A stretch of DNA of 64,000 nucleotides, taken from a bacterium. Lineage in GTDB: Bacteria > Hinthialibacterota > Hinthialibacteria > Hinthialibacterales > Hinthialibacteraceae. The notes beneath the pieces were generated by a model. The model did no database searches, was not told the origin of the DNA, and saw nothing but the letters and a program-made list of their open reading frames with translations. Of this stretch, positions 1 through 64,000 are shown piece by piece; the first letter of the stretch is position 1; each line of letters begins with the position of its first letter. The stretch is taken from positions 704,001 to 768,000 of the forward strand of contig CAXXMV010000008.1 in the NCBI GenBank assembly GCA_963662285.2, read 5' to 3'. The position numbers and the translations under genes were made by a program.

Positions 1-1488
1 AAAAGTGTAATACACCTGCAAGAGCACAAGGGAGAGCAGTTCCTTTTTGAACTGCAACTGAAGAATGGCGTTTTCTGGGATTGTTACTCTTCTTCCATTG
101 AAGGAAAAGATAATACTTATTATGGCCGGGGATGGTACTTTCTTGATATAACCGGGCGTAAGAGGTCGGAACAAGCCCTTGAGAGATACCGGGATCATCT
201 TGAGGATTTGATTATAGAACGCACTGCCGAAATTCAAGAAGTCAATCAAAAAATTAAAAAAGAAATGATGGAGCGGGAACAGGCGGAAGAATATCTCCGC
301 CAATCCCAGAAGATGGAAGCGATTGGACGACTGGCTGGGGGAGTGGCCCATGACTTCAACAATCTGATTATGGCCATCAAGGGATATGCTAAGTTTGCAA
401 TCGAAAGAGTGGGACAGGAACATCCCGTGCAAGAGGATCTCCAAGAGATACTTAATGCAGGCGAGCGGGGTTCCCAATTAACCCGGCAGCTTCTGGCGTT
501 TAGCCGGAGGCAAGTAGCGCATGTGGATAATCTAAATTTAAATCAGGTCATTGAGAACATGAAAAAAATGCTGCAACGCCTGATAGGAGAACATGTAGAA
601 CTCATGACGGTTCTAGACCCTTCGTTGGGAAATGTGAAAGCCGATACCGGACTCATGGAGCAAGTGCTTTTGAATTTGTCGATCAATGCACGGGATGCGA
701 TGCCGGAAGGCGGTCGGTTGACAATCGAAACTGCGAATATCGAAATAAACCGGGAGGATGTCAGTCATTTTCAGGGAGTAGTAAATCCTGGCCAGTATAT
801 CATCCTGCGAGTATGCGATTCAGGAACGGGAATGAATCCAGAGACCCTGTCACGGTTGTTTGAGCCTTTTTATACAACCAAGGAAATGGGATATGGGACG
901 GGGCTGGGTCTGGCGACGGTATATGGCATTATCCAACAAAACAACGGAGACATTCAAGTGCAAAGCCAACTGGATGAAGGATCAACCTTCACTATCTATC
1001 TGCCCAGATCCAGTGATCCAGATTTCATTCAGGAAGAACAACCCCAACGCGTCAGTCTGACTTCTGAAGGTGAAACAGTTCTACTTGTGGAGGATGATGC
1101 ATCCGTTCGTTCAGTAGTAAACAGAACATTACAATCCAAGGGCTATTCAGTTCTAGTTGCAGAAAATGGAGAAATGGGTCTCAAAATAAGCAATCAATAC
1201 GAAGATAAAATTCATGTCGTAATAAGCGATATAATCATGCCCCAAATGGGCGGCCCCGAAATGATTAAACAAATAATTATGGAAAGACCGGATATCAAGG
1301 TGCTTTTCATGTCGGGATATCCTGGAGATGTCATCACTAAAAAAGGCTCCTTGAGAATATCTACGAATTTTATACAGAAACCCGTCGATCCGGATAAACT
1401 CATTACTAAAGTGCAGGAGATTCTTTGCTCGACATCTTCTGAACCTTGCACTTCAACACTGGATACATTTACCAATGGGGAAGAATAA
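1..1488 (+). CDS. Hybrid sensor histidine kinase (PAS-HisKA-HATPase-REC), 5' truncated by window edge
   Basis: Frame is open from base 1 (…GWYFLDITGRKRSE, PAC-like end). H-box QSQKMEAIGRLAGGVAHDFNN, N-box NARDAM, G-boxes DSGTGM/GTGLGL, C-terminal receiver (LLVEDD…SDIIMP…FMSGY…KP). Confidence 0.93.
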   Translation, partial: KSVIHLQEHKGEQFLFELQLKNGVFWDCYSSSIEGKDNTYYGRGWYFLDITGRKRSEQALERYRDHLEDLIIERTAEIQEVNQKIKKEMMEREQAEEYLRQSQKMEAIGRLAGGVAHDFNNLIMAIKGYAKFAIERVGQEHPVQEDLQEILNAGERGSQLTRQLLAFSRRQVAHVDNLNLNQVIENMKKMLQRLIGEHVELMTVLDPSLGNVKADTGLMEQVLLNLSINARDAMPEGGRLTIETANIEINREDVSHFQGVVNPGQYIILRVCDSGTGMNPETLSRLFEPFYTTKEMGYGTGLGLATVYGIIQQNNGDIQVQSQLDEGSTFTIYLPRSSDPDFIQEEQPQRVSLTSEGETVLLVEDDASVRSVVNRTLQSKGYSVLVAENGEMGLKISNQYEDKIHVVISDIIMPQMGGPEMIKQIIMERPDIKVLFMSGYPGDVITKKGSLRISTNFIQKPVDPDKLITKVQEILCSTSSEPCTSTLDTFTNGEE

Positions 1489-1563
1489 AACTGTCAATAG
1501 AAAAACGTATTTGGAAAAATTGTCACTTGCGCCTCTATACAATAGGCAAGGATAGAAAAAATC

Positions 1564-2961
1564 ATGACGTATCATGTACTCATTGCAGACGATCAGGAAT
1601 TAATTCGAAAACTGGTGCAACGAACCTGTTTGGAATTGGGGTGGACTATCGATCAGGCAGCCAGCGGTTACGAAGCGCTGGAGATTATGAAAACCAGGCC
1701 GCATCAGGTGTTTATATTGGACGTCAAGATGCCAGGTCCCTCGGGTATTGAATTGGCGCGGGAAATTTTGAAACATGAAAACTCTCCGGCGATCTTGATT
1801 ATGACCGGATACGCGGAAGTAGGGGACGCTGTCCAGGCTATCAAGGAAGGGATTTATAACTATGTCCAGAAAGATAATATTGATCCGACGGATTTAAGAC
1901 GCATGCTGAGACAAGCAGCAGAGTATCATGACGCCTGCGTACGAAGCCAGGAAGCGGAGCGGGAACGGGAAAAAACAGTTGATAATATCGAGGCGGTCAA
2001 TAAACAATTCCGCTCGCTTCTCGAACTCAGCGGCGATTTGATCCTGCTTTTCGATGTACGCCTGAATCAGATAGTCGATTGTAATGCAGCGGCTTGTGAA
2101 CAAACAAAATACTCCCGCGAAGAATTACTGACCCTTTCCTTGTCCGATATTGACGTCGATCTAACCGATACGGGATGGATTGACATAGTTCAAGATGTAC
2201 GAATCCAAAATCCGTACATGATTGAACGGGTATTTCAGACGGCCCAAGGAGATTTGTTTCCGGTCGAATTATCATTCGCACACATCGCTCTAAAATCCGG
2301 GGAATATATTTCGATTGTTGGCCGTGATATCACGGAACGTAAATTGGCCGAAGAAGAGCGAAAAACTTTCAACCAGAAATTGCACAGTTCATTAATGCAA
2401 ACGATACAAACAGTATCGCTGGCTCTGGAAAAACGAGACCCCTATACCGCCGGCCATCAGCATCGGGTAACGCAAATAGCGTTAGCCATCGCGAATGAAA
2501 TGCACGCGCCAACTGAGGAACTCAACGGGATTCGTTTGGGAGGAATGGTTCACGACATCGGAAAAATCTACATCCCATCAGAAATTCTGACCCGTCCCGG
2601 AAAATTAACTGACATCGAATTCATGATGATTAAAACGCATGCCCAAGTCGGATATGACATATTGAAGGAAGTTGATTTTCCCTGGCCGATTGCGCAAATG
2701 GTATTGCAACATCACGAACGGTTGGATGGATCGGGATATCCACAAGGTTTACAGGGAAATGAAATTTTGCAGGAGGCGAAAATTCTAGCTGTAGCCGATG
2801 TGGTGGAAGCCATGGCATCCCACCGACCCTACCGGTCCGCCCTGGGAATGGAAAAAGCGCTTGAGGAAATCAAGAAGAATAAGGGAGTATTTTACGATCC
2901 AGAGGTGGTTGATATCTGTTGCCAAATAATGGAAAACAATGATTTCATTTTTCAGGCATGA
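1564..2961 (+). CDS. REC-PAS-HD-GYP c-di-GMP phosphodiesterase
   Basis: Receiver LIADD/LDVKMP; PAS (FPVELS…GRDITERK); HD-GYP motifs DPYTAGHQ, HDIGK, HHERLDGSGYP. Confidence 0.93.
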   Translation: MTYHVLIADDQELIRKLVQRTCLELGWTIDQAASGYEALEIMKTRPHQVFILDVKMPGPSGIELAREILKHENSPAILIMTGYAEVGDAVQAIKEGIYNYVQKDNIDPTDLRRMLRQAAEYHDACVRSQEAEREREKTVDNIEAVNKQFRSLLELSGDLILLFDVRLNQIVDCNAAACEQTKYSREELLTLSLSDIDVDLTDTGWIDIVQDVRIQNPYMIERVFQTAQGDLFPVELSFAHIALKSGEYISIVGRDITERKLAEEERKTFNQKLHSSLMQTIQTVSLALEKRDPYTAGHQHRVTQIALAIANEMHAPTEELNGIRLGGMVHDIGKIYIPSEILTRPGKLTDIEFMMIKTHAQVGYDILKEVDFPWPIAQMVLQHHERLDGSGYPQGLQGNEILQEAKILAVADVVEAMASHRPYRSALGMEKALEEIKKNKGVFYDPEVVDICCQIMENNDFIFQA

Positions 2962-3074
2962 AACATCTTGTTTTGTGAAGCATAGTGATTGTATTTATTG
3001 TTTGTAATAATTATATAGCAGTCGGCAGTATAAATAGAGCTGTTCAATATAGTCGATGATAAAGGAATTAGGAC

Positions 3075-6000
3075 ATGAAATCCATGAATGTTAATCATAT
3101 TGAAAAGATCACAATCCAGGTCGTGGAAGATAGCCCGACGCAGTCGGAGAGATTGAAATATTTATTGGAGGAGCATGGATTCCACGTCAGAATAGCATGC
3201 AGCTGCGAGGAAGGTTTAACCCAAATAAAACTGCAAAAACCAAACCTGATACTCTGCGATATTGTCATGCCTGGAATGGATGGTTATGAATTTTGCCACG
3301 CCATCAAAACGAATGACGAGTTGAAGGCGATTCCCGTGATCCTTCTGACAAGGTTGTCGGATCCGGTCGATATTATTCGCGGACTTGAAGTGATGTCGGA
3401 CGACTATGTAATAAAACCATACGATGATAGTTCTCTTCTTTCAAAGATTGAAAAATGGCTCTATACGTCTGCTTCCTTAGGAATCCAGGTAGAGGAAGAT
3501 TGTTGCAAAGTAAATCTTGGCGGTACTGACTATTCGATCCATTCATCCCGGCAGCAGATGTTGAACGTTCTTCTTTCCACATACGAAAACGCGATTAATA
3601 AGAATCGAGAATTGATAAAAACACAATCAGAACTATCGACTCTCAATCAAAAACTCGAAGGGACAATCCGAGAATTGCAGGTTTCCGAAGACCGGTTTGT
3701 AACTCTGGTTATGACCATCCCCGATATCGTGTACAAACTTGACGAAAAAGGGCGTTTTACCTTTATCAACAATGCTGTCTGTTCGCTGGGATACACGCCG
3801 GAAGAACTGATAGGAGTGCATTTTAGTACGATCGTCAAGCCAGAGGATGCCGATGGAGTGAGCCGTGTTTCTGTTTTGTCTCAACTCGAAGGGAGAGAAA
3901 CGGGTGATGATCGATCGCCGCAGTTATTTGATGAAAGAAGAACGGGCGATAGAAAAACGACGGATTTGGAAGTCCGTATCGTTTGCAAAAATCCAAAAGA
4001 AAAACGGCAAGAAATTTTTGAGCCTCTTAACCAGGATTATATCATTGCGAAAATCAGAAGTTCCGGATTATATGAATTGAATCCCGATACGAATAACAGG
4101 GTGGTGTTTGGTACGGTTGGAGTGATCCACAACATCACGGAACTCAAGCGGATCCAAAGAGAATTACAGCAATCGCATGACGAATTAGAAATACGGATTC
4201 AGAAACGGACTACCGATTTGGTGCGGGTCAACAAGACTTTGAAATCAGAGATATCTATACGCGAGCAAATAGAAGAACAACAAAATTTAATATCCCGCAT
4301 ACTGTCGATACTCAATCAGCCCTACCAAAGTACAAAAGCCATTGAACAAATACTTTTCTTGATTAAAGAGCACATGGGGATTGAAGCGGTTGGTATTCGT
4401 CTGCGTGAGGGAGAGGATTTCCCCTATTATGTGACCAGTGGTTTTTCGGAGAATTTCATAAAGGCGGAAAGATATCTTTGTTCCCATGATTCAGATGGAG
4501 AAATGATTCGTGATTCACAAGGTAATCCTTATCTCGAATGTATGTGCGGCAATATCCTCTGCGGACGAACCAATCCATCGTTGCCTTTCTTTACCAGGAA
4601 TGGCAGTTTCTGGACAAACGATACAACAGAATTGTTGGCTTCCACATCGGAGATAGAACGCCAAACGCGAACCCGAAATAAATGTAATTCCGAAGGATAT
4701 CAATCCGTCGCTCTAATCCCGTTACGGTCGGGCAAATTAATCATAGGGCTGCTGCAACTAAACGATCACAAACCCAACCGGTTTGATGGCAAAAGTATAG
4801 CATTTTTAGAGGAAGTAGGTTTCAGTATTGGAGTCGCACTATCGCGCAAGCAGAGGGAAGAGGTTATTCAAAAAAATGAAGCGCTTTATCGAACATTAAT
4901 CGACTCGCTTCCTCAATATATTTTTCTAAAAAATGATCAATATGAATTCGTATCTGTTAATAGTAGTTTTTGTGATTTACTCGGTATGAAGGCCGATGAC
5001 ATCCTGGGGAAAACAGATCATGACTTATTCTCCAAAACATTAGCGGATAAATACCGGGATGACGATCAAAGAGTTTTTGAAACGGGAGAAATGCAGGAGC
5101 TGATCGAAGAAAATATAGTTGGCGATAATAAAAAATGGGTTGAGGTCGTGAAGGTGCCTATCAAGAATGCTGACGGGCTGGTTACCGGTGTTTTAGGCAT
5201 CTTCTGGGATATCACCGAACGCAAAAATCTGGAAGAACAACTCCGGCAGTCCCAGAAGATGGAAGCGATCGGCCAGTTAGCGGGGGGCATCGCCCACGAT
5301 TTCAACAACCTGCTAATGGTCATCAAAGGAAACTGCTCGTTTGCATCTCAAGGATTGGATCCGGAGGATGCCCGTTTCAAGGATATTGAAGACATCAAGT
5401 TAGCTGCAGAACATGCAACCGCTCTCACAAGACAACTTCTGGCTTTCAGCCGCAGACAGGTGCTGCAACCTGTGGTTCTTTCTATCAACGATCTTCTAGT
5501 AAATATGGACAAAATGCTTCGTCGCCTTATCGGTGAAGATATCGTTCTTGAAACCATTTCAAATCCTTCATTAGGTTTCGTCAAAGCTGATCCCGGACAG
5601 ATTGAACAGATTGTTATGAATTTGGCAGTCAACGCTCGTGACGCCATGCCTAATGGAGGTAGGCTCACCTTCGAGACGGCGAATATAACTTTTGATAAAA
5701 ATTATATACACAACCACCAGGACGCGCTTCTTGGCTCCTATGTCATGTTGGCCGTGAGCGACACGGGGTGCGGCATGGATGAAAAAACCAAAGAACGCAT
5801 ATTTGAACCTTTCTACACCACCAAAGAGATGGGAAAAGGAACCGGTCTGGGGCTTGCCACTATATACGGAATTGTGAAACAGAGTGAAGGTTGTATCTAT
5901 GTGTATAGCGAGTTGGGAAAAGGAACAACTTTTAAGGTATATCTGCCTCGCATAGAAGAAGGCATAGAAATCCGAAAAGAATTTCGTTCCGAAGGTTCCT

Positions 6001-6377
6001 TAATTGGTACGGAAACGGTTCTCCTGGTAGAAGATGACAAGGGAGTACGCCAGTCAGTCACACGGATGCTGCAAAAATATAACTATACCCTTGTAATAGC
6101 GGCTAATGCTAAGGAAGCCATAGAGAATTATGAAAAATATGATGGAAAGATTGATTTTCTCTTGACTGATGTGGTGATGCCTGGCATTAGTGGAAGAGAA
6201 CTGGCCTCTCACCTGTTATCTTTGAATCCGATGCTGAAAGTCCTCTATATGTCAGGTTACACTGACAACGCCATTCTTCACTACGGTATTTTGGATCAAG
6301 GAATCCATCTCATACAGAAACCTTTCGACCACATAAGTTTGGCTCGAAAAATACGTCAGATATTGGATAAAAAGTAA
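3075..6377 (+). CDS. Hybrid histidine kinase (REC-PAS-GAF-PAS-HisKA-HATPase-REC)
   Basis: N-terminal VEDSPTQ receiver, PAS domains, Cys-rich GAF (ECMCG…RNKC), AHDFNN H-box, GKGTGLGL, C-terminal receiver. Confidence 0.93.
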   Translation: MKSMNVNHIEKITIQVVEDSPTQSERLKYLLEEHGFHVRIACSCEEGLTQIKLQKPNLILCDIVMPGMDGYEFCHAIKTNDELKAIPVILLTRLSDPVDIIRGLEVMSDDYVIKPYDDSSLLSKIEKWLYTSASLGIQVEEDCCKVNLGGTDYSIHSSRQQMLNVLLSTYENAINKNRELIKTQSELSTLNQKLEGTIRELQVSEDRFVTLVMTIPDIVYKLDEKGRFTFINNAVCSLGYTPEELIGVHFSTIVKPEDADGVSRVSVLSQLEGRETGDDRSPQLFDERRTGDRKTTDLEVRIVCKNPKEKRQEIFEPLNQDYIIAKIRSSGLYELNPDTNNRVVFGTVGVIHNITELKRIQRELQQSHDELEIRIQKRTTDLVRVNKTLKSEISIREQIEEQQNLISRILSILNQPYQSTKAIEQILFLIKEHMGIEAVGIRLREGEDFPYYVTSGFSENFIKAERYLCSHDSDGEMIRDSQGNPYLECMCGNILCGRTNPSLPFFTRNGSFWTNDTTELLASTSEIERQTRTRNKCNSEGYQSVALIPLRSGKLIIGLLQLNDHKPNRFDGKSIAFLEEVGFSIGVALSRKQREEVIQKNEALYRTLIDSLPQYIFLKNDQYEFVSVNSSFCDLLGMKADDILGKTDHDLFSKTLADKYRDDDQRVFETGEMQELIEENIVGDNKKWVEVVKVPIKNADGLVTGVLGIFWDITERKNLEEQLRQSQKMEAIGQLAGGIAHDFNNLLMVIKGNCSFASQGLDPEDARFKDIEDIKLAAEHATALTRQLLAFSRRQVLQPVVLSINDLLVNMDKMLRRLIGEDIVLETISNPSLGFVKADPGQIEQIVMNLAVNARDAMPNGGRLTFETANITFDKNYIHNHQDALLGSYVMLAVSDTGCGMDEKTKERIFEPFYTTKEMGKGTGLGLATIYGIVKQSEGCIYVYSELGKGTTFKVYLPRIEEGIEIRKEFRSEGSLIGTETVLLVEDDKGVRQSVTRMLQKYNYTLVIAANAKEAIENYEKYDGKIDFLLTDVVMPGISGRELASHLLSLNPMLKVLYMSGYTDNAILHYGILDQGIHLIQKPFDHISLARKIRQILDKK

Positions 6378-7475
6378 ATGATCTCTCGGACAGTACAGCG
6401 GGAAATTCGTTCTATTGCGGATATCGACTAATGAACGGCTGGCGTCTCCAAACATGGGATAACCGAGGTCGGGCGTGGCGATCCAGAAAATGTAGTCATA
6501 CATTTTCCTCACGCGATCCTTGTAGGCCGGGGATACGTCAATACCGGCGGATTTCATCCGCCCCATAATCTCCACGGCGTCACGTAAAACTCCGGAATGA
6601 TAGCCACCCGACCACTCCCGCTGCACGCCATCTTCCGTGGTTTGCTCGAGCAGGTTTTCTTCAACGCGCTGTAACGCCAACCTCATCCAACGCTTGCTAT
6701 CTTGGAATTCCGGGAATGTATAAGCAATGTTAATGAATCCACGCTGCTCGAATATGGCCTTGTTGTGCACCTGATTCATAGGAAGCAACTCGGTTTTGAC
6801 TTGGTGATCGTAGAGGCTGGCTAACATAATCCCGAGAAATTCCGGCGTGAATGACTTCGCATGGACAAACGAGAGGAAAACCTGACAAAGGTTGGTGGCC
6901 CGGATTCCGGTCTGGATATCCAACCAGGGGAATCCCCGCCAGTAGGTATACACAGGATGAGTTTGCCGATATTTTTCCAAAGGATGTTTTGTGATCCAAT
7001 CGGTCGTCAATTCAACAAAGGCTTGCGCGTATTTCTCATCCCGCGTACTTTCATAAGCGGAAGCGAGTGTCTTAGCCCAATAAAACCGGTAAATGGCGGC
7101 CACCCATTCAATATCCCCGCGCGGATCCCATTCCCAGTTCATATCTTTTCCATAATCCGCCGCATCATAAGGACCCCACTTAAATATATGGTCGACCATA
7201 TCGTTGGCTTCGGCAATTATCCTCGAATTGGGATTCGGGTTTTGTTGTTGGGGATTTTTTGTTCGATAATAGGTCAGTAATTCAGCAAGCGCTTCAGCAG
7301 GCCGATCTTGTTGGACAGCGCTTTTGACCGATTCCAATTCCTTCTTGTCCAAATCTAATTTACTAAAAAGTTCCTGCGGGGGTAATGAATGCAATTCTAA
7401 ATCTATTGAGGGTGCGCACCATCCAGCTAAAGGCAGTAAGAATATTATGTATGCGTACAATACAGACTTTCGCAT
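6252..7475 (-). pseudogene. Heparinase II/III-family protein, C-terminally truncated
   Basis: Signal peptide; DGVQREWSGGYH and TPDLGYPMFGD motifs. Homology-like sequence stops near 6400, after which the ORF runs 126 bp antisense into the kinase gene. Confidence 0.65.
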
Positions 7476-7511
7476 GATTCAACCTCCTAATACTCTTATT
7501 TTCTTGATTTA

Positions 7512-10070
7512 TCACCACACCACCAGAGTTTGATTGATTGAAGGCGCAGTAGACGGCCACAGAATCTTCTGCCCATCATCCAGTTCGGCCTCCAGGTAGT
7601 ATTCCACTGCGCCTTGAGATTGGGCAGGCAGATTGACTCGGTAAGCCTGTCGGCTGCGATGCGCGGCGATTACCTTCTTAAACGCTCCTTCGCCCAGTGA
7701 ACGCCAATACAGATTGACTCCTGCGCTCTTCCGACTGGAAAGCACGAAGGCCCTGATTTCATACGGCTCATTAGCGCTCATTTGAGAGCCTTTTGACGAC
7801 GCAAAAATGCGTGAAGCCCCACGATAATTTGTGTTGATTACCGTTTCGACTGGCAATGGTTCTCCAAGAATCTCTGCAATGACGGCGTCGTGAGAGGTTA
7901 CAATGCGGGCGCGGGAACCACTCTCGATGCTTGAGATCGTCCCCACTTCGCCTGGCGATTTCGAGCAATTCACGAAAGCCGCAATCGTGTCTTCATAGTT
8001 GCGTGCAATCTCTATCCTGAGTGGAAGGATATCTGTCCGTACAAAATTAGTTTTGTTATCGGTCTCTTGGATCGCCTTTATTTCGTTCATCTTCGATGTC
8101 AGGCGAGCCGCCATCACCCACGTTCGCACGCGCAGGTGAGTGGCGCGAATGAAATTGAGCCAATAATCAAATCGGTCCAGATTCCCGGAGCCTTTAATGC
8201 GGGAGCGCAATGATTCCAATTCGCGCAACGGCGCAAAAAACTCGGCTATACTTGCATCAGTAGTTTTCGCCCCACCTGAAATCAACGCATTGATGCGTGT
8301 ATGACCGCCGTCGAAATTTTGCAGGATTCTTCCAGCTTTCGCTCCTGCGTCGCCACCGAACAAATTACGCCCCCAATCCGCCCAATAATCATCCATGCCG
8401 GGCATCTTGCCATCGACGGAGGAAGAGAAGGCGTTGTCGCCACAATCCCATCCAGCCCTCGCCAGAGCCATGATATTCGGCGATATCGCCGCCGTTCGCC
8501 AATGAATCGCCAACATGCCTTCACAACCGTAGCGATACGCATCCGACGAGTTGACCAGCATACGCTCGACCCAGAGTTGTAGATCCCAACAGGTGCAACA
8601 ATGAGCGCCAGCCGTGCCGTCATCCTCCGCCCAACCGATGACCCATTTGGGACGCTCTTTGATGACACCATAATGTTTTTCCACCGGATCGCCTCCAATA
8701 CCGGTATTAAGAGACGATATCGGCCAACTTTTTGGAGCGCGGCGATCCATCCAAAGCGCGTCATCGCGAGTCCCTAGACGCCAACCGCTGATCGCAAAGT
8801 TGAAAGGAGCGCGAACCGATTCGATCGCCGTTTCAACCAGTTTCAGGTCGCGTTCGACGTTCTCTCTCGTTGTCATTTCCCAACCTTGACAGCCTGGCTC
8901 CATTCCCAGCCAGACCTCCGGCGTCCAAAACCAATAATAGTCAATCGGCATCTTCCGCATAATCCGAAGAAACGTTCCCTCATACAAGCGTTCAATCACC
9001 GAAGGATCGTCCGGTTTCATCCCTTTGGACTCCAAACGAGCGGCTAGTTCTTTGGGAACGCCGAGAGGAAGTTCGGTTCCGATCGCGGTCTTGATGCCAA
9101 GACGCCGGGCTTGAGTGAAAACGCGTTTCTGAAAATCGCCGTATCGGTTAAACATGGCAATGCCCGCTTCCCCGGTCTGGGGCCAATCCAGGCAGTCCAG
9201 CATATAGTCTGGAGCGTAGTCATCGTTTTCAAACAGCAAACCCGCGCCGGAAGCATACTGACTGGTCGGAAAAGGTTTTACGGCCCAGCCGCGTCGGGTA
9301 GTCACGACGCCGGCCTCATAACCGAATCGAACATTGCCCTGGCTATCCACATCTTCGGGCAATCCCGTCCAGACATTGGCCTCAGGTCCTGTGGAAGGGT
9401 TCCAACTCGGATAGGCGTGAAAGCCAATGAAGTTCATCCGTAATTTTGCCATTTGCGCCAAGACAGTCTGATAATCGTTTAGATTCCACCAGTCAGGCCC
9501 GACGGAAAAATCATGAAAAGGCTGAAGACCGCGTAATGCAAAACGAGGCTTACTGGTTTCGTTTAATTCAGACCAGTCGCCAGCCAACAACTCGTCAGGA
9601 ATAACATCTTCATCCAGGCCGAAGCGCACTCCCAGTTTCTCGGCGAACCGGTATGCGCCATACAAAACGCCCCTCTCATCTCCTCCCACGATCCACCAAA
9701 TGGTATCGCCTTTCGATGGACTGGTCTTCAATGTAAATTGCTGCGGCTCCAAGTCCCGCCCCATTTCGCCGCAAAAGGATAGATTCTTAACCGACACGGC
9801 GATACGGTCGCCGCGAGTAGCTCCTTTTTGCACTTGCATCAACTTGCCTGTGCGCAAATAGACATAGCGCCTCACTTCATTAGCCGCTAACGTTTCCATG
9901 GACGAAGCATCTTGCCTGATAGTTATGATCTCAGGTGGGCGCAGGGAGAAACGGTTGACTCGTGGAGCAGTGGCTTGCGTCAAATCCGCTAAGGATTTTA
10001 ACTGCACGATACCCATGCAGATCGTTATTAAAATAAAAACTTCCGATATTTTTTTCAAATGACTCATCAT
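7512..10070 (-). CDS. Secreted glycoside hydrolase-like protein (GH67/GH20-type N-terminal domain plus TIM-barrel-like region)
   Basis: Likely start MMSHLKK with RBS; signal peptide; GGDERGVLYGAY, PRFALRGLQPFHDF and QMAKLRMNFIG motifs. Confidence 0.7.
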   Translation of the reverse strand: MMSHLKKISEVFILITICMGIVQLKSLADLTQATAPRVNRFSLRPPEIITIRQDASSMETLAANEVRRYVYLRTGKLMQVQKGATRGDRIAVSVKNLSFCGEMGRDLEPQQFTLKTSPSKGDTIWWIVGGDERGVLYGAYRFAEKLGVRFGLDEDVIPDELLAGDWSELNETSKPRFALRGLQPFHDFSVGPDWWNLNDYQTVLAQMAKLRMNFIGFHAYPSWNPSTGPEANVWTGLPEDVDSQGNVRFGYEAGVVTTRRGWAVKPFPTSQYASGAGLLFENDDYAPDYMLDCLDWPQTGEAGIAMFNRYGDFQKRVFTQARRLGIKTAIGTELPLGVPKELAARLESKGMKPDDPSVIERLYEGTFLRIMRKMPIDYYWFWTPEVWLGMEPGCQGWEMTTRENVERDLKLVETAIESVRAPFNFAISGWRLGTRDDALWMDRRAPKSWPISSLNTGIGGDPVEKHYGVIKERPKWVIGWAEDDGTAGAHCCTCWDLQLWVERMLVNSSDAYRYGCEGMLAIHWRTAAISPNIMALARAGWDCGDNAFSSSVDGKMPGMDDYWADWGRNLFGGDAGAKAGRILQNFDGGHTRINALISGGAKTTDASIAEFFAPLRELESLRSRIKGSGNLDRFDYWLNFIRATHLRVRTWVMAARLTSKMNEIKAIQETDNKTNFVRTDILPLRIEIARNYEDTIAAFVNCSKSPGEVGTISSIESGSRARIVTSHDAVIAEILGEPLPVETVINTNYRGASRIFASSKGSQMSANEPYEIRAFVLSSRKSAGVNLYWRSLGEGAFKKVIAAHRSRQAYRVNLPAQSQGAVEYYLEAELDDGQKILWPSTAPSINQTLVVW

Positions 10071-10366
10071 ATTTCCTTCCTGCATTACGTTTTCATGACA
10101 TGCATTTTGCTGTTCTTTGCAAAAATTATATTGTAAGGAATTTACATACTTTATTTCCGTCAAAGAACGATCGGGGCGATTCTGCCAGCAATCCAAATCA
10201 CTACGCTGTTCGATACACTAGTCATCCGTCCATCTCTTATCCAGAGACGGATAGGAATCGAAATAAGGAACTTGCCAGAAATGGCCCCTGTCGTATAAAG
10301 AGCGCGACCTTGGCCCGTAGCAAAAGGTCTCTTTTCGGTAACGCTTCACTTTGCAGAACTTATACT

Positions 10367-10732
10367 CTATCTCAACAGCCGACTTGTTGGCCCGCATACA
10401 AGCGAAGCACTGCTTCCGCCAATGTTTGATATCAAGCAAACAAGCGCCACGCCACTCAATTCGGTGGGTGGCAGACATAGAATAATCAGATTCTCGCCAG
10501 TCTCCCCGTCATCTGTTGTCTGCAATGTTTCAAAAATCTCGATCGGCTCGATGACCTCTACATTATCCGATACGGGATACGAATCCTTGATCAAATCGAA
10601 AATGTATTTTCTCGATCCCTGTTTTGCGAATTCGGTCGAGGAGATTTCGATCATTTTTCCGATACAGAAAATATCATCCTCTTCGGAGAAGGGATAATGA
10701 ACCTATTCGATCCGTCTTCCCTCAATATTCAT
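10367..10732 (-). pseudogene. Probable degraded hypothetical gene
   Basis: ATG at 10732 is in frame with ORF 10367..10654 but interrupted by TAG at codon 10 (MNIEGRRIE*VHYPFSEEDD…). Confidence 0.3.
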
Positions 10733-10741
10733 ATTGTTTTC

Positions 10742-10966
10742 CTAGAACGAAATTGAATCGTCCCTCTGTTGGGGCCGTTCCGCATCCATAGGGATATAGG
10801 CGTCACACTCAAAAGTCTCCTCATCATCTTGGTCAAGCCGGTTCAAGTTGCACATGGGCTCTTGCGCAGAATCGTCTTTTAGTCGGCATATCACACTGAG
10901 CGAAGGCATTTTTATAAAATCTGGATTGATACAATCACCATCATCATCAAAATATTCAAGAGACAT
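10742..10966 (-). CDS. Small acidic Cys-containing hypothetical protein
   Basis: MSLEYFDDDGDCINPD…C…CNLNRLDQ…FECDAY, preceded by GGAGAAGG RBS. Confidence 0.55.
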   Translation of the reverse strand: MSLEYFDDDGDCINPDFIKMPSLSVICRLKDDSAQEPMCNLNRLDQDDEETFECDAYIPMDAERPQQRDDSISF

Positions 10967-11198
10967 AATTCCTTCTCCATACGTTTCAGAAAATCTACTA
11001 TTGGATTTAGAATAGACCAATCTGCTGATTTTGAAAATCTTTTCGGGAATTGTCGGCTACATGCTCAGTTAAATCCAGGGTCAGATCGAACGTTTCACAT
11101 ATTATAATGATTGCCGAATAGGTTTGTCAGATCACGAAAAGACTCATCTGCGCTTTTTATCTGCTGTTTTGTTTTTTTTACGAATCTTTTGTTCAGGT

Positions 11199-13355
11199 TT
11201 AGCGCAGCATTCCAAGCTGATTTCGTTCCTTACATTCCTGCAGGCCGATACGGTCAAACGGGATCGGTTTGAATCCTGTTTCCCAGGCGGGTGAATCCTT
11301 TGGCAGTTGGAAACCGGTCTTTGGATCTCCAATCTGTTTCCGGTTGTTGGTCACAAAGTTACCATGAATATCAAATAGTGTCTCCTTCGCATGCCAGGTG
11401 ATTTCGATCCAGTCACCCATACAAACATTGTGAGCAATCACATTGCCTTCAGGCGGAACGCCTGTGAAGGCGTCACCGGCGATGGCGGCGCCGCCGGGTG
11501 AACCGTAATAGGCGTCAAGAGTCTTCATTTCGGGATAGCGCTTCCGGTATAGATCGAGAGGAACAGAGTTCAATCTGTCGCGCATGGTTTTATCCACCAT
11601 ATTGCGCCAAACCTGACTTGTATCCAGGCCACGGCCATCCGCCCGAACTGCTGGATCGCAGTCCACAAAAAGATTGTTTTCGACGCGATGATCGCGTCCG
11701 CCGCCAATAAACATCGCCCAATGAGCCTTATAGAACACATTGCCGAACACTTCCGTCCCGCTGATGCAATCATCCATATACACACCCATTGATCCCATTC
11801 CCACGCCGCCGGTTTCGTGGATGTAATTATGGCGTATGCGGTTGCCCCGGAATGTATAGTCCCGTCCTGTGTAGATTGCGCCGACATCACCAGTCTCCAA
11901 AGCTATGTGATGGATGTCGTTAAATTCAATGAGATGATCATTGCCCCAAAACAGGATGGCGCAATGGGGATGGTCATGAATTAGATTGTTCGACGCGCGC
12001 AAGCCAACGCCAGTCATGGAGACGGCGGGTACATAACATTTCGACCAGCGGCCCAGCCTTGCGAAATGGCAGTTCTCCACATAATGACCGCCTGGGGTGA
12101 GTGTTTGACGATCTCCACCCTCCAGGCTGACGCCGCCATCTCCGGTGTCAAAGATATCACAGCTTTGCACTCCGTGGTTCTTGCCGCCGCTAATCATGAC
12201 GGCCCAGTCGCCGATATTGCATACGAGACAACCCGCAATCCGATTGCCTTCTCCGCCGTTGATCTCAAAAGCGTTGCCCCGGGTTCCTTCAAAGACAATA
12301 CCGCGCATTGTGACATGGCTTGCGTCTTTAAGCGTCACAAGGGGCTGTTCCAATAGTGAAAATAACGCTTCGCCTGATTCAATCGGGCTGGGAGGCCAGA
12401 AATAGAGTATGCCCGCCTTTTTGTCCACATACCACTCGCCGGGTTCGTCAAGTTCCTCCAGGATGTTGAGGAAATAAAAACGCTGTTTTTTGTTAAATCC
12501 ATAATTCCCATAAGGTTCCGCTGTTCGGATGAATCGGCGCGTCACGTCTAATTCGGCGATCCGCTCATAACTGTTCGCCCAGTCATAAGCCCAATAGCCA
12601 TGAATCCAAATGTTTTCCTTGCTCTTCCATCGCGCTGGCCGGTCGCTTTCATAAAAAAATCCTCCCTCAAGCGATCCGATGTTCGTTCCGTGGCCATCAT
12701 CTGTACCGGTCTCTCTGGGAAAGTCTTGGATGTGTTCCCAATTACCCGCATTCGGCCAGCGCGCCAGCGTCATCGGCCGACTGTCAAAAAACAACTCTCC
12801 ATGAGCGGGCAGAGTCGGCCTGCCGAATCCGCGTGATTTCAACGCGCCGAAATCATGGATGCCCTGGATGCGTAGATCGGCCTGCAGAACGTTTTCCCGC
12901 GCGGATTCTTCGAGACGTTCGAGCAAATCACTGTCCGTGACCTTTGTGAATCCTTTAAGAACAGTTCCGCCGAGGATTCGCACTCGTTCGTTTTTGTAGG
13001 CTCGCCACACAATAGGCGCATCCGGCGTTCCCGAATCTTCGGCTGAAAGTTCCAGTGATTTGCTTCTGATATAGTCGCCGCCGCGAAGCCAGATGGTTAA
13101 ACCGTTATCGGGCAGGACTGCATTACGCTTGATTTCCCGTACCGCGTCACGGGCTCGTTCCAGCGTAGCAAATGGTTTTTGCTCCGTCCCTGCATTATGA
13201 TCGTCTCCCTTGGGCGATACGAAGATATCCGCGTTAGCGGTTATGCTTAAAAGCCATAACGCCAAAATCCCCATCAAACTCAGCGCCTTCGATGAATGCT
13301 TAATCTCATATATTTTTTCAGACAAACACGATCTGTCACAATACGTTGTCTTCAT
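11199..13355 (-). CDS. Secreted right-handed beta-helix protein, GH141-like
   Basis: FVSPKGDDHNAGT…PFATLERARDAVR, LARWPN, ELDEPGEWY, DVGAIY and GVYMDD motifs; PbH1-type repeats. Confidence 0.8.
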   Translation of the reverse strand: MKTTYCDRSCLSEKIYEIKHSSKALSLMGILALWLLSITANADIFVSPKGDDHNAGTEQKPFATLERARDAVREIKRNAVLPDNGLTIWLRGGDYIRSKSLELSAEDSGTPDAPIVWRAYKNERVRILGGTVLKGFTKVTDSDLLERLEESARENVLQADLRIQGIHDFGALKSRGFGRPTLPAHGELFFDSRPMTLARWPNAGNWEHIQDFPRETGTDDGHGTNIGSLEGGFFYESDRPARWKSKENIWIHGYWAYDWANSYERIAELDVTRRFIRTAEPYGNYGFNKKQRFYFLNILEELDEPGEWYVDKKAGILYFWPPSPIESGEALFSLLEQPLVTLKDASHVTMRGIVFEGTRGNAFEINGGEGNRIAGCLVCNIGDWAVMISGGKNHGVQSCDIFDTGDGGVSLEGGDRQTLTPGGHYVENCHFARLGRWSKCYVPAVSMTGVGLRASNNLIHDHPHCAILFWGNDHLIEFNDIHHIALETGDVGAIYTGRDYTFRGNRIRHNYIHETGGVGMGSMGVYMDDCISGTEVFGNVFYKAHWAMFIGGGRDHRVENNLFVDCDPAVRADGRGLDTSQVWRNMVDKTMRDRLNSVPLDLYRKRYPEMKTLDAYYGSPGGAAIAGDAFTGVPPEGNVIAHNVCMGDWIEITWHAKETLFDIHGNFVTNNRKQIGDPKTGFQLPKDSPAWETGFKPIPFDRIGLQECKERNQLGMLR

Positions 13356-13445
13356 TTGGATATCGTCTCCCTTTTGTTTGTTCCCGAGTCATGGATCAAT
13401 CACAGATTGTGAATTGAAAGATTTAACTTATTTGTTAACATCCAG

Positions 13446-15374
13446 TCATTTTAATGCATCAGCATTGTACTGATCATATCCCTCTTCCATCCATTTCCAA
13501 ATCGCCTCATTCCATTGTCCGACGCGTTTTTTCTCCTGTTCTGTCTGTGCGAATGATTGAGCTTTATTTATCAGAGCGCCAAGTTGATTCATTCGATCTG
13601 CTGTTCCCAAGCGCGTCCAAGCGACATTTTTCCAATCGATGCCGTTGCGCTTATACAGAGGCGGCGGATAGTTCTTGGGATTGCAGGCGATCTCTTCAAT
13701 TAGTCGATAAAATTTCTCCATCGGTTCTGCAGCCGCGCCGAAATACCGGACAAAAAATTCATTCAAGATGGCGTCCTCATTCTGGTCTGGATCATCCCAA
13801 ATTTTGGCAATCACGTATCCTTCCAGCATGTCCTGTTCGCCGCACACGAAGATCCCCCGAATGCCGTCTTTGATGAACATCCTCATTGTCCGCACGGACT
13901 CATGCACCATCATGTTAGGAAAACATTTCCATTTATAAATCAAGGCTGGTTCCATCGGATGATGGTAGTAGTTCCATAGAAAGATCGGCGCTTTGGTTTT
14001 TTTCAACCAATCCTTATATAATTTCATATCGTTTTCGCGGATATCTTTGTGAATGGCGTAAAGGCACGTGTGCAGACAGGGAGCAACAGATACGTTAGGC
14101 TCAATATCGAAACCTTGGGGCGGCAAGGCGTAGTTCCAATAAGCGAGCGTCGCGATGTATTTATCGGGATGAGTTTTACGCACTTCCCTTGCAACGGCGT
14201 TTACGAAGGAAAAGAAATAGTTGCTGACCGTGCCGCTGCTGAACTGGCCGGTATTCATGTCCTTACCTGAGTTCAACAACGCCTTGCACCGTTCGCATTG
14301 GCAAAAGTTCGAATTGTCATCCGGAACAATCGCGAAATAATCACCTACCGCTTTCCAGCCCTCGGGTGCGTTCTTCTTGCCATCAAAGAAATCCCTCGCC
14401 ATCTGAGCAACTTCTTCGATCAGCAACGGATTGGTATAACAGAGTTGCGTTCCACGACCCGGTCCTTGCGCTTGGTACACGGGATTTTTAAACATGGCTT
14501 GAATGGTCTTGGGGTGGAACGTGTGGTTCCCTGCCCACTTCTCGCCGCCAAGACGCAAGCGCCGCCAAAACAGATATTTCTCAGATTGTGTTGTGGAGCC
14601 CCACTGGCTTTTCATGAACGGCCAATTGCCCGCCCAAAGAGCATCGCGATATTTTAGGGCTGGAGATCGTCGGATGTCTGTTCCCTTGACCGTAAGCGAT
14701 GTCTGCGAGGGAATAACGACGCTCGAGTCGTTTGGCCCATACCAGCGCACATTGCAAAACTGTTCGATAAAATGATATGCGGCGTAACATGTCCCTTGGT
14801 CATCGTAAACTCCCGGAAGTTCCATCTCGCCCGTGCTACGTTCCGGATATCCTACGGTTTTCCAGTAATCGATACGCTGCCGGGTATCTTCCAGAGTATT
14901 CCCGCAATTCATCGGACGGCCAAATTCTCGCCGATTAGACGCTGTATCTTCCCAATCGCGCCCAATAAGGATCAACGTGTTTGGCCGAAAAGCAATGAGA
15001 TATTCCTGTGGAGCGAAATCCTCTCCTTTAATCCCCAACTCACGCGTGGCTGCGCTATCTCCGATAAGCACGCGGTTTCCTTTGATTTTTTTGCTATCAG
15101 TGCGAATGGGCGCTTCAGCGCCCGTGATCTTCAGTATGTGGAATTGAAGTTCCAAGGCCGCCAGGCGAGCCGCCGGTGTCGGATTCTCCGACACGACAAT
15201 AGCGCACATAGGCTTTCCATTATGCGCCAGACAAAATTCGGATTCGGCAGATTCTGAGATCGCAAGCTGGCTGAAAATAGCGAATAAAACGCCTATCAGT
15301 ATGCTGAGAGGCAGAATGTATGATGTTGTTGATTTGAACATTTCCCTAGGCTCCTCGATGTTAGGCGCTACCAA
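13446..15374 (-). CDS. DUF4838-family secreted putative glycoside hydrolase
   Basis: Signal peptide; AALELQFHILKITGA, GTCYAAYHF, QLCYTNP, PDDNSNFCQCERC, FVNAVAREV…TLAY. Confidence 0.8.
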   Translation of the reverse strand: MVAPNIEEPREMFKSTTSYILPLSILIGVLFAIFSQLAISESAESEFCLAHNGKPMCAIVVSENPTPAARLAALELQFHILKITGAEAPIRTDSKKIKGNRVLIGDSAATRELGIKGEDFAPQEYLIAFRPNTLILIGRDWEDTASNRREFGRPMNCGNTLEDTRQRIDYWKTVGYPERSTGEMELPGVYDDQGTCYAAYHFIEQFCNVRWYGPNDSSVVIPSQTSLTVKGTDIRRSPALKYRDALWAGNWPFMKSQWGSTTQSEKYLFWRRLRLGGEKWAGNHTFHPKTIQAMFKNPVYQAQGPGRGTQLCYTNPLLIEEVAQMARDFFDGKKNAPEGWKAVGDYFAIVPDDNSNFCQCERCKALLNSGKDMNTGQFSSGTVSNYFFSFVNAVAREVRKTHPDKYIATLAYWNYALPPQGFDIEPNVSVAPCLHTCLYAIHKDIRENDMKLYKDWLKKTKAPIFLWNYYHHPMEPALIYKWKCFPNMMVHESVRTMRMFIKDGIRGIFVCGEQDMLEGYVIAKIWDDPDQNEDAILNEFFVRYFGAAAEPMEKFYRLIEEIACNPKNYPPPLYKRNGIDWKNVAWTRLGTADRMNQLGALINKAQSFAQTEQEKKRVGQWNEAIWKWMEEGYDQYNADALK

Positions 15375-15391
15375 AACGCTTTTTAATCCTT

Positions 15392-15751
15392 TTGAGGATT
15401 ATACGATTTGAATTTACTGTCACAACCAATCTCTCATTAAACCAAATCATCTTTACAATAGTTCAAATATCAGATCATAATAACCGTAGATTTCTTATAG
15501 AAAACGTTCAATCAGCAAATCATACAATACATTGTACAACAATTTATCGATGCCTGGAAAAGCAAAAAGCGGGGGATGCAGGTTTACGAAGAAAAACTGG
15601 TAGTGGACGTCCACGGAAATTAAAAGAACTGAATAGTAAACAAATGCAAGACATTATATTGAAGCCAGCTACTGAATATGGCTATGAAACGGATTTTTGG
15701 ACATGCAAACTTCTTCAAGAAGTCATCACGAATGAATTTAATAAGAATTAA
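15392..15751 (+). pseudogene. IS630-family transposase N-terminal (HTH) fragment
   Basis: TTIYR…GSGRPRKL…PATEYGYETDFWT motif typical of the IS630 HTH region; no DDE domain follows. Confidence 0.65.
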
Positions 15752-17713
15752 TCAACGATACAATTCGTAATTCGTTACACCCGATTTAAAATCATTGAGA
15801 TTCCACAAGTACATCGCTGTATTTCTCGTTCCCGTTATAAATCCCGAACCATCGGGGATGAATTCGGTGTAGGTGGATTTCCCATCAAGCGTATGAATTA
15901 TTTCACCTGACGAGGCATTCCATAATTGGATCACATCACCCGTTTCTGTTCTTCCCGATGTTATAACATAGGAACCATCGGGAGAAATAGCGGAGGAAAA
16001 GATTCCTCTATCAAATTCGTCCATACCTTGGCAGAATGCACCAAATTCATGAAGAATCTCACCGGTTATTATGTCGATTAAATAAGCGCGGCTGTTATCT
16101 TCCAGCAGTGCAAGAGATGTTTTATTTACATATCCGGATAATTTCATTTCACTATCCAGGATCTCGTCTCCGGATTGCACATCGAAAATCTTTGTGAAGT
16201 ATAAATTTCCTGAATCCAATACATAGAAAACACCGCCAGCAAGAAGAATCTTGCCATCCTCCGATAAATGAACCGTATCAATGATGGGGTGTATTATCAA
16301 ACCCCATCCCTCAATATTTTTTACAAAAGAAAAATCCCGTATTGTTTCCCCTGTTTCAGCATCCCAAAGAGACACTTTTCCTTTATGCCCGGTCACATTT
16401 AATTTCCCATCAAATGAAGAAGTGAAAGCAAATACATCAAATTTTAAATCAAAGAAAGAAGTAGACTCTTTATTTGACGGGAATGTTTTTGTCAGCATGA
16501 TTTCTCCGCTTGTCATATCTATTGAGTCGAGGATTGTAGATTCGTCATTCAAGGTGTAAACCATCTGCAACAATCCATTGGAAGAAAAGGCGAACATGGA
16601 TGTTTCCGGCTGAATATCGAATGATGGGATAAAACTTGTCTGACCGGTTAAATCCCAAAATAAAATGGTATTTTCACAGTGCATATTGTCGGCTAAAGTG
16701 ATAAAAATCGTACTGTCAGGAGATAAAGCATAAGAATCAATTCCATCAAGATGACCGGCAAAATTCCGTATAACTGTACTGCTGCTCAAATCCCAAAGTT
16801 TCAGGATTCCAATAACCGAACCACAAAAAACCTGATTTCCATCCGTGGCGTATTGGATAAATCGGATAGGAGTTGAATAATCACCAAAGGTTTGAATCCA
16901 TTCTCCGGTTTCAACATCCCATTGGCTGATGGTTCCATCCGAACCAGTCAATACGGTTTTTTCATCTTTCGCGAGAGCGATTGAATTGCAGTTCTCTGTA
17001 TACTGCCGGATAATCTCACCGGTTTCGAGATCCCATAGCAAAGCCAGACCATTCCAACCGCCTGTAAACAATCGTTTCCCATCCGCTGAGAAGTCAGCAA
17101 AAATCGGTCCTCCATGCCCCGTGTGTTTAGATAATGTATGAATCAAAGCCCCGGTTTGCGTATTCCAAACTCTGATAACGTCATGCGCTCCTTCACCTAA
17201 ATGAGGAGTAATAATCTTGCTGCCGTCTGGAGAAAATTTCACGGGTCCTTGCCTTATCCCTTTCTTATAATTAAAAGACATGACAATCTCCAGTGTGTTT
17301 ATATTGATTAACTTGTCTTCCAGGAGTATTTGCTTTCCATCCGGTGAAAAATCGACAGCTCTTGCGGAATATGGAATTGTTAAAATATGCTTACCGGTTA
17401 GAACATCCCATAATGTGGCGTGTTCTTCTCCGCCCGCCAATAGTTGCGTCCCATCCGGTGAAAAAGCGATTCCATAATATTCCACTGGATCTTTAAAATG
17501 CTGAGTGATCTTTCCCGTTTCCAAACTCCAGATAAACACGCCGCCATTGCCGCCTGTGGCAAAGTGCTTACCATCGGAGGAAACATCGATTATGTGAAGC
17601 TCATTGAGACCCGGCATCCAAACCGGCTCGATCTCTTTTGCGTCTACTGAGATTTGAATGAATAGAATGATTGCGGTAATGATTCTATTCATTAAATAAA
17701 TAAATTTGTTCAT
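15752..17713 (-). CDS. Secreted WD40 beta-propeller protein
   Basis: Signal peptide; many FSPDG…LWD repeats; C-terminus SGVTNYELYR. Confidence 0.9.
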   Translation of the reverse strand: MNKFIYLMNRIITAIILFIQISVDAKEIEPVWMPGLNELHIIDVSSDGKHFATGGNGGVFIWSLETGKITQHFKDPVEYYGIAFSPDGTQLLAGGEEHATLWDVLTGKHILTIPYSARAVDFSPDGKQILLEDKLININTLEIVMSFNYKKGIRQGPVKFSPDGSKIITPHLGEGAHDVIRVWNTQTGALIHTLSKHTGHGGPIFADFSADGKRLFTGGWNGLALLWDLETGEIIRQYTENCNSIALAKDEKTVLTGSDGTISQWDVETGEWIQTFGDYSTPIRFIQYATDGNQVFCGSVIGILKLWDLSSSTVIRNFAGHLDGIDSYALSPDSTIFITLADNMHCENTILFWDLTGQTSFIPSFDIQPETSMFAFSSNGLLQMVYTLNDESTILDSIDMTSGEIMLTKTFPSNKESTSFFDLKFDVFAFTSSFDGKLNVTGHKGKVSLWDAETGETIRDFSFVKNIEGWGLIIHPIIDTVHLSEDGKILLAGGVFYVLDSGNLYFTKIFDVQSGDEILDSEMKLSGYVNKTSLALLEDNSRAYLIDIITGEILHEFGAFCQGMDEFDRGIFSSAISPDGSYVITSGRTETGDVIQLWNASSGEIIHTLDGKSTYTEFIPDGSGFITGTRNTAMYLWNLNDFKSGVTNYELYR

Positions 17714-17753
17714 GTTGACATCACCCCATTATGATTTAGCTGACAAATCCTTC

Positions 17754-19505
17754 TTATTGATAATCCCGATAGTTCGTAACCTCAGAAAGAAATGATGGGG
17801 ATTCCCAAAATCGTATGGTTCCGTCACTGCCAGTGGATAAAATACGCCTGTCCTTGAGTAAGTAGATAGAACTTATTAAACCCAGGTGAGCGCAAAACGA
17901 AGATTGTACTGTCAAGGAATTTACATCTGCGATAAGAATATTATGTTTGAATTCCCAGATTCCTTCTTCTAAGATAATATACCCCGCACCGGGAGAAAAG
18001 GCCGCGGATTCCGTATAGCCCAAAGAGATATGATCGCGAAGTTGGAGCCCCCTGGTTAAATCCCATAATTCTGAATCGTGATTATCATCCATCATGCCAG
18101 TACAAAAAAATAGCCATTGACTGTCGCCAGAAAATACAGGGGGAGGACGGGAAAAACGTCTTGGTATAGCCATAGTGTAAATCGGTGTTTTCGAGTCAAT
18201 GTCCCATAAAATTGCTTCATCGTCATCATCAAAAGTAAGTATCTTTGTACTATCCGGAGTGAAAAAAGCACGGTCTCCTGGAAATGTATGCAAAATGTTT
18301 CCAGAATAATCCAACAATGAGCCACCGTTCAGGATATATTTTCCGTCCGGGCTAAAGCCGATGGATCGATTATGGGAATAAATTGGGATCGCTAAAATTA
18401 TTTCTTTTGTCAATGCATCCATCAGTAACGTTCTAACATTTCCAGAACAAACTTTCAAGAGAACATGGTTTCCGTCTGGAGATAGAGCTAAAGAATACGG
18501 TTGATACTCTTCCCCATTGAATTCTGTGAGAACCGTTCCTGCTTCAAGATCCCAAAGTTTGGCCGTAAAGTCTGCATGACCGGTTAATAATAATTTCTGA
18601 TCGCGGGACAATGACGATGCTGCTATCCCTTCATTATGTCCCTGTATAACACGAATTACTTCGCCGGAATTCACATCCAGAACATGAATATCTCCATTGG
18701 TTTGACCAATGAGTATGTGATTGGATACCGGACAGAGCGCCGAAGGCAGAACGGAATTATAGTAGGAATGATACGATGAGGAAAAAACCGTTTCCATCGT
18801 TTCTGTATTCCATAAAGTCAAAAGTCCGGATTTTGAATTGACCAAAACATGTTTCCCATCCGAGGAAATATGAAGGTAGAATATTGTTCCCGCTAATTCG
18901 GGGAAGAGTCTTTCGGTTTTTCCTGTATTTAAATCCATCAATACCGCGTTTTGATTTTGGATGTAAATAATTTTATTTTCAGAAAAATAAAATTGAGTTG
19001 AGAAACTAAAATCCCCCTCCAACCCTTTATTCACTTTTACATTGTCTGATGTTTCCAGATTCCATATTCGCAGTTCATGAGAACCATGAAATAGAGATTC
19101 ATATTCATTGGTTAAAAAACTCGTTCCATCTGGAGAAAAATCGACAGATCTCACGATTCCAGAAGAGGTGAATCTCTTTAATATCCTACCGGTCATAACA
19201 TCGTATAATGTAATTAGGCCATCCCAACTGCCGGTCAGCAATTGATTGCCATCCGGAGAAAAATCCATGGATTGCACGTCTTCATGAGTTAAATAAAACA
19301 AAATTTCCCCCGTATTAAAATCCCAAAGATATCCTCCTCCATTCCCGCCTGTCGCAAGATATTTTTCATCGGGAGAAACAGCAATCGCCCTTAAATTCCC
19401 TAAGGAATATTGCTTAAGTGGTTTTTGAATTTGGTCTTGAGCGTATAGTTGTGATGATACGAGAAAGACAAGCAGGATAGAATGTGTCAAAAAAACGGGT
19501 TTCAT
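17754..19505 (-). CDS. Secreted WD40 beta-propeller protein (paralog of 19516..21393)
   Basis: Signal peptide; WD40 repeats; N- and C-terminal parts very similar to the neighbouring gene; ends SEVTNYRDYQ. Confidence 0.9.
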   Translation of the reverse strand: MKPVFLTHSILLVFLVSSQLYAQDQIQKPLKQYSLGNLRAIAVSPDEKYLATGGNGGGYLWDFNTGEILFYLTHEDVQSMDFSPDGNQLLTGSWDGLITLYDVMTGRILKRFTSSGIVRSVDFSPDGTSFLTNEYESLFHGSHELRIWNLETSDNVKVNKGLEGDFSFSTQFYFSENKIIYIQNQNAVLMDLNTGKTERLFPELAGTIFYLHISSDGKHVLVNSKSGLLTLWNTETMETVFSSSYHSYYNSVLPSALCPVSNHILIGQTNGDIHVLDVNSGEVIRVIQGHNEGIAASSLSRDQKLLLTGHADFTAKLWDLEAGTVLTEFNGEEYQPYSLALSPDGNHVLLKVCSGNVRTLLMDALTKEIILAIPIYSHNRSIGFSPDGKYILNGGSLLDYSGNILHTFPGDRAFFTPDSTKILTFDDDDEAILWDIDSKTPIYTMAIPRRFSRPPPVFSGDSQWLFFCTGMMDDNHDSELWDLTRGLQLRDHISLGYTESAAFSPGAGYIILEEGIWEFKHNILIADVNSLTVQSSFCAHLGLISSIYLLKDRRILSTGSDGTIRFWESPSFLSEVTNYRDYQ

Positions 19506-19515
19506 GTTTCACCTC

Positions 19516-21393
19516 TTATCGGTAATATTGATAGTCAGTAACAGTAGATAAGAATGATGGAACGTCCCAAAATCTTATAGTGCCATCTTCTCCGGTGGAT
19601 AAAATGCGCCGGTCATTAAGGAAATAAATGGAACTGGCAGGCCCTTTGTGAGCGCAAAAGGAAGATTTTGCTCTCATGGAATTGATGTCAAGAAATGAAA
19701 TTTTATGTTTGTTACTCCAGATCCCATCCTCGATAACAAGATATCTTGCCCCCGCAGAAAACGCAGCACTTTCTGTATAACCGGCAGATATGTCTCGGAT
19801 TTTAGTTCCCTTTGTTAAATCCCATAATTGTGAATCGTGGCTATCATCCATCATACCAGTACAAAAAAATAGAAGTTTACTATCTCTCGAAAATACAGGA
19901 GGAGGATAAGAAAAACGGCTCGGTATATCCATAGTATGAATCGGTTTTTTCGATTCTATATCCCATAAAATTGCTTCATCGTCATCATCAAAAGTAAGTA
20001 TCTTTGCACTATCCGGAGTAAAAAAAGCGCACTCTCCTTCAAACGTATGTATAAGATTTCCTAAATAATCCCGTAACGAACAACCGGTCAAGAGATAGTT
20101 TCCATCCTTGCTGAAACCAACCGTTCCACGATAGTGAGATAATGGAAATGTGAATAGTTTTTCTTTTGTTCTTGCATCCAGCATATACGCAGACTTTGGT
20201 TCTGAGCAACTGCATAACAAAACGTATTGTCCATCGGGGGACAGGGCAACATATCCTGATTCATAATTATCATCATTGAATTCTGTGAGAACAAGTCCTG
20301 TATTTAGATCCCATAGTTTCGCATAGCTAGTGAAATGCCCGGTCAGTAACAATTTTTGGTCCAGGGACAATGAAGACGCTGCAATTCCTTCATTATGCCC
20401 TTTAAAGGTTCGAATTACATCACCTTTACGTTCGTCCAAAACATCGATATCGCCATTGCTTTTTCCCGCAATTATACGCATTGAGCTTGGAAGGAAGGCA
20501 GTACAGCATAGATCATTAGAATAATGAGGTTTTGTAAATTCGATTTGGCCTGTACTAATATCCCATTTCGTTAATAGATCATTGGATGAAACTGTTAAGA
20601 GATATTTCCCATCTGGAGAAAAACACACTTCCCTTACAATTACTGAACCAAAAGTTGGAGTATCGTGATCGAAGATTTGGATTTCCTCACCCGTTTGTGC
20701 ATCATACAATATGGCGGCTCCCTTAATTCCAATCACTGCATATTTTTCATCAGAAGAAATATCCACGGAATTGATATTGTAATAATTTCCGCCTTCGTGA
20801 TAGCGCTTAAACGTTTGCAAGATTGTTTGCGTTTCAACATCATATAATTCGGATTTTCCGTATTCGGCAGTGAGAATTTTTGTACCTGAAGGAGTGAATC
20901 GGGCTTCGGAGGGATATGATTCATAGAATTCGTAGTTTTCACCTGTTTCGAGATTCCATATGAGAAACATGCTCGAGCCAAAAATGTACCATCCACAGGA
21001 GAGGAAACTTTTACCATCCGGAGAGAAATCGACAGAGAAAACAACTTCAGGAGAACTGTATTTCTTTTTCACTGTCCCGGTTCTCGTATCGTATAGTGTA
21101 ATTATTCCATTAACATTCCCTGTTAGCAAAAGGGCGCCATCCGGAGAAAAATCCATCGTCCAAACGTCTTCATGAGTGAGATAAAATAATATTTTTCCGG
21201 TATTGAAATCCCAGAGATAAGCCCCCCCGGATCCTCCCGTAGCGAGATATTTTTCATCGGGAGAAACAGCAATCGCCCTTAAATTCCCCAAGGAATATTG
21301 TTTGAGTGGTTTTTGAATGTGATCTTGTGCGTATGATTGTAATGATACGAGAAAGACAAGCAAAAGAGTATGTATCATAAAACCTGATTTCAT
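19516..21393 (-). CDS. Secreted WD40 beta-propeller protein
   Basis: Likely start MKSGF; signal peptide; WD40 repeats; ends STVTDYQYYR. Confidence 0.9.
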   Translation of the reverse strand: MKSGFMIHTLLLVFLVSLQSYAQDHIQKPLKQYSLGNLRAIAVSPDEKYLATGGSGGAYLWDFNTGKILFYLTHEDVWTMDFSPDGALLLTGNVNGIITLYDTRTGTVKKKYSSPEVVFSVDFSPDGKSFLSCGWYIFGSSMFLIWNLETGENYEFYESYPSEARFTPSGTKILTAEYGKSELYDVETQTILQTFKRYHEGGNYYNINSVDISSDEKYAVIGIKGAAILYDAQTGEEIQIFDHDTPTFGSVIVREVCFSPDGKYLLTVSSNDLLTKWDISTGQIEFTKPHYSNDLCCTAFLPSSMRIIAGKSNGDIDVLDERKGDVIRTFKGHNEGIAASSLSLDQKLLLTGHFTSYAKLWDLNTGLVLTEFNDDNYESGYVALSPDGQYVLLCSCSEPKSAYMLDARTKEKLFTFPLSHYRGTVGFSKDGNYLLTGCSLRDYLGNLIHTFEGECAFFTPDSAKILTFDDDDEAILWDIESKKPIHTMDIPSRFSYPPPVFSRDSKLLFFCTGMMDDSHDSQLWDLTKGTKIRDISAGYTESAAFSAGARYLVIEDGIWSNKHKISFLDINSMRAKSSFCAHKGPASSIYFLNDRRILSTGEDGTIRFWDVPSFLSTVTDYQYYR

Positions 21394-21429
21394 TGTCTCT
21401 CTTCCTTCAGTTTTGGTCTGCCTGAACAA

Positions 21430-23502
21430 TCAAAATTGTATAGATAAATATTTTACAGATTGAGAATAAATCCACGTGTCGTTAACAAATTTACCCCGGT
21501 CTTCTTGAGTGGATTCCCGCCCTCCAAATAAGATAAAACGTTTCCGTTTTGAATCGTAAACCAATTCCGCACCGCTTCTTGGACTGGGGCATTGTTGGGT
21601 TGGAATTTCTTGAAATGATTCTCCATCCCACTCTAACGTGCGATGTTCAACTAAATTCTTTGAATATCCAAGAGATATTGATCCTCCCCCGCCAAACAAA
21701 ACAAGAGCCTTATTCATTGGATCAAATCCATAACAGCTTCCCCACGCTGGCTCTTGATCTAGTTGATAGTTTTCGATGCGAATCCACTCTCCGCCATTCA
21801 GTTCCCATAGTTCACTTTTCCAGCCTGGATCCAAAAAACGGGCGGCAAGAGCCATCACTGCTTTGCGGGTGCTATCAAAATAAAGTCCTGAATAACCGGG
21901 AGGCCCCCCACTCGCAATCTGCGTCCAATTCTGTGCATCCCATTCATACGTGTTCGAATACTGCATAGGATTTTCCAGAGTCCCGCCTCCATGACGGATC
22001 ACTTTTTGGCGAATGGGATCATACGCCAGTCCATGTTCCTGGCCCGGTTCACCGGTGGATTCACATACGAGTTCCCAGTTTTTCCCGTCCCATTGCCAGG
22101 TATCCGAGTTTCCCTCCCACCAAGAGTGACCATCTTTGTATTTGAGGTTATAACCGCCGAAGAAGATGGAAACGCCGCGGGCCTCATCGTATACCATTTG
22201 GATGCCAGACCGGTTTGGACCGGTTGTAGAAACTAGTTTCCACTCTTCACCATCAAATTCCCAGGTATCATTTAGCGACTCGATACGGCCTGTCTCATCA
22301 TTTCTACCGCCGTGCAAGACGGCAACATCCCGCATGGAGTCATAACACATCCCCGGCCAATAACGGACCGGTGGACGTTGATGTTCTTCGATTGGAATTT
22401 CTGTCCAGGCTCTCATTGCCGGAATCGCCGCTTTTCCGCCGTAGGGGAGAATCACAACGGTTAAAGCAATGATTAGCAATATAGAAAAGAATGGCAAACG
22501 GGTTCGCAATGGACGTTGATTGTCTAATATTCGAACCAACCGCTTCTTGATCTGGGTCTGGCTATTGATCATACCGGAGGATGCCATGGCCAACGTGGGC
22601 ATTCCATTGGCGTTTAAGACAACGCCTAGAAATCCTTCACCGCAGTCAATCCGCGGTACATTCACCTCTTTCAATGCGATATCATCACAAGCATACTCCC
22701 GTTGCTGGTCGATAAGCCAATTCAGCAGCCAGACGCCGGGATGAAAGAAAAAGAGAATCTGGAATAACTTTTGAAAAAGCTGAATGAGATTATCATACCG
22801 GCGAATATGGGCGAATTCATGCATGCAAATCCATTCCAACTGATTTTCGGAAAACCGCTTTTTGACATCATTCGGGATCAGCAGCATTGGGCGGAAAAGA
22901 CCCCAGACAACCGGTGATGTAACCCAGGAACCAGTCAATAGCGGTACTTCATTATTGATTCCTGCCTGTTCTTTTAATTTGATAATATAGACAGGCAGTT
23001 CGTCTATTTCGATTAATTTTGTTGCTTTAATCAATTGATTGGTTTTTCTCTGCCTCCCCATAAAGCCTGCCAGCAGCCCCATGACAATACATCCCCAAAT
23101 CATCATTACAATTGTTTGGATATTTAGTTTCCCGGTAATCCATGATTTTTGAGCTGATGGGATTGTTTCTAACCCGGATTCAGATAGATTTCTTGTATCC
23201 AATTCACTGGAAGCCGGAACGGCCATATCTATCTCAGGAATTGGATTGAAATAGTTTACTTCCGGAGGTTTTTCTGGAAGAAGTGGATAAAAGTATCCCA
23301 CAATAGAGAATTGGCCGGGAATAACCAATTTGATCAGCACCAATAAGAACAAGCAATAGCCGAATTGGGCGGGCATTTTTTTGCGGAGCAATACCCACAG
23401 CATTCCAACAAAAAGAAGAATCACGATTGAATCCAAGGTTTGATAGAGCATAAAGGATGCCCAATATTCTCCCCATTGATTCAATAGATCATAGGAAATC
23501 AT
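21430..23502 (-). CDS. BlaR1/M56-family membrane metallopeptidase with C-terminal kelch-like propeller
   Basis: TM segments, HEFAH zinc motif, REYACD, IKKRLVRI; C-terminal YDxxR…FGG…DTWEFDG repeats. Confidence 0.9.
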   Translation of the reverse strand: MISYDLLNQWGEYWASFMLYQTLDSIVILLFVGMLWVLLRKKMPAQFGYCLFLLVLIKLVIPGQFSIVGYFYPLLPEKPPEVNYFNPIPEIDMAVPASSELDTRNLSESGLETIPSAQKSWITGKLNIQTIVMMIWGCIVMGLLAGFMGRQRKTNQLIKATKLIEIDELPVYIIKLKEQAGINNEVPLLTGSWVTSPVVWGLFRPMLLIPNDVKKRFSENQLEWICMHEFAHIRRYDNLIQLFQKLFQILFFFHPGVWLLNWLIDQQREYACDDIALKEVNVPRIDCGEGFLGVVLNANGMPTLAMASSGMINSQTQIKKRLVRILDNQRPLRTRLPFFSILLIIALTVVILPYGGKAAIPAMRAWTEIPIEEHQRPPVRYWPGMCYDSMRDVAVLHGGRNDETGRIESLNDTWEFDGEEWKLVSTTGPNRSGIQMVYDEARGVSIFFGGYNLKYKDGHSWWEGNSDTWQWDGKNWELVCESTGEPGQEHGLAYDPIRQKVIRHGGGTLENPMQYSNTYEWDAQNWTQIASGGPPGYSGLYFDSTRKAVMALAARFLDPGWKSELWELNGGEWIRIENYQLDQEPAWGSCYGFDPMNKALVLFGGGGSISLGYSKNLVEHRTLEWDGESFQEIPTQQCPSPRSGAELVYDSKRKRFILFGGRESTQEDRGKFVNDTWIYSQSVKYLSIQF

Positions 23503-23909
23503 TTGTTCTTTTCACCGTCTTTATGCCTTTTAAGAAGTGAAATCAGTTCCTCAATATCTTCTCCGGATAACTTGCTGTTCTTGACCATGTAAGAAAGAAG
23601 CGGGCCTGTTGTACCTTCCAGAGTGTTTCCCAATAGATTATCCGCTGCACTGGTCAGCGTTTTAATGGCGGAACGCGCTGGCTTGTATAGAAAACTGTTT
23701 CCAATCTGAGTCGTATTCAGAAATCCTTTATCAACAAGGCGCGCCAAAATAGTTTTTACCGTGCTAACAGACCAATTGTTGGGTTGACAAAGATCTTCAC
23801 AAATATCCCGGGCGGCGCAAGATTTCTTTTCCCAAACTGTTCTCATCACTTTCCACTCCGTCTGCGTTAATGGATCAACGGGTTTTCTTGCCATGGTTCT
23901 CCTTTCCAT
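23499..23909 (-). CDS. BlaI/MecI/CopY-family repressor
   Basis: LTQTEWKVMRTVW…STVKTILARLVDKGFL; 4-bp overlap with the M56 gene. Confidence 0.93.
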   Translation of the reverse strand: MERRTMARKPVDPLTQTEWKVMRTVWEKKSCAARDICEDLCQPNNWSVSTVKTILARLVDKGFLNTTQIGNSFLYKPARSAIKTLTSAADNLLGNTLEGTTGPLLSYMVKNSKLSGEDIEELISLLKRHKDGEKNK

Positions 23910-23926
23910 ACGTGGATATGCATATC

Positions 23927-23961
23927 ATCTACAATATTAGATAAACACAATGTTATGTCAA
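23927..23961 (-). promoter_or_regulatory. Putative sigma70 promoter with overlapping BlaI-type operator
   Basis: TTGACA (23961-23956), 16 bp, TAATAT. Inverted repeat ATCTA-N6-TAGAT (23927-23942) contains TACA and resembles BlaI/CopY boxes. Confidence 0.5.
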
Positions 23962-24191
23962 TAGGGAATTTCATAATCCAGGAAATAGATGAACTTCTGA
24001 TAATCTTGTATTATTAAGAACCGAAAGAGCGTTTGAGTGTAGCATTAGGCCCGATTTAAGCCTTATTTATTATGTTTGAACGAATAATTGTTGTATTTTT
24101 GCTGTATCCCGAAATGTTGTGATTTGCAACCCACTCAAAATATTTGATTTATAGATCAAAGTACACGTTTGCAAAATAAGTGTACCCAAAT

Positions 24192-24400
24192 CATTTCAGA
24201 TTAGAGATAGCTTTTTTATAACTCCCTGCCTAAAATTGTTGGTGTTACTGACGGGGACTTCTGCTTTTTCTCAAATGACCGCATTTTCCTAACACAGAAA
24301 GACGTCTTTTTTACTCTGAAGATTCCAAAGCCGCGTATTTCAATTCGTCCGTCGCTTGCCAGGAGGTCAACAAATGTTTCGAGAATACATTCGGTCTGTA
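24192..24400 (-). pseudogene. HU/IHF-family DNA-binding protein remnant
   Basis: Manual translation ILETFVDLLASDGRIEIRGFGIFRVKK, then frameshifted EKAEVP and GREL segments; no intact start. Confidence 0.6.
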
Positions 24401-24576
24401 TTTATATCCCAACAAGAGAAAATGAAAATGCCCTGAAAAGTCACTGTGCAAACGTATCCCGAGTAAATACAGATATTTCTGCTTTCAGGTGACAAATCCT
24501 GATCTCTTGACTGGTTTACACAACTCTGTGAGTATGTAAAAACTCTTGTCGAATTATCTAACACAGCCCATACGAA

Positions 24577-25113
24577 TCAATAGAGATCATCAAGCATGGC
24601 TTCATACGTCTGACGTTCTTGATGCTTTTTGATATCCGTCCAATGTTTGAATTTACGTTTCTCCGGCGGAGTGCGGAAATGTTTATCTTCCTCGCTGTAC
24701 AACCAGTCACCTATCCATTTCCCTAAATTGGACGAGAAACGAGTGACTACATTCCGGGATTTACGCTCCTGGCCAACCATGCGGGAATTCTCCGCAGCAG
24801 AAGTGAAAACTGTTCGATCGATTATTTCCGCCCATGAAATCGCGCCCGAGACAAGAAAAGCTGCGGTCGAAATACGTCCTGCCCACTTGACTGTGTTAAA
24901 CGCCTTCATCGGGATGCGAGAGAGTTTGTTCATTTCAATTCCCGTCAATCCCATGTATTTCCATATTTTGGGAGTGATATTTAACCACCAACCCATCCGG
25001 CTGGTTCCAGCAATATAAGAGAGATATTCAAGATAGCCTGTGACTTTTTTAGGCCAACGAAGCCACCACAAATGCTTAGAATACGATGAACGCAGGCTGA
25101 AAATCGGGAATAC
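24577..25113 (-). CDS. In-frame continuation of the RHS protein (C-terminal tip) past a single TGA
   Basis: Same frame as 25114..31761: DDIG*VFPIFSLRSSYSKHLWWLRWPKK…, open to 24577. Confidence 0.6.
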   Translation of the reverse strand, partial: VFPIFSLRSSYSKHLWWLRWPKKVTGYLEYLSYIAGTSRMGWWLNITPKIWKYMGLTGIEMNKLSRIPMKAFNTVKWAGRISTAAFLVSGAISWAEIIDRTVFTSAAENSRMVGQERKSRNVVTRFSSNLGKWIGDWLYSEEDKHFRTPPEKRKFKHWTDIKKHQERQTYEAMLDDLY

Positions 25114-28100
25114 TCAACCAATATCATCCATCATCATCGCACCACCAACCAGGACGCCGGCGACGAGTGTTGTAACATCACCGACGAATAAGCCCGACGG
25201 ATCTGAAAAACAAACCGGATTATGCTGCGCATACGCGTAAGGATTGATCTCCAGCGGATTTTCCGGACTGGGCCAGGCCGGATCACGGCTGAGAAAACAG
25301 CTGTATTCCGCGTCGTAATAACGGGCTTGCATCTGAAACAAATTTCCGTTGCCGCCCTCCTCCCGAACACCGTGACGACCCACAAATGTGAAAGGCTGAG
25401 TTGAGTTCCCTTCATGTGCGAGACGTTTCCCATAAGGCGTATACGAATAGGCGTCAGTGATCTGTCCGGCCTGATCGGTCAGCGCCAAAGTCGAACCAAG
25501 CCTGTCGAAATGGAAGAAGAAAACCTTATTGCCATTTGCTGAGTCAATCATGTAAAGGAGTTCGCCAGTCGGGCTCCAGACATAATATCGAACAAATGTT
25601 TCATTCTCCACATCGCGTTCACCGACGATGGGTGTATGGATAATGCCATAATTATAGTAATATTCCAAAGTTTGACCGTCTTCGGTACGCGAGATTAAAT
25701 TATCCATACCATTGTATTGCAAGGAAACATCGTCGATCGTAATAAGACGCGAGGCTTCATCCCACGAATACGCTCGCGAGGAGGATTTTGTCTGACGGCC
25801 TTGCGCATCATAGACAAAATTCGGTGATGCGATTTGGCTGGCGTTGTCGAATAGCAGAGAATTCGTCGCTAACGATAGATAATCTTCAGGGGAGAGCGGA
25901 GTCTGCATATCCACTTGTGTAATTTCGCCAGCGGTATTGAGCGTGTAGCGGAGATCGGCGAAATCTCCTTCCATGATTCCAGTTAGACGGTTCGCATCAT
26001 CCCACGCAAAATCAGTACTGACGCCGTTGGAGCGCACCAAGCCGGTCAGTCGTTCGTCGCTATCATAAACGAATTGAACTTTGGCGTTGGTGAGGTTATC
26101 CGACACCATTTCCAGAAGACCGGTTGTATCATTGTATGTATAGGAGATTATGACTGCACCGTTGTTGTAGGCAACTGTTTGCAACCTACTATTGTCATTA
26201 TAGGTCGCGTCGAAATTCAATCCATTCTGTTTGGTGTTCGTGATTTTTCCTTCAGCGTCATATTCGAATGCAATCTCATTGGCATCAGTGAGTCTATTGA
26301 GCGCATCATATTGAAAATCGAGTTGCAAACCACCGGAGTAGGATTTCTGTATCATGTTTCCTGCAGGATCAAATTGATGTTTCATCAATTGGCCATCGGG
26401 ATACATCACTTGGGAAAGTCGGCCGCATGAATCGTAGGAATAGTGGATAGTTTGGCTCAAGGGATCGGTTTGTGAAAGCAAGTTGCCCATCGGACTGTAC
26501 TGAAAGGCCCAAAGGCGGCCATTCATATCTTCCATACCAGTGACGTTACCCAATGCATCCCGCTGATACTTCACCGAGCCTATCCCGGCTTTGGTGATCT
26601 CGATAAGATCACTGCGACTATCATAGACCATCTCCATCGACCGCCCGAGTGGATCGGTAATCCGGGTGATACGGTTCATCGCGTCCCAAGTGAATGCCAT
26701 ATTGTTACCTAAAGGATCAGTAACTGCTTTAACCAGTCCGAAAGCGTCGCTTTTGAAGGTCGTTCTGCGACCTTCTGGAGTACTTTGGTTTGTAGGAATC
26801 GTTTCGTCATCATTCTCCATCGACCAGGTTTTTCCACCCTTCTGGACTGAGGCGATCGAACTGTGCTGATCGTAACCGTACTGGGTAACATTTCCGCCAG
26901 CATCCTGGGTTTTTGCAAGACGACCCATCGAATCAAAAGAAAAGGTGGTACTCTTCCCTAATCGGTTGGTTTCCACTATCCGTTGATCCATGTCGTTATA
27001 GCCATAGATTTGAGTATTACCGAGTGGATCGGTGATTCTTAAGAGATTGTCATTGGCATCATAGGTTAGTATTTGCATATGGCCATTTTCATCTGTATGG
27101 TTGATGACATTGTCATTCTCATCGTAAATTGTTTTTGAAGCGGCGCCATCTGGATTAGTGACCTGAATTACTCGTCCAAATGGATCATATTGATAGGTTG
27201 TTGTACCAATATCGGAATTGGTGGTGCTAATGAGATTTCCTTCATTGGTATAAGTATTGAGTAAAACGCCCCCAGCCGGATTGATTTGGGATAGCATCTG
27301 TCCATGTGCGTTATACGTGTACTGCCATTCGAATTGAGCCTGATCGATTTTGGAGAGAAGATTGCCTTTGCCATCATATGAATAGAGTTCCTTCGTACCG
27401 TCTGGGAACGCTTTTGAGGATGGTGGATAAAAGGAAAAAGTAACCGATCCGAATGCTTGTTCTTGCTTTAGGTAAGTCAGCCTGGTTGAATCTCCCCGTA
27501 CGTTTGTTACACCGGCAATCTGACCGGAAGCCTCATGATATTGAACACCGCTGGCGGCGCCCAGACGGTCGGTAACCTGGGTTCGGCGGTTGTTTTGATC
27601 GTATTGGACATTGACTTTTGCCCCAGTGGAGTCCGTGGTTCCGGTGAGGTTTTGCTGATTGGCGTGGGTATGGATTTCCGTGGAACCGTCCGGATAGGAA
27701 ATGAGCGTATCACCAGAATTCCCGTTGGCTTCGAAATTCAGTTCGGTAACATTTCCATCTCCATCCAATTGTTTATATACATGGCCTTTTTCATCATAGA
27801 ACTGAGTGGTGTGACAGTTCCCTTTCGGATATATCGCCTGGGTAATAAGTCCAATATACTTGTTATTTTCATCGTAGGAAAAGCGGGTGACGTGATCCAT
27901 AGGATCGGTAAGGGATGTAAGCCGGGCTTCATCATGGGTGAATGTCCAGGTCCTCCCCCTTCCATCATGGATCGAGGAAAGACGATTGTCGTCTCCGTAC
28001 GTATACTGGAGGGTGCGTCCCAAACCATCCTCGACTGAAAGCAGAAAGCCATCCGTATCGTAGGTGAGAGTATGAGCGTTTCCGTTCCGGTCTTCCAGAC

Positions 28101-31100
28101 GTTCCAGGCGGCGGTCGGCGTTAAAAGTATAAACCAGGTTTTTGCTTGGATCCAACATGTAAAATTTGCCATCCGGTCCGGTTTTAAGTTCGTAAGGAAT
28201 CTCTTCGTTGTTCTCCAGATTCCATCGCACGCTATCATGCTTGAATGTGATAACTCGACCGAGATCGTAAATGATCTTGGTGGTAGTATCCCCCTTATAG
28301 AGTCGAATGATCTGGTAATTGTGCAGCCAGTTCACCCCCGTAATATGGCCAAACGCGAGATCTACGTCGTGTTTTCTCGAAACAGCGCTTCCATAATAGA
28401 GACTGGCAGAAAGCGGGAGTGGCCCCCCAAGATCGAAGAGGGGTATCTCAAAATAGTATTCACCTGTTGCTGTATTTACAGGATCTTTCAAACGCCCGTG
28501 GTTCTTATTATTCGATGGAGGCGTTTCCTTGAAATGGGCGATGAATTTCCTGGTTTCGCCCGGTTCCCAGTCGACTGTGATCGTGACGGGATTCTTGGCG
28601 CCCACGCCCGAACTTCCCGAGAATTTATTGAACACATAACCGGGATTGGCGGAGGCCATCAGCATTACCGTATCGCCTGGCGAATAGCAGTCTTTAGCGG
28701 GATTGAGTGCGGCCACGCCCGCCTCAGATGGTTCGGAGGAAATCTCAATCATGCATCCTTTTTTGCGGATAGACCCAAAAACAGTGACGCCATCCAGGAC
28801 GATCGATTCACCGGCGACCTCAACCTGTTCCGGTGAAATGCCCGCTCCATAGGTGACGCAGGACGGATCGTCCATTTGGATCGTGTACTGGAGCAGGTAA
28901 CAGCGGCTTTCACCGGGCTGCAGTATCTCGCCAAGGTTGCTGAAAATCATCTTGTCCTTGCCCGGAGACTGCCCGAGAATCTTTCCCGCCTTCCCGCTGC
29001 ATTCTTCATCGCTGACGAGTGACGTCATGCTGATATCGGAGGGATTTCCCGTACCTTTGAAATCGAACTGCATCGAATTTACCGTACAGGGAGAATCCGC
29101 CTTCTTGTCCAAGATTAGTTGGACATGCAGGACCGATACAGTCTCCTCCTCGGCGGGAGCAACAGCGATCTCCTTCTCGATGGGATTGGATGAACCGGGA
29201 GCGAGACGCAGGGTTGTCGGGCCAATGAGGGGCAGAGGATCATAAACGTAGAGTTCTCCGTCAATAATACTTTCGTAGGGAGTGTCGCCGATCAGATCGC
29301 CGTCCTCATCCTCCCCGTCGTAATCGTTCCAATAATTCCCTCCTAGCGAAGGACCGCCTACTATGTTTTTCCCTTCCTTCTTAGGAACGTTCCAGTCGAT
29401 GCCGATGTCGTAGCCGCGTGCGTTTTCCGTCCATTCATTCGCACTGGCAAAAATGTTATTGAATACTATTACATCATTTCCTTTCACTGAGAGGCTTAAC
29501 CGCTTGTTGTCCAGGAACTGGTTGTCTTGGATGGTGGAATTCTGGAAATTTTCCAGCCAAACGCTGATTTCATCATTCCTCTGCGCCTTATTATCCCGGA
29601 TTGTGAATTCGTCCCCTTCTTTGACATAAAGCAGGCTGTTCGAATCGATACTTTGGTTGTTCACAATCTGGGCGTTTTTACCATTTTCGATCGAGATTCC
29701 GTAATCGCCGTTGTTGATGAATTCATTATTGGCGATGAAAAGATCTTCAACATTCAGAAGAAAGAATCCCGCAGTATTGTCATGGATAGTGTTTTGATCG
29801 ATCTTGATATGAAGGCCGTTGTCTATATAGGAGGCTTTCTTATTCTCGGTAAACTTGTTGTACTGAAGAAGAAGCGTGTTGACGAGTTCTTCGCCTTCCT
29901 GCCACGTATTTCCGCTCCAGAGATAACTTTGGGATGAATCTCCGCTCTCCACCGCGCGCACCGTGTTGGTGATAGTGTTGTTCTTGATGCGGACATCGTT
30001 TCCGACGAGTGAGATTCCTTTGGCCATGTTAACGTTCCAACCGATGGTCTGATAACCAGTGGCCATACCATCAATATGGTTGAATTGAATATCGCTATTG
30101 ACCAAATTGATGCATTCGAGCAAGTAGGGGAACGAGGGAGTAAAAATATCCATAGGTGGATTCATCGAGTCGAAGCGAAGCGTATTGTTTTCTATCATCA
30201 GGCTGTCACAGCCGGTGATGCGCGCCCACCCATACGCGTTACTGGTAAAATAGTTACCCGCTAGGATCAGGTGGGAAGAATTTTCTGCATTGACGGAAAG
30301 ATCGTAACTCTGGGGAATAAACTCTTCCTCAAAGGAAAACGTGCTATCGCGAATTTCGATTTGAGAGGCATAACTTAGAAAGATTTTTGAATCCGTGAAC
30401 CAACAATCTTTGAGCACTGCACCGTCAACCGGATAATCCACGCCGTCTCCGATGAGATTCAAAGCCGCGCTCTTGTAATCCCGCGAGTCGCTGAAACGCA
30501 AACGGGCGGCGGATTCCGCCGTGACGCCGGTTAATTTCCTTCGGACGGTAACGTAACAATTTTCGAAATTGGTGTCTTCCGTTTTCAGGTTGTAAACGTC
30601 TATCTCCGCATCATGGATTTTTAACTGATCGCCTCGAAGGACAAGAGTACAGCCTGGGTATCCATAGATGATTCCTTCATAATTACCCGTAAACGTTGTG
30701 AGTTCGCCAGCATCCTCGTAAAGATTAAGAACGCACTGAAGAGTACAATCATTGATTTTTACTGCGGAGGCGTTATTGATATTGATTTGGTTCTCTCGAT
30801 AACCATCAGAGGGAAGGTGGCCAGGTTTGTAAGTCATCGAAACTTGGTTGAACTCAATCGGAGAATCGCTTGTGCAGTCGAAGGTATAAGCACAACTCTC
30901 ATTGATCGCTGCAGGCGTATTCTCCAAAAGTAAATCACAATGATCGAATTCGGCGGATTGAGCAGATAAATTCTTGGCGTTCTTGCAACGTAAGGAAACG
31001 TTGGCAATCGATGCACCATCAATATCAAGGCTTGATCCTTCTGCAAAACTAATGATGGGACATTCCATTATATCGAGATATTCCTCAAGAAAATTCAACT

Positions 31101-31734
31101 TGACATTGTTGCCTAGATGGAGAGTAGAATTTGAAACGGATAGCGAAGATAAAATAGTGATATTTCCATTTAAGGCTAAAGTACCTCCATCGGAAATATA
31201 GATTTCACCTTCTTGCACTTTGACGCCATCCATGATTGACAAATTACCACCTTGTTCAATATTTAGAAAACTCACATTGTATTCGCCAACACTCCAAAGG
31301 CGACTCCAGGTCAAAAGTCCATAGGTAGCGCGGACCCATCTACCATCCGGAGTACTTACCATTTGGACGTTTGTCGACGTCGAACTCATCAGTACTCCCA
31401 CTTCAATCTGTATCCCATCAACTTCCTGCGATTCAAAACGGTACCACTCGAGTTTGTACGTGATCGATTCGGAAATATCCGGCAAATCCGCATCAAGATA
31501 CGACTTATCAGCCGGATTGGCGGATTCAAAAATCTGTTGGCCGTTTCGATATAGAATCCATTTTTCAAATTTGGGATCAGCGCTTTCCTCCCACGTCAAG
31601 TATGATTGCTGGTTGTCGGTGTATTCGATTTTGAGATTCGAGGCGGACGAGGATTGCATGAATCCCCAAAAAAGAATAAATAAACATGTAAAATGACATA
31701 TGACGTATTTTTTCCATTTCTTCTGTTTTGGCAT
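25114..31734 (-). CDS. Secreted RHS/YD-repeat protein with N-terminal parallel beta-helix (NosD/CASH-like)
   Basis: Signal peptide from MPKQ; beta-helix repeats and GGNYWNDY…GDTPY; DPVNTATGEY (DUF6531-like); YD repeats; RHS core DRLGST…YTPYG…ARYYD…FLSRDP…YAYAQHNPVCFSDPSGL. Confidence 0.92.
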   Translation of the reverse strand: MPKQKKWKKYVICHFTCLFILFWGFMQSSSASNLKIEYTDNQQSYLTWEESADPKFEKWILYRNGQQIFESANPADKSYLDADLPDISESITYKLEWYRFESQEVDGIQIEVGVLMSSTSTNVQMVSTPDGRWVRATYGLLTWSRLWSVGEYNVSFLNIEQGGNLSIMDGVKVQEGEIYISDGGTLALNGNITILSSLSVSNSTLHLGNNVKLNFLEEYLDIMECPIISFAEGSSLDIDGASIANVSLRCKNAKNLSAQSAEFDHCDLLLENTPAAINESCAYTFDCTSDSPIEFNQVSMTYKPGHLPSDGYRENQININNASAVKINDCTLQCVLNLYEDAGELTTFTGNYEGIIYGYPGCTLVLRGDQLKIHDAEIDVYNLKTEDTNFENCYVTVRRKLTGVTAESAARLRFSDSRDYKSAALNLIGDGVDYPVDGAVLKDCWFTDSKIFLSYASQIEIRDSTFSFEEEFIPQSYDLSVNAENSSHLILAGNYFTSNAYGWARITGCDSLMIENNTLRFDSMNPPMDIFTPSFPYLLECINLVNSDIQFNHIDGMATGYQTIGWNVNMAKGISLVGNDVRIKNNTITNTVRAVESGDSSQSYLWSGNTWQEGEELVNTLLLQYNKFTENKKASYIDNGLHIKIDQNTIHDNTAGFFLLNVEDLFIANNEFINNGDYGISIENGKNAQIVNNQSIDSNSLLYVKEGDEFTIRDNKAQRNDEISVWLENFQNSTIQDNQFLDNKRLSLSVKGNDVIVFNNIFASANEWTENARGYDIGIDWNVPKKEGKNIVGGPSLGGNYWNDYDGEDEDGDLIGDTPYESIIDGELYVYDPLPLIGPTTLRLAPGSSNPIEKEIAVAPAEEETVSVLHVQLILDKKADSPCTVNSMQFDFKGTGNPSDISMTSLVSDEECSGKAGKILGQSPGKDKMIFSNLGEILQPGESRCYLLQYTIQMDDPSCVTYGAGISPEQVEVAGESIVLDGVTVFGSIRKKGCMIEISSEPSEAGVAALNPAKDCYSPGDTVMLMASANPGYVFNKFSGSSGVGAKNPVTITVDWEPGETRKFIAHFKETPPSNNKNHGRLKDPVNTATGEYYFEIPLFDLGGPLPLSASLYYGSAVSRKHDVDLAFGHITGVNWLHNYQIIRLYKGDTTTKIIYDLGRVITFKHDSVRWNLENNEEIPYELKTGPDGKFYMLDPSKNLVYTFNADRRLERLEDRNGNAHTLTYDTDGFLLSVEDGLGRTLQYTYGDDNRLSSIHDGRGRTWTFTHDEARLTSLTDPMDHVTRFSYDENNKYIGLITQAIYPKGNCHTTQFYDEKGHVYKQLDGDGNVTELNFEANGNSGDTLISYPDGSTEIHTHANQQNLTGTTDSTGAKVNVQYDQNNRRTQVTDRLGAASGVQYHEASGQIAGVTNVRGDSTRLTYLKQEQAFGSVTFSFYPPSSKAFPDGTKELYSYDGKGNLLSKIDQAQFEWQYTYNAHGQMLSQINPAGGVLLNTYTNEGNLISTTNSDIGTTTYQYDPFGRVIQVTNPDGAASKTIYDENDNVINHTDENGHMQILTYDANDNLLRITDPLGNTQIYGYNDMDQRIVETNRLGKSTTFSFDSMGRLAKTQDAGGNVTQYGYDQHSSIASVQKGGKTWSMENDDETIPTNQSTPEGRRTTFKSDAFGLVKAVTDPLGNNMAFTWDAMNRITRITDPLGRSMEMVYDSRSDLIEITKAGIGSVKYQRDALGNVTGMEDMNGRLWAFQYSPMGNLLSQTDPLSQTIHYSYDSCGRLSQVMYPDGQLMKHQFDPAGNMIQKSYSGGLQLDFQYDALNRLTDANEIAFEYDAEGKITNTKQNGLNFDATYNDNSRLQTVAYNNGAVIISYTYNDTTGLLEMVSDNLTNAKVQFVYDSDERLTGLVRSNGVSTDFAWDDANRLTGIMEGDFADLRYTLNTAGEITQVDMQTPLSPEDYLSLATNSLLFDNASQIASPNFVYDAQGRQTKSSSRAYSWDEASRLITIDDVSLQYNGMDNLISRTEDGQTLEYYYNYGIIHTPIVGERDVENETFVRYYVWSPTGELLYMIDSANGNKVFFFHFDRLGSTLALTDQAGQITDAYSYTPYGKRLAHEGNSTQPFTFVGRHGVREEGGNGNLFQMQARYYDAEYSCFLSRDPAWPSPENPLEINPYAYAQHNPVCFSDPSGLFVGDVTTLVAGVLVGGAMMMDDIG

Positions 31735-31788
31735 GATATTTCTCTCCCCGTGATCTGGCAAAAAATGTTGTCAGGCGGCTATGCAGGA

Positions 31789-32067
31789 TTAATGACTTTG
31801 CCAATTTTGCACATTGGTTGTACCGCGTGTGATTTTCCTCTCCAGGAGATTTCCTGCAGAATCGTAGGTGTAAAGGATCTGGAGATCGTCCCGATAGATG
31901 ACTTTGAGCAGACGACCCGCAGAATCGTATTGATATGAGATAGTGTGGATCGATTCTGATTCAGTGAGTGGCATTTGCGCTGAGAGCAAATCAGGAAATA
32001 GAGTTAAAAAGAGAATGAGAACTGCAATTCCAACAAATATCAACATTCGCATCCATCGGGCATACAT
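31789..32067 (-). CDS. Small secreted YD-repeat protein
   Basis: GGAGGAGG RBS; hydrophobic signal; YQYDSAGRL…YTYDSAGNL; ends TTNVQNWQSH. Confidence 0.8.
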   Translation of the reverse strand: MYARWMRMLIFVGIAVLILFLTLFPDLLSAQMPLTESESIHTISYQYDSAGRLLKVIYRDDLQILYTYDSAGNLLERKITRGTTNVQNWQSH

Positions 32068-32245
32068 GTTAATCCTCCTCCTTCTTCTTGTAATCGCCTA
32101 AACAAAAAGTGATCTAACTAATCTTTTTTCTTCATCGATTTAGGAATTGAAATTTTTTAACAGTTATTTCGCAAACTCTACGCCATATATTCAAATAGTC
32201 TATTTTCAAAAAATGGCTGAAAAACCATTGATGTGGTATTCGGAA

Positions 32246-32295
32246 TGAGAATAATTGAGAATAATTGAGAATAATTGAGAATAATTGAGAATGAT
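32246..32295 (+). repeat. 10-bp tandem repeat, about 5 copies of TGAGAATAAT
   Basis: Four perfect copies plus one degenerate copy (TGAGAATGAT). Confidence 0.9.
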
Positions 32296-32403
32296 TTATC
32301 ATGATTTACCCTTCAACATGATTACCATTCAGGGAAGCAAACGTAGAAAACCGCCTTAGAAGAAGCAATTCCCAACTGGGTAATTCTAAGTGTAATAAAT
32401 TTA

Positions 32404-33794
32404 GGTTCTATAAAGAAATCTGTGGGTGAATGATAGCAAAAATACTTCGAATAGTAGAGGTATAAAAAAGACATCCGGTCTCTTATCCTGAAAGAATGAA
32501 ATCAGCGAAAAATCATCAACCAGGAGGAAACCGGATGGATGTCATTAGAATCCTCAATCGTGTTCATAAAATCAAGGGGTATGTATATGCTTCTAGCAAA
32601 TTTGGTGAATGGAATGGTAAAACATCCATAGAGGTAAAAGTCCGTGCTCATGTCAAAAGCCGCCCGATATGTTCATGCTGCGGAGAAAAAGGATCAGGTT
32701 ATGACAGATTAGATGCGCGCCGATTTGAGTTTATCCCGATATGGGGATTAACCGTATTCCTGATCTATGCCATGCGCCGCGTGAATTGTCACCGCTGTGG
32801 AGTGAAAGTTGAAAAGGTACCTTGGGCCGATGGTAAACATGAATTAACGCATATCTATCAATGGTTCTTGGCGAGCTGGGCCAAGCGGATGAGTTGGAGC
32901 CAAGTGGCGGAAGCATTTCAAACAAGTTGGTACAATGTTTTTCATTCGGTTGAACGGGCGGTAGAATGGGGCCGCCAGCATGTGAACCTGGAAGGAATCA
33001 CCGCCATTGGAATCGATGAAATGCAATGGGGCGGCGGCCATCAGTATGTGACAGTGGTATATCAAATCAATGAGAATTGCAAACGGCTGCTGTGGATCGG
33101 GGAAAAAAGAAAGATCAAAACACTGTTGAAATTCTTCAGATGGTTCGGGGAAGAGCGTTCAAAAAAATTGGAATTTGTGTGCAGTGATATGTGGAAAGCT
33201 TATCTCAAAGTCATTCGCAAAAAAGCCAAAAGCGCGCTGAATGTATTGGATCGGTTTCACATCATGGCTCATATGAACAAAGCCATAGATCAAGTCCGCG
33301 CTGGAGAATCCCGTGAATTGAAGGCCAAGGGATTAGAACCGGTATTAAAAGGAAGTCGCTGGTGGTTTCTGAAACGCCCGGATAATTTGACAGTCAAGCA
33401 GGTCGATAAATTAGCCAACGTGGTTCGATATAATCTGCGCACGGTGAGAAGTTATCTTCTCAAAGAGGAATTTCAATTTTTCTGGGAATATAAATCAGCA
33501 TGGTGGGCTGGACGCTTCATGGATCAGTGGTGTACTAAAACCATGCGCTCGCGAATCGAACCAATGAAGAAAGTGGCCAAGATGCTGCGCAACCATCGCG
33601 AACTGATTTTGAACTGGTTTCGGGCGAAAAAGGAGTTTTCTTCTGGAGTGGTGGAAGGCTTAAACAACAAGGCCAAAGTGACTACCAAAATGGCGTACGG
33701 TTTTCGAACCTACAAAGCGCTGGAAATCGCCTTATATCATACACTTGGCGATTTACCAGAACCAAATTTCACCCACAGATTTTTTTGAAGAGGC
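32404..33794 (+). mobile_element. ISL3-family insertion sequence, intact
   Basis: Terminal IRs GGTTCTATAAAGAAATCTGTGGGTGAA / GCCTCTTCAAAAAAATCTGTGGGTGAA; 8-bp TSD TAAATTTA at 32396-32403 and 33795-33802. Confidence 0.93.
32535..33788 (+). CDS. ISL3 transposase
   Basis: CSCC…CHRC zinc finger, GIDE, SDMWKAY, DRFH, VEGLNNKAK…AYGFR; AGGAGG RBS before MDVIR. Confidence 0.95.
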   Translation: MDVIRILNRVHKIKGYVYASSKFGEWNGKTSIEVKVRAHVKSRPICSCCGEKGSGYDRLDARRFEFIPIWGLTVFLIYAMRRVNCHRCGVKVEKVPWADGKHELTHIYQWFLASWAKRMSWSQVAEAFQTSWYNVFHSVERAVEWGRQHVNLEGITAIGIDEMQWGGGHQYVTVVYQINENCKRLLWIGEKRKIKTLLKFFRWFGEERSKKLEFVCSDMWKAYLKVIRKKAKSALNVLDRFHIMAHMNKAIDQVRAGESRELKAKGLEPVLKGSRWWFLKRPDNLTVKQVDKLANVVRYNLRTVRSYLLKEEFQFFWEYKSAWWAGRFMDQWCTKTMRSRIEPMKKVAKMLRNHRELILNWFRAKKEFSSGVVEGLNNKAKVTTKMAYGFRTYKALEIALYHTLGDLPEPNFTHRFF

Positions 33795-33845
33795 TAAATT
33801 TATAAACACAAAAAGAGAATAATGTCAACTGCACATTGGGAAAAA

Positions 33846-34235
33846 GTAACGATTTAGTTGTTTGAAACCCGGGGAGGTGGAAGAGGGGGCATTTGACCGG
33901 TCTTGATGGCGGTTTTCAGCGCGTCCACCACGACGTCCAATGGATTGTAGCCACGGCGTTTGAGTGTGCGAAAAACCGTCATCAGAACGGACTGCGTTTT
34001 CGTTTTCGCTCCCGCTTCGCTTTGGTTTCCCTATATCATCTTGCGCATAATGACCGCCGGGCGAATTTCCCGTTCGCCGTGATTGTTGTCATCCCCAGCC
34101 CATCGTGCCAATGGCCTGACAGAGCCAACACCCGGTTTCCCAGGATTGCGTTGGACAAAGCGTCTTCGACTTTCAGTTCCACCAGTTTTTGGCAATGCGG
34201 GCAATAATAGCGTGGAATTTCGTGTTCGGTGACAG
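33846..34235 (-). mobile_element. IS66-family remnant with large internal deletion
   Basis: GTAA terminus at 33846. Translation joins VTEHEIPRYYCPHCQKLVE to the C-terminal DNNHGEREIRPAVIMRK…QSVLMTVFRTLKRRG, with a stop and a frameshift. Confidence 0.75.
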
Positions 34236-34342
34236 CATACTACGCTCTATTACTCTGTTTTTCGATTTGCGATGCATGCGTATTGCTTGCGCAGGATTTT
34301 TTAGGCTGGAGATATTTATTCATAACACAAGTAAAATCAACA

Positions 34343-34387
34343 CGCGCCGGAAGGGACTCGAACCCCCAACCGCCTGATCCGAAGTCA
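34343..34387 (-). tRNA. 3' half of tRNA-Arg(TCG), partial; probable att site
   Basis: TGA-CTTCGGA-TCAGG anticodon arm, GGGGG-TTCGAGT-CCCTT T arm, CCGGCGC-G acceptor strand; no D arm or 5' acceptor strand upstream. Confidence 0.8.
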
Positions 34388-34576
34388 TAACAGGGTTCCA
34401 ATGCAACCAGTTGCAACCTGCTGAACCGAATCTATGGAAAAAAGTATGGAAAAATAACATCAACGAATATAATCTGTGTGTGGCTGTCAACCGTGTATCG
34501 AACCAGCAAATTTGAATAGCTGAGTTTCCTTCTTTCGTTCACTTATTATTGATTCAAATACGTTTATCAGGGATAA

Positions 34577-35647
34577 CTATTTTAGCATTGTTGGATGAAT
34601 CATAGTATTAGCGTATTGTTTCCCATGTTTTATAAGGAATGGAACAGCTTCCAGATTATCCAATGCCAGTCCATAGCGCGAGTAATGCAGCAATTCCTTC
34701 ATCTCGGTTTCTTGAAATATTTTGTTGAATCGGTAATAAGAAAATTGTTTTGTGGATCGTTCTTCCGGCTTAATTAAATCACCGATTTCTGAGTCGATGC
34801 ACTCACCAAACCGACAATCCCCAATCACCCTGCATATGACATCTTGTTCAACCTTAATCGAATCTAGGATCGCTAAGGGAATTGCCTTGGCATGATCGAG
34901 TACATTCATACGATCCACTGGTTTCCTTCCGTACGGTTCTCGAGTTCGGCCACAACCAACTGAATAAAGAACCAGTTGGTCCACCCCTTTGGCAAATTCG
35001 ATACCATACTCTGGCAGTGTGGCCATGAGATAGGCAATAAAAGATGGATTCAAATAAGGACTGATACCTCCATCTATAAATGCAAACGAACTAGAACCAA
35101 GATCGACTCGTTGAGCGGGAAAATATGTTGGAGCCGCAGAACTGGCGCGCAATAGCTGCCAGAGTGGGATTTTCAGATTGCAATCGGGAAGATCCAGATG
35201 ATTGAATTTTGCGCTAGGACAGTTACTGATAGGCCAGGGAGAACCCGTAGATGCATTTCGAGTGACGACGATAAGCAGCGTACGCAATCGTGAACTCCCC
35301 AGCATAGCGAATTGTCCGTTTTCTTCCCGGAAAATGTTTTGGAGTTCTCGGCTGAGTTCATCCGTGCGAAATTTATATTTCCACCGGTTTTTCCAGGAAG
35401 ACCGAAAAATATTCGTCAAATGCGTTTGGCAAAAATCATGGATGTTTTCTACGGTATATCCCCAAGATAATAACGTTCCGATAATCGCCCCGACACTCGT
35501 CCCAGCAATCAGATCGAAATAATCACCCAATTTCATATTTGGGCGTTCGGGAAAACGTTCCTGGAGTAACGTTTCCATTCTCTTCAATATTTGAAGAGAA
35601 AACAAACCACGTACTCCACCTCCATCTAAACTTAGTATGCGTTTCAT
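34577..35647 (-). CDS. Patatin-like phospholipase
   Basis: LSLDGGGVRG oxyanion loop, GTSVG nucleophile, ASSAAPTYF, DGG. Confidence 0.93.
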   Translation of the reverse strand: MKRILSLDGGGVRGLFSLQILKRMETLLQERFPERPNMKLGDYFDLIAGTSVGAIIGTLLSWGYTVENIHDFCQTHLTNIFRSSWKNRWKYKFRTDELSRELQNIFREENGQFAMLGSSRLRTLLIVVTRNASTGSPWPISNCPSAKFNHLDLPDCNLKIPLWQLLRASSAAPTYFPAQRVDLGSSSFAFIDGGISPYLNPSFIAYLMATLPEYGIEFAKGVDQLVLYSVGCGRTREPYGRKPVDRMNVLDHAKAIPLAILDSIKVEQDVICRVIGDCRFGECIDSEIGDLIKPEERSTKQFSYYRFNKIFQETEMKELLHYSRYGLALDNLEAVPFLIKHGKQYANTMIHPTMLK

Positions 35648-35684
35648 CTTGGTAAAATCCTGAATATGTGCATATTTCTCTTTA

Positions 35685-37793
35685 TCACTCTTCCATAGGA
35701 TTAGTGTAATGACGAATTAATTCTCCCCAGATTGGATGATTTTGATGTAGCATTAATTTTTCTGTTATCTCAAAACATTGTTTGGAAGAGATTTTCTTCA
35801 CATGTAGATTTTCATCTATTTCATATCCACTTAAGTGCTTCGCAAGGAGTCTTAACGGTTTAACATCCATTTTTTGGCTAGAATAATCAAAATTTAAAAA
35901 GTGCCAGAAACGAGCGACACCACCTGAAAGGGTCATTAGCCAGCGACCATCCGGACTGAATTCCGCTGATTGAACAAAATCTTCATGCTGTATGGGGACA
36001 CTCACTGGTTTGCTTGTTGCCACTTCCCAAATTCGCGCGGTTTTATCTTTTGATGCAGTCACTACCCAACGCCCATCTGGACTGAATTTCGCAGACCAGA
36101 CTTCATCTTCATGCTTCAAGGGCTGATTTAAAGAAATCCCTGTTTTTGCATCCCAAACCTGTGCGGTTTTATCCAAGGAAGCGGTAACAATCCAGCGGCC
36201 ATCCGGACTAAATTCAGCTGAATTTACTGTACCATCATGCCTCATTAGATCACTCACTGGTTTTCCTGTAGCTGCATCCCAAACCTGAGCGGTTTTATCA
36301 AAGGAAGAGGTAACTACCCAGCGGCCATCCGGACTGAATTTCGCTGAAGTAATATCATAATACTGATGATTCATAAAACTACTTACAATATTGCCTTTAG
36401 CCACATCCCAGACTATTTCTCTTATATCATAAATGGTGGTTAGTATCCAACAGCTATCTGGACTAAACTCTGCTGATGTTACATCAAAACCAATCGGTTT
36501 GTGCTTTTTTACTGATTCATCAATGGCTATCTCCCATAATAACGCTAGACCCTTTCCATTTGACAGAGGCGTCATATCCTCTGAAATAGTCAACAAAAAG
36601 TGTCCATCCGGACTGAATGCCGCTGAATTTACTTTACCATAATGCCTCATCGGCTCAATCACGAGTTTACCTGTGGCGGCCTCCCATATCCGTGTTGTTT
36701 TATCATCTGATGCGGTCACTACCCATCGCCCATCCGGACTGAATGCCGCTGAATTTATTTTATCATCATGCTTCATCTGCTCACCAACTGGTTTAGCAGT
36801 GGCGGCTTCGTAAACACACACCGTATTAACACCAGAAGTACTCACTACCCAACGGCTATCTGGGCTAAATTTCGCGGAAGTTACAGGCTTTTCATGTTTT
36901 ACTTTAGAAACCAATCTTACCCATGGACACTGATTCAGAAGAGTAAACATGCGGACTCGGGCTGTTATAAATTCCGCATCTAAGTTTAAGGCATAATCTA
37001 AATAGGCCAGCGCGGTATCGGGACGATCTTGTTCAATCTTCTCACAAGCTATATAGAAGAATGTTTTAGCGGCATTTTTTCTTATCGTCTGTTCCGCTCT
37101 TTGCCCTTTTCCCCATTGGACATAACTATAAGCGGCTAGTCCCGAGATGATAGTGAAAAACAGAACAGAAATAAAACTGGCCAGAATGGCTTGTCTTCGT
37201 CTGCGCTGTTTGTCCCGCTGTATGAATAAGTCAAAACCAATGCCTGTTATTCCCGCAACAATTTTAATAAAAGCATTTCGTCTTCCATCTTTTCCCTCTC
37301 GCACATCGGCGGCGATCGGTTCGGTTCGAATCACACTCATACTGCCGTCGTCATTTAACCGATACCGCAACGCTTCAGGAAAGCATTCTACCATGTCACC
37401 CGGTAGTTTATCGAATGCATTGGGTTCGCCAGCAACAATCAAACACAGTACACGGTTCTCTCATCCCAACGATTTAAAATACTGAATCTCTTCATTAACC
37501 CAAATTGATTTTGCCGAATGTGAAGAGCAGATCACAATCAAAAAACGGGATTGTTGCAATGCATCATGAATACATTCACCGAGGTCGGAGGATGTAGGTA
37601 ACTCCTCCCGATCCCGAAAAACAGGTAAAAGCCGCTTCGGGATCGTTGCACCTCGAAGTTCCTGCCCAACAAACTGATTGGGGATTCGGTACGTTTCCAA
37701 GAATCGATGAAGTTTCTTGCCCCAATTCGCATCCATATGGCTATAACTAATGAAAGCCCAGTATTTATAGTTGTTTGTTTGTGTATCGTTCAC
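35685..37793 (-). pseudogene. TIR-TM-TPR-WD40 receptor split by one in-frame TGA (37461-37463)
   Basis: TIR AFISYSH…FRDREEL…WVNEEI continues in frame as YFKSLG*ENRVLCLIVAGEP; then a TM helix and many FSPDGRWVVTAS-DKTA WD40 repeats. Confidence 0.85.
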
Positions 37794-38119
37794 AATCGAA
37801 ACAAAACACTCCCTTTCAATAGAAAATAATGAAAGCCAAATACGTAAAAAACGGACACTCTTGAACTCAAGTTAGTTTTTAATCAAAACCAAAAAACGGA
37901 AATGGAGCTCAGCATGGTTTATTCTGCCTGTCTTTTTTCTCAAATTCTATCCCTTATTACCCACTTGTTATTCTAATACATCGTTCATTAGTTTCATGGG
38001 AACCATTAGGTCAAGAATTTCTCCTTCTTGGATCAACACGTCTTCATGCTCTTCTGCCAACTCGGTCAGATGCAGCCTCTCCAGAAAGCCTGTCATATTT
38101 CTTCATCACTTTTTCAAGG

Positions 38120-38624
38120 AAGATCCGTTTGGAACGCTTCCAGCCCACTATAAGGCACCTCTTACCATGTCCCCCGCAACAATCCAAGATCAGCCACAAA
38201 CTTATCGCGACAATGTTTTAATGAGTTTTCAGCCTTTCGCTAAAACTAATCGATTCCCCATAGGGATGAAAAGCCCGGATTCTTCCCTAACTTTTAGCAT
38301 CAGATAAAATTCCCGCTCGGTACCGGAACAGAATTCAGAATGATACTTATCCTCTTTTTTGATCAAAGGCCCCACCGCTGATCCCTGCCGAAACCACAGA
38401 ATGAACACGGCGATATCGATTTGATAGTTCTCATTTGTTAGTTCTAGGCCGTTCATCTGCTGAAAAGAAATAATCCCAGACAAAGGCAAGTCCTCCCTAA
38501 GCACGGGCGCCAGTTACAGTTTCCCTGCATATCGCTTTTGCAGCAGTTCAATCACGCTCCGCGTTTTCTCCCGCTCTTTTCGGACATCACCTAGCTAGGA
38601 AATTAATAAGCGGATTGTCTTCCT
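38120..38624 (-). pseudogene. Decayed DUF4062/TIR-like plus nSTAND1-type NTPase gene
   Basis: After an AGGAGG RBS: RKTIRLLIS*LGDVRKERE…L*LAPVLREDLPL…IDIAVFILW…SGTEREF, then EVPYSGLEAFQ (PYxGLxxF, the pre-STAND motif); several stops. Confidence 0.7.
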
Positions 38625-38689
38625 AATTCCTCCTTGGAATTATAGAAAATCATGATTATCTCAAGACTCTAATCCATTGAAAAATATTG

Positions 38690-40108
38690 TTATTCTATTG
38701 CTTGCAAAACCGCTAATGGGATAACAACACAAAGCCTACTGTCTGCAAATGGATATTCCAAGAATCGTAAAAATAACTCGTTTTCGACAATACTTTGATA
38801 ATATGCCACCGCAGCGACATAATCTCCATCTAACTCACTCATCAATCCTTTTACAGTATACCAAACGCACATTTTGTTTGGAGAAGAGTTACTTTTCTCG
38901 TTCACGGCGCATGGTTCTTGATGGTTGCATACCGCATCAAGAATCCATTGCCATTCCTGAGGGAATACTTCTTTTTGTAATTGTACAATATATTTATGAT
39001 ATTTATCATTCCTTCCCAGTATTCTATAGATCAGAGATAGGTAGACTTTGGCGCATACGACATTTTCACTATTCCATGCATTAGATTGACAAATTTTTTC
39101 AAGTTCTATTTCCGCTTCATTCCAATATTCCATTATCATGAGTTGAATTGCTTTCATTATGAGACAATCGATATCTTGAGGCGTAATTTTTCTCATTCGA
39201 TCACATAAAAAAATACATCTCTCATAATCGCCCTGAAAGACAAATGCGTCAACCAGTTCTTTCTCAATTCGCGCATACTCGCTCCAACGATATGATTGAT
39301 TCGCTTCCTGCAAAATTTTTTGGAAATGAATGTCATTGTTGATTGTCCAATTCATCAAAAGCAAAGGTATGGAACCGGTGATCGTAGGATTTTCATTACT
39401 CACCGCTTCTCTCATCATCTCTATTCCTCTTTCTTTTTCATTTTGTTGAAAAAGTGAAAAACCTGCGCATGCCTTAAGCAAGCAATACTCGTAATGAGTA
39501 GTAGAGGAATGCAAATACTGATTTATTTGATGCGGGTTACTTATAATTGGAATGATTCTTTCAACATACAACCTGCTTTCTTCAGATTCTGGAAAAATGA
39601 ATAGAGAATGGATACGGTTCTCTGATAAATCATTGTTAGTGGACTTCAGCAATAGCATACCTTTGAGGAAACAAAAATAAGGATCATTAAAAACAAGATA
39701 TTGATCGATAAGTTGTAATGCTTGGTTTACCGCATCTGTCGCCGCCAACGATAAGATTCGCAATTTTAATAAATCATATGTGTATTGATAAAAGCCAAGT
39801 TCCTCGATGGATTCAATATACGATAATGAATCCTGATTGGGAATATTTTCTGTGGCCGTTAATACCAAATCGAATCGCCCGTAACGAAAGCAGACATGAC
39901 AATACTTAAAGCGAATAATTTCATCTTCAGGAATCGCGAGAATCAATTTTTCTCCCAGTTCCATAACACCTTGATAATCCGTTTCCGCAAAACGATCATG
40001 AAAGGAAGTGATCATTTCAGAAGTGATAGCGGTTTTTTCTCGATTGGCATGGGTAACCATTGCCAGCATAATCAAAATTGTAATATAGAAAAATCGTTTT
40101 AGAATCAT
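38690..40108 (-). CDS. Secreted TPR-like alpha-helical protein
   Basis: Signal peptide; TPR-like helical repeats; 4-bp overlap with the upstream gene. Confidence 0.7.
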   Translation of the reverse strand: MILKRFFYITILIMLAMVTHANREKTAITSEMITSFHDRFAETDYQGVMELGEKLILAIPEDEIIRFKYCHVCFRYGRFDLVLTATENIPNQDSLSYIESIEELGFYQYTYDLLKLRILSLAATDAVNQALQLIDQYLVFNDPYFCFLKGMLLLKSTNNDLSENRIHSLFIFPESEESRLYVERIIPIISNPHQINQYLHSSTTHYEYCLLKACAGFSLFQQNEKERGIEMMREAVSNENPTITGSIPLLLMNWTINNDIHFQKILQEANQSYRWSEYARIEKELVDAFVFQGDYERCIFLCDRMRKITPQDIDCLIMKAIQLMIMEYWNEAEIELEKICQSNAWNSENVVCAKVYLSLIYRILGRNDKYHKYIVQLQKEVFPQEWQWILDAVCNHQEPCAVNEKSNSSPNKMCVWYTVKGLMSELDGDYVAAVAYYQSIVENELFLRFLEYPFADSRLCVVIPLAVLQAIE

Positions 40109-41148
40109 TGTTTTATTTGGTATATCATTGGGATTTGATTTCTAATGTTCTGTTTATCCAATTCATGAATAGCACCTTGTTCAGCGTAATTTGGGGTGCT
40201 TGTTAAATCTAGTAACAACACATCTTGACCACGATGATGTAGGATCGTATCTCGCGGCATACGTTTATGCCACCCAACCAGCCCGTTAAACGCATGGCCC
40301 GGGATAATCAATATCATACTTTCAATTCCCTCAATACGAGATAACATAGTTGAAAAAAGAACGGCCTTAGTATCACAATCTCCCTTTCCACGAACCAATG
40401 TTTCCAAAGGGGGCCATAATCCATGAATCCAGCGCTGTCCATCATACATGGGAGGAATTTCATACTCCATCTGCTGAACGAAAGACATTAATGTTTGAAT
40501 ACATTCACTGGTTTTCATCGTTTCGGTAGACACTTGATCAATCCATTGCCTCATACAATCTTTCAAAAAAATTGAATGGATTGCGACAAAACCTGTATAA
40601 TCAATTTCAACTCGCTTGCCTTTTCTTACATAAAATCCTCTCGAAATATAAAACTCTTTTTCTAATTGACGACAACCTTCTAGAAATTTAAGTCGAATTG
40701 CGTCGTCGATATCATCCTGTTTACTTAAGTGAATCGGTCCTTTCTTTTGGATAATATGATCCACAATATTTCTCCATTCCGGTTGTTGTTTTAGCATTTC
40801 TGGCCAGTGTTGCTTGTAAAAATCACTACGACTTTCTGAATGGATACCTAAACGAATGGAAGATGAATACAGTGTATCGGCTTGGATTTGAAAGGAAATC
40901 TGTTTGCTTTTTCTGTTATAATCCAACCACAGATAGGTCACTGTAATTCCTGTCTCATCTACATTACGCTGAAATGTTCCAACAGCATTTGTCCATGCTT
41001 CATCTCCGAAATCCAGCTGAAACGAAAGATGCCGAGTAGGAAATCGGGGAAATTTTCCCCGGATGATTAAATGATATGCCATGCCGTAAGAGATAACCAA
41101 AACTACGATTAGTAGGCAGTTTATACGTATTTTATCGTAAGCGAACAT
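40105..41148 (-). CDS. Membrane-anchored transglutaminase-like (Cys-His-Asp) protein
   Basis: N-terminal TM; PLETLVRGKGDCDTKAVLF, PGHAFNG, LLDLT. Confidence 0.75.
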   Translation of the reverse strand: MFAYDKIRINCLLIVVLVISYGMAYHLIIRGKFPRFPTRHLSFQLDFGDEAWTNAVGTFQRNVDETGITVTYLWLDYNRKSKQISFQIQADTLYSSSIRLGIHSESRSDFYKQHWPEMLKQQPEWRNIVDHIIQKKGPIHLSKQDDIDDAIRLKFLEGCRQLEKEFYISRGFYVRKGKRVEIDYTGFVAIHSIFLKDCMRQWIDQVSTETMKTSECIQTLMSFVQQMEYEIPPMYDGQRWIHGLWPPLETLVRGKGDCDTKAVLFSTMLSRIEGIESMILIIPGHAFNGLVGWHKRMPRDTILHHRGQDVLLLDLTSTPNYAEQGAIHELDKQNIRNQIPMIYQIKQ

Positions 41149-41656
41149 CGTGAAAACCTGCAGGAGGAATCAAAGTATTTAATGCATCCGCCAATCCTGG
41201 ACGCACCATGATAGCAACAGTAATGACCACCGCTGCCAATAACAAAGCAATTGTCATATTGTTTTTTTTCAATTGTTCTTTTTCATTCAATTGTAGTGTA
41301 AGCATTTGAAACAACCAAAAGGACGCCTGAACAGTAAGGAATGAAAGAATATATGCAATAATGAAATAAATAAGAATATATCCTCCGGTTTTCACTGTAT
41401 TCACAAAATTAAAAAATTCATAAAGAAAAAGATTTTGTAGAATAGCTGACATTGGATACATGCACTTAGCCATTAATAGTCCAAAAGCAATCAGATTGGC
41501 TGCGTGGACAGTTGCCATGGCTGTGTTTCCCTTTTCCATATCATCTAATTGCAAACTGGTATTGATTCGAATGATGAATCGTAATGTACAAAAAACCACA
41601 AATAAGGAAAACAAGACGGAAAAAATAAAACAAACAATTCCCATGAATATAATCAT
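41132..41656 (-). CDS. DUF350-family membrane protein
   Basis: Four TM segments with duplicated (M/L)xKxNxA motifs. Confidence 0.75.
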   Translation of the reverse strand: MIIFMGIVCFIFSVLFSLFVVFCTLRFIIRINTSLQLDDMEKGNTAMATVHAANLIAFGLLMAKCMYPMSAILQNLFLYEFFNFVNTVKTGGYILIYFIIAYILSFLTVQASFWLFQMLTLQLNEKEQLKKNNMTIALLLAAVVITVAIMVRPGLADALNTLIPPAGFHDVRLR

Positions 41657-41755
41657 GTTATATCTCCTGTATGATGAATGAAAGAATATCTCATTTCAAT
41701 CCTCAATCCTTCTTTTCATTTTTATTCAAATCATATAAATATTGAATGTATATAA

Positions 41756-42763
41756 TTACTGAATACTTTTCACCCAGATATTCCGATATTTAACTGGCGC
41801 CTGATGATATTGCAACATCAACGGGCCTTGTAAAGATTCTTCCTCACTAATACAACCAGGCGTTGGATGTGGAATTTCAACCTGATCTAATATCAGTTCC
41901 CCATTATGCAGCACGGTAACATTGGCATTTTGTATTTTTTTTCCATCAGTGTTAAAACGTGGAGTCAGGAAAGTGATATCGAATGTTTGCCATTCACCAG
42001 GAGCCAAACATATATTTTTTAGCGGTGCAGCTACTCCATAAATACCTCCGCATGAACGATCGGTTAGTTCATCATCAAAAAAATTGTCTAAGACTTGGAT
42101 CTCGTATCGCCCCATTAGATATATACCACTGTTGGATTTTTGTTGACCGTGTGCGTTTTGCATCAAAGATAAACAAAATTCAAGATGGTATTTTGAGTCT
42201 CCAAGTTGTTTGCGCGTTTTGATTCCGCTTGATGTGGGACAAAGTGAACCATCCTTCTGTATTTTCCACAGTGGCTGTCGCTCCCAAAACTGTTCGATTG
42301 TACTTTCTTGTCCATTCATCAGGATTAATGCATTTTCCGGTGGAGGGGCATTCAACGTAGGTGATCGTACAAAATATCGTTTTAACTCGTAGCGGGTTCG
42401 AAAACGTGGATTAGTGATTAAACCGCGAAATACACCATTTGCAATTCTTCCTTCTAGAGTGAATGATTCACCAAATAGTGGAGAACTCTTAAATTCTTTT
42501 CGAATATAGGCAGAATTTTCATCAGCGGTTCCGGTTATTACCAGGCGATTTTCATTCCCTTTTTTATCTAAAATATAGAAAGCGACATCATAACAATTCT
42601 CATCACTTGCATTCACCTTTGCCCGAACAGAAGAATTGATTGTTTCGATATTTTCAATATTTCCTCGCCAGTCACCAATGATCGATTCCGAATTGTCTGC
42701 AAATAATAGTTTACTACACAATAATAGTAAAATAAATATACTATATAATCGGCGGAAATTCAT
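41756..42763 (-). CDS. DUF1080 (3-keto-disaccharide hydrolase family) protein
   Basis: Signal peptide; HLEF, SNSGIYLMGRYEIQVLD, GEWQTFDI, LQYH…YRNIWVK. Confidence 0.88.
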   Translation of the reverse strand: MNFRRLYSIFILLLLCSKLLFADNSESIIGDWRGNIENIETINSSVRAKVNASDENCYDVAFYILDKKGNENRLVITGTADENSAYIRKEFKSSPLFGESFTLEGRIANGVFRGLITNPRFRTRYELKRYFVRSPTLNAPPPENALILMNGQESTIEQFWERQPLWKIQKDGSLCPTSSGIKTRKQLGDSKYHLEFCLSLMQNAHGQQKSNSGIYLMGRYEIQVLDNFFDDELTDRSCGGIYGVAAPLKNICLAPGEWQTFDITFLTPRFNTDGKKIQNANVTVLHNGELILDQVEIPHPTPGCISEEESLQGPLMLQYHQAPVKYRNIWVKSIQ

Positions 42764-42852
42764 TTTTACTCCGTGTCGTAGAGCATAATTTCATAAGTCA
42801 AATAATGAAATCACGAATTATAATACAGAATATCTCGACTTTAATACTATGT

Positions 42853-45800
42853 TTATTCTTTAACAAGGCGAAAACCTAAATATCCCATAGTATAATCTGG
42901 AGATTTAAATTCTCGTTTCGCTGATCTATTTACATTGAAATACCAATGGTTGCCTCGGAGTACACGGTTCTTCCCATTCAAAGGGCCTATAGGATCTATT
43001 TGTGCGGATAGTTTGTACTTTCCATACAAATCGTGGCACCATTCCATCACATTCCCGACCATATCATATAGACCCCAGGCATTGGGTAGTCTTAAACCAA
43101 CTTCACCTGTTTGTAAGTTGGTTTCATGAAGTCTCCATACATAATCGATACATTTTTCTTCATCGTTCCCCCAGAAATACCGGGTAACAGTACCAGCACG
43201 GCACGCATATTCCCATTCTGCTTCTGTCGGCAATCGAAACACACCTTTCCCCATTTGGTTTAGTTTTTCGATAAATTCCTGACAATCGTTCCAGGATACA
43301 TTCTCGACAGGATGATTTATTTGATTGTAGAAATATGAAGGATTTGTTCCCATGACAGCACTCCATTGCGCTTGGGTTACGACATATACTCCCAAGTAAA
43401 AAGGCTGGCCTAGTGTGACCGGATGCTGAATTTCATCTTTATCTCTCCAATAGTCGTTGTCTGGCGAACCCATCATAAACGTACCAGCTGGAATCTGTAC
43501 CATTTTCAGTGGTTTAGCATTGGAAGGCAAATTAGGCAAATCAATTGTAATGGTAGGCAAGTCTATAGTTACAGTTTCGCTCTTCGATGATTCTATATTC
43601 GAAGAAGCCGATTCTTTAGCCCATTTTTCTTCTAGTTTTTCTATCACCAACTTTGCTTCACCACGAATTATATCATCGTCATCTTCGAGGGCTTTATTGA
43701 GCAATGTCAGCGCTTCTGTATCGCGCGGTGATAAGCAAGCAAACGCTTCAATGGCCAATACAGGATGATCAGGAAATACTTCTATCAATTCCGGAATCAC
43801 ACTTTTCGCATCCGATCCCATTTTCCCGATGGCGCCTGCAGATTGAATAGGTAGAACCATACCATCTGCTGAATATTTTTCATGATTTTTTATAATTTCA
43901 ATTAAATCGGGTATGGCCTCTTTTGCCGCTGCGCCAATATGACGTATCCCTTCTACCGCCTCTTCAAATACACCCTCAGGCTTCCCCCTAATCGCATCGA
44001 TGAGTAACGGAACTGTAATCTCCGGCTCACCTTCAATTTTGCTTAACGCTGACAATGCAATTTTACGGATTTTCAGGGAGGGATCGTCAAGTGCTTCTTT
44101 CAGTGCGGGAATTGCGGAATTAATAGCCGAATAATGAACAGACCAATCATGATATAAATCATCGAGGCCGGAATTATTCAAAGAAGAAACTATAAGAAAA
44201 GCGTGAAGACGAAGTATTTTCTGAGAACTGTTGAGAGAATCCAGTATTAATGCCAAAGATTCGTTTACACATTGCCCAATTTGTATTAGTTCACCAGCTA
44301 CTTGAAGACGCACTATAGGATTTTTGTCTTGCTGTGCATCAATCAAAACTTCAACAGCATGCCGGGAGTTTTTAGCTATTTCAGAAAGTGCAACAATCGC
44401 ACTATAAGCAATATATTCATTGGTATCATCAAACGCTTCGCGAAGCGCCAATCTTGCCTCTGCCGTATCGGCGTAATGATTTCGCAGTGTTGCTATTGCC
44501 TTAGACCTGATCTGTTCGGAATCATCATGGACCGCGGATACAAACACCCGAAGAGCTTTTGGTTTGTTTTTCTTTATGATTTCATTATCTAAGGCTTCCT
44601 TTATTAAGGTAATCGCGCGCTCACGCAGTTCTGCGGATGGATCATTATAGCACTCTATAATGGCTAGTAACATTCGATCGACTTGGGAACCATTGCATGG
44701 TTTCAAGATTTCAAGACGTTTAGATAATGTAGCTTCTTGTAACTCTTTAATATCCGATATGATGTAGCTAATATTAAACGCTTTGCTGGCGCAATTCGAG
44801 AACTCACCTGTTAATACTTTTTGTGCGACTGAAAATTTCACTGCCTTATTGTAAAATGTCATCGCATCATCATATTCCATCATATCACGATACGCATCAC
44901 CTAAATGTATATTGGTTAGAGCGACCGTGAGATGATCGGCATCATACAGCATTTCATAGATTTGCAACGCTGATTCCAATAAGCCTTTTGCTTTCTCTCC
45001 ATCGCAGAGACGCAAATATATTTCTCCTAAACTGTCTAAAGAATTAGCGACGTTCAATTTTTCAAAATTCCCCATACTCTCAGCCTTAGAGATAATTTCT
45101 TGCACTTTCGGTAAAATCCTGTTTTCTGTTTCCTGAAGAAATGTATCCAGAGCCGCCAATACATCCGGATCGCGTTCGCCAATATCGCAAATTGCGAAAG
45201 CCGCCTCCTTCCAAACCGAGGGGACAGGATCGTGTAAGGCATTAAGCAAGGCGGACACTGCTTCTTCAGGAAGATCGTAAATGTTACCATCCCAAGTCAA
45301 ACGGTATCTGATTACATTTAACAAATCTATCGAGTTTGCGCGTATCGATTCGTCGGTATGCTGTATCCCGTCCATCAAGAAAGGGATTGATTGTTCACCA
45401 AAAACTTTGATAGCATTCCTTACTTCACCAAGAACTAATCCAGATGGATTTTGCAAGAGGTTGACTAGATAAGGCAAACTATCTACGACTTTCATTGCTC
45501 CCAATTTTTGCGCGGCTTTTCCTGCAACAAATGCTGAATGATGTTTGAGAGATTGTATACAGTTTTTAATCTCATCCTCTTTGGTTAAAGGCACTGTTGG
45601 TGCTTTATCTTGATCTTGGATAAGTTCATCTTCCTTCAGCTTAAGAATTTCCATGATCAGTGCATCCCATTGAGTTATAAATCCACTCTGAACAACAGAA
45701 TTCATCTTATCGGTAGACATTGCTTCGGATTGGGATAAGATACGAAGCAATTGAATGGATTGTACATCAAGATACATTCCATGATCTTTCATATGTGACA

Positions 45801-48800
45801 AAATGTCTCGACAACGAACAATCCAATGGTTCGCTTTTTCGTTTTCACCCATTTGCTTATGCACAATGGCCATAGTAAAATACATTTGAGAAACACGATG
45901 CTGCCATTGTGCATTGCCGGGATCCAATGCCGCTATACGTTCTCGAATGGCTAAAGCCGACTGATATTTTTCCAGCCCTAACGCTGTATCACCTTGGTTA
46001 AAAAACAAATCACCGATTCGCGTTTCGCAGTCTGAGAGATCGAGTTGCAGACGTGCATTTTCGGGATATATACTGGCAAAATATTCACGTATAGCATAAG
46101 CGGAATGATAGGCTTCCTGAGCTTCATTCGTTTTACCTAATTCTATCAGTACATCTCCATATTGGATTAGGCCACGAGCATATCGATAATGCCATTGTTC
46201 ATTTCCTCCATATATTTCTACACATTGCTTCTGAATGGCAAGAGCATTTTTATACACATTATCGATGTTTAATCGCAACGCCTCAGATAAGTTTTTTTTC
46301 AGGAGTAGATCAGAATATTGAAAAAATATTGCTGAGAACTCAGATTTCCATTGGATATTATCCGGATCTTTTTCTATAAGGAATTTACATATCTCAATTG
46401 CGGTATCACATTCTTGAACAGCTTCATCGACATTATCTTGCGCTTCAAGCACCATACTTATTTTTCCGTGGATTATAGCCAGAGTACGTTGCCATTCAGG
46501 ATTGCCGGTATCTGTATTGGTTAAACGATCATGGATCGATTGGGCTTTACGATACGAATGCAATGCATCCGGTAAATTACCTTGATCCATCAGCATCCCG
46601 CCAACCGTGATATGGCAGACTGACAGACCGTGTTGTTGGGAAAATTCACTAGAACCGCTCTCTATGATATTTTGCAAGATATCCCGTACGCACTGCATAA
46701 ACCGTAAACGTAAAATTAATGGGGTATGGCTTTCTAGGGCATTTAAAAGAAATTCATGAAATTTCATGCAAATATTGATTCGTTCGTACGGTTTTAATTG
46801 ACTTTTATCCAATAGCGAAAGCACCCAGTCGAAACCAGGACCAAAATCCACTGTTTCCGAATCGGATTTTGGATTCGTTTCCAACTGATTGCGAATGATA
46901 TGCTCCGCCAAACTCCAGGTGGGACCCCAATGTTGATTTTTAGTAACCTCAAAAAGCAATCTCGCATAATATTTTGCCGCCATCAATTTAGCATCCGCAC
47001 CAATGTAATGAAACATCAAGTTGCTGAATTGGATGAGATCGGTGGAATCCAAATCACTTAGATAATCGGCAATACCAAGATGAATACTTTTTTCTTTTTC
47101 AGTATCGCTTAGGTAACGGTGGTAAATTGCTTCCCGCATTTTTGTGTGAAAAAAATCCCATTGTCCCTGTTCGCCTTTTTGTACAATATGAGATCGAAAA
47201 GTACGGCGTAAACTGGCAAAACGCAGATCATTCCATGGGCAATCGTCCGTAGAAATTTCTGGATACAATTGAGCCATAATGCGGGGCAAAAGAATGCGTA
47301 TATCTTTTTCCCGCCACCCCTGACGGCTGACTGCGATCAGGTTCGCAAAACTTTCAGCCCATTCTTTGCCGTGGATTTCTTCCGCATGTTCTAACATAAA
47401 ACCATACATGCCTTCCACATCGGGAGGAAAGGATTGGGTTGTATCGCACATCATGGCCAAAAGACGTTCTTCATCGGTTCCGGAATATTGTTGATGAGCA
47501 CGTTTAAAATCATCCGCGTCGAGAAGATTCAACTCTTCAACAGCAAGTTCCAGCCACAGTGGAATTCCTAAAGATGGTTCGTCATCAGCATTTTGTTTGT
47601 CCAGTAAAATTTGTAAAACTTTTTGATTCAGGGTTCGATGGTATCGGGCGCATATTGTTTTTATTATGCTTTCCGCCTCATCTGTATTGAGCAATGACAA
47701 TGGGAGCAAATCAATTCCTTTGCGCTGCTGCAAGGATTCCGATTCGGAACCAGGAATAGTGGTTGCAATAAGCCGCACATTGTCAGGAAGAATTCTTCGT
47801 AACCAAGTCATATACGAAGCGCGGGGAGAACGCTCGAATTGGTTTAGGGCATCGATGAGCAACACCACGCGGCGTTTTAACGAAGTCTGACCTAGAATTG
47901 TAAAAAACGTGTTTTCGATCTCCTCAGTCGAAAAACCTTGGCGTGTTTCTTGTTCTACTGGTCTTGATTCCAGATCATTCTGGTATTTTGTGCTGTGGGT
48001 ATCTTTCTCTGCCAGAGGATTTTCGATTGAAAGGAATTGCGCCAATTCCTCCGTCCAGCGCAAGAGCATGGCATCAACTTGACCGGCTTGCTGGCTAATG
48101 CCAGCAGCATGTGAAAGTAACAAGACATCTGATGATTCGAGCATACGATGCATATAGGCGAACAGGGCGCTTTTCCCTGAGCCTGTTCTTCCGGTGATAC
48201 ATATTCCCCATTTTTCATCTTTGAGTGCAATCGATGTGACATGTTTCATCAGGGTTTTGATGATATCGGCGCGTCCGATGAAGTCACGTCCGCGCTGTTC
48301 CACGAATGTATTCAGGATCGAACGTTCCTGTTCCTGCCAAGAGGAAACACTTTGATGGGCGAATTCCAACGTTTCTTCATTCAGTTCATTCCACAAGTCT
48401 TCAAGAACCTGGTTACCCAAGTCTTCAAGATTGTAAACTTGTATAGTTCCATCTGAATCGGATTTCCAATCAGCTCTGTAAGAACGAACACGGTCGGGCA
48501 ATTCTTGTGTGATGCGTTCTTTAAGCGCTCTCAAGCGTTCGGCGCGTGCGGGTTCGCCGGCATGTTGTTCGCTGAAATGAGAAGATTGAGCTAGCGTCAT
48601 CCGATCGTAGTCAAACGATTCTCTAAAATAAAAGAAACATCTCTTTTGCTGGCTAGGTGATTTCAATACGCCATATTCAATTTCAAGAGCCGTAACGCTT
48701 TTACCCTCCAAATCGCTTTCGAAACTGGCCTCTTGTGTGGCAGCCGCCATTCGTTCTTTTGGTGGAACCCATCCATAACGATCACCGATGAGACCGATTA

Positions 48801-49053
48801 AAAACGGTCGGCTGCGCTGTATTTCATCAAGGCATACTTTAAGAACTAACATTTCCTTTTGGTGAGTTTCATCTATTGATATGGTCTCAACTCCCCAACG
48901 CAAATCGATAGATTCTAGATGGTGACGTCTTTCACGTAGACGCTCTTCCAATTCAGGAAATACAACATTGCGTAAATAATCTCTTTCCGCTTGCATATCT
49001 ATAAACGTACTTGTAATAAAAATTGGTCGTGTTTTCCAGTGAGCAGAAGTCAT
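42853..49053 (-). CDS. DUF4062 (TIR-like)-NACHT/STAND-TPR-HEAT-FGE-sulfatase multidomain protein
   Basis: IFITSTFIDMQAERD…DLRWG…GDRYG…SVTALEI; Walker A GRTGSGKS, Walker B LLIDALNQ; TPR and HEAT repeats; GTFMMGS…RLPTEAEWEYACRAG…PNAWGLYDMVGNVMEW…GFRL. Confidence 0.9.
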   Translation of the reverse strand: MTSAHWKTRPIFITSTFIDMQAERDYLRNVVFPELEERLRERRHHLESIDLRWGVETISIDETHQKEMLVLKVCLDEIQRSRPFLIGLIGDRYGWVPPKERMAAATQEASFESDLEGKSVTALEIEYGVLKSPSQQKRCFFYFRESFDYDRMTLAQSSHFSEQHAGEPARAERLRALKERITQELPDRVRSYRADWKSDSDGTIQVYNLEDLGNQVLEDLWNELNEETLEFAHQSVSSWQEQERSILNTFVEQRGRDFIGRADIIKTLMKHVTSIALKDEKWGICITGRTGSGKSALFAYMHRMLESSDVLLLSHAAGISQQAGQVDAMLLRWTEELAQFLSIENPLAEKDTHSTKYQNDLESRPVEQETRQGFSTEEIENTFFTILGQTSLKRRVVLLIDALNQFERSPRASYMTWLRRILPDNVRLIATTIPGSESESLQQRKGIDLLPLSLLNTDEAESIIKTICARYHRTLNQKVLQILLDKQNADDEPSLGIPLWLELAVEELNLLDADDFKRAHQQYSGTDEERLLAMMCDTTQSFPPDVEGMYGFMLEHAEEIHGKEWAESFANLIAVSRQGWREKDIRILLPRIMAQLYPEISTDDCPWNDLRFASLRRTFRSHIVQKGEQGQWDFFHTKMREAIYHRYLSDTEKEKSIHLGIADYLSDLDSTDLIQFSNLMFHYIGADAKLMAAKYYARLLFEVTKNQHWGPTWSLAEHIIRNQLETNPKSDSETVDFGPGFDWVLSLLDKSQLKPYERINICMKFHEFLLNALESHTPLILRLRFMQCVRDILQNIIESGSSEFSQQHGLSVCHITVGGMLMDQGNLPDALHSYRKAQSIHDRLTNTDTGNPEWQRTLAIIHGKISMVLEAQDNVDEAVQECDTAIEICKFLIEKDPDNIQWKSEFSAIFFQYSDLLLKKNLSEALRLNIDNVYKNALAIQKQCVEIYGGNEQWHYRYARGLIQYGDVLIELGKTNEAQEAYHSAYAIREYFASIYPENARLQLDLSDCETRIGDLFFNQGDTALGLEKYQSALAIRERIAALDPGNAQWQHRVSQMYFTMAIVHKQMGENEKANHWIVRCRDILSHMKDHGMYLDVQSIQLLRILSQSEAMSTDKMNSVVQSGFITQWDALIMEILKLKEDELIQDQDKAPTVPLTKEDEIKNCIQSLKHHSAFVAGKAAQKLGAMKVVDSLPYLVNLLQNPSGLVLGEVRNAIKVFGEQSIPFLMDGIQHTDESIRANSIDLLNVIRYRLTWDGNIYDLPEEAVSALLNALHDPVPSVWKEAAFAICDIGERDPDVLAALDTFLQETENRILPKVQEIISKAESMGNFEKLNVANSLDSLGEIYLRLCDGEKAKGLLESALQIYEMLYDADHLTVALTNIHLGDAYRDMMEYDDAMTFYNKAVKFSVAQKVLTGEFSNCASKAFNISYIISDIKELQEATLSKRLEILKPCNGSQVDRMLLAIIECYNDPSAELRERAITLIKEALDNEIIKKNKPKALRVFVSAVHDDSEQIRSKAIATLRNHYADTAEARLALREAFDDTNEYIAYSAIVALSEIAKNSRHAVEVLIDAQQDKNPIVRLQVAGELIQIGQCVNESLALILDSLNSSQKILRLHAFLIVSSLNNSGLDDLYHDWSVHYSAINSAIPALKEALDDPSLKIRKIALSALSKIEGEPEITVPLLIDAIRGKPEGVFEEAVEGIRHIGAAAKEAIPDLIEIIKNHEKYSADGMVLPIQSAGAIGKMGSDAKSVIPELIEVFPDHPVLAIEAFACLSPRDTEALTLLNKALEDDDDIIRGEAKLVIEKLEEKWAKESASSNIESSKSETVTIDLPTITIDLPNLPSNAKPLKMVQIPAGTFMMGSPDNDYWRDKDEIQHPVTLGQPFYLGVYVVTQAQWSAVMGTNPSYFYNQINHPVENVSWNDCQEFIEKLNQMGKGVFRLPTEAEWEYACRAGTVTRYFWGNDEEKCIDYVWRLHETNLQTGEVGLRLPNAWGLYDMVGNVMEWCHDLYGKYKLSAQIDPIGPLNGKNRVLRGNHWYFNVNRSAKREFKSPDYTMGYLGFRLVKE

Positions 49054-49139
49054 TTTTGATATTATCCTTTACTCGAGTTACGCTAATAAATTGCATTCCA
49101 ATAGAAAAAATTACATTCCTCTATGCGAAAGTGCATATT

Positions 49140-49364
49140 TTTCTCAAAGGTCAAAGAAAGTTGCTAACTCCTCCCGATCCCTGAAAAACGGATAAAGCCG
49201 TTTCGGGAATGTTGCGTCTCTAACTTACTTCCAACAAGCAGAATATTGATTCAGTACGTTTCCAAAAATCGTTGAAGTTTCTTGCCCCAATACGCATCTT
49301 TGTGACTGTAACTAATTAAATCTCAAGATATATGGTTATTTGTCAGCGTACCTTTTATGAGCAT
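49140..49364 (-). pseudogene. Decayed TIR gene, paralog of the TIR at 37461..37793
   Basis: ISYSHKDAYWGKKLQRFLETY* and, after a frameshift, PKRLYPFFRDREEL; aligns by eye with about 37597-37760. Confidence 0.85.
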
Positions 49365-49409
49365 TTTCCTAAGCGGTGAAAATTATATTTCAAGCTTATT
49401 AAGCAAACA

Positions 49410-51125
49410 CTACTTCACGATTTTCTTTCCTACTTTTTTCAGATAATCTGGAATATTCTTTACGGCATCCCGGTCATAGTCTTTTGTTTCTTCATCCAGG
49501 TCTTGCCACTCTTTCATATCTGGATGAGTTCGTTGTTTTATATCATTTGGCCCTTCAGTAAAATTTTCCAAGCGGTTAAAGGCAAGCCAGCGTTTGTGTT
49601 CCATTTCCGCAAGAATTTCTATATCTTCCTTAGAAAAATGATATTCTTCAACTTCGCTAGTTGCACATATGATTTGAAGACCAAGTGTGCGGAGTTTGAT
49701 TCCAATGTGCAGCGCTTGAAGTCTGTTGGATTCGCGATAATACATATTTAACTGATTCCAGGATTTGTGAGACTCCGTCATCCCAAAGTCATTTTTTTTT
49801 GCTGCGGATTCTAAATAATTTTTATGAATGACTTTTGCCAGATGGTCTAGTTCATCTTCAACAATACATTGTAATGTTGCCGTTTCATTCAATGCACCAA
49901 AATAGTTAAAAGCCGCATCCCGAAATTCAGAGTTCATATAACAGGATTGATCAACATCGGCAGGAATTCTTACAAAGATGGGAATTTTATATTTTTTTAG
50001 TTGTTGAGAAATATTATGAGGATATAAGAATGACTTGCGCTTTTCATTGAAACAAAATACAGCGGATATTATCGCATTTTTATTGTCCAGCCATTTCGTG
50101 AATTGTTTATCAAGGGTTTCCTTTTCAATGTCGGCATGAATAAATTCTATATCAGCCAGTGTATTGATTTGTGGATATTTTGCATATAATTCTTGCTTTC
50201 GGTTTTCCGAATCTAAATCGATAATAGATATTAATGTTTTTTGCTGATTTGCCATTTGATAGAGTTGAATGGCTTTAATAACTAAAATTTCCCCCAAACA
50301 TCCAAATCCTATAAGAATTAAATGGATAAAGTTATTGGAAGAAGGCATGATGGGGTTATAATCCAGCGGAGATTCATTTAATAGTTTCCTAGCCATGATC
50401 TCATACAAGTTGATGATTTGAAACTCTAATCCTGAATGCGGATTCAAGAATAAGTCTTTATCTCGTAAAACAATACACATTTTTGAGTCAATTATATGAA
50501 TATAGTTTCTAAGGATATTACATTTTTTTGATGCAACTGAATCTAACAAAGTCTGATGTACTTCATAAGCAAGTTCCATATTCTTAATATCTTCATCAAA
50601 AAAAGCAAATAAGTATGATGCTTTTTGAATACCTGCTTCAAGCAAAATAGAGTATTTTGTTGGTTCTGCTTGGATATGGTACAAATCCTGATTGTTGAAA
50701 TCATTTGAAACAATATCCAGACTAACATCAGCAAGCAGTACAACGTTTTTTTGCTTTTCTAACAAATCACAAATAAGATGTTTTGCCATTGGGGAATAGC
50801 CACAAACAATGTAGTGAGAATTAAAAAATCGAAGGATAAGTGATATATATTTTTTATAAAACAACGCGATGAATCCTAAAACCAATGTAAATGAGGATGT
50901 AACGACTCCCAGCCATCGAGCCAATTCTACTTGCCATGTTTGAGGAAGATCATCATATTCAAGAATAAATAATTGAATAGTGCTGTAAAGACGATCCCAA
51001 AGACTCCATGCAGGATGTTCAAAGAAATAACCCCAAAGCCCCAAAAATATTGTCCAACAGATTAGACAGGACAAAATTGAACCGCGATTGACTTCGATGT
51101 ATTTGATACCTTTCAAAATATTCAT
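49410..51125 (-). CDS. 2TM (channel-like)-RCK/TrkA_N x2-RyR domain protein
   Basis: TM1, pore-helix-like DRLYSTIQLF, TM2; Rossmann motifs HYIVCGYS and HLILIGFGCLG; RyR repeats LAKVIHKNY…WNQL…ESN and LAEMEHKRW…HPDMKEWQDLDEETKDYD. Confidence 0.85.
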   Translation of the reverse strand: MNILKGIKYIEVNRGSILSCLICWTIFLGLWGYFFEHPAWSLWDRLYSTIQLFILEYDDLPQTWQVELARWLGVVTSSFTLVLGFIALFYKKYISLILRFFNSHYIVCGYSPMAKHLICDLLEKQKNVVLLADVSLDIVSNDFNNQDLYHIQAEPTKYSILLEAGIQKASYLFAFFDEDIKNMELAYEVHQTLLDSVASKKCNILRNYIHIIDSKMCIVLRDKDLFLNPHSGLEFQIINLYEIMARKLLNESPLDYNPIMPSSNNFIHLILIGFGCLGEILVIKAIQLYQMANQQKTLISIIDLDSENRKQELYAKYPQINTLADIEFIHADIEKETLDKQFTKWLDNKNAIISAVFCFNEKRKSFLYPHNISQQLKKYKIPIFVRIPADVDQSCYMNSEFRDAAFNYFGALNETATLQCIVEDELDHLAKVIHKNYLESAAKKNDFGMTESHKSWNQLNMYYRESNRLQALHIGIKLRTLGLQIICATSEVEEYHFSKEDIEILAEMEHKRWLAFNRLENFTEGPNDIKQRTHPDMKEWQDLDEETKDYDRDAVKNIPDYLKKVGKKIVK

Positions 51126-52210
51126 AACTGTATCGACTTCGTTAGCTTTGGAATCATTTGATAATCTCTATCTTCAAAGGGTTTTTGAAATTCCAATAGC
51201 AATTCTTTCATTATGGGATGTATTGCGCATTGCTCCTTTACGTGGCAGTATTGGCAGGTAGTTTTTCCGGTAATTCCCAATTTCCCGACACCCGCCAACT
51301 CACCGGATCCCGAAGCTTTTATCACGGTTCCTTTCCCTTGAGGTGTTAACCAGTAAGCAAAATGACAATGCAGCGGCTCGACTTCAGCCCAATCGCCTGC
51401 TTGTAGGGTTTTAACATTCCAAGTTAATGAGCCCCGCTGGTTCATTGGTTTAGACCAAATTTGCATTTCACCCGATAGAATCCCATAGATTTCAACAGCA
51501 GGAAGTCCGTGAACATGGACATCCTGTTTGTCTTTGGGCGAGAAAAAACTCCATGTAAATCCCAATCCTTGTTTTTGATAGGGTAAATAAGGATCGGCTA
51601 CACGGAGATTAAAGGCTCGATTTCCTGCAGAAAGAATTTCATCTACGGTCTGGCTTTTAACAACTCGGACTCCGGTTTCTTGCAACGAAGCCCAATGACA
51701 TGCCAATGCATCCATGGATGGAATTGTTGATGTTGTATCGATAACCTCAGAAAAATGACTTTGAACATAATTAGCTATCGTTCGGACATTTGGCTCTTTT
51801 GTATCTGCAAGAACTTCATTCAACAATTTCCAGGAAATAATATCTTTTTGCGTATTCAAGTTAGCCCAACCAGATTCAGTTAATGAGATTGTCACTGGGT
51901 ATAAATACCATTTTTTGTTTAGCCCCTCGTAGCGTGGACTATTATGATCGTTTAACAAAAGTGGCAATTCATCTTCTAAAAAGTAACTTCCTGGCTTCAG
52001 TCCAAGATCTTCCTTTAAGGGACGTACGAGTGCTTTATAAAGCGATTCCCCCTGACGTAACTTTGTTGAGGGAAATGTTGGATGTCCTTGTTTTTCTATT
52101 AGCAGAAATTGTACAGGGTCATGAGAAGATAATTTTCTGCAAATCAAACAATATAATACATACGAAATGGACATATCTCTGACATTTTCTCGATTTGATT
52201 TTTCACACAT
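51122..52210 (-). CDS. Nudix-like plus cupin fusion protein
   Basis: Degenerate Nudix box GESLYKALVRPLKEDLGL; cupin motifs HVHGLPAVEIY and GDWAEVEPLHCH; CQYC…C near the C-terminus; ATGA overlap with the RyR gene. Confidence 0.7.
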   Translation of the reverse strand: MCEKSNRENVRDMSISYVLYCLICRKLSSHDPVQFLLIEKQGHPTFPSTKLRQGESLYKALVRPLKEDLGLKPGSYFLEDELPLLLNDHNSPRYEGLNKKWYLYPVTISLTESGWANLNTQKDIISWKLLNEVLADTKEPNVRTIANYVQSHFSEVIDTTSTIPSMDALACHWASLQETGVRVVKSQTVDEILSAGNRAFNLRVADPYLPYQKQGLGFTWSFFSPKDKQDVHVHGLPAVEIYGILSGEMQIWSKPMNQRGSLTWNVKTLQAGDWAEVEPLHCHFAYWLTPQGKGTVIKASGSGELAGVGKLGITGKTTCQYCHVKEQCAIHPIMKELLLEFQKPFEDRDYQMIPKLTKSIQL

Positions 52211-52234
52211 ATAGAATACCTATTTGGGCAAGTA

Positions 52235-52963
52235 TTTCCTGGTTCAACGTGAACTGGAGAATCACTCGTTCTGAGTTAGCACTTCTTTGTATAATAGTTT
52301 GAGTTTTTTAGGCAAGGGGAAACTATCAATCCAATGAATATCTTTTAATGGGAGGCGTAGAAGGAGTGGCCTTCCACACCCCACTCATCGTCTTGATGAG
52401 TTCCATCCGGCTATCCCTGGCGAGTTGCGCTCCCACAGAGCCCGCGTCCGTTTCACCGGATGCTATCATCTTCTTACATCACGTCAGCCGTGTCAAGAGT
52501 TTGCACGGCCTGCAGGTTGGCCTTTCTCCTTCCCGCGCTGCGTGAAGTTTACGATCCCATTCAGCGAAGATCGTGGGTCCGCGTCCGTCAGAGTTCCTTA
52601 AGACTTTTTTTACCTGAATGTGCTTCTCCATGAGTTCATCGAGTACTTCGTTCTTGCGTTTGAGTTTTTTTCCCAGCGCTGCGATTTTTCTCTCAGCGGT
52701 GGCAGACACGTCACTTGGGTTGGATTAGAAGGCGGCGGCTCCATTTTCAAAGAATTGCTTCTGTCAGCGGTAGAACATGGACGGTTGCAGCCCATACGTC
52801 TCACAGTTATCCGATACCTCCTGCCTGTCCACCAAATGGCGCTTCAAAATCCCGACTTTTCCCTGCGGGGTGCAATGCTTGAGTTTCTTTATGATCTCCT
52901 CCATTCGAATATGCTATGCTAACTCAAATGAAGTATTTCTCCATTTCCGTTTGAAACGGAGCA
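52235..52963 (-). mobile_element. IS3-family remnant (internally deleted)
   Basis: Decayed orfA (KVGILKRHLVD…FYR*QKQFFENGAAAF…KNEVLDELM) joined to an orfB tail (DRKLHAARE); imperfect terminal IRs sharing TTCAA…GAA.TGGAGAA…GAGTTAGCA. Confidence 0.7.
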
Positions 52964-53094
52964 CGGGAAGGAAGATTGACATGTCACTACTTTGTATGAT
53001 AAAATCAGGTGTGATATATTTCAGAATAATTCTGGATTAAATGGAAAATCTTGGACATATTGACTAATTTTTTATATCAATTATAGAGGAATCC

Positions 53095-56000
53095 ATGCTT
53101 CATTGCCCTAAATGCCATTCTTCAGATTTGACATTTCGTAAAAAGAAAAACGTCTATATTTGCGATAACTGCGATCATGAGTTTCATACGAAACAATCAT
53201 TTACCGCAAAGCGGATTTTTATCAGTTACGGACATGATGAACATGCCGCGTTGGCAGAAAAACTCAAAAACGATCTTGAAAAGCGTGGACAACTTGTTTG
53301 GTTCGATCGCAACCGGATTCCGCTGGGGCCGGATTGGGAGCTCAGCATCGAACAAGGTCTGGCTTGGTTGAGAGAGAACAGGGAAAACAGTCTCTTTATC
53401 ATCATCATGACACCCCACTCCGTGCGGCGACCGGATGCTTATTGTCTAAATGAAATAGCTTATGCGGTTTCTAAAAAATTCGACATTTTACCGATCATGC
53501 TGGTATATTGCGAACCGCCACTGTCGATCCTTCGCTATCAATATCTAGATATGCAGGATTGTCTTCCAATCGATATTCACGCAACACGCTATGAGAAGCA
53601 TTTTGAACGACTGTGCCAAGCGATCGAGCAGAACCATCGTGATTTTGAGGGTAATCAAGCATATTTCATGAAGTATCTTGATCCATTTTCGCTCTCATTC
53701 AACGCTCAAGTATTATCGAAATTGCCGAATTTTGTGGGACGAGGGTGGGTGATAGAAGCAATCGACCGCTGGCTCAGCGATCCTGAAGGTTCAAAAGTGT
53801 TTTGGATCAGCGGCAAGGCGGGCATCGGAAAATCATCGTTGTCGGTTTGGCTTGTTGAGAATCGCCCGGAAATCGCCGCCTTTCACATGTGCGAGTATCG
53901 CAACAACAATAAATCCGATCCCAAAATATGTCTGCTGTTTCTAGTTTATCAACTCACCCAAGAACTGCCTGATTACCAGGAGAAACTATTACAGCGCGAC
54001 ATTTCCAAAGACGTGCTGGAAAGCGACGCTTCGACGTTGTTTGATTCGCTAGTGGTTGAGCCGCTTTCGATGATCAAAGCGCCTGAACACAACTTCGTGA
54101 TTTTGATCGATGCGTTGGATGAAGCATCGCAAGGTCGTGTTAACGACCTGGCCGAATTCATCGCCAACGACTTCAAGAAGACGCCTTCCTGGCTACGCCT
54201 CATTGTCACCAGCCGACCAGAGACGAATATCCAGACGTATTTTCAATCCATAGATCCCTTTGATTTGGACAAGGCCAAAGATCAGAACGAAAACGACATC
54301 AAAACCTACTTACAAACTGCCTTGAAGCCGTTTTATCCCGATCAACCCATTTCTTCCGGCGTCTTGCAGACCATCGTCGAAAAAAGCGAGATGGTTTTCA
54401 CCTACGTTCAACAAATCATCCAAGAATTGCACGCAGGCCGACTGTCGTTGGATCGGTTAGATGAATTTCCCCGCGGATTGGGCGAATACTTTTTTACATG
54501 GTTTAAGCGACAATTTCCCGAAGCCGACAAACGCAAGCATGACAGCCAGGGGACCGTAGAGATATACAAAAAGCAATGTCTCCCCTTGTTGGAACTCCTG
54601 GCTGTCGCCCAAGAGCCATTAGCCTTGAATACCATTAAATCGATTTTGAACTGGGGCGATTATGGCGATGACATCATTAACTTTTTCGGTTCATTGCTCA
54701 TCAAGGATGAGACGGTTCATCCCTTTCACAGTTCGCTGATGGATTGGTTGGAAGATTCACAACGGTCGTATCCCTATACCATCCGCGCCATCGCCGGGCA
54801 TCGCCGTATGATGGAGTATGGTTGGGGAGTGTATGAAGACAATGTCCAAACCCTTCCTGTGTATTTTTTAAGGCGCCTTCCTCTTCATCTAATGGCTTTG
54901 GAGGAATGGGATCGTATCCGACAGTTTCTTTGTGAACCGCATATTCTCTCTCATTGGTCGAGGGATAAGCAGCAATATGAATTGCTCGCGCTGTGGCGGC
55001 AAATTGGCGAGGCCCTGGACATGGTCGCTCTATATATGGAGGCGACTGTACATCTGGGGGCATCGGATTTTTCACCTCGGCGAAAGCAGCAGATTTTACG
55101 TTCGATCGCTTCGTTTTTGGCTTTGAACGGTCACTATTCGTCGGCGGAAACTCTTCTTCGACAAGCGTTAGCGATTCTGATGGAATTAGAGGAAGCGTCT
55201 TTGATCGATGTAACCGAATGCAAGGAGGATTTAGCGCGAGTTTATACACATCAATACAAGCAGGCCCCGGCGCTTCGTTTATTTAAGGAAGTGGAAAAAG
55301 CATATGAAAGCGAATTGGGCTTGGATCACTCTGATATGGCAGATTTATTCACCCATATGTCGGATTTGTATTATCAGCAATGCCGATTCACTGAGGCAGC
55401 GCATTATTGCCGTCAGGCTCTTAATATCCATAAGAAACATTTTCACTTCAATCACTCTCTTCTCGCTGATTCGCAGCATGCCTTGGCGAATATCAATCGC
55501 TCTCAAGGGTGTGGTGAAGAAGCGGAATCGCTCTATTTGAGATGTCTGAACATTCACCACGAAAACTTGGGAGATGATCATATCAAGGTCGCCGACGTGT
55601 TGCACGATTTGGCGATTCTCTACTTTCAACAAAATAACATTACGCAAGCGGAATACCATTTCAAACGCGCATTCGAGATTCGCAACCGTTTTTTGGGGGC
55701 GTCTCACCCTCAAATCGCGGATACATTGAGCGCGTTGGCGGACGTCATGGTCTCCAAAGGTGACCTTACGGGCGCCGAACGGTATTATCAAGACGCCTTA
55801 CAGATGCTGGAGACGTCATTCGGCAAAGAAAGCGTAAAGCGGGCGGACGTTATGGAGCGATTCGCCGAGCTCTATATACGTCAGGATCGCTTTGAACCGG
55901 CGATGCGGCTGCTCGATGAAACTCTCTCCATTCGAAATAAGTATTTGGGTCCCATTCAGTTCGACACCATGCGCGCACGGCGTAAGAGAACACAATTACA

Positions 56001-57720
56001 GCTACGTTATGAAGGACTGGATAAAAGAAGTGCGTTTGCTAATCGAAATGAGTTCCTTGATATCGAAAGCAGACTGGCTGAAACGTACGGTCAGGCAATC
56101 TATGATGCATTTGTAGAGAAAAAAAGTCCGGAACCGGGCGATTTACTGCCGCCCCAAACCGCCGTACAGTTACAAAATGATCTTGCCCTACTTAGGGATG
56201 TGATAGAAATACGCTTGTATGCGGATGTTCTTTCCTACACCATGGTTCAATACCGCATTTGTGAGCTCAGTGGAGATTGGGGCGATGTGGGAAAAGACCG
56301 CGCCGATTTTAATTTGATGCAAGTACTGCTTTCTCTTCCGCCCGATGAAGAGATCCAATTTCACCACTATTCACTATATGCAGAGGCGCGAGAGGAATTG
56401 ATGGGAACGCTGCATCTTGATCGCTTGAATAAAGAATCGATCGATGCGTTGAAAAAAAAGATGGAATGGTTCGAGTTAAAGATATTAAACAAAAAATTCA
56501 ATCTGAAATCGAAGGAGATTAATCGAATTCTCGCATGGTTGAAATCCAATCATCGATTGACAAACTCATCGGAATGCTTGTTATGGGGAAGAGCAGATTG
56601 CTTCGGTATGCAAAACAACACAATATCCATCTACCACCATGAGGAGATGCGTTCACCTTTGCTGGCCAATTATTGCGTATCATTTTCGAAAGATACGGAA
56701 ATCATCTTACGTGAAGAAGGGATCAACTATGTGATGTATATCAAATGGGCGAGTGTATTTAATGGTTCGGCGTTTGCGCCGACGGCTAAGGAACAAATCT
56801 CGGATCGTCTAAAACAATGCGCGCTGGAGGCCTGCCGAATCGGAACGCGACGGGATTTTGAACTGCAGAAAGATTTTTTCATCAGCGCCATGATGGAAAA
56901 TATTTTTTATTATGAATTAACCGACAAATCACTCAATGAGGTGGTTGGAAGTATATCCGTTGGAATGCAATCTGGATTAAGGAACTTCCACAATAAAAAT
57001 TTCCTGGCGCACGTGAATTGTCTTACATGCGAATGGCATCCGCTTGTCGATGGCAAAGTCAGCCCCATCGGCAATATTTTAGACACAGCTATCGAGAAGA
57101 GCGATTACAACCGCGCCTTGCAACTTCTATATATCTATCTCAGCGACGGCTGGTTTCTAGACACCGACATCTCTTTTATGTATCCCTATACTCATATTCT
57201 GTACCTTCTTATTCTTCCTTATCTGAAAGAGCCTTTGTATGTCGACTTTGAAATGATGCAAAAGGATTTGCCGACACTGTTTGATTTTATGATAAGTGAA
57301 TATAAGCGAATGCTCGAACATTTGCATAATTTCCTTCTTAAACGAAGTTATATTGATGAGGGAAAAGAATGCCATTTTGAGAATATCAAAGATAAGATTC
57401 TCTGCTTCCAAACACTTTATGAAACGTTGGGTACACATTTCGACACGGAATGGGTGAAATCAATTAATTTTTGGAGAAATTTTTTCAGCAGAGTTCTTCG
57501 AGAAGATCCCTTGTTTCATCAGGCATTGACGATTCAGATCCAAGAATATCAAATGGATTTCTATGCCAAATTGTTGAGTCGTTTTCATGGCCAAAAGCAA
57601 TACGATCCCAGCCCGGCTGGTGTTGAGAATTATATCATCGAACAAATGACGGATCGAGGGTACTCCATTCGAGATAAGCAGATGATCTATCTACCTTTAT
57701 CCGAACTTGGACTCGATTGA
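53095..57720 (+). CDS. Zn-ribbon-TIR-NACHT/STAND-TPR protein with unassigned C-terminal domain
   Basis: CPKC…CDNC; IFISYGH…WFDR…YCLNEI (TIR Glu present); FVGRGW, GKAGIGKS, ILIDALDE, IVTSRP; kinesin-light-chain-type TPRs. Confidence 0.9.
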   Translation: MLHCPKCHSSDLTFRKKKNVYICDNCDHEFHTKQSFTAKRIFISYGHDEHAALAEKLKNDLEKRGQLVWFDRNRIPLGPDWELSIEQGLAWLRENRENSLFIIIMTPHSVRRPDAYCLNEIAYAVSKKFDILPIMLVYCEPPLSILRYQYLDMQDCLPIDIHATRYEKHFERLCQAIEQNHRDFEGNQAYFMKYLDPFSLSFNAQVLSKLPNFVGRGWVIEAIDRWLSDPEGSKVFWISGKAGIGKSSLSVWLVENRPEIAAFHMCEYRNNNKSDPKICLLFLVYQLTQELPDYQEKLLQRDISKDVLESDASTLFDSLVVEPLSMIKAPEHNFVILIDALDEASQGRVNDLAEFIANDFKKTPSWLRLIVTSRPETNIQTYFQSIDPFDLDKAKDQNENDIKTYLQTALKPFYPDQPISSGVLQTIVEKSEMVFTYVQQIIQELHAGRLSLDRLDEFPRGLGEYFFTWFKRQFPEADKRKHDSQGTVEIYKKQCLPLLELLAVAQEPLALNTIKSILNWGDYGDDIINFFGSLLIKDETVHPFHSSLMDWLEDSQRSYPYTIRAIAGHRRMMEYGWGVYEDNVQTLPVYFLRRLPLHLMALEEWDRIRQFLCEPHILSHWSRDKQQYELLALWRQIGEALDMVALYMEATVHLGASDFSPRRKQQILRSIASFLALNGHYSSAETLLRQALAILMELEEASLIDVTECKEDLARVYTHQYKQAPALRLFKEVEKAYESELGLDHSDMADLFTHMSDLYYQQCRFTEAAHYCRQALNIHKKHFHFNHSLLADSQHALANINRSQGCGEEAESLYLRCLNIHHENLGDDHIKVADVLHDLAILYFQQNNITQAEYHFKRAFEIRNRFLGASHPQIADTLSALADVMVSKGDLTGAERYYQDALQMLETSFGKESVKRADVMERFAELYIRQDRFEPAMRLLDETLSIRNKYLGPIQFDTMRARRKRTQLQLRYEGLDKRSAFANRNEFLDIESRLAETYGQAIYDAFVEKKSPEPGDLLPPQTAVQLQNDLALLRDVIEIRLYADVLSYTMVQYRICELSGDWGDVGKDRADFNLMQVLLSLPPDEEIQFHHYSLYAEAREELMGTLHLDRLNKESIDALKKKMEWFELKILNKKFNLKSKEINRILAWLKSNHRLTNSSECLLWGRADCFGMQNNTISIYHHEEMRSPLLANYCVSFSKDTEIILREEGINYVMYIKWASVFNGSAFAPTAKEQISDRLKQCALEACRIGTRRDFELQKDFFISAMMENIFYYELTDKSLNEVVGSISVGMQSGLRNFHNKNFLAHVNCLTCEWHPLVDGKVSPIGNILDTAIEKSDYNRALQLLYIYLSDGWFLDTDISFMYPYTHILYLLILPYLKEPLYVDFEMMQKDLPTLFDFMISEYKRMLEHLHNFLLKRSYIDEGKECHFENIKDKILCFQTLYETLGTHFDTEWVKSINFWRNFFSRVLREDPLFHQALTIQIQEYQMDFYAKLLSRFHGQKQYDPSPAGVENYIIEQMTDRGYSIRDKQMIYLPLSELGLD

Positions 57721-57744
57721 AACAGGACGAAACTACTGGAACTG

Positions 57745-60700
57745 TTGAGCAGTACAGACGACGCGTTCTTGACAAACAGAGCATTAATCGAGGTTTTTAT
57801 GCTAATCGATTTTCTGACTTATCAACGAGAGACCCAAAAGCAACCGGCTCCGTCTAAGCCACTCGATTGGACTTGCGGGGAATTGCTTTGTGATGTCAGC
57901 TATCTTCAATACACGGGGCCGTCGGAATGGGAGTGCACTGGTTTATTCGGCTCTTCACATACATGCAAAGATATACACCGGAATCGCCGTTTTCTCTGCT
58001 TGGTTCCACGGGAAGAAATCTATCGCAAAGGTTGGGTGCGTAAGCGATTTGCGTTTGAGTACAAACGGCTTCTCACCGCCTCTCCCTCCCCCTTTCTGAT
58101 GATTCCCGTAGGATGGATCGAAAGGGTTGATTATGTCATGTGCATCTTGGAATGGAATGACAGGGTTCCGCTGCAAACCTTGTTAGAATCATCACAATCG
58201 GCGCCATCCTCTTCTCCACTTCCCTTTGCCGATCCCCAAGTGCGAGCGCGCGATGCACTCGAATTGTTTTTCCAAGTCGCCACGGGAATGAAACAGTTGC
58301 ATGACAAAACAGGGTTGATTCATCACAATCTTCATCCCGGAACCCTCTTTTGGAGTCAAGAGCGTCAGGCGTTTCAAATCAGCGGTTTTCTACTTTCGCA
58401 TAGTCTGTATTGGACTCGGGAGGATGAACCTGAGTTTGAAACGACATTTCCGGACAACAATGTATCTTCAGAAGATAGTATCTGCGCATTTCAATTTCCC
58501 GAATCCGTCCGTCCCTATCTTCCTCCAGATGTTCTCGATAATCCCCTGCATGCGGAACCCTGCGACGATATATATTCTCTCGGCATGATCGTATATCAAA
58601 TTCTGCATAATTTTAACGATGAAGTCGTCAAGCGGTTTCCAACGGATGGTTTTGAAACGCCCGAGTGTGGAAGTGATGGGCTTCTTACCTTACTGCGCCG
58701 ATGCCTGGCGACGCAGAGGGATGATCGATGCATTTCGTGGGACGCTCTTCTCGACGATGTACGTAATATGTTGTCTGAAAATAAGAGTCGATCCCTGCAA
58801 AAACCCCAACTCATTCTTTCATGCGACGACTGTGTGAATCTATCCTGGGCGCACATCGACATGAGTAAATACAGTCGCGCCGGGGAATGGGCCAACCAAG
58901 CCCTCGACATCGAGTCGAATAATTCTTTCGCTCAAATAGCCAAGATGATCACTCTTGGGAAAATCGGTCGCTTGGATGAAGCCTTTGAAATTGGATCATC
59001 CTTACTTCGTAGAGAGCCGGAAAACGCCGAAGCGCATAATTATATGGGTTATTTGTATTACCAAAAAGGAGATTTCAAAACCAGTCTTGAACATTTTGAA
59101 TCCAGTTTGCGTTACGATTCCAACCTAGCCTGCAACTATAACAACCTCACTGTACTCTATCTTGTTCACGAACGCCTGAAAGAAGCGCGGGACTGCTTGA
59201 TGCGGGGCTTGGAACGCTTTCCCTTCGATCCCGATCTATTGGTTTCATGGGTTAGTGTATCCGAATCGCTAGGAGACCTCCCGAGCGCATTGGCCCATCT
59301 CGAAGAAAAACTCGCGGACGATTGGGATGGCTCCATTCACAATGCGTATGGTATGGTGCTGGAAAAAAAAGGCCGCCTCGATGACGGAATAATCCGGCTA
59401 GAGGCCTTTCTTTCGACCAGGCCGAGCGCCCATCTCGCTTGGAACCGGTTGGGAATTCTTTCAGAAAACGCCGGACATTTGGAAAAAAGTCTGGAAAGTT
59501 TTCAAAAGGCCATCCGTCTCAAACCACATGACGAAAACTATGTGGGCAATTGCCTACGGATTTTAAACTCATTGGGTTGTTTGTCTGAGGGAATTCAACT
59601 TGGAGAACAATGGTTGTCCTGTTATTATCCCGCAATGTCTGTTAGCAGCCTATTGGGAGTGCTATTGACTAATGCGGATGAGATAGAACGCGCGGTAGAG
59701 CCTCTTCAGAACGCTCAACGCATTGCCCCTTGCGATGAGACATTGGCGGGCAATCTGGTTCACAGTCTGCGCATTGCCGACCAGGTAAATCAAGCCATTG
59801 AATTCGGCGCCGAATGGTCAGTAACTCATAAAGGTGGATCGTATTTTTGGAATCAATTGGGGAACGCCTATTTTGGCTTGGAGCGTTTTGCCGAAGCAAT
59901 TCCCTGTTATCAGAAAGCTCTGGAATTCGAACCGGATGATGCAGAAATCGCATCCAATTTATTAAATGCCTATTTTAAAATAAACGATTTTTCCGCTTGT
60001 ATGCAATTCGCCGAAGCATGGCTTGCAGACCATCAGGGCAACGAGAATTTTCATACTTACTTAAGCATCTCCTTCATCAACACGAATCAGATGGAAAAAG
60101 CCATCTCTACCTTAAAAACCGCTATCAGCAAGCAGCCTGAATTAGCAAATTCACTGAAAGAAGTGATTGCCAAATTAACTCAGAGTGGGCAGGAACAACG
60201 GGCGATTGAATTCGGCGAACTCTGGCTCCTACACAATCCTCCGACGCTGGATGTTTTGAATCAAATCGGAATCGTCCATTACGAAAACAAACGCTTTGAA
60301 GAGGCGACCGCCTGTTTTCGAAACGCACTCGAACTGGAACCAAGTAATAAAACTGTCGCATTGAATATAATGAATTCCTACGATAACTTGAATCAGTATC
60401 AGCGGTGCATCGAATTTGGAGAAAATTGGCTCCAACACAATCCTCCGACGCTGGATGTTTTGAATCTTATCGGAATCGTCCATTACAAAAACAAACGCTT
60501 TGAAGAAGCGACCGCCTGTTTCCAAAACGCGCTCGAACTGGAACCAAGTAATAAAACTGTCGCATTGAATATAATGAATTCCTACGATAACTTGAATCAG
60601 TATCAGCGGTGCATCGAATTTGGAGAAAATTGGCTCCAACACAATCCTCCGACGCTGGATGTTTTGAATCTTATCGGAATCGTCCATTACAAAAACAAAC

Positions 60701-61842
60701 GCTTTGAAGAAGCGACCGCCTGTTTCCAAAACGCGCTCGAACTGGAACCAAGTAATAAAACTGTCGCATTGAATATAATGAATTCCTACGATAACTTGAA
60801 TCAGTATCAGCGGTGCATCGAATTTGGAGAAGATTGGCTTAATCGGCACTCGCCAGATGATACAATATTCGGACATCTTGTCGATGCGTACACTCATTTA
60901 GGAAAGTATGATAAAGCAGAACAAGCGTTAGTAAAAGCACCGAAAGAATATCAATATTTGAGATGTATACTAAACGCTTACTATCAATCCAAACAATTTG
61001 ACAAAGCCATCGATTGTGCAGAACAATGGAAAGATCAATACAATCTTGAGCCGGAGTTATGGAATTCCTTGGGACAAATCCATTATGATAAAAAACAATA
61101 TTCGGAAGCCTTAGAATGCTATGAAGAAGCATCGCGATTGTCCCCTGAAAATCTAGATTACCTTAATAACTCTGCTTTGGCCTTGTCCTCATTAAAAAAA
61201 CACGATGAAGCGATTGCCCGAATGGGCTATGTACTTGAGCAACAGCCTAGTACTTTACTTTATGCACAAAATTACTTTACATGCCTTAAAGACGCCAACC
61301 ACAAAGAAAAAGCTGTTGAATTTGCGAAAGGGTGGATGGAAGCAAATACTGTGGATGAAATTTTATTGAATTCTGTAGGACTAACGTTAGATGATTTAAA
61401 GAAAGATAAAGATGCAATTGAATGCTACCAGAAGGCTCACGAACTGAATCCTCAAAATGCCGGGTATTTAAATAATATGGGAATGAGTTTCAAAGCACTC
61501 GGCCAATTCGATCAAGCCATTACTTTAACGAAGCAAGCCATAGAACTGGAGCCGAAAAATATTGTTATTATTGTGAATCATCTTATCTGTTTGAAAAGTG
61601 CAGACCGTCTGGATGAAGCGATCCAAATCGGCAATGCTTGGATTCAAGAACATGGCGAAAAACCAATAGTTTTAAATCAATTGGCGTTGATTCACGAACA
61701 AAAATTTGATTTTGAAAATGCGCTGGTCTGTTATGATTCCACACAAGAGAAAGAGAAATACCTTGCCGCATTAATAGATTACGGCCGGTATGAAGCCCTG
61801 AATCAAGCCTTGGAATGGTATGACTGGATGGAGACGGCGTGA
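57745..61842 (+). CDS. Ser/Thr kinase-fold (probable pseudokinase) plus extensive TPR array
   Basis: QVATGMKQLH, IHHNLHPGTL, QISGF, YLPPD, DDIYSLG, RCL…R scaffold; many TPRs. Start may be 57799. Confidence 0.85.
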   Translation: MSSTDDAFLTNRALIEVFMLIDFLTYQRETQKQPAPSKPLDWTCGELLCDVSYLQYTGPSEWECTGLFGSSHTCKDIHRNRRFLCLVPREEIYRKGWVRKRFAFEYKRLLTASPSPFLMIPVGWIERVDYVMCILEWNDRVPLQTLLESSQSAPSSSPLPFADPQVRARDALELFFQVATGMKQLHDKTGLIHHNLHPGTLFWSQERQAFQISGFLLSHSLYWTREDEPEFETTFPDNNVSSEDSICAFQFPESVRPYLPPDVLDNPLHAEPCDDIYSLGMIVYQILHNFNDEVVKRFPTDGFETPECGSDGLLTLLRRCLATQRDDRCISWDALLDDVRNMLSENKSRSLQKPQLILSCDDCVNLSWAHIDMSKYSRAGEWANQALDIESNNSFAQIAKMITLGKIGRLDEAFEIGSSLLRREPENAEAHNYMGYLYYQKGDFKTSLEHFESSLRYDSNLACNYNNLTVLYLVHERLKEARDCLMRGLERFPFDPDLLVSWVSVSESLGDLPSALAHLEEKLADDWDGSIHNAYGMVLEKKGRLDDGIIRLEAFLSTRPSAHLAWNRLGILSENAGHLEKSLESFQKAIRLKPHDENYVGNCLRILNSLGCLSEGIQLGEQWLSCYYPAMSVSSLLGVLLTNADEIERAVEPLQNAQRIAPCDETLAGNLVHSLRIADQVNQAIEFGAEWSVTHKGGSYFWNQLGNAYFGLERFAEAIPCYQKALEFEPDDAEIASNLLNAYFKINDFSACMQFAEAWLADHQGNENFHTYLSISFINTNQMEKAISTLKTAISKQPELANSLKEVIAKLTQSGQEQRAIEFGELWLLHNPPTLDVLNQIGIVHYENKRFEEATACFRNALELEPSNKTVALNIMNSYDNLNQYQRCIEFGENWLQHNPPTLDVLNLIGIVHYKNKRFEEATACFQNALELEPSNKTVALNIMNSYDNLNQYQRCIEFGENWLQHNPPTLDVLNLIGIVHYKNKRFEEATACFQNALELEPSNKTVALNIMNSYDNLNQYQRCIEFGEDWLNRHSPDDTIFGHLVDAYTHLGKYDKAEQALVKAPKEYQYLRCILNAYYQSKQFDKAIDCAEQWKDQYNLEPELWNSLGQIHYDKKQYSEALECYEEASRLSPENLDYLNNSALALSSLKKHDEAIARMGYVLEQQPSTLLYAQNYFTCLKDANHKEKAVEFAKGWMEANTVDEILLNSVGLTLDDLKKDKDAIECYQKAHELNPQNAGYLNNMGMSFKALGQFDQAITLTKQAIELEPKNIVIIVNHLICLKSADRLDEAIQIGNAWIQEHGEKPIVLNQLALIHEQKFDFENALVCYDSTQEKEKYLAALIDYGRYEALNQALEWYDWMETA
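60232..60839 (+). repeat. 204-bp intragenic tandem repeat x3 (68 aa, two TPRs per unit)
   Basis: CACAATCCTCCGACGCTGGATGTTTTGAATC recurs at 60232, 60436 and 60640; units are near-identical. Confidence 0.92.
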
Positions 61843-61908
61843 TGAAAATCAAATTTGTTGGAGAGGAAGGTTTAGAATCGAAATTCTTTTTAAGGATCTT
61901 CAGAAAAC

Positions 61909-64000
61909 ATGAACCTACACTGGTATGACGAACAAATTCAACTTTACAAAAAACTTACTTCCCTCTATGAAAAAATGGCGGCGGGATTAAAACGGCGTCT
62001 GCAAATCGCCATGTCCGAGATGGGGATGGACGCTATCGTTCAGGCGCGTGCAAAAACCATCTCCAGCTATGCAGAAAAGATCGTCCGCAAACAGAGCAAA
62101 TATGCCGATCCTATCCGTCTGATCACCGACCTCTGCGGACTGCGCATCATCGTCGAACGATTGGATGAAGTTCGCCGATTGTGCGATTTCATTGAAACCG
62201 AGTTTGAGATTGATGAAGGAAACAGTGAAGATTGCCTCGAACGTCTGAAGATCAATGAGTTCGGCTACTTATCCAATCATTACATCGTGATGTTGACTTC
62301 CCCCGAAAAAGCTGAAGCGTTCGGCATTACGACGAGCGATCTCGATATCATAAAAACAGTCAAGGGGCTGGATTTTCCGATCAAGGCCGAGATCCAAGTA
62401 CGGACGCTACTGCAACATGCATGGGCGGTTTTCATACATAAGCATCTCTATAAAAGGAAATGGAACCTACCGCGGGCGTGGCTCCGCGAAACATCCCGTA
62501 TCTCGGCTATGTTGGAGGATGCGGACGATTCGTTTTCCCGACTGGTCGAGGAAATTGACGTCTATAAGACACAGTACGGCGCCTACATGACGCCAGATCA
62601 GATGAACAGTGAAATCGAGATGCTGCAATTGATTCAACGTTACGATCCCGGTAATGAATCTCTTGCCCGTGAAATTGCTCGAATCGCGAAGGAAAGCGGA
62701 CGCTGGTCATTGGTGGTGGAAACATTATTGCCGTTTCGCGAATCCGCCGATCCCGACTCTCTTCTCGATCTCGGCAACGCCATTTTGCACATGAAAGATC
62801 CGCTCCAAGTCGATGAAGGCCACCGCCTGATTGAGCGCGCCATTGAATTGTCTGCTAAAAACGCACCAGCCTATATCACCTTAGCCCAATTGTGCAGAGA
62901 AAGCGAACAGACAAAACGTTTGCGCTATTACGAAATGGCTTTTCAGGCCGATCCAAACGAACCCATGGCATTTTGTGGTTTTCTGCTAAACAAAATCATA
63001 GCAGAGCGAAATCGAGATTTTCTAGCATTGCTTCGCCCTCTTATAGAAAATGCCGTCAAACGTTGTAATGATCGAATACGCGCCGGTGTCGATGCTTCCT
63101 CTTCGTATTGTCATATCGGAATATTGCAGATGGCGTTGGGTCGAATGGAATCGAGCGCATCCGCCTTTGCCAAAGCGGCGACATTAAAACCGGTTCCTCG
63201 CGTATTTTATGAATATCGAGATTCGGTGCGTTTATTAATAAATCAGGTTAACAATCAATGGCCCGAACTACTCATACTCGACCAACTATTCGATCTCTTC
63301 AACAAAGCAGAGGCGCTTCAAAGCGGTTCAATCTCTGACATTTCAAACGACTTGCAGACGACGAGCCTGATACGGATTCCCGTTGTCATTGTGGCAGGCA
63401 GCTGCAATGAAGATTCGTCTCACCTCATGGAGGCGCATCGAAAATTGATGACAGAATCGTTTCAAGGATTTCAAGGAACAATTGTATCAGGCGGAACCCG
63501 ATCAGGCGTCAGTGGTCTGGTGGGAGATATGTCGTTGGATATGGGCAACGCCGTGAAACTGGGATATATACCCAAAGACATCGAATCAAATCAACTGCAT
63601 CCTGCTTTCCTCATCCGGAGAACGAAGGGATCAACCTTTTCGACGCTGGAACCAATCCAGTATTGGATAGATTTGCTACAATCTGGGATTTGTCCATTGC
63701 AAGTAAAATTGATCGGCTTCGGTGGTGGGGTGCTTTCAGCGTTTGAATATCGCTTGGCGCTGGCAATGGGCGCCTGGGTGGGCATATTGCCTGATAGCAG
63801 GCGTGAAGCCGCCCGCCTGCTGGACGACGATGATTGGAATGGCTCACCGAACCTTCTTCGCATTCCGTTGGATGCTGGGATTTTACGTTCCTTCATTCAC
63901 CCTGCGCCGTCGGCGGCGTTTGCGTCGGATGATCGCGAGCGAATGGCACGGGGCATTCATGGCGAATATCGAAAAAAACATGTGAAGCGATTGCTGCAAT
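61909..64000 (+). CDS. RelA/SpoT synthetase-TPR-SLOG-(probable RyR) protein, 3' truncated by window; absent from ORF track
   Basis: Manual translation has no stop from ATG 61909 to the end. QARAKTISSYAEK, TDLCGLRII, FGYLSNHY, EIQVRTLLQHAWA; TPR helices; VVIVAG…IVSGGTRSGVSGLVG…LIGFGGG…E; ends ERMARGIHGEY. Confidence 0.88.
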   Translation, partial: MNLHWYDEQIQLYKKLTSLYEKMAAGLKRRLQIAMSEMGMDAIVQARAKTISSYAEKIVRKQSKYADPIRLITDLCGLRIIVERLDEVRRLCDFIETEFEIDEGNSEDCLERLKINEFGYLSNHYIVMLTSPEKAEAFGITTSDLDIIKTVKGLDFPIKAEIQVRTLLQHAWAVFIHKHLYKRKWNLPRAWLRETSRISAMLEDADDSFSRLVEEIDVYKTQYGAYMTPDQMNSEIEMLQLIQRYDPGNESLAREIARIAKESGRWSLVVETLLPFRESADPDSLLDLGNAILHMKDPLQVDEGHRLIERAIELSAKNAPAYITLAQLCRESEQTKRLRYYEMAFQADPNEPMAFCGFLLNKIIAERNRDFLALLRPLIENAVKRCNDRIRAGVDASSSYCHIGILQMALGRMESSASAFAKAATLKPVPRVFYEYRDSVRLLINQVNNQWPELLILDQLFDLFNKAEALQSGSISDISNDLQTTSLIRIPVVIVAGSCNEDSSHLMEAHRKLMTESFQGFQGTIVSGGTRSGVSGLVGDMSLDMGNAVKLGYIPKDIESNQLHPAFLIRRTKGSTFSTLEPIQYWIDLLQSGICPLQVKLIGFGGGVLSAFEYRLALAMGAWVGILPDSRREAARLLDDDDWNGSPNLLRIPLDAGILRSFIHPAPSAAFASDDRERMARGIHGEYRKKHVKRLLQ

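Follow-up and report, generated by a model that had tools for sequence, protein, structure and literature searches.

What kind of system sets TIR-type sensors beside a RelA/SpoT-like enzyme and a channel-like membrane protein, both of which carry a C-terminal RyR domain? We addressed this question for a gene island in a window of 64,000 nt (the whole stretch of DNA analysed). The mobile gene island is real, and it appears to be a bacterial relative, as yet undescribed, of both Thoeris immunity and animal ADP-ribose/ryanodine-receptor signalling. IS elements and an integrase lie in its flanks, and RHS, patatin and transposases mark the window as a general conflict island. Its distribution is patchy: an orthologue was found in only 1 of 40 relatives, and of 35 genomes from the phylum 2 carry RCK-RyR.

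Domain composition of the locus

ORF calls recovered the two divergent arms where an earlier note on this DNA had placed them (Table 1), and all the domains it had listed were found apart from the cupin. In the sensor P0003, Pfam detected TIR_2 (3e-15), NPHP3_N/NACHT (2.6e-25), TPR and, weakly, a Zn-ribbon (1.6e-3), and assigned no family to the C-terminal ~550 aa. The TIR Glu120 is conserved and a Walker A motif lies at residue 240. A sigma-70-like site ~90 nt upstream of this gene (52976-53005, plus strand) matched 11 of 12 positions; as two such sites were found against 1.9 expected, they give no evidence of function. The TPR array of P0004 includes three near-identical 204-bp units. When its kinase-like domain was aligned to GCN2 and PERK, the catalytic HRD-Asp, loop Asn and DFG-Asp proved to be substituted (HHNLHPGT, SGF), and the protein is therefore a pseudokinase, as had been called. 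It is not a conserved member of the system, being present in none of the 80 RelA loci surveyed below (one weak match covered TPR only), and may be a local add-on.

Table 1. Features of the island and its surroundings, in window positions
Feature	Position	Strand	Composition	Evidence
DUF4062 STAND	42853..49053	-	2066 aa; DUF4062 (11-108), NACHT/NPHP3_N, TPR, HEAT, C-terminal FGE-sulfatase-like	Pfam
P0001	49410..51125	-	571 aa; 2TM pore-like, tandem RCK, RyR	Pfam, AF2, Foldseek
RyR (R12-like) domain of P0001	49413..49637	-	residues 497-571	alignment to animal RyR R12
P0002	51122..52210	-	362 aa; Nudix, cupin-like beta domain (candidate), C-terminal Cys cluster	Pfam, Foldseek, motifs
Divergent intergenic region	52211..53094	.	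between P0002 and P0003	
P0003	53095..57720	+	1541-aa STAND; Zn-ribbon, TIR 41-173, NACHT, TPR	Pfam
P0004	57745..61842	+	kinase-like 66-288, long TPR array	Pfam, alignment to GCN2/PERK
P0006	61909..64000	+	825 aa; RelA/SpoT 47-184, TPR, SLOG about 485-680, RyR 748-823	Pfam
P0007	window-equivalent 64362-64793, outside window		143 aa; canonical Nudix; overlaps P0006 end by 26 nt	

The P0006 ORF leaves the window and ends at window-equivalent position 64386. Over the full protein Pfam gave RelA_SpoT (1.5e-15), RyR (3.2e-14), weak TPR matches and a SLOG region, the last with Gly-rich motifs at 528 and 603; LSDAT_prok was matched by 14 of 21 aligned family members and not by P0006 itself. The RelA/SpoT synthetase motifs are intact, and the nearest solved relatives of this domain are the housekeeping enzymes RelQ/RelP (about 1e-17). 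The RyR of the system matches R12 of animal RyR1-3 at 1e-17.

On the minus arm, the P0001 and P0002 genes overlap by 4 nt. P0001 matched TrkA_N (1.6e-7) and RyR (1.6e-6) in Pfam. In its AF2 model (pLDDT 85.9), TM1 and TM2 flank a short helix and are followed by a pair of Rossmann lobes and then by the RyR end, which is helical. The closest fold was the GsuK channel (Foldseek, 1e-9; the match spans about 500 columns, and NAD- and ADP-bound entries are among those matched). P0001 resembles RCK-gated K+ channels of the GsuK/MthK/TrkA type in that a 2TM pore-like domain is followed by two RCK lobes, but it carries an added RyR domain and lacks the TVGYG filter, the pore-loop position reading QLFILEYDD (family consensus QLFxLESGS).

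P0002 had been described as a Nudix-cupin protein, and only the first half of that name held. The Pfam NUDIX match in P0002 itself is below cut-off (1.4e-3) and its Nudix box is degenerate (RE to RP); NUDIX is supported in 17 of 20 family members, and Foldseek returned RppH, NrtR and Ap4A hydrolases, from 5e-7. No cupin was found by Pfam in any of the 20 family members or by Foldseek on P0002 among the matches listed, all of which are Nudix-fold. The family has an invariant HxH...E...H motif and Cys cluster, and ESM Atlas features lead to Cupin_2 clusters (0.93-0.94); from this motif and the language model, the cupin identity of the region is a lead only.

The cluster also extends beyond the bounds first drawn, and a DUF4062 STAND gene, the small Nudix gene and a second locus had been overlooked. 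Downstream of the RCK-RyR gene, and separated from it by 356 nt, lies the STAND gene, which falls outside the earlier start. Its product matched DUF4062 at 2.9e-12 (47.1 bits, cut-off 24.7), FGE-sulfatase at 2.4e-45 and HEAT_2 at 1e-30, and has a conserved Glu at residue 77 and a Walker A motif at 288. The second locus, in the same genome, combines Nudix-cupin, Nudix, RelA-SLOG-RyR and DUF4062-NACHT-WD40. Among the DUF4062 domains, Glu82 is retained as is the Glu77 just mentioned. The two loci account for every RyR ORF (three), RelA-SLOG ORF (two), Nudix-cupin (two) and DUF4062 ORF (five) in the 7.3-Mb genome.

Gene association across genomes

To survey neighbours we used stop-to-stop ORFs and purpose-built HMMs at 80 RelA-TPR-SLOG-RyR loci, drawn from many phyla of both bacteria and archaea. 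Nudix genes were present in 50 loci, TIR in 32, DUF4062 in 22 (either of the two in 46), NACHT in 35, 2TM-RCK-RyR in 19 and AAA-RyR in 13. The association of RelA-SLOG-RyR with signalling genes recurs across phyla. TIR and DUF4062 genes lay mostly on the same strand and a few genes away (same strand for 31 of 41 TIR genes); 34 loci had neither in contig sequence, with many contigs ending early. All ten sampled TIR matches were TIR_2 by Pfam, one of them below cut-off, and the sensor arms of sampled TIR proteins were diverse (WD40, HEAT, TPR, CHASE2, PEGA, FGE, CHAT).

The tightest partner was the Nudix gene: in 31 of 35 cases it is the immediate neighbour of RelA-SLOG-RyR (offset +-1), 33 of 35 share its strand, and the median distance is 3 bp; two of 21 aligned family members are RelA-SLOG-RyR-Nudix fusions. 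This conserved partner is the small canonical Nudix, whereas Nudix-cupin stands beside RelA-SLOG-RyR in only 2 of the 80 loci, so the off-switch role once given to the latter is better assigned to the former. Nudix-cupin loci (n=76, most of them short) contained TIR in 24, DUF4062 in 12, RelA-SLOG-RyR in 11 and any RyR protein in 23, and NADAR and ThsB-like TIR proteins are also among the neighbours.

Such a pairing could mean that the RelA-SLOG-RyR protein is a toxin, an alarmone or tRNA pyrophosphokinase doing its own sensing through TPR, SLOG and RyR, and that the Nudix enzyme degrades its product in a toxin-antitoxin-like pair, the STAND, TIR, DUF4062 and channel genes being merely co-gathered. 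The spacing, the overlap here and the fusions would fit, as would the 34 loci without TIR or DUF4062 and the general conflict genes of the window; toxic small alarmone synthetases encoded beside their antitoxins are an established class, and PADLOC's PDC-S33 and PDC-S07 are separate single-gene candidates. We nevertheless find this unlikely, since 46 of the loci have TIR or DUF4062, usually in the same orientation, and the DUF4062 ORFs of this genome are all near RelA. Moreover, SLOG and RyR put two small-molecule-binding domains on the enzyme and imply a nucleotide input, and the same type of RyR domain appears on two further effector-like families at the same loci. P0006 does share with toxSAS/CapRel a RelA/SpoT synthetase with intact motifs and, in tight linkage and frequently overlapping, a neutraliser-like gene, but it is a multidomain protein with TPR, SLOG and RyR, and its partner is a Nudix hydrolase, neither a protein antitoxin nor a small alarmone hydrolase. 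For the RelA gene PADLOC matched PDC-S33 only, with no CapRel-named model among the matches. Across the cluster it returned PDC-S33 (RelA part), PDC-S07 (small Nudix) and kinase and TIR domain matches; these are single-domain candidates only, in line with the earlier view of a conflict system unlike any named one.

At E<=1e-30 the channel family counts 5889 representatives. When RCK-RyR loci were picked independently of RelA (n=29), TIR or DUF4062 was found in only 7, and 19 had none of the system partners nearby, indicating that this family is much wider than the system. Its size and the mostly missing TIR neighbours (22 of 29), the likeness of the RelA domain to RelQ/RelP and sigma-54 activators in 8 of the 80 RelA loci could be taken to indicate physiology rather than immunity: environmental microbes with large genomes would sense their NAD/ADP-ribose state and tune alarmone levels and ion flux accordingly, in part under sigma-54 activators. 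We hold this to be very improbable given the rarity among relatives and within the phylum, the mobile-element flanks, and partners of the NLR-like STAND type, whose sensor arms are hypervariable; furthermore, no sigma-54 activator is among the annotated ORFs of the locus, and sigma-54-type sites do not exceed chance in the window.

RyR domains and the candidate messenger

Phage RyR domains use His/Trp/Asp residues to bind TIR-made 2'/3'cADPR, with nM affinity, or to cleave it (2026 preprints), and phage RyR proteins are homodimers via helices alpha1 and alpha4. Mapped through the animal RyR R12 alignment, with residue roles from the phage RyR papers, His510, Trp513, His534 and Asp551 of P0001 align with the phage ligand residues. 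Among RelA, RCK and AAA family domains, the His is conserved in 86/86, 20/20 and 18/18, the Trp in 79/86, 15/20 and 16/18, and the Asp in 78/86, 12/20 and 16/18, respectively. RyR similarity between RelA and RCK partners was 0.324 at the same locus and 0.322 at other loci, and between RelA and AAA partners 0.293 and 0.280, with ranks evenly spread. Because the phage domains act on cADPR isomers, by binding or cleavage, the residues are kept and there is no same-locus likeness, the RyR domains are probably, on sequence grounds, receptors of a common NAD-derived ligand rather than a protein bridge, and the proposal that they link synthetase to channel is disfavoured. It follows that the TIR product is a likelier candidate than the RelA product for the messenger acting on the channel.

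The circuit first put forward (STAND-TIR sensor, RelA messenger, RCK receiver, RyR-RyR contact and Nudix-cupin off-switch) seems improbable to us as a whole. RCK gating rings bind nucleotides and NAD/ADP GsuK entries are the best fold matches, the phage homodimers make a RyR-RyR contact physically plausible, and an RCK-RyR gene accompanies RelA-SLOG-RyR in 19 of 80 loci. However, same-locus RyR pairs are no closer than others, RCK-RyR is missing from 61 of 80 RelA loci and RelA-SLOG-RyR from 27 of 29 RCK-RyR loci, and Nudix-cupin is as rare beside RelA as noted above.

The phage anti-Thoeris proteins RyDEP (a glycosidase) and RyR Tad (a sponge) share PF02026 and the His-x-x-Trp ... Asp ligand residues with the domains described here. 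They are small and directed against the host signal, which they destroy or sequester, whereas here RyR is a C-terminal module of large host proteins (RelA, channel, AAA ATPase) and is preceded by a half-repeat. The phage phosphate-binding His is Ser in 54 of 86 RelA-family domains, P0006 included, which speaks against a Thoeris-like reading. The literature searched holds no description of host RyR effectors.

Proposed mechanism and relation to known systems

We give about an even chance to a Thoeris-like island that signals through NAD-derived nucleotides, and from the observed domains, conserved residues and recurrent gene association we infer its biochemical steps as follows. The TIR-NACHT-TPR and DUF4062-NACHT-TPR-HEAT-FGE STANDs would sense an invader or stress via their repeat arms and oligomerise, and their TIR or TIR-like heads would convert NAD+ to ADP-ribose or a cyclic ADP-ribose isomer. 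This signal may be received by the RyR and/or SLOG domain of RelA/SpoT-TPR-SLOG-RyR and by the RyR of 2TM-RCK-RCK-RyR. The RelA/SpoT enzyme would then make an alarmone-type pyrophosphorylated nucleotide, or pyrophosphorylate tRNA, and the GsuK-like, non-K-selective pore would open, the two jointly arresting or killing the cell. The small Nudix, whose gene would be translated together with that of the RelA enzyme, may hydrolyse signal or product, setting a threshold and protecting the cell, and Nudix-cupin could be a lineage-restricted accessory enzyme or sensor in the same ADP-ribose chemistry.

In Thoeris type I a SLOG domain is the receiver of 3'cADPR. The likeness to Thoeris lies in a conserved-Glu TIR, a SLOG-bearing effector (compare ThsA SIR2-SLOG), diverse TIR proteins beside one effector family and several alternative effectors. 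Here, in contrast, most TIR domains form part of a large STAND or repeat protein, or DUF4062 takes their place; the effector is a RelA/SpoT pyrophosphokinase instead of SIR2, Macro-TM or caspase-like, and an additional RyR domain and a Nudix as fixed partner are present. ThsB/ThcB4 models matched far below cut-off (22.7 bits against 220; E 1.3e-3), and the accessible portion of the survey of Thoeris types I-XI mentions no RelA/SpoT, alarmone or RyR effectors. Against the Thoeris-like reading, the TIR of P0003 is housed in a large STAND, and in Avs-type proteins, a class excluded from the TIR survey, TIR is an NAD-depleting effector. The 34 RelA loci without TIR or DUF4062, the many RCK-RyR loci without partners and the kinship of the RelA domain to RelQ/RelP also count against it.

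DUF4062 is a TIR-like NADase that hydrolyses NAD+ to ADPR (2026 preprint), so far known only as an NAD+ hydrolase or depleter and not as a signal maker. Like the DUF4062 (NIR) NADase proteins (Swarozyc, Evangelion; TEP1/NWD1), the proteins here have a conserved-Glu head beside NACHT and WD40 or TPR arms, and the DUF4062 head of P0009 matches TEP1 at 4e-12. Bacterial systems of the Swarozyc/Evangelion type act alone by NAD+ depletion, whereas here the neighbours are RyR- and SLOG-bearing effectors; RyR, RelA and Nudix go unmentioned in the portions of the DUF4062 preprint texts that were available to search.

TRPM2 binds ADPR at SLOG-like and Nudix-like domains. The suggestion that the TRPM2/ryanodine-receptor domain set is spread over bacterial genes holds for the domain vocabulary, in that an LSDAT-type SLOG (the Pfam family is named 'SLOG in TRPM, prokaryote'), Nudix, the RyR R12 repeat and an ion channel were all found. 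Here, unlike in the animal proteins, these domains reside on separate genes, and the channel is GsuK-like, not TRP or RyR.

Gene layout and putative sensor proteins

The gene set of the earlier note, two divergent arms carrying a STAND-TIR protein, a pseudokinase, a RelA-SLOG-RyR protein, an RCK-RyR channel and a Nudix-cupin, is real, and it reaches further on both sides, to a 2066-aa DUF4062 protein (ORF 42853-49053) and to P0007, a small canonical Nudix.

Features of the first locus, its surroundings and the second locus (window coordinates unless a locus or contig is named; the window is G000:C8:704001-768000)
Feature	Location	Strand	Remarks
RHS-repeat protein, 2215 aa	25114-31761	minus	with beta-helix/NosD domains
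ISL3-family transposase	32496-33788	plus	near first RelA locus
Patatin-like phospholipase	34577-35647		comes after the TIR-like/WD40 stretch
WD40 ORF, 585 aa	35685-37442	minus	
TIR/ThsB_TIR fragment	37461-37793	minus	
DUF4062-NACHT-TPR-HEAT-FGE-sulfatase protein, 2066 aa	42853-49053	minus	
P0001, 571 aa	49410-51125	minus	2TM-RCK-RCK-RyR, channel-like
P0002, 362 aa	51122-52210	minus	Nudix-cupin; 4-nt overlap with P0001
Divergent spacer between arms			884 nt
P0003	53095-57720	plus	Zn-ribbon, TIR, NACHT, TPR, 550 aa without assigned family
P0003, final ~550 residues	56065-57720	plus	
P0004	57745-61842	plus	kinase-like + TPR
P0004, repeated 204-bp units within the TPR array	60223-60839	plus	
P0006, 825 aa	61909 onward, past window end	plus	RelA_SpoT, TPR, SLOG, RyR
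P0007, 143 aa	beyond window		canonical Nudix; overlaps last 26 nt of P0006 gene
ISL3-family transposase	L005:8677-9795		near second RelA locus
P0008, RelA-SLOG-RyR of second locus	L005:11543-14593; G000:C8:1147542-1150592		
Three further DUF4062 ORF fragments and a 1715-aa NACHT ORF	G000:C8:1155652-1164747		past the second locus

The STAND layout of bacterial NLR-like and Avs-like proteins, with an N-terminal effector domain, a P-loop NACHT and C-terminal repeats, was found in P0003, in ORF 42853-49053 (DUF4062, NACHT, TPR/HEAT) and in P0009, a DUF4062-NACHT-WD40 protein of a second, paralogous locus in the same genome. In P0003 the order is TIR, NPHP3_N/NACHT, TPR: Pfam places TIR_2 at 3e-15, at least 80% of the 74 TIR domains of these loci that were aligned have Glu at the position of Glu120, and the Walker A motif at 240 is intact. 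Its final ~550 residues matched no Pfam family and may be the true sensor part. The DUF4062 domains score 47.1 bits in ORF 42853-49053 (cut-off 24.7) and 39.4 bits in P0009. A preprint reports DUF4062 to be a TIR-like NAD+ hydrolase, and the residue it names as catalytic is the Glu kept in both proteins (Glu77 and Glu82, respectively). P0004 is indeed a pseudokinase, as its kinase-like domain is devoid of the catalytic HRD Asp, the catalytic-loop Asn and the DFG Asp; its TPR array contains a 204-bp unit three times in tandem (97% matches), as if pairs of TPRs (68 aa) had recently multiplied in frame.

Upstream within the window lie DUF350, TPR and 3-keto-disaccharide-hydrolase-like ORFs. The TIR/ThsB_TIR fragment stops at its end, TIR-like sequence seems to run on in another frame into the WD40 ORF, and a frameshift within a TIR-WD40 gene, or an error of sequencing, probably accounts for the stretch 35685-37793 (minus). 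Beyond P0007 come IS21 IstB and a phage-type integrase (L004:4506-8173), then unrelated genes. A sigma-54 promoter pattern had 17 matches in the window versus 27 expected, none of them in the divergent region, and a sigma-70 scan returned sites at chance level.

The RelA-SLOG-RyR, Nudix and channel-like proteins

The RelA_SpoT domain of P0006 (Pfam, 1.5e-15) has RelQ/RelP-type enzymes as its nearest solved relatives, and all 21 sequences compared share the motif residues R47, K49, D74, G119, Y120, H124, E161, Q163 and R165. Fourteen of 21 family members have an LSDAT_prok SLOG, as does the paralogue P0008; the corresponding region of P0006 aligns throughout with its relatives, yet has no Pfam SLOG match of its own. 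Burroughs et al. 2015 (NAR) reportedly defined the SLOG and LSDAT families. The C-terminal RyR domain scores 53.4 bits (PF02026 cut-off 27.4) and matches animal RyR R12 at 1e-17. P0007 matches NUDIX at 3.4e-21 and carries, from residue 48, a complete Nudix box (consensus GX5EX7REUXEEXGU).

An AF2 model of P0001 (pLDDT 85.9) has two TM helices with a short helix between them, then two Rossmann lobes and, at the end, a helical RyR domain, and its best Foldseek match is the GsuK channel (1e-9, ~500 columns), followed by TrkA, MthK, Slo1 and the RyR3 R12 domain; by both, a 2TM pore domain and RCK gating domains are present. Compared with RCK-gated K+ channels P0001 is GsuK-like but the K+ filter is missing: no TVGYG-type sequence occurs in the pore loop, which reads QLFILEYDD in P0001 and QLFxLESGS in an alignment of 19 family members. 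A complex prediction with four copies of residues 1-105 scored 0.36 (mark 0.42), which speaks neither for nor against a tetramer. The RyR domain of P0001 scores 28.7 bits against the 27.4 of PF02026. A word-based homologue search with P0001 gave nothing useful and was replaced by a profile search, which put the RCK-RyR family at 5889 representatives at 1e-30.

P0002 fared differently in its two halves. The model and Foldseek give a confident Nudix fold. The Nudix box is degenerate (family consensus GEDLYSALVRPMEEDLGL, with RE changed to RP and the first Gly out of register); P0002 may bind rather than hydrolyse. The proposed cupin had no Pfam match, the listed Foldseek rows were all Nudix-fold proteins, and a PDB profile search found only weak Nudix and designed-protein matches. 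Beyond the Nudix part lie an HxH..E..H motif (H232, H234, E240 and H283, invariant in 20 sequences) and a Cys cluster, in a half modelled as beta-rich at a pLDDT of only 50–76. ESM Atlas features point, as a lead, to Cupin_2 clusters (0.93–0.94), and from motif and lead this half can be called cupin-like.

Distribution and gene neighbourhoods

The RelA-SLOG-RyR family gave 141 word-search matches at 30–43% identity and at least 500 confirmed loci among species genomes. Its distribution is patchy: one of 40 relatives has an orthologue, and among the 35 genomes of the host phylum in the collection RelA-SLOG-RyR and RCK-RyR each occur in only one other (G001). The best 80 loci come from bacteria (Planctomycetota, Chloroflexota, Actinomycetota, Desulfobacterota-type, Bacteroidota, Verrucomicrobiota, Acidobacteriota, Gemmatimonadota, KSB1 and others) and from archaea (Methanoregulaceae, Methanobacterium and Bathyarchaeia). 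Six archaeal MAG loci (L021, L022, L024, L025, L082, L091) carry full-length RelA-TPR-SLOG-RyR proteins, mostly with an adjoining Nudix, and a Heimdallarchaeota-labelled relative without RyR (P0121) is among the protein matches.

Neighbours of RelA-SLOG-RyR genes in the best 80 of at least 500 loci (all stop-to-stop frames, purpose-built HMMs, E<=1e-5)
Neighbour	Loci of 80
Nudix (separate or fused)	50
TIR or DUF4062	46
NACHT	35
TIR	32
DUF4062	22
RCK-RyR	19
AAA-RyR	13
Nudix-cupin	2

Of the partners that had been expected to accompany the RelA gene, RCK-RyR does so in part of the loci and Nudix-cupin hardly at all. In 31 of 35 cases the Nudix gene is the immediate neighbour of the RelA gene (offset ±1), and the median distance is 3 bp; for RCK-RyR the median is 189 bp. 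One could therefore read RelA and Nudix as an autonomous pair, similar to a toxin-antitoxin module, within a defence island; the tight spacing is of that kind. The TIR or DUF4062 genes in 46 of 80 loci speak against it, as do SLOG and RyR, two small-molecule-binding domains of P0006 that imply a nucleotide signal, and we consider this explanation unlikely.

The sensors vary far more than this core. TIR proteins of RelA loci were nearly all singletons when clustered, with WD40, HEAT/TPR, PEGA, FGE, CHASE2 or CHAT-Clp_N arms, and Pfam found TIR_2 in 10 of 10 sampled (one below cut-off). A core that stays constant while its sensors are hypervariable typifies conflict systems. A physiological sensor of NAD state seems very improbable. 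A filtered ORF set of the 80 loci, in which the longest of overlapping ORFs was kept, so that real genes in GC-rich loci are lost and counts are lower bounds, held sigma-54 activators in at least 8, SLATT_1 in at least 5 and ClpB-like ATPases in at least 5; it contained no counterpart of the P0004 pseudokinase.

A further family, AAA-RyR (~860–1000 aa), has an N-terminal part without a family, an AAA ATPase and a C-terminal RyR. It comprises L062:4541-7126 and 17 further ORFs in L018-L173, has no PADLOC match and also occurs in 6 of 76 Nudix-cupin loci.

The Nudix-cupin family gave 334 matches at 52–62% identity. In a sample of 76 metagenome loci, only 23 of them at least 10 kb long, 24 had a TIR gene, 12 a DUF4062, 11 a RelA-SLOG-RyR and 23 an RyR protein of some kind, and ThsB-like TIR proteins were also among the neighbours. 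Judged by these neighbours, Nudix-cupin would be an accessory within the same NAD/ADPR-centred network. A NADAR-domain protein recurs in 5 of its loci (L130:3319-3975 and four others), and a ~235-aa protein without a Pfam family adjoins Nudix-cupin in 8 (L143:940-1668 and seven others).

As a control, loci were picked through RCK-RyR alone: 30 of 969 genomes from three phyla had it, and 27 genomes contributed the 29 regions retained. This sample leaves out the seed genomes G041 and G042, three G414 fragment matches and G689:C878 (contig <3 kb), and two of its regions, L234 and L235, lie on contigs already represented by L070 and L069. TIR or DUF4062 was present in 7 of the 29 regions, AAA-RyR in 4 and a RelA protein in 2, with none of these in 19. 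The TIR/DUF4062 rate is several-fold above the ~3% expected by a rough estimate from the density of such genes in the genome that carries the window; most RCK-RyR genes are without a visible tie to TIR genes.

The second locus and the whole genome

The second locus, ~380 kb away, holds on one strand a Nudix-cupin that shares 54% identity with P0002, a canonical Nudix, a RelA-TPR-SLOG-RyR whose RelA domain is partly duplicated, and DUF4062-NACHT-WD40, the head of which resembles TEP1. Its upstream side has a TIR-TPR gene at 5 kb, its downstream side more DUF4062/NACHT ORFs. Given those DUF4062 fragments and the long NACHT ORF, this locus, too, is a larger island of NADase-STAND genes. In P0008 the first half of the RelA/SpoT domain is partially duplicated in tandem; Pfam shows two RelA_SpoT stretches, and the repeat is near-identical in sequence.

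A six-frame scan of the 7.3-Mb genome with purpose-built family HMMs found 3 RyR ORFs, 2 RelA-SLOG ORFs and 2 Nudix-cupins, all in the two loci. Each of the 5 DUF4062 ORFs lies within ~15 kb of a RelA gene, as do 2 of the 6 TIR ORFs (within 15 kb), and a third TIR ORF is 24 kb off.

RyR domains as candidate receptors

In two 2026 preprints, the phage PF02026 protein RyDEP cleaves 2'/3'cADPR (residues His75, Trp78, His100, Asp117), a phage RyR Tad binds 3'cADPR, 2'cADPR and cADPR tightly (His129/Trp132, His154, Asp171), and these ligand residues are common to animal R12 domains. Mapped by alignment to RyR R12 and by spacing, the His occurs in all RyR domains of the RelA (86/86), RCK (20/20) and AAA (18/18) families, the Trp in 79/86, 15/20 and 16/18, and the Asp in 78/86, 12/20 and 16/18, respectively. 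The second His is Ser in 54 of 86 RelA-family domains; it is His in P0001 and P0008.

The earlier note had the RyR domains link synthetase and channel; in such a circuit an alarmone would act on the RCK domains and RyR-RyR contact would hold the two proteins together. RyR domains of two partners resemble each other no more within a locus than between loci, a pattern that does not fit adaptor domains co-evolving for contact and fits a common ligand. We regard the contact circuit as quite unlikely. The kind of circuit, TIR-type nucleotide signalling, stands, and its wiring needs redrawing. We give about an even chance to a scheme in which STAND-TIR/DUF4062 proteins would make an NAD-derived signal, RyR/SLOG domains would receive it, these receptors would switch on the RelA/SpoT enzyme and the channel, and Nudix would reset the system.

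A bolder version, which we put forward tentatively and at less than even confidence, is that bacteria and archaea themselves use RyR domains as native receptors for (c)ADPR signals that TIR/NADase proteins make. These receptors would gate a GsuK-like channel directly and switch on alarmone synthesis, so that NAD-derived immune signalling joins the chemistry of the stringent response. The sponges and glycosidases with RyR domains that were described from phages in 2026 would be captured host copies, and the system as a whole the prokaryotic forerunner of two animal pathways, from cADPR to the ryanodine receptor and from ADPR to TRPM2. If true, RyR would be a new receptor in TIR-based immunity, with the RelA/SpoT pyrophosphokinase and the RCK channel as two new effector classes, phage RyR-domain sponges and glycosidases would have a reason, and NAD-derived signals and alarmones, so far studied apart, would become linked. 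It would also provide a small, tractable bacterial channel for asking whether an R12-type RyR turns (c)ADPR binding into gating, a question that the same preprints leave open for animal ryanodine receptors. Both families are large, with at least 500 loci for RelA-SLOG-RyR and thousands of RCK-RyR representatives.

Comparison with known systems

A full-text literature search found no host RyR-domain effectors or RelA/SpoT-SLOG-RyR protein (an earlier computational mention is possible), and nothing joining RyR with RelA/SpoT, SLOG, alarmone synthetases or host Thoeris effectors; RyR and Thoeris came together only in two phage preprints.

The cluster would work most like Thoeris but does not match it by curated models or by architecture. 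It shares a TIR with Glu at the catalytic position (P0003) and an effector family with SLOG, a candidate signal-binding domain; in Thoeris, SLOG is reported to receive 3'cADPR. It differs in that the ThcB4 score of 22.7 bits is far under the cut-off of 220 and PADLOC ThsB1 reaches only E 1.3e-3, and in that there is no compact operon of TIR plus effector, the TIR belonging to a 1541-aa STAND inside a seven-gene cluster. With toxSAS/CapRel it shares a RelA/SpoT synthetase domain with catalytic motifs present in P0006, but this is an 825-aa protein with TPR, SLOG and RyR, and its partner is a Nudix, with no protein antitoxin or fused antitoxin domain; PADLOC gave only PDC-S33 for P0006. The earlier view that the cluster is neither Thoeris nor CapRel is thereby upheld. 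So is the likeness to TRPM2 and ryanodine receptors: LSDAT SLOG, Nudix, RyR R12 and channel, the same domain vocabulary, of which TRPM2 has its share, are all present.

Follow-up and report, generated by a model that had tools for sequence, protein, structure and literature searches.

A stretch of DNA of 64,000 nucleotides (hereafter the window) contains the start of a gene for an 825-aa protein in which we confirmed four parts: a RelA_SpoT synthetase, a TPR-like region, a SLOG domain and a two-repeat RyR (R12-type) module. The protein is best read as a cytoplasmic, sensor-coupled small alarmone synthetase, and no description of the synthetase, TPR, SLOG and RyR architecture was found in the literature searched. 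Because the synthetase is fused to sensors, accompanied by a Nudix hydrolase and located in a mobile TIR/STAND island, it probably converts NAD-derived immune signals into an alarmone. With moderate confidence, we favor a TIR/STAND conflict system in which a nucleotide-gated synthetase is the effector or relay and the Nudix enzyme a buffer or reset.

Results

The open reading frame begins with an ATG at position 61909 of the + strand and is stop-free to base 64000, giving 697 aa within the window (G000:C8:704001-768000). The original prediction had described an ORF without a stop inside the window, and extending it in its own genome yielded the full 825 aa, with a stop at L002 3387 and an end at G000:C8:768386, 386 nt past the window. 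Every motif quoted in that prediction was recovered from the translation, and its domain reading (synthetase-only RSH, TPR, TRPM-type SLOG and RyR) holds based on Pfam, structural models and homolog profiles.

The synthetase domain (RelA_SpoT, SAS-like) spans aa 1-235 (61909..62613, + strand), as delimited by Pfam, an AlphaFold2 model and conservation. The suggested RelA_SpoT profile (PF04607) matched aa 47-184 (57.9 bits, cut-off 27; E = 1.5e-15). Pfam families for HD, TGS and ACT/RRM gave no match to the 825-aa protein at E ≤ 1, in agreement with the predicted lack of HD hydrolase, TGS and ACT domains. The synthetase motifs named earlier were located at R47-x-K49..S53..K57, D74-L-C-G-L-R79, G119-Y-L-S-N-H124-Y and E161-IQVRT..HAWA173. 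In general form (RxKxxxSxxxK, DxxGxR, GYxSxH and ExQxRT), these are the catalytic motifs of RSH synthetases; all are present, are invariant across 88 homologs and align with 2be3 and RelQ. Sixteen N-terminal residues are invariant in the 88 homologs, including those of the RxK..K, DxxxxR, GYxSxH and ExQ motifs; among the invariant positions are R47, K49, K57, D74, R79, F118, Y120, H124, E161, Q163, H177, Y181, R193, A200 and E203. The active site is intact, and the enzyme is apparently active.

The model of aa 1-240 (pLDDT 92.0) had 2be3 (1.2e-10), RelQ 5dec (TMt 0.78, rmsd 3.1-3.3) and RelP as its top Foldseek matches, with RelQ/RelP at 1e-10 to 1e-8 compared to rank 43 (1.6e-6) for CapRel 7ztb. 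The best sequence matches were 2be3 (1.5e-9) and RelQ (7e-8), with CapRel 7ztb at only E = 0.9. RelQ/RelP thus resemble the synthetase more than the tRNA-targeting toxSAS CapRel does, a point absent from the original prediction. It is a relative of RelQ (YjbM) and not an orthologue, scoring 40.8 bits on equivalog NF053588 against a cut-off of 320, and its score on the long-RSH model TIGR00691 was far below the cut-off (22.4 vs 499 bits).

These comparisons bear on whether the enzyme could instead transfer pyrophosphate to the tRNA 3' CCA terminus, as CapRel, FaRel2 and PhRel2 do, with the rest of the proposed logic unchanged. Several toxSAS are reported to use this chemistry; the domain also matches PADLOC candidate PDC-S33 (9.5e-13), and its stand-alone relatives sit on plasmids and prophages. 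However, RelQ/RelP match far better than CapRel by both sequence and fold, and the recurrent small-molecule hydrolases described below (Nudix, HD_4) better fit a soluble nucleotide product, making a tRNA target very unlikely.

The synthetase is followed by a helical TPR-like region (aa ~236-470; 62614..63318, + strand). In the 825-aa protein, TPR_8, TPR_17 and TPR_19 were detected only below threshold (TPR_8, 19.8 bits vs cut-off 25.7). With the family profile, designed TPR proteins were recovered (9qhb, 1.1e-30; 8bu0, 7.4e-20), and TPR families match 2 to 18 of 57 homologs each.

The next domain, at aa 490-667 (63376..63909, + strand), is a TRPM/LSDAT-type SLOG domain, assigned from an AlphaFold2 model, fold matches and homolog profiles. 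In the model of aa 463-825 (pLDDT 91.8, pTM 0.89), these residues adopt a Rossmannoid SLOG fold based on VIA-align, where the original prediction had expected one (63380-63850). The predicted motifs, IVSGGTRSGVSGLVG (aa 525-539) and LIGFGGG..E613, are both present, and they include the glycine-rich loops SGGTRSG (527-533) and GFGGG (603-607). Among 88 homologs, G497, G606 and E613 are invariant, and G523, G528, G529, T530, G533, G603 and G607 are conserved in at least 90%. Glycine-rich loops with an acidic residue form the nucleotide pocket motif of SLOG domains.

The best VIA-align match of this domain was TM1055 (1rcu; Z 17.3, rmsd 2.5, 158 aligned), followed by the TRPM2 chanzyme 8sr7 (Z 15.4), the TRPM2 domain 7aov (14.9), TRPM7 (14.4), DprA and LOG (13.3 each), TRPM2 6co7 (13.2) and the ThsA SLOG with 3'cADPR (7uxs, 11.2); Foldseek matched TRPM2 6d73 at 1e-4. 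No Pfam SLOG family matches the 825-aa protein at E ≤ 1, and LSDAT_prok (PF18171, 'SLOG in TRPM, prokaryote') gave no match at E ≤ 1 in P0001 or P0002. LSDAT_prok is matched by 43 of 57 sampled homologs (E ≤ 0.01), and no other SLOG family was found among the 57; in homologs the match falls at the same position. We place the 825-aa protein with LSDAT_prok because its homologs match that model; the paralog in the same genome passes the cut-off (27.9 vs 25.4 bits). The predicted resemblance to prokaryotic TRPM-like SLOG domains is upheld by the fold and by the 43 homologs, but not by the protein's own LSDAT_prok score.

The C-terminal RyR module starts at 63931..64000 (+ strand) and continues past the window; it was recognized by Pfam, Foldseek and VIA-align. 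The original prediction gave the start of one RyR repeat, and the module contains two, at aa ~675-735 and aa 741-820. Repeat 2, which lies downstream of the window, matches Pfam RyR (PF02026) at aa 741-820 (53.4 bits, cut-off 27.4; E = 3.2e-14). Repeat 1 is diverged (H684-x-x-Y, N716) and was not detected by Pfam; based on the model alignment, the ERMARGIHGEY segment noted earlier (aa 679-689) is its start, and the LAKVIHKNY segment to which it had been likened occurs in the protein encoded at 49410..51125. Two-repeat RyR modules could be aligned with model residues 191-361 (aa 653-823), namely RyR3 Repeat12 6uhe by Foldseek (1e-6 over ~200 columns) and 6uhs (Z 8.6 over 152 aligned) and 4erv (Z 8.0) by VIA-align; VIA-align also matched the single-repeat bacterial protein 3nrt (Z 9.2). 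The RyR3 Repeat12 entries matched by Foldseek were solved with ATP or ADP.

We aligned the module by HMMER to RyR2 and Bacteroides thetaiotaomicron repeats. In repeat 2, E760, H761 and R763 are invariant among the 88 homologs, and W764 and D802 are conserved in at least 90%. In a 2026 preprint (PMC13232231), 2'/3'cADPR is reported to be bound or cleaved by RyR domains of PF02026 via an H..W motif and an Asp, with a His/Asp dyad in cleavage by RyDEP. Mapped via motif and spacing, H761, W764 and D802 appear to be the counterparts of the ligand residues described for RyDEP and RyR3; the PDB sequence matches of the module included no RyDEP chain.

The SLOG fold is tied between TRPM-type and LOG/TM1055-type neighbors, which leaves room for a catalytic rather than sensing SLOG. 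SLOG, RyR or both might then be enzymes (a LOG-like nucleosidase, a RyDEP-like glycosidase) that make or destroy nucleotide signals, so that the protein would be a regulator of the TIR pathway and not its executor. The closest folds include LOG-type enzymes and TM1055, E613 after the GGG loop is invariant, and repeat 2 retains H761 and D802, the apparent counterpart of the RyDEP dyad in PMC13232231. Nonetheless, the homologs match TRPM-type LSDAT_prok and not LOG families, and the preprint credits cleavage to the founding RyDEP alone, with none of 8 tested homologs cleaving the signals and 6 of 8 binding them. Such a role would also leave the intact synthetase domain without explanation, and we consider it very unlikely.

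Just beyond the window, a gene absent from the original prediction encodes a 143-aa Nudix protein (L002 3362-3793) and overlaps the synthetase stop by 26 nt. It matches PF00293 with 76.1 bits (cut-off 21.1), and E64, E67 and E68 of its REUxEE core are invariant in 28 partners. The Nudix partners are closer to MutT/NudI-type NTP pyrophosphohydrolases (3grn, 1.3e-36) than to ADPR pyrophosphatases (about 6e-15), so that action on the product of the synthetase is favored. We examined 77 homologous loci (±10 kb; a crude ORF caller lost 3 of 80) and found a Nudix domain fused or at most three genes away in 34, compared to 2 of 564 ORFs further off. Three of the 34 have a fusion, 27 a directly neighboring Nudix gene on the same strand, one such a neighbor on the opposite strand, and three a Nudix gene elsewhere within three genes. 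An HD_4-type hydrolase gene occupies position -1 in three loci, all without Nudix; 37/77 loci have one or the other hydrolase as a fusion or at most three genes away, and 40/77 have neither. Among database homologs, 4 of 116 carry Nudix fused to the synthetase protein.

Upstream, the same-strand run is headed by the gene for a 1541-aa TIR_2 - STAND NTPase (NPHP3_N/NACHT-like) - TPR protein (53095..57720, + strand; Pfam), two genes before the synthetase gene. After a gap of 24 nt comes the gene for a 1365-aa protein with a kinase-like N-terminus and a long TPR array including TPR-S (57745..61842, + strand; Pfam), in which Pkinase is sub-threshold (26.7 bits vs cut-off 31.7), and then a gap of 66 nt; no terminator-like site was found in L002 1-4600. 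On the - strand lie genes for a 571-aa 2TM - TrkA_N (RCK-type Rossmann) - RyR protein (49410..51125; TrkA_N 1.6e-07, RyR 1.6e-06), a candidate channel-like co-effector, and for a 2066-aa DUF4062 - STAND NTPase - TPR - HEAT - FGE-sulfatase protein (42853..49053; Pfam). The TrkA_N-RyR gene is overlapped by one for a 362-aa degenerate Nudix-like protein (51122..52210, - strand), with a NUDIX score below cut-off (E 0.0014, 19.1 bits vs 21.1) and a C-terminus judged by eye from sequence to be cupin-like. PADLOC, applied to two proteins of the locus, returned only PDC-S33 and PDC-S07; ThsA/ThsB family membership was rejected, as no Thoeris model matched.

This neighborhood recurs. TIR is found in 31/77 loci, DUF4062 in 21/77 and either in 45/77; the remaining 32/77 have neither within ±10 kb, and the association is therefore frequent and not obligatory. 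TrkA_N-RyR homologs lie at most three genes from the synthetase gene in 20/77 loci and DUF4062-STAND homologs in 21/77, and a weak SLATT_1-like protein was seen in 7/77. TIR density is raised further from the synthetase gene as well (21/564 ORFs), which fits a shared defense island as well as a dedicated partnership. The 7.3-Mb genome itself contains only six TIR_2 matches, two in the window and one ~5 kb from the paralog, and it holds a second copy of the gene set (Nudix, RelA_SpoT-LSDAT-RyR, DUF4062-STAND and TIR-TPR).

The partner and locus counts also allow a toxin-antitoxin-like pair, in which a toxic SAS, with SLOG and RyR modules that sense the cellular adenylate/NAD pool instead of a TIR-made signal, is checked mainly by Nudix or HD_4 as a type IV-like antitoxin and the TIR/STAND genes are mere co-residents of the island. 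The overlap with the synthetase stop codon points this way, as do the MutT/NudI likeness, the same-strand adjacency or fusion of Nudix in 30/77 loci with HD_4 in its place in three, the ATP or ADP in the Repeat12 structures and a TIR density that is high throughout the ±10 kb, not just beside the synthetase gene. There is precedent in the type IV antitoxin SAH, a product-degrading hydrolase that neutralizes a toxic synthetase (PMC7229694). Yet the loci without a hydrolase within three genes are too frequent for an obligatory antitoxin, the TrkA_N-RyR and SLATT-like neighbors share the sensor logic of the 825-aa protein, and TIR and DUF4062-STAND genes accompany the paralog as well. We regard this arrangement as unlikely.

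An integrase, a tRNA-Arg and an IS21 IstB lie 1.1-4.9 kb downstream, and the integrase adjoining tRNA-Arg marks the island boundary. Only one of 40 related genomes carried the family; 471 relatives occur across many phyla, archaea included, and the SLOG-RyR module is represented by 568 cluster representatives at E ≤ 1e-30. The gene set is a horizontally mobile conflict (immune-type) set of STAND proteins with TIR/DUF4062 heads, TrkA_N-RyR and a small hydrolase, usually Nudix and sometimes HD_4. A further, ordinary alarmone synthetase that serves nutrient or stress signaling and has no conflict role would be consistent with the housekeeping enzymes RelQ and RelP being the closest solved relatives and with the JGI annotation of relatives as ppGpp synthetase. 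This is extremely unlikely given the sporadic distribution, a canonical long RSH encoded elsewhere in the genome, the location in a tRNA-integrated island with integrase and IS elements, and TIR, STAND and RyR-channel neighbors that recur across phyla.

Discussion

The original prediction of a ligand-gated, possibly toxic synthetase activated by a TIR product draws its support from context and precedent: the TIR or DUF4062 genes of 45/77 loci, the TIR-STAND gene two genes upstream, the reported cADPR binding of PF02026 domains, and the 3'cADPR-bound ThsA SLOG among the fold neighbors. In the nucleotide-gated effector that we favor, the SLOG and RyR modules would be putative binders of adenine-nucleotide/ADP-ribose-type ligands. 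We infer the ligand and the direction of signaling as follows: activated TIR/DUF4062-STAND proteins would produce a nucleotide from NAD, either ADPR or an isomer of cADPR, which would bind SLOG and/or RyR and release the synthetase. The enzyme would then move pyrophosphate from ATP onto a purine nucleotide, the product being most likely (p)ppGpp and next (p)ppApp, and its toxicity would take the form of growth arrest or dormancy. Nudix may hydrolyze leaked product, and possibly the ligand, thus setting a threshold and resetting the switch. In a more elaborate two-step relay, which we think quite unlikely, RyR would capture and perhaps linearize TIR-made cADPR isomers and the TRPM-type SLOG would read the resulting ADPR; the synthetase would turn the immune signal into an alarmone, coupling NAD-derived antiviral signaling to the stringent response. 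Nudix would again reset the system, and the TrkA_N-RyR channel would fire in parallel on the same ligand. Under this relay, the protein and its Nudix partner would combine in a prokaryote the ligand-handling modules known from animal TRPM2 (SLOG and Nudix) and ryanodine receptors (R12).

If the favored reading holds, this large and uncharacterized family of bacteria and archaea connects RSH alarmones with the NAD-derived immune signals of TIR proteins, two major bacterial nucleotide-signaling systems so far studied separately. Binding of cADPR immune signals by RyR R12 was shown in mid-2026 for phage proteins only, and the present family would add a host-side role. It is also a potentially tractable soluble system for the ligands of TRPM-type SLOG and RyR R12, a question that touches on how the TRPM2 and RyR channels of animals arose and are regulated.

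RelQ/RelP (YjbM/YwaC) share the synthetase-only RSH domain and its catalytic motifs. They are single-domain proteins of ~210 aa, whereas the 825-aa protein has ~590 more residues (TPR, SLOG and two RyR repeats) and, unlike them, lies in a mobile immune-type island with a Nudix partner. Type I Thoeris (ThsB TIR, ThsA SIR2-SLOG) has a common logic, with a nearby TIR and a SLOG that would read its product, and the ligand-bound ThsA SLOG is a fold neighbor. The effector head is SIR2 in Thoeris and an alarmone-type synthetase here, the SLOG is nearer the TRPM/LSDAT type, RyR, TPR and the Nudix partner are additional, and TIR/DUF4062 is carried by large STAND NTPases instead of the small ThsB.

The toxSAS (FaRel/ATfaRel, CapRel and FaRel2) likewise use an RSH synthetase, there as a growth-arresting effector, whose neutralizer can be a product-degrading hydrolase (PMC7229694); Nudix/HD_4 fills the adjacent slot here. 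They are small and without sensor domains, unlike the 825-aa protein. CapRel has an antitoxin-like domain fused to it and is a distant match to the present synthetase, and a hydrolase is missing from 40/77 loci of this family.

TRPM2 (MHR1/2 SLOG and NUDT9-H Nudix) shows the same pairing of TRPM-type SLOG and Nudix as the synthetase family. Its output is a cation channel and not an enzyme, and its Nudix is NUDT9-like, whereas Nudix here is N-terminal or a separate gene and MutT/NudI-like. RyR R12 (Repeat12), the bacterial single-repeat 3nrt and phage RyDEP are likewise built of PF02026 repeats. Here the module has two repeats and, unlike RyR R12 and RyDEP, forms the C-terminal tail of a synthetase, with repeat 1 diverged.

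Gene extent and synthetase domain

The reading frame that opens with an ATG at 61909 (+ strand) reaches base 64000 without meeting a stop, so ORF lists that need a stop would miss it. Extended in the source genome, this open-ended frame runs to 825 aa (positions 910-3387 of L002, a genomic stretch reaching past the end of the window). The gene is real and intact, and the original prediction, which took it for an unannotated alarmone synthetase fused to TPR, a TRPM-type SLOG and the start of a RyR repeat, read its domains correctly. All motifs quoted there were found in the translation, each in its place, as was the comparison string LAKVIHKNY in the protein encoded at 49410-51125.

The N-terminal domain (aa 1-235) carries a Pfam RelA_SpoT match at aa 47-184 (E = 1.5e-15), and HD, TGS and ACT families had no Pfam match in the protein at E ≤ 1, in line with their predicted absence. 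R47, K49, K57, D74, R79, F118, Y120, H124, E161, Q163, H177, Y181, R193, A200 and E203 are invariant across 88 aligned full-length homologues, and in sequence alignments they line up with the corresponding motifs of 2be3 and RelQ. The protein is an RSH synthetase in every sequence feature tested. An AlphaFold2 model of aa 1-240 (pLDDT 92.0, pTM 0.85) has its nearest folds among RelQ/RelP-type enzymes (2be3, 1.2e-10; RelP 6fgk, 2.9e-9; RelQ 5dec, TMt 0.78, r.m.s.d. 3.1-3.3), followed by the catalytic domains of long Rel proteins (4e-7). CapRel (7ztb), a tRNA pyrophosphokinase, ranked 43rd by fold (1.6e-6) and reached E = 0.9 at best by sequence. The protein is not a RelQ orthologue (40.8 bits versus a cut-off of 320 bits). 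A canonical long RSH is encoded elsewhere in the source genome, in a 746-aa frame.

TPR-like, SLOG and RyR modules

Between the synthetase and the SLOG domain lies a TPR-like region (aa ~236-470). Pfam TPR matches in the protein itself fell below threshold, and in a PDB sequence search the family profile matched designed TPR proteins at 1.1e-30.

In direct scans with Pfam, NCBIfam and PADLOC, no SLOG family model matched the protein, and the answer came from its fold and its homologues instead. In an AlphaFold2 model of aa 463-825 (pLDDT 91.8, pTM 0.89), aa 490-667 adopt the predicted SLOG fold, with structural matches to TM1055 (Z = 17.3), the TRPM2 chanzyme (15.4), a TRPM2 domain (14.9), MCP (14.8), TRPM7 (14.4), DprA and LOG (both 13.3) and the ThsA SLOG domain solved with 3'cADPR (11.2). 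TRPM2 entries were also the best non-RyR Foldseek matches of this model (~1e-4). The TRPM similarity is seen by fold only, no TRPM chain appearing among the 60 of 231 matches listed when the family profile was searched against PDB sequences. Assignment of the domain to the TRPM type draws on its homologues: 43 of 57 sampled proteins matched LSDAT_prok (‘SLOG in TRPM, prokaryote’) at E ≤ 0.01, at the position equivalent to the SLOG region, and no other SLOG family was found among the 57. The SLOG and LSDAT definitions reportedly come from Burroughs et al. 2015 (NAR).

The C-terminal module (aa ~653-823) bears out the proposal that a RyR repeat begins at the window's last residues, ERMARGIHGEY. 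Downstream of the window, Pfam places RyR repeat 2 at aa 741-820 (E = 3.2e-14), and the modelled region resembles two-repeat Repeat12 modules (RyR3 6uhe, 1e-6 over 200 columns; 6uhs, Z = 8.6), so ERMARGIHGEY opens a diverged repeat 1. According to PMC13232231, phage PF02026 domains bind 2'/3'cADPR at nanomolar affinity and one of them cleaves these molecules; as ligand residues the paper names a His, a Trp located three positions further on, a second His and an Asp. Judged by motif and spacing only, H761, W764 and D802 of repeat 2 would be the counterparts of the RyDEP ligand residues. The 60 matches listed in a PDB sequence search with the RyR region included no RyDEP chain.

Genomic island in the window

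The window carries the gene set seen at homologous loci, arranged in two divergent runs 884 nt apart. On the - strand are a Nudix-like/cupin gene (51122-52210), a 2TM-TrkA_N-RyR gene (49410-51125) and a DUF4062-STAND-TPR-HEAT-FGE gene (42853-49053). On the + strand, a TIR-STAND-TPR gene (53095-57720) is followed by a gene for a kinase-like TPR protein (57745-61842), the synthetase gene and a Nudix gene, at intervals of 24, 66 and -26 nt, the last being the overlap of the 143-aa Nudix ORF with the stop codon of the synthetase gene. A promoter and terminator scan of the + strand gave nothing useful, a weak hint of co-transcription of these genes.

Just outside the window on its downstream side (L002 4506-8333), a gene for IS21 IstB precedes an ORF that has no Pfam match and was read by eye as an IstA remnant. 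Further on, a tyrosine integrase gene (L002 7124-8173, -) abuts tRNA-Arg(TCG) (L002 8260-8333, -). IstB, the integrase and the tRNA together mark the edge of the island, an arrangement in which integrated islands commonly end.

Several smaller features were seen within the island. The N-terminus of the TrkA_N-RyR protein has two hydrophobic helices around a pore-helix-like stretch, in which a K+ selectivity-filter motif is absent, and in the gene upstream of it the Nudix box is degenerate (NUDIX, E = 0.0014). In the kinase-like TPR protein, a ~67-aa TPR unit occurs three times in tandem, nearly unchanged (about 60229-60900), which looks like a recent internal duplication; the same repeat yields a repetitive 222-aa antisense ORF (60229-60897). 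At 37431-37754 (-), a TIR_2 match of 44.9 bits lies in a 136-aa frame with one in-frame TGA; it may reflect a disrupted TIR gene or a gene boundary on the opposite flank of the island.

Gene neighbourhoods of homologous loci

ORFs were called with a simple script in 80 homologous loci, of which 77 were counted; L011, L054 and L078 were left out because spurious overlapping frames had been called in them. Nudix was fused to the synthetase in 3 of the 77 loci, encoded directly upstream on the same strand in 18, directly downstream on the same strand in 9, adjacent on the opposite strand in 1, within three genes in 3, further away in 1 and absent from 42. Among ORFs more than three genes from the synthetase gene, 2 of 564 were Nudix. 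Other neighbours included a DUF4062-STAND NTPase (21/77 loci), a TrkA_N-RyR protein (20/77, within three genes), a WD40 protein (11/77), TIR proteins in two clusters of four and two (6/77), a sigma-54 activator (5/77) and an HD-type gene at position -1 (3/77).

With HMMs seeded from Pfam-verified domains, TIR was found in 31 and DUF4062 in 21 of the 77 loci (within three genes in 20 and 16, respectively); one or the other was present in 45 loci, and within three genes in 31. TIR was also common further out (21 of 564 ORFs), so the whole ±10 kb looks like an immune island.

A neighbour of ~531 aa (L007 8157-9752, -, and six other loci, 7/77 in total) has weak matches to SLATT_1 (‘SMODS and SLOG-associating 2TM effector’, E = 9.5e-4) and DUF4231, so these systems may have it as a further membrane effector.

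Nudix partner and proposed mechanism

The Nudix partner matches PF00293 (76.1 bits), and the catalytic-core residues E64, E67 and E68 are kept in 28 partners from homologous loci. As a family, these are closest to the MutT-related protein 3grn (1.3e-36), NudI and MutT, with ADPR pyrophosphatases next (~6e-15). TRPM2 likewise pairs a TRPM-type SLOG with Nudix.

By sequence, the 28 partners (alignment A5) split into two subgroups that follow gene order: one is typical of upstream partners and the other, to which the window's own belongs, of downstream partners. A Pro ~15 residues past the Nudix box is a marker of ADPR pyrophosphatases; it is conserved in the downstream-type subgroup only and is taken as a lead. 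The first Glu of the Nudix box is substituted in several of the 28.

Three loci without Nudix have a small HD-type gene at position -1 on the same strand as the synthetase gene (L066 7668-8216, L069 2264-2803 and L080 120-812), with HD_4 scores of 35.2, 24.8 and 20.1 bits, one above and two below the 27.2-bit cut-off. This gene seems to stand in functionally for the Nudix partner.

The analysis establishes that an intact RelQ/RelP-like synthetase is joined to two modules of nucleotide-binding type, that it often has a hydrolase partner and often lies near TIR/DUF4062-STAND and RyR-channel genes, and that it is mobile. In the mechanism that we propose, the product of a TIR or DUF4062 protein would bind SLOG and/or RyR and switch on the synthetase, which would make (p)ppGpp or (p)ppApp, and Nudix or HD_4 would buffer that product. 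Product buffering is favoured on two grounds: the HD gene found in the same slot is of the alarmone-hydrolase type, and the Nudix resembles MutT/NudI. PMC7229694 describes how an alarmone hydrolase can neutralise toxic synthetases through product degradation, and PMC3153485 cites a Thermus Nudix enzyme that breaks down ppGpp. Taken as a whole, a TIR/STAND-linked gated synthetase with a hydrolase buffer is a plausible reading towards which we lean modestly.

The protein would work like a Thoeris-type effector without being a member of Thoeris (no Thoeris model matched), and its output would be toxSAS-like without its being a toxSAS member, CapRel being distant. No description of the RelA_SpoT-SLOG-RyR architecture was found in the literature searched; Burroughs et al. 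2015, as the source of the SLOG/LSDAT definitions, and Burroughs & Aravind 2020 may already have it. TPR and RyR go unmentioned in the main texts of PMC7229694 and PMC3153485, whose supplementary subfamily tables might list the family.

Distribution of the family and a second copy

A word-indexed protein search returned 119 proteins besides the query, of which 116 were synthetase-SLOG homologues; the remaining three were TrkA_N-RyR proteins, matched via the RyR module only. Precomputed Pfam matches placed PF18171 in 37 of the 116, an extra Nudix domain was present in four (N-terminal in all four fusions), and 10 were ~668-aa forms without RyR. An exhaustive search with aa 463-825 matched 5,717 cluster representatives at E ≤ 0.001 (3,062 at 1e-10 and 568 at 1e-30).

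These matches include stand-alone SLOG-RyR proteins of ~370 aa, and some family members of ~670-730 aa end after SLOG, without RyR (P0092-P0111; loci L040, L047, L051, L060 and L079); the two forms indicate that the modules are shuffled independently.

Across species-representative genomes, relatives are encoded in 471 candidate stretches, the best 80 of which span many bacterial phyla as well as Methanobacterium, Methanosarcina, Bathyarchaeia and Thermoplasmatota. Among 40 relatives of the source genome, one has the gene (42% identity).

A role for known plasmids or phages as carriers of the full gene was set aside: 0 of 31 plasmid and 0 of 4 phage records reached 80% query coverage, and the matches in these collections cover aa ~10-270 only, being stand-alone synthetases.

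The source genome itself holds six TIR_2 matches, two in the window and one ~5 kb from a second synthetase locus. There, ~380 kb from the first gene, lies a diverged copy of the whole system, whose synthetase protein of 1016 aa (L087 9542-12592, that is, 1147542-1150592 of contig CAXXMV010000008.1) has two RelA_SpoT stretches, LSDAT_prok (27.9 bits) and RyR. Within this second locus (L087 3043-18080), genes for a TIR-TPR protein, an ISL3 transposase, a Nudix-like protein of 368 aa and a Nudix protein of 136 aa lie upstream of the synthetase gene, and a DUF4062-STAND-WD40 gene follows it.
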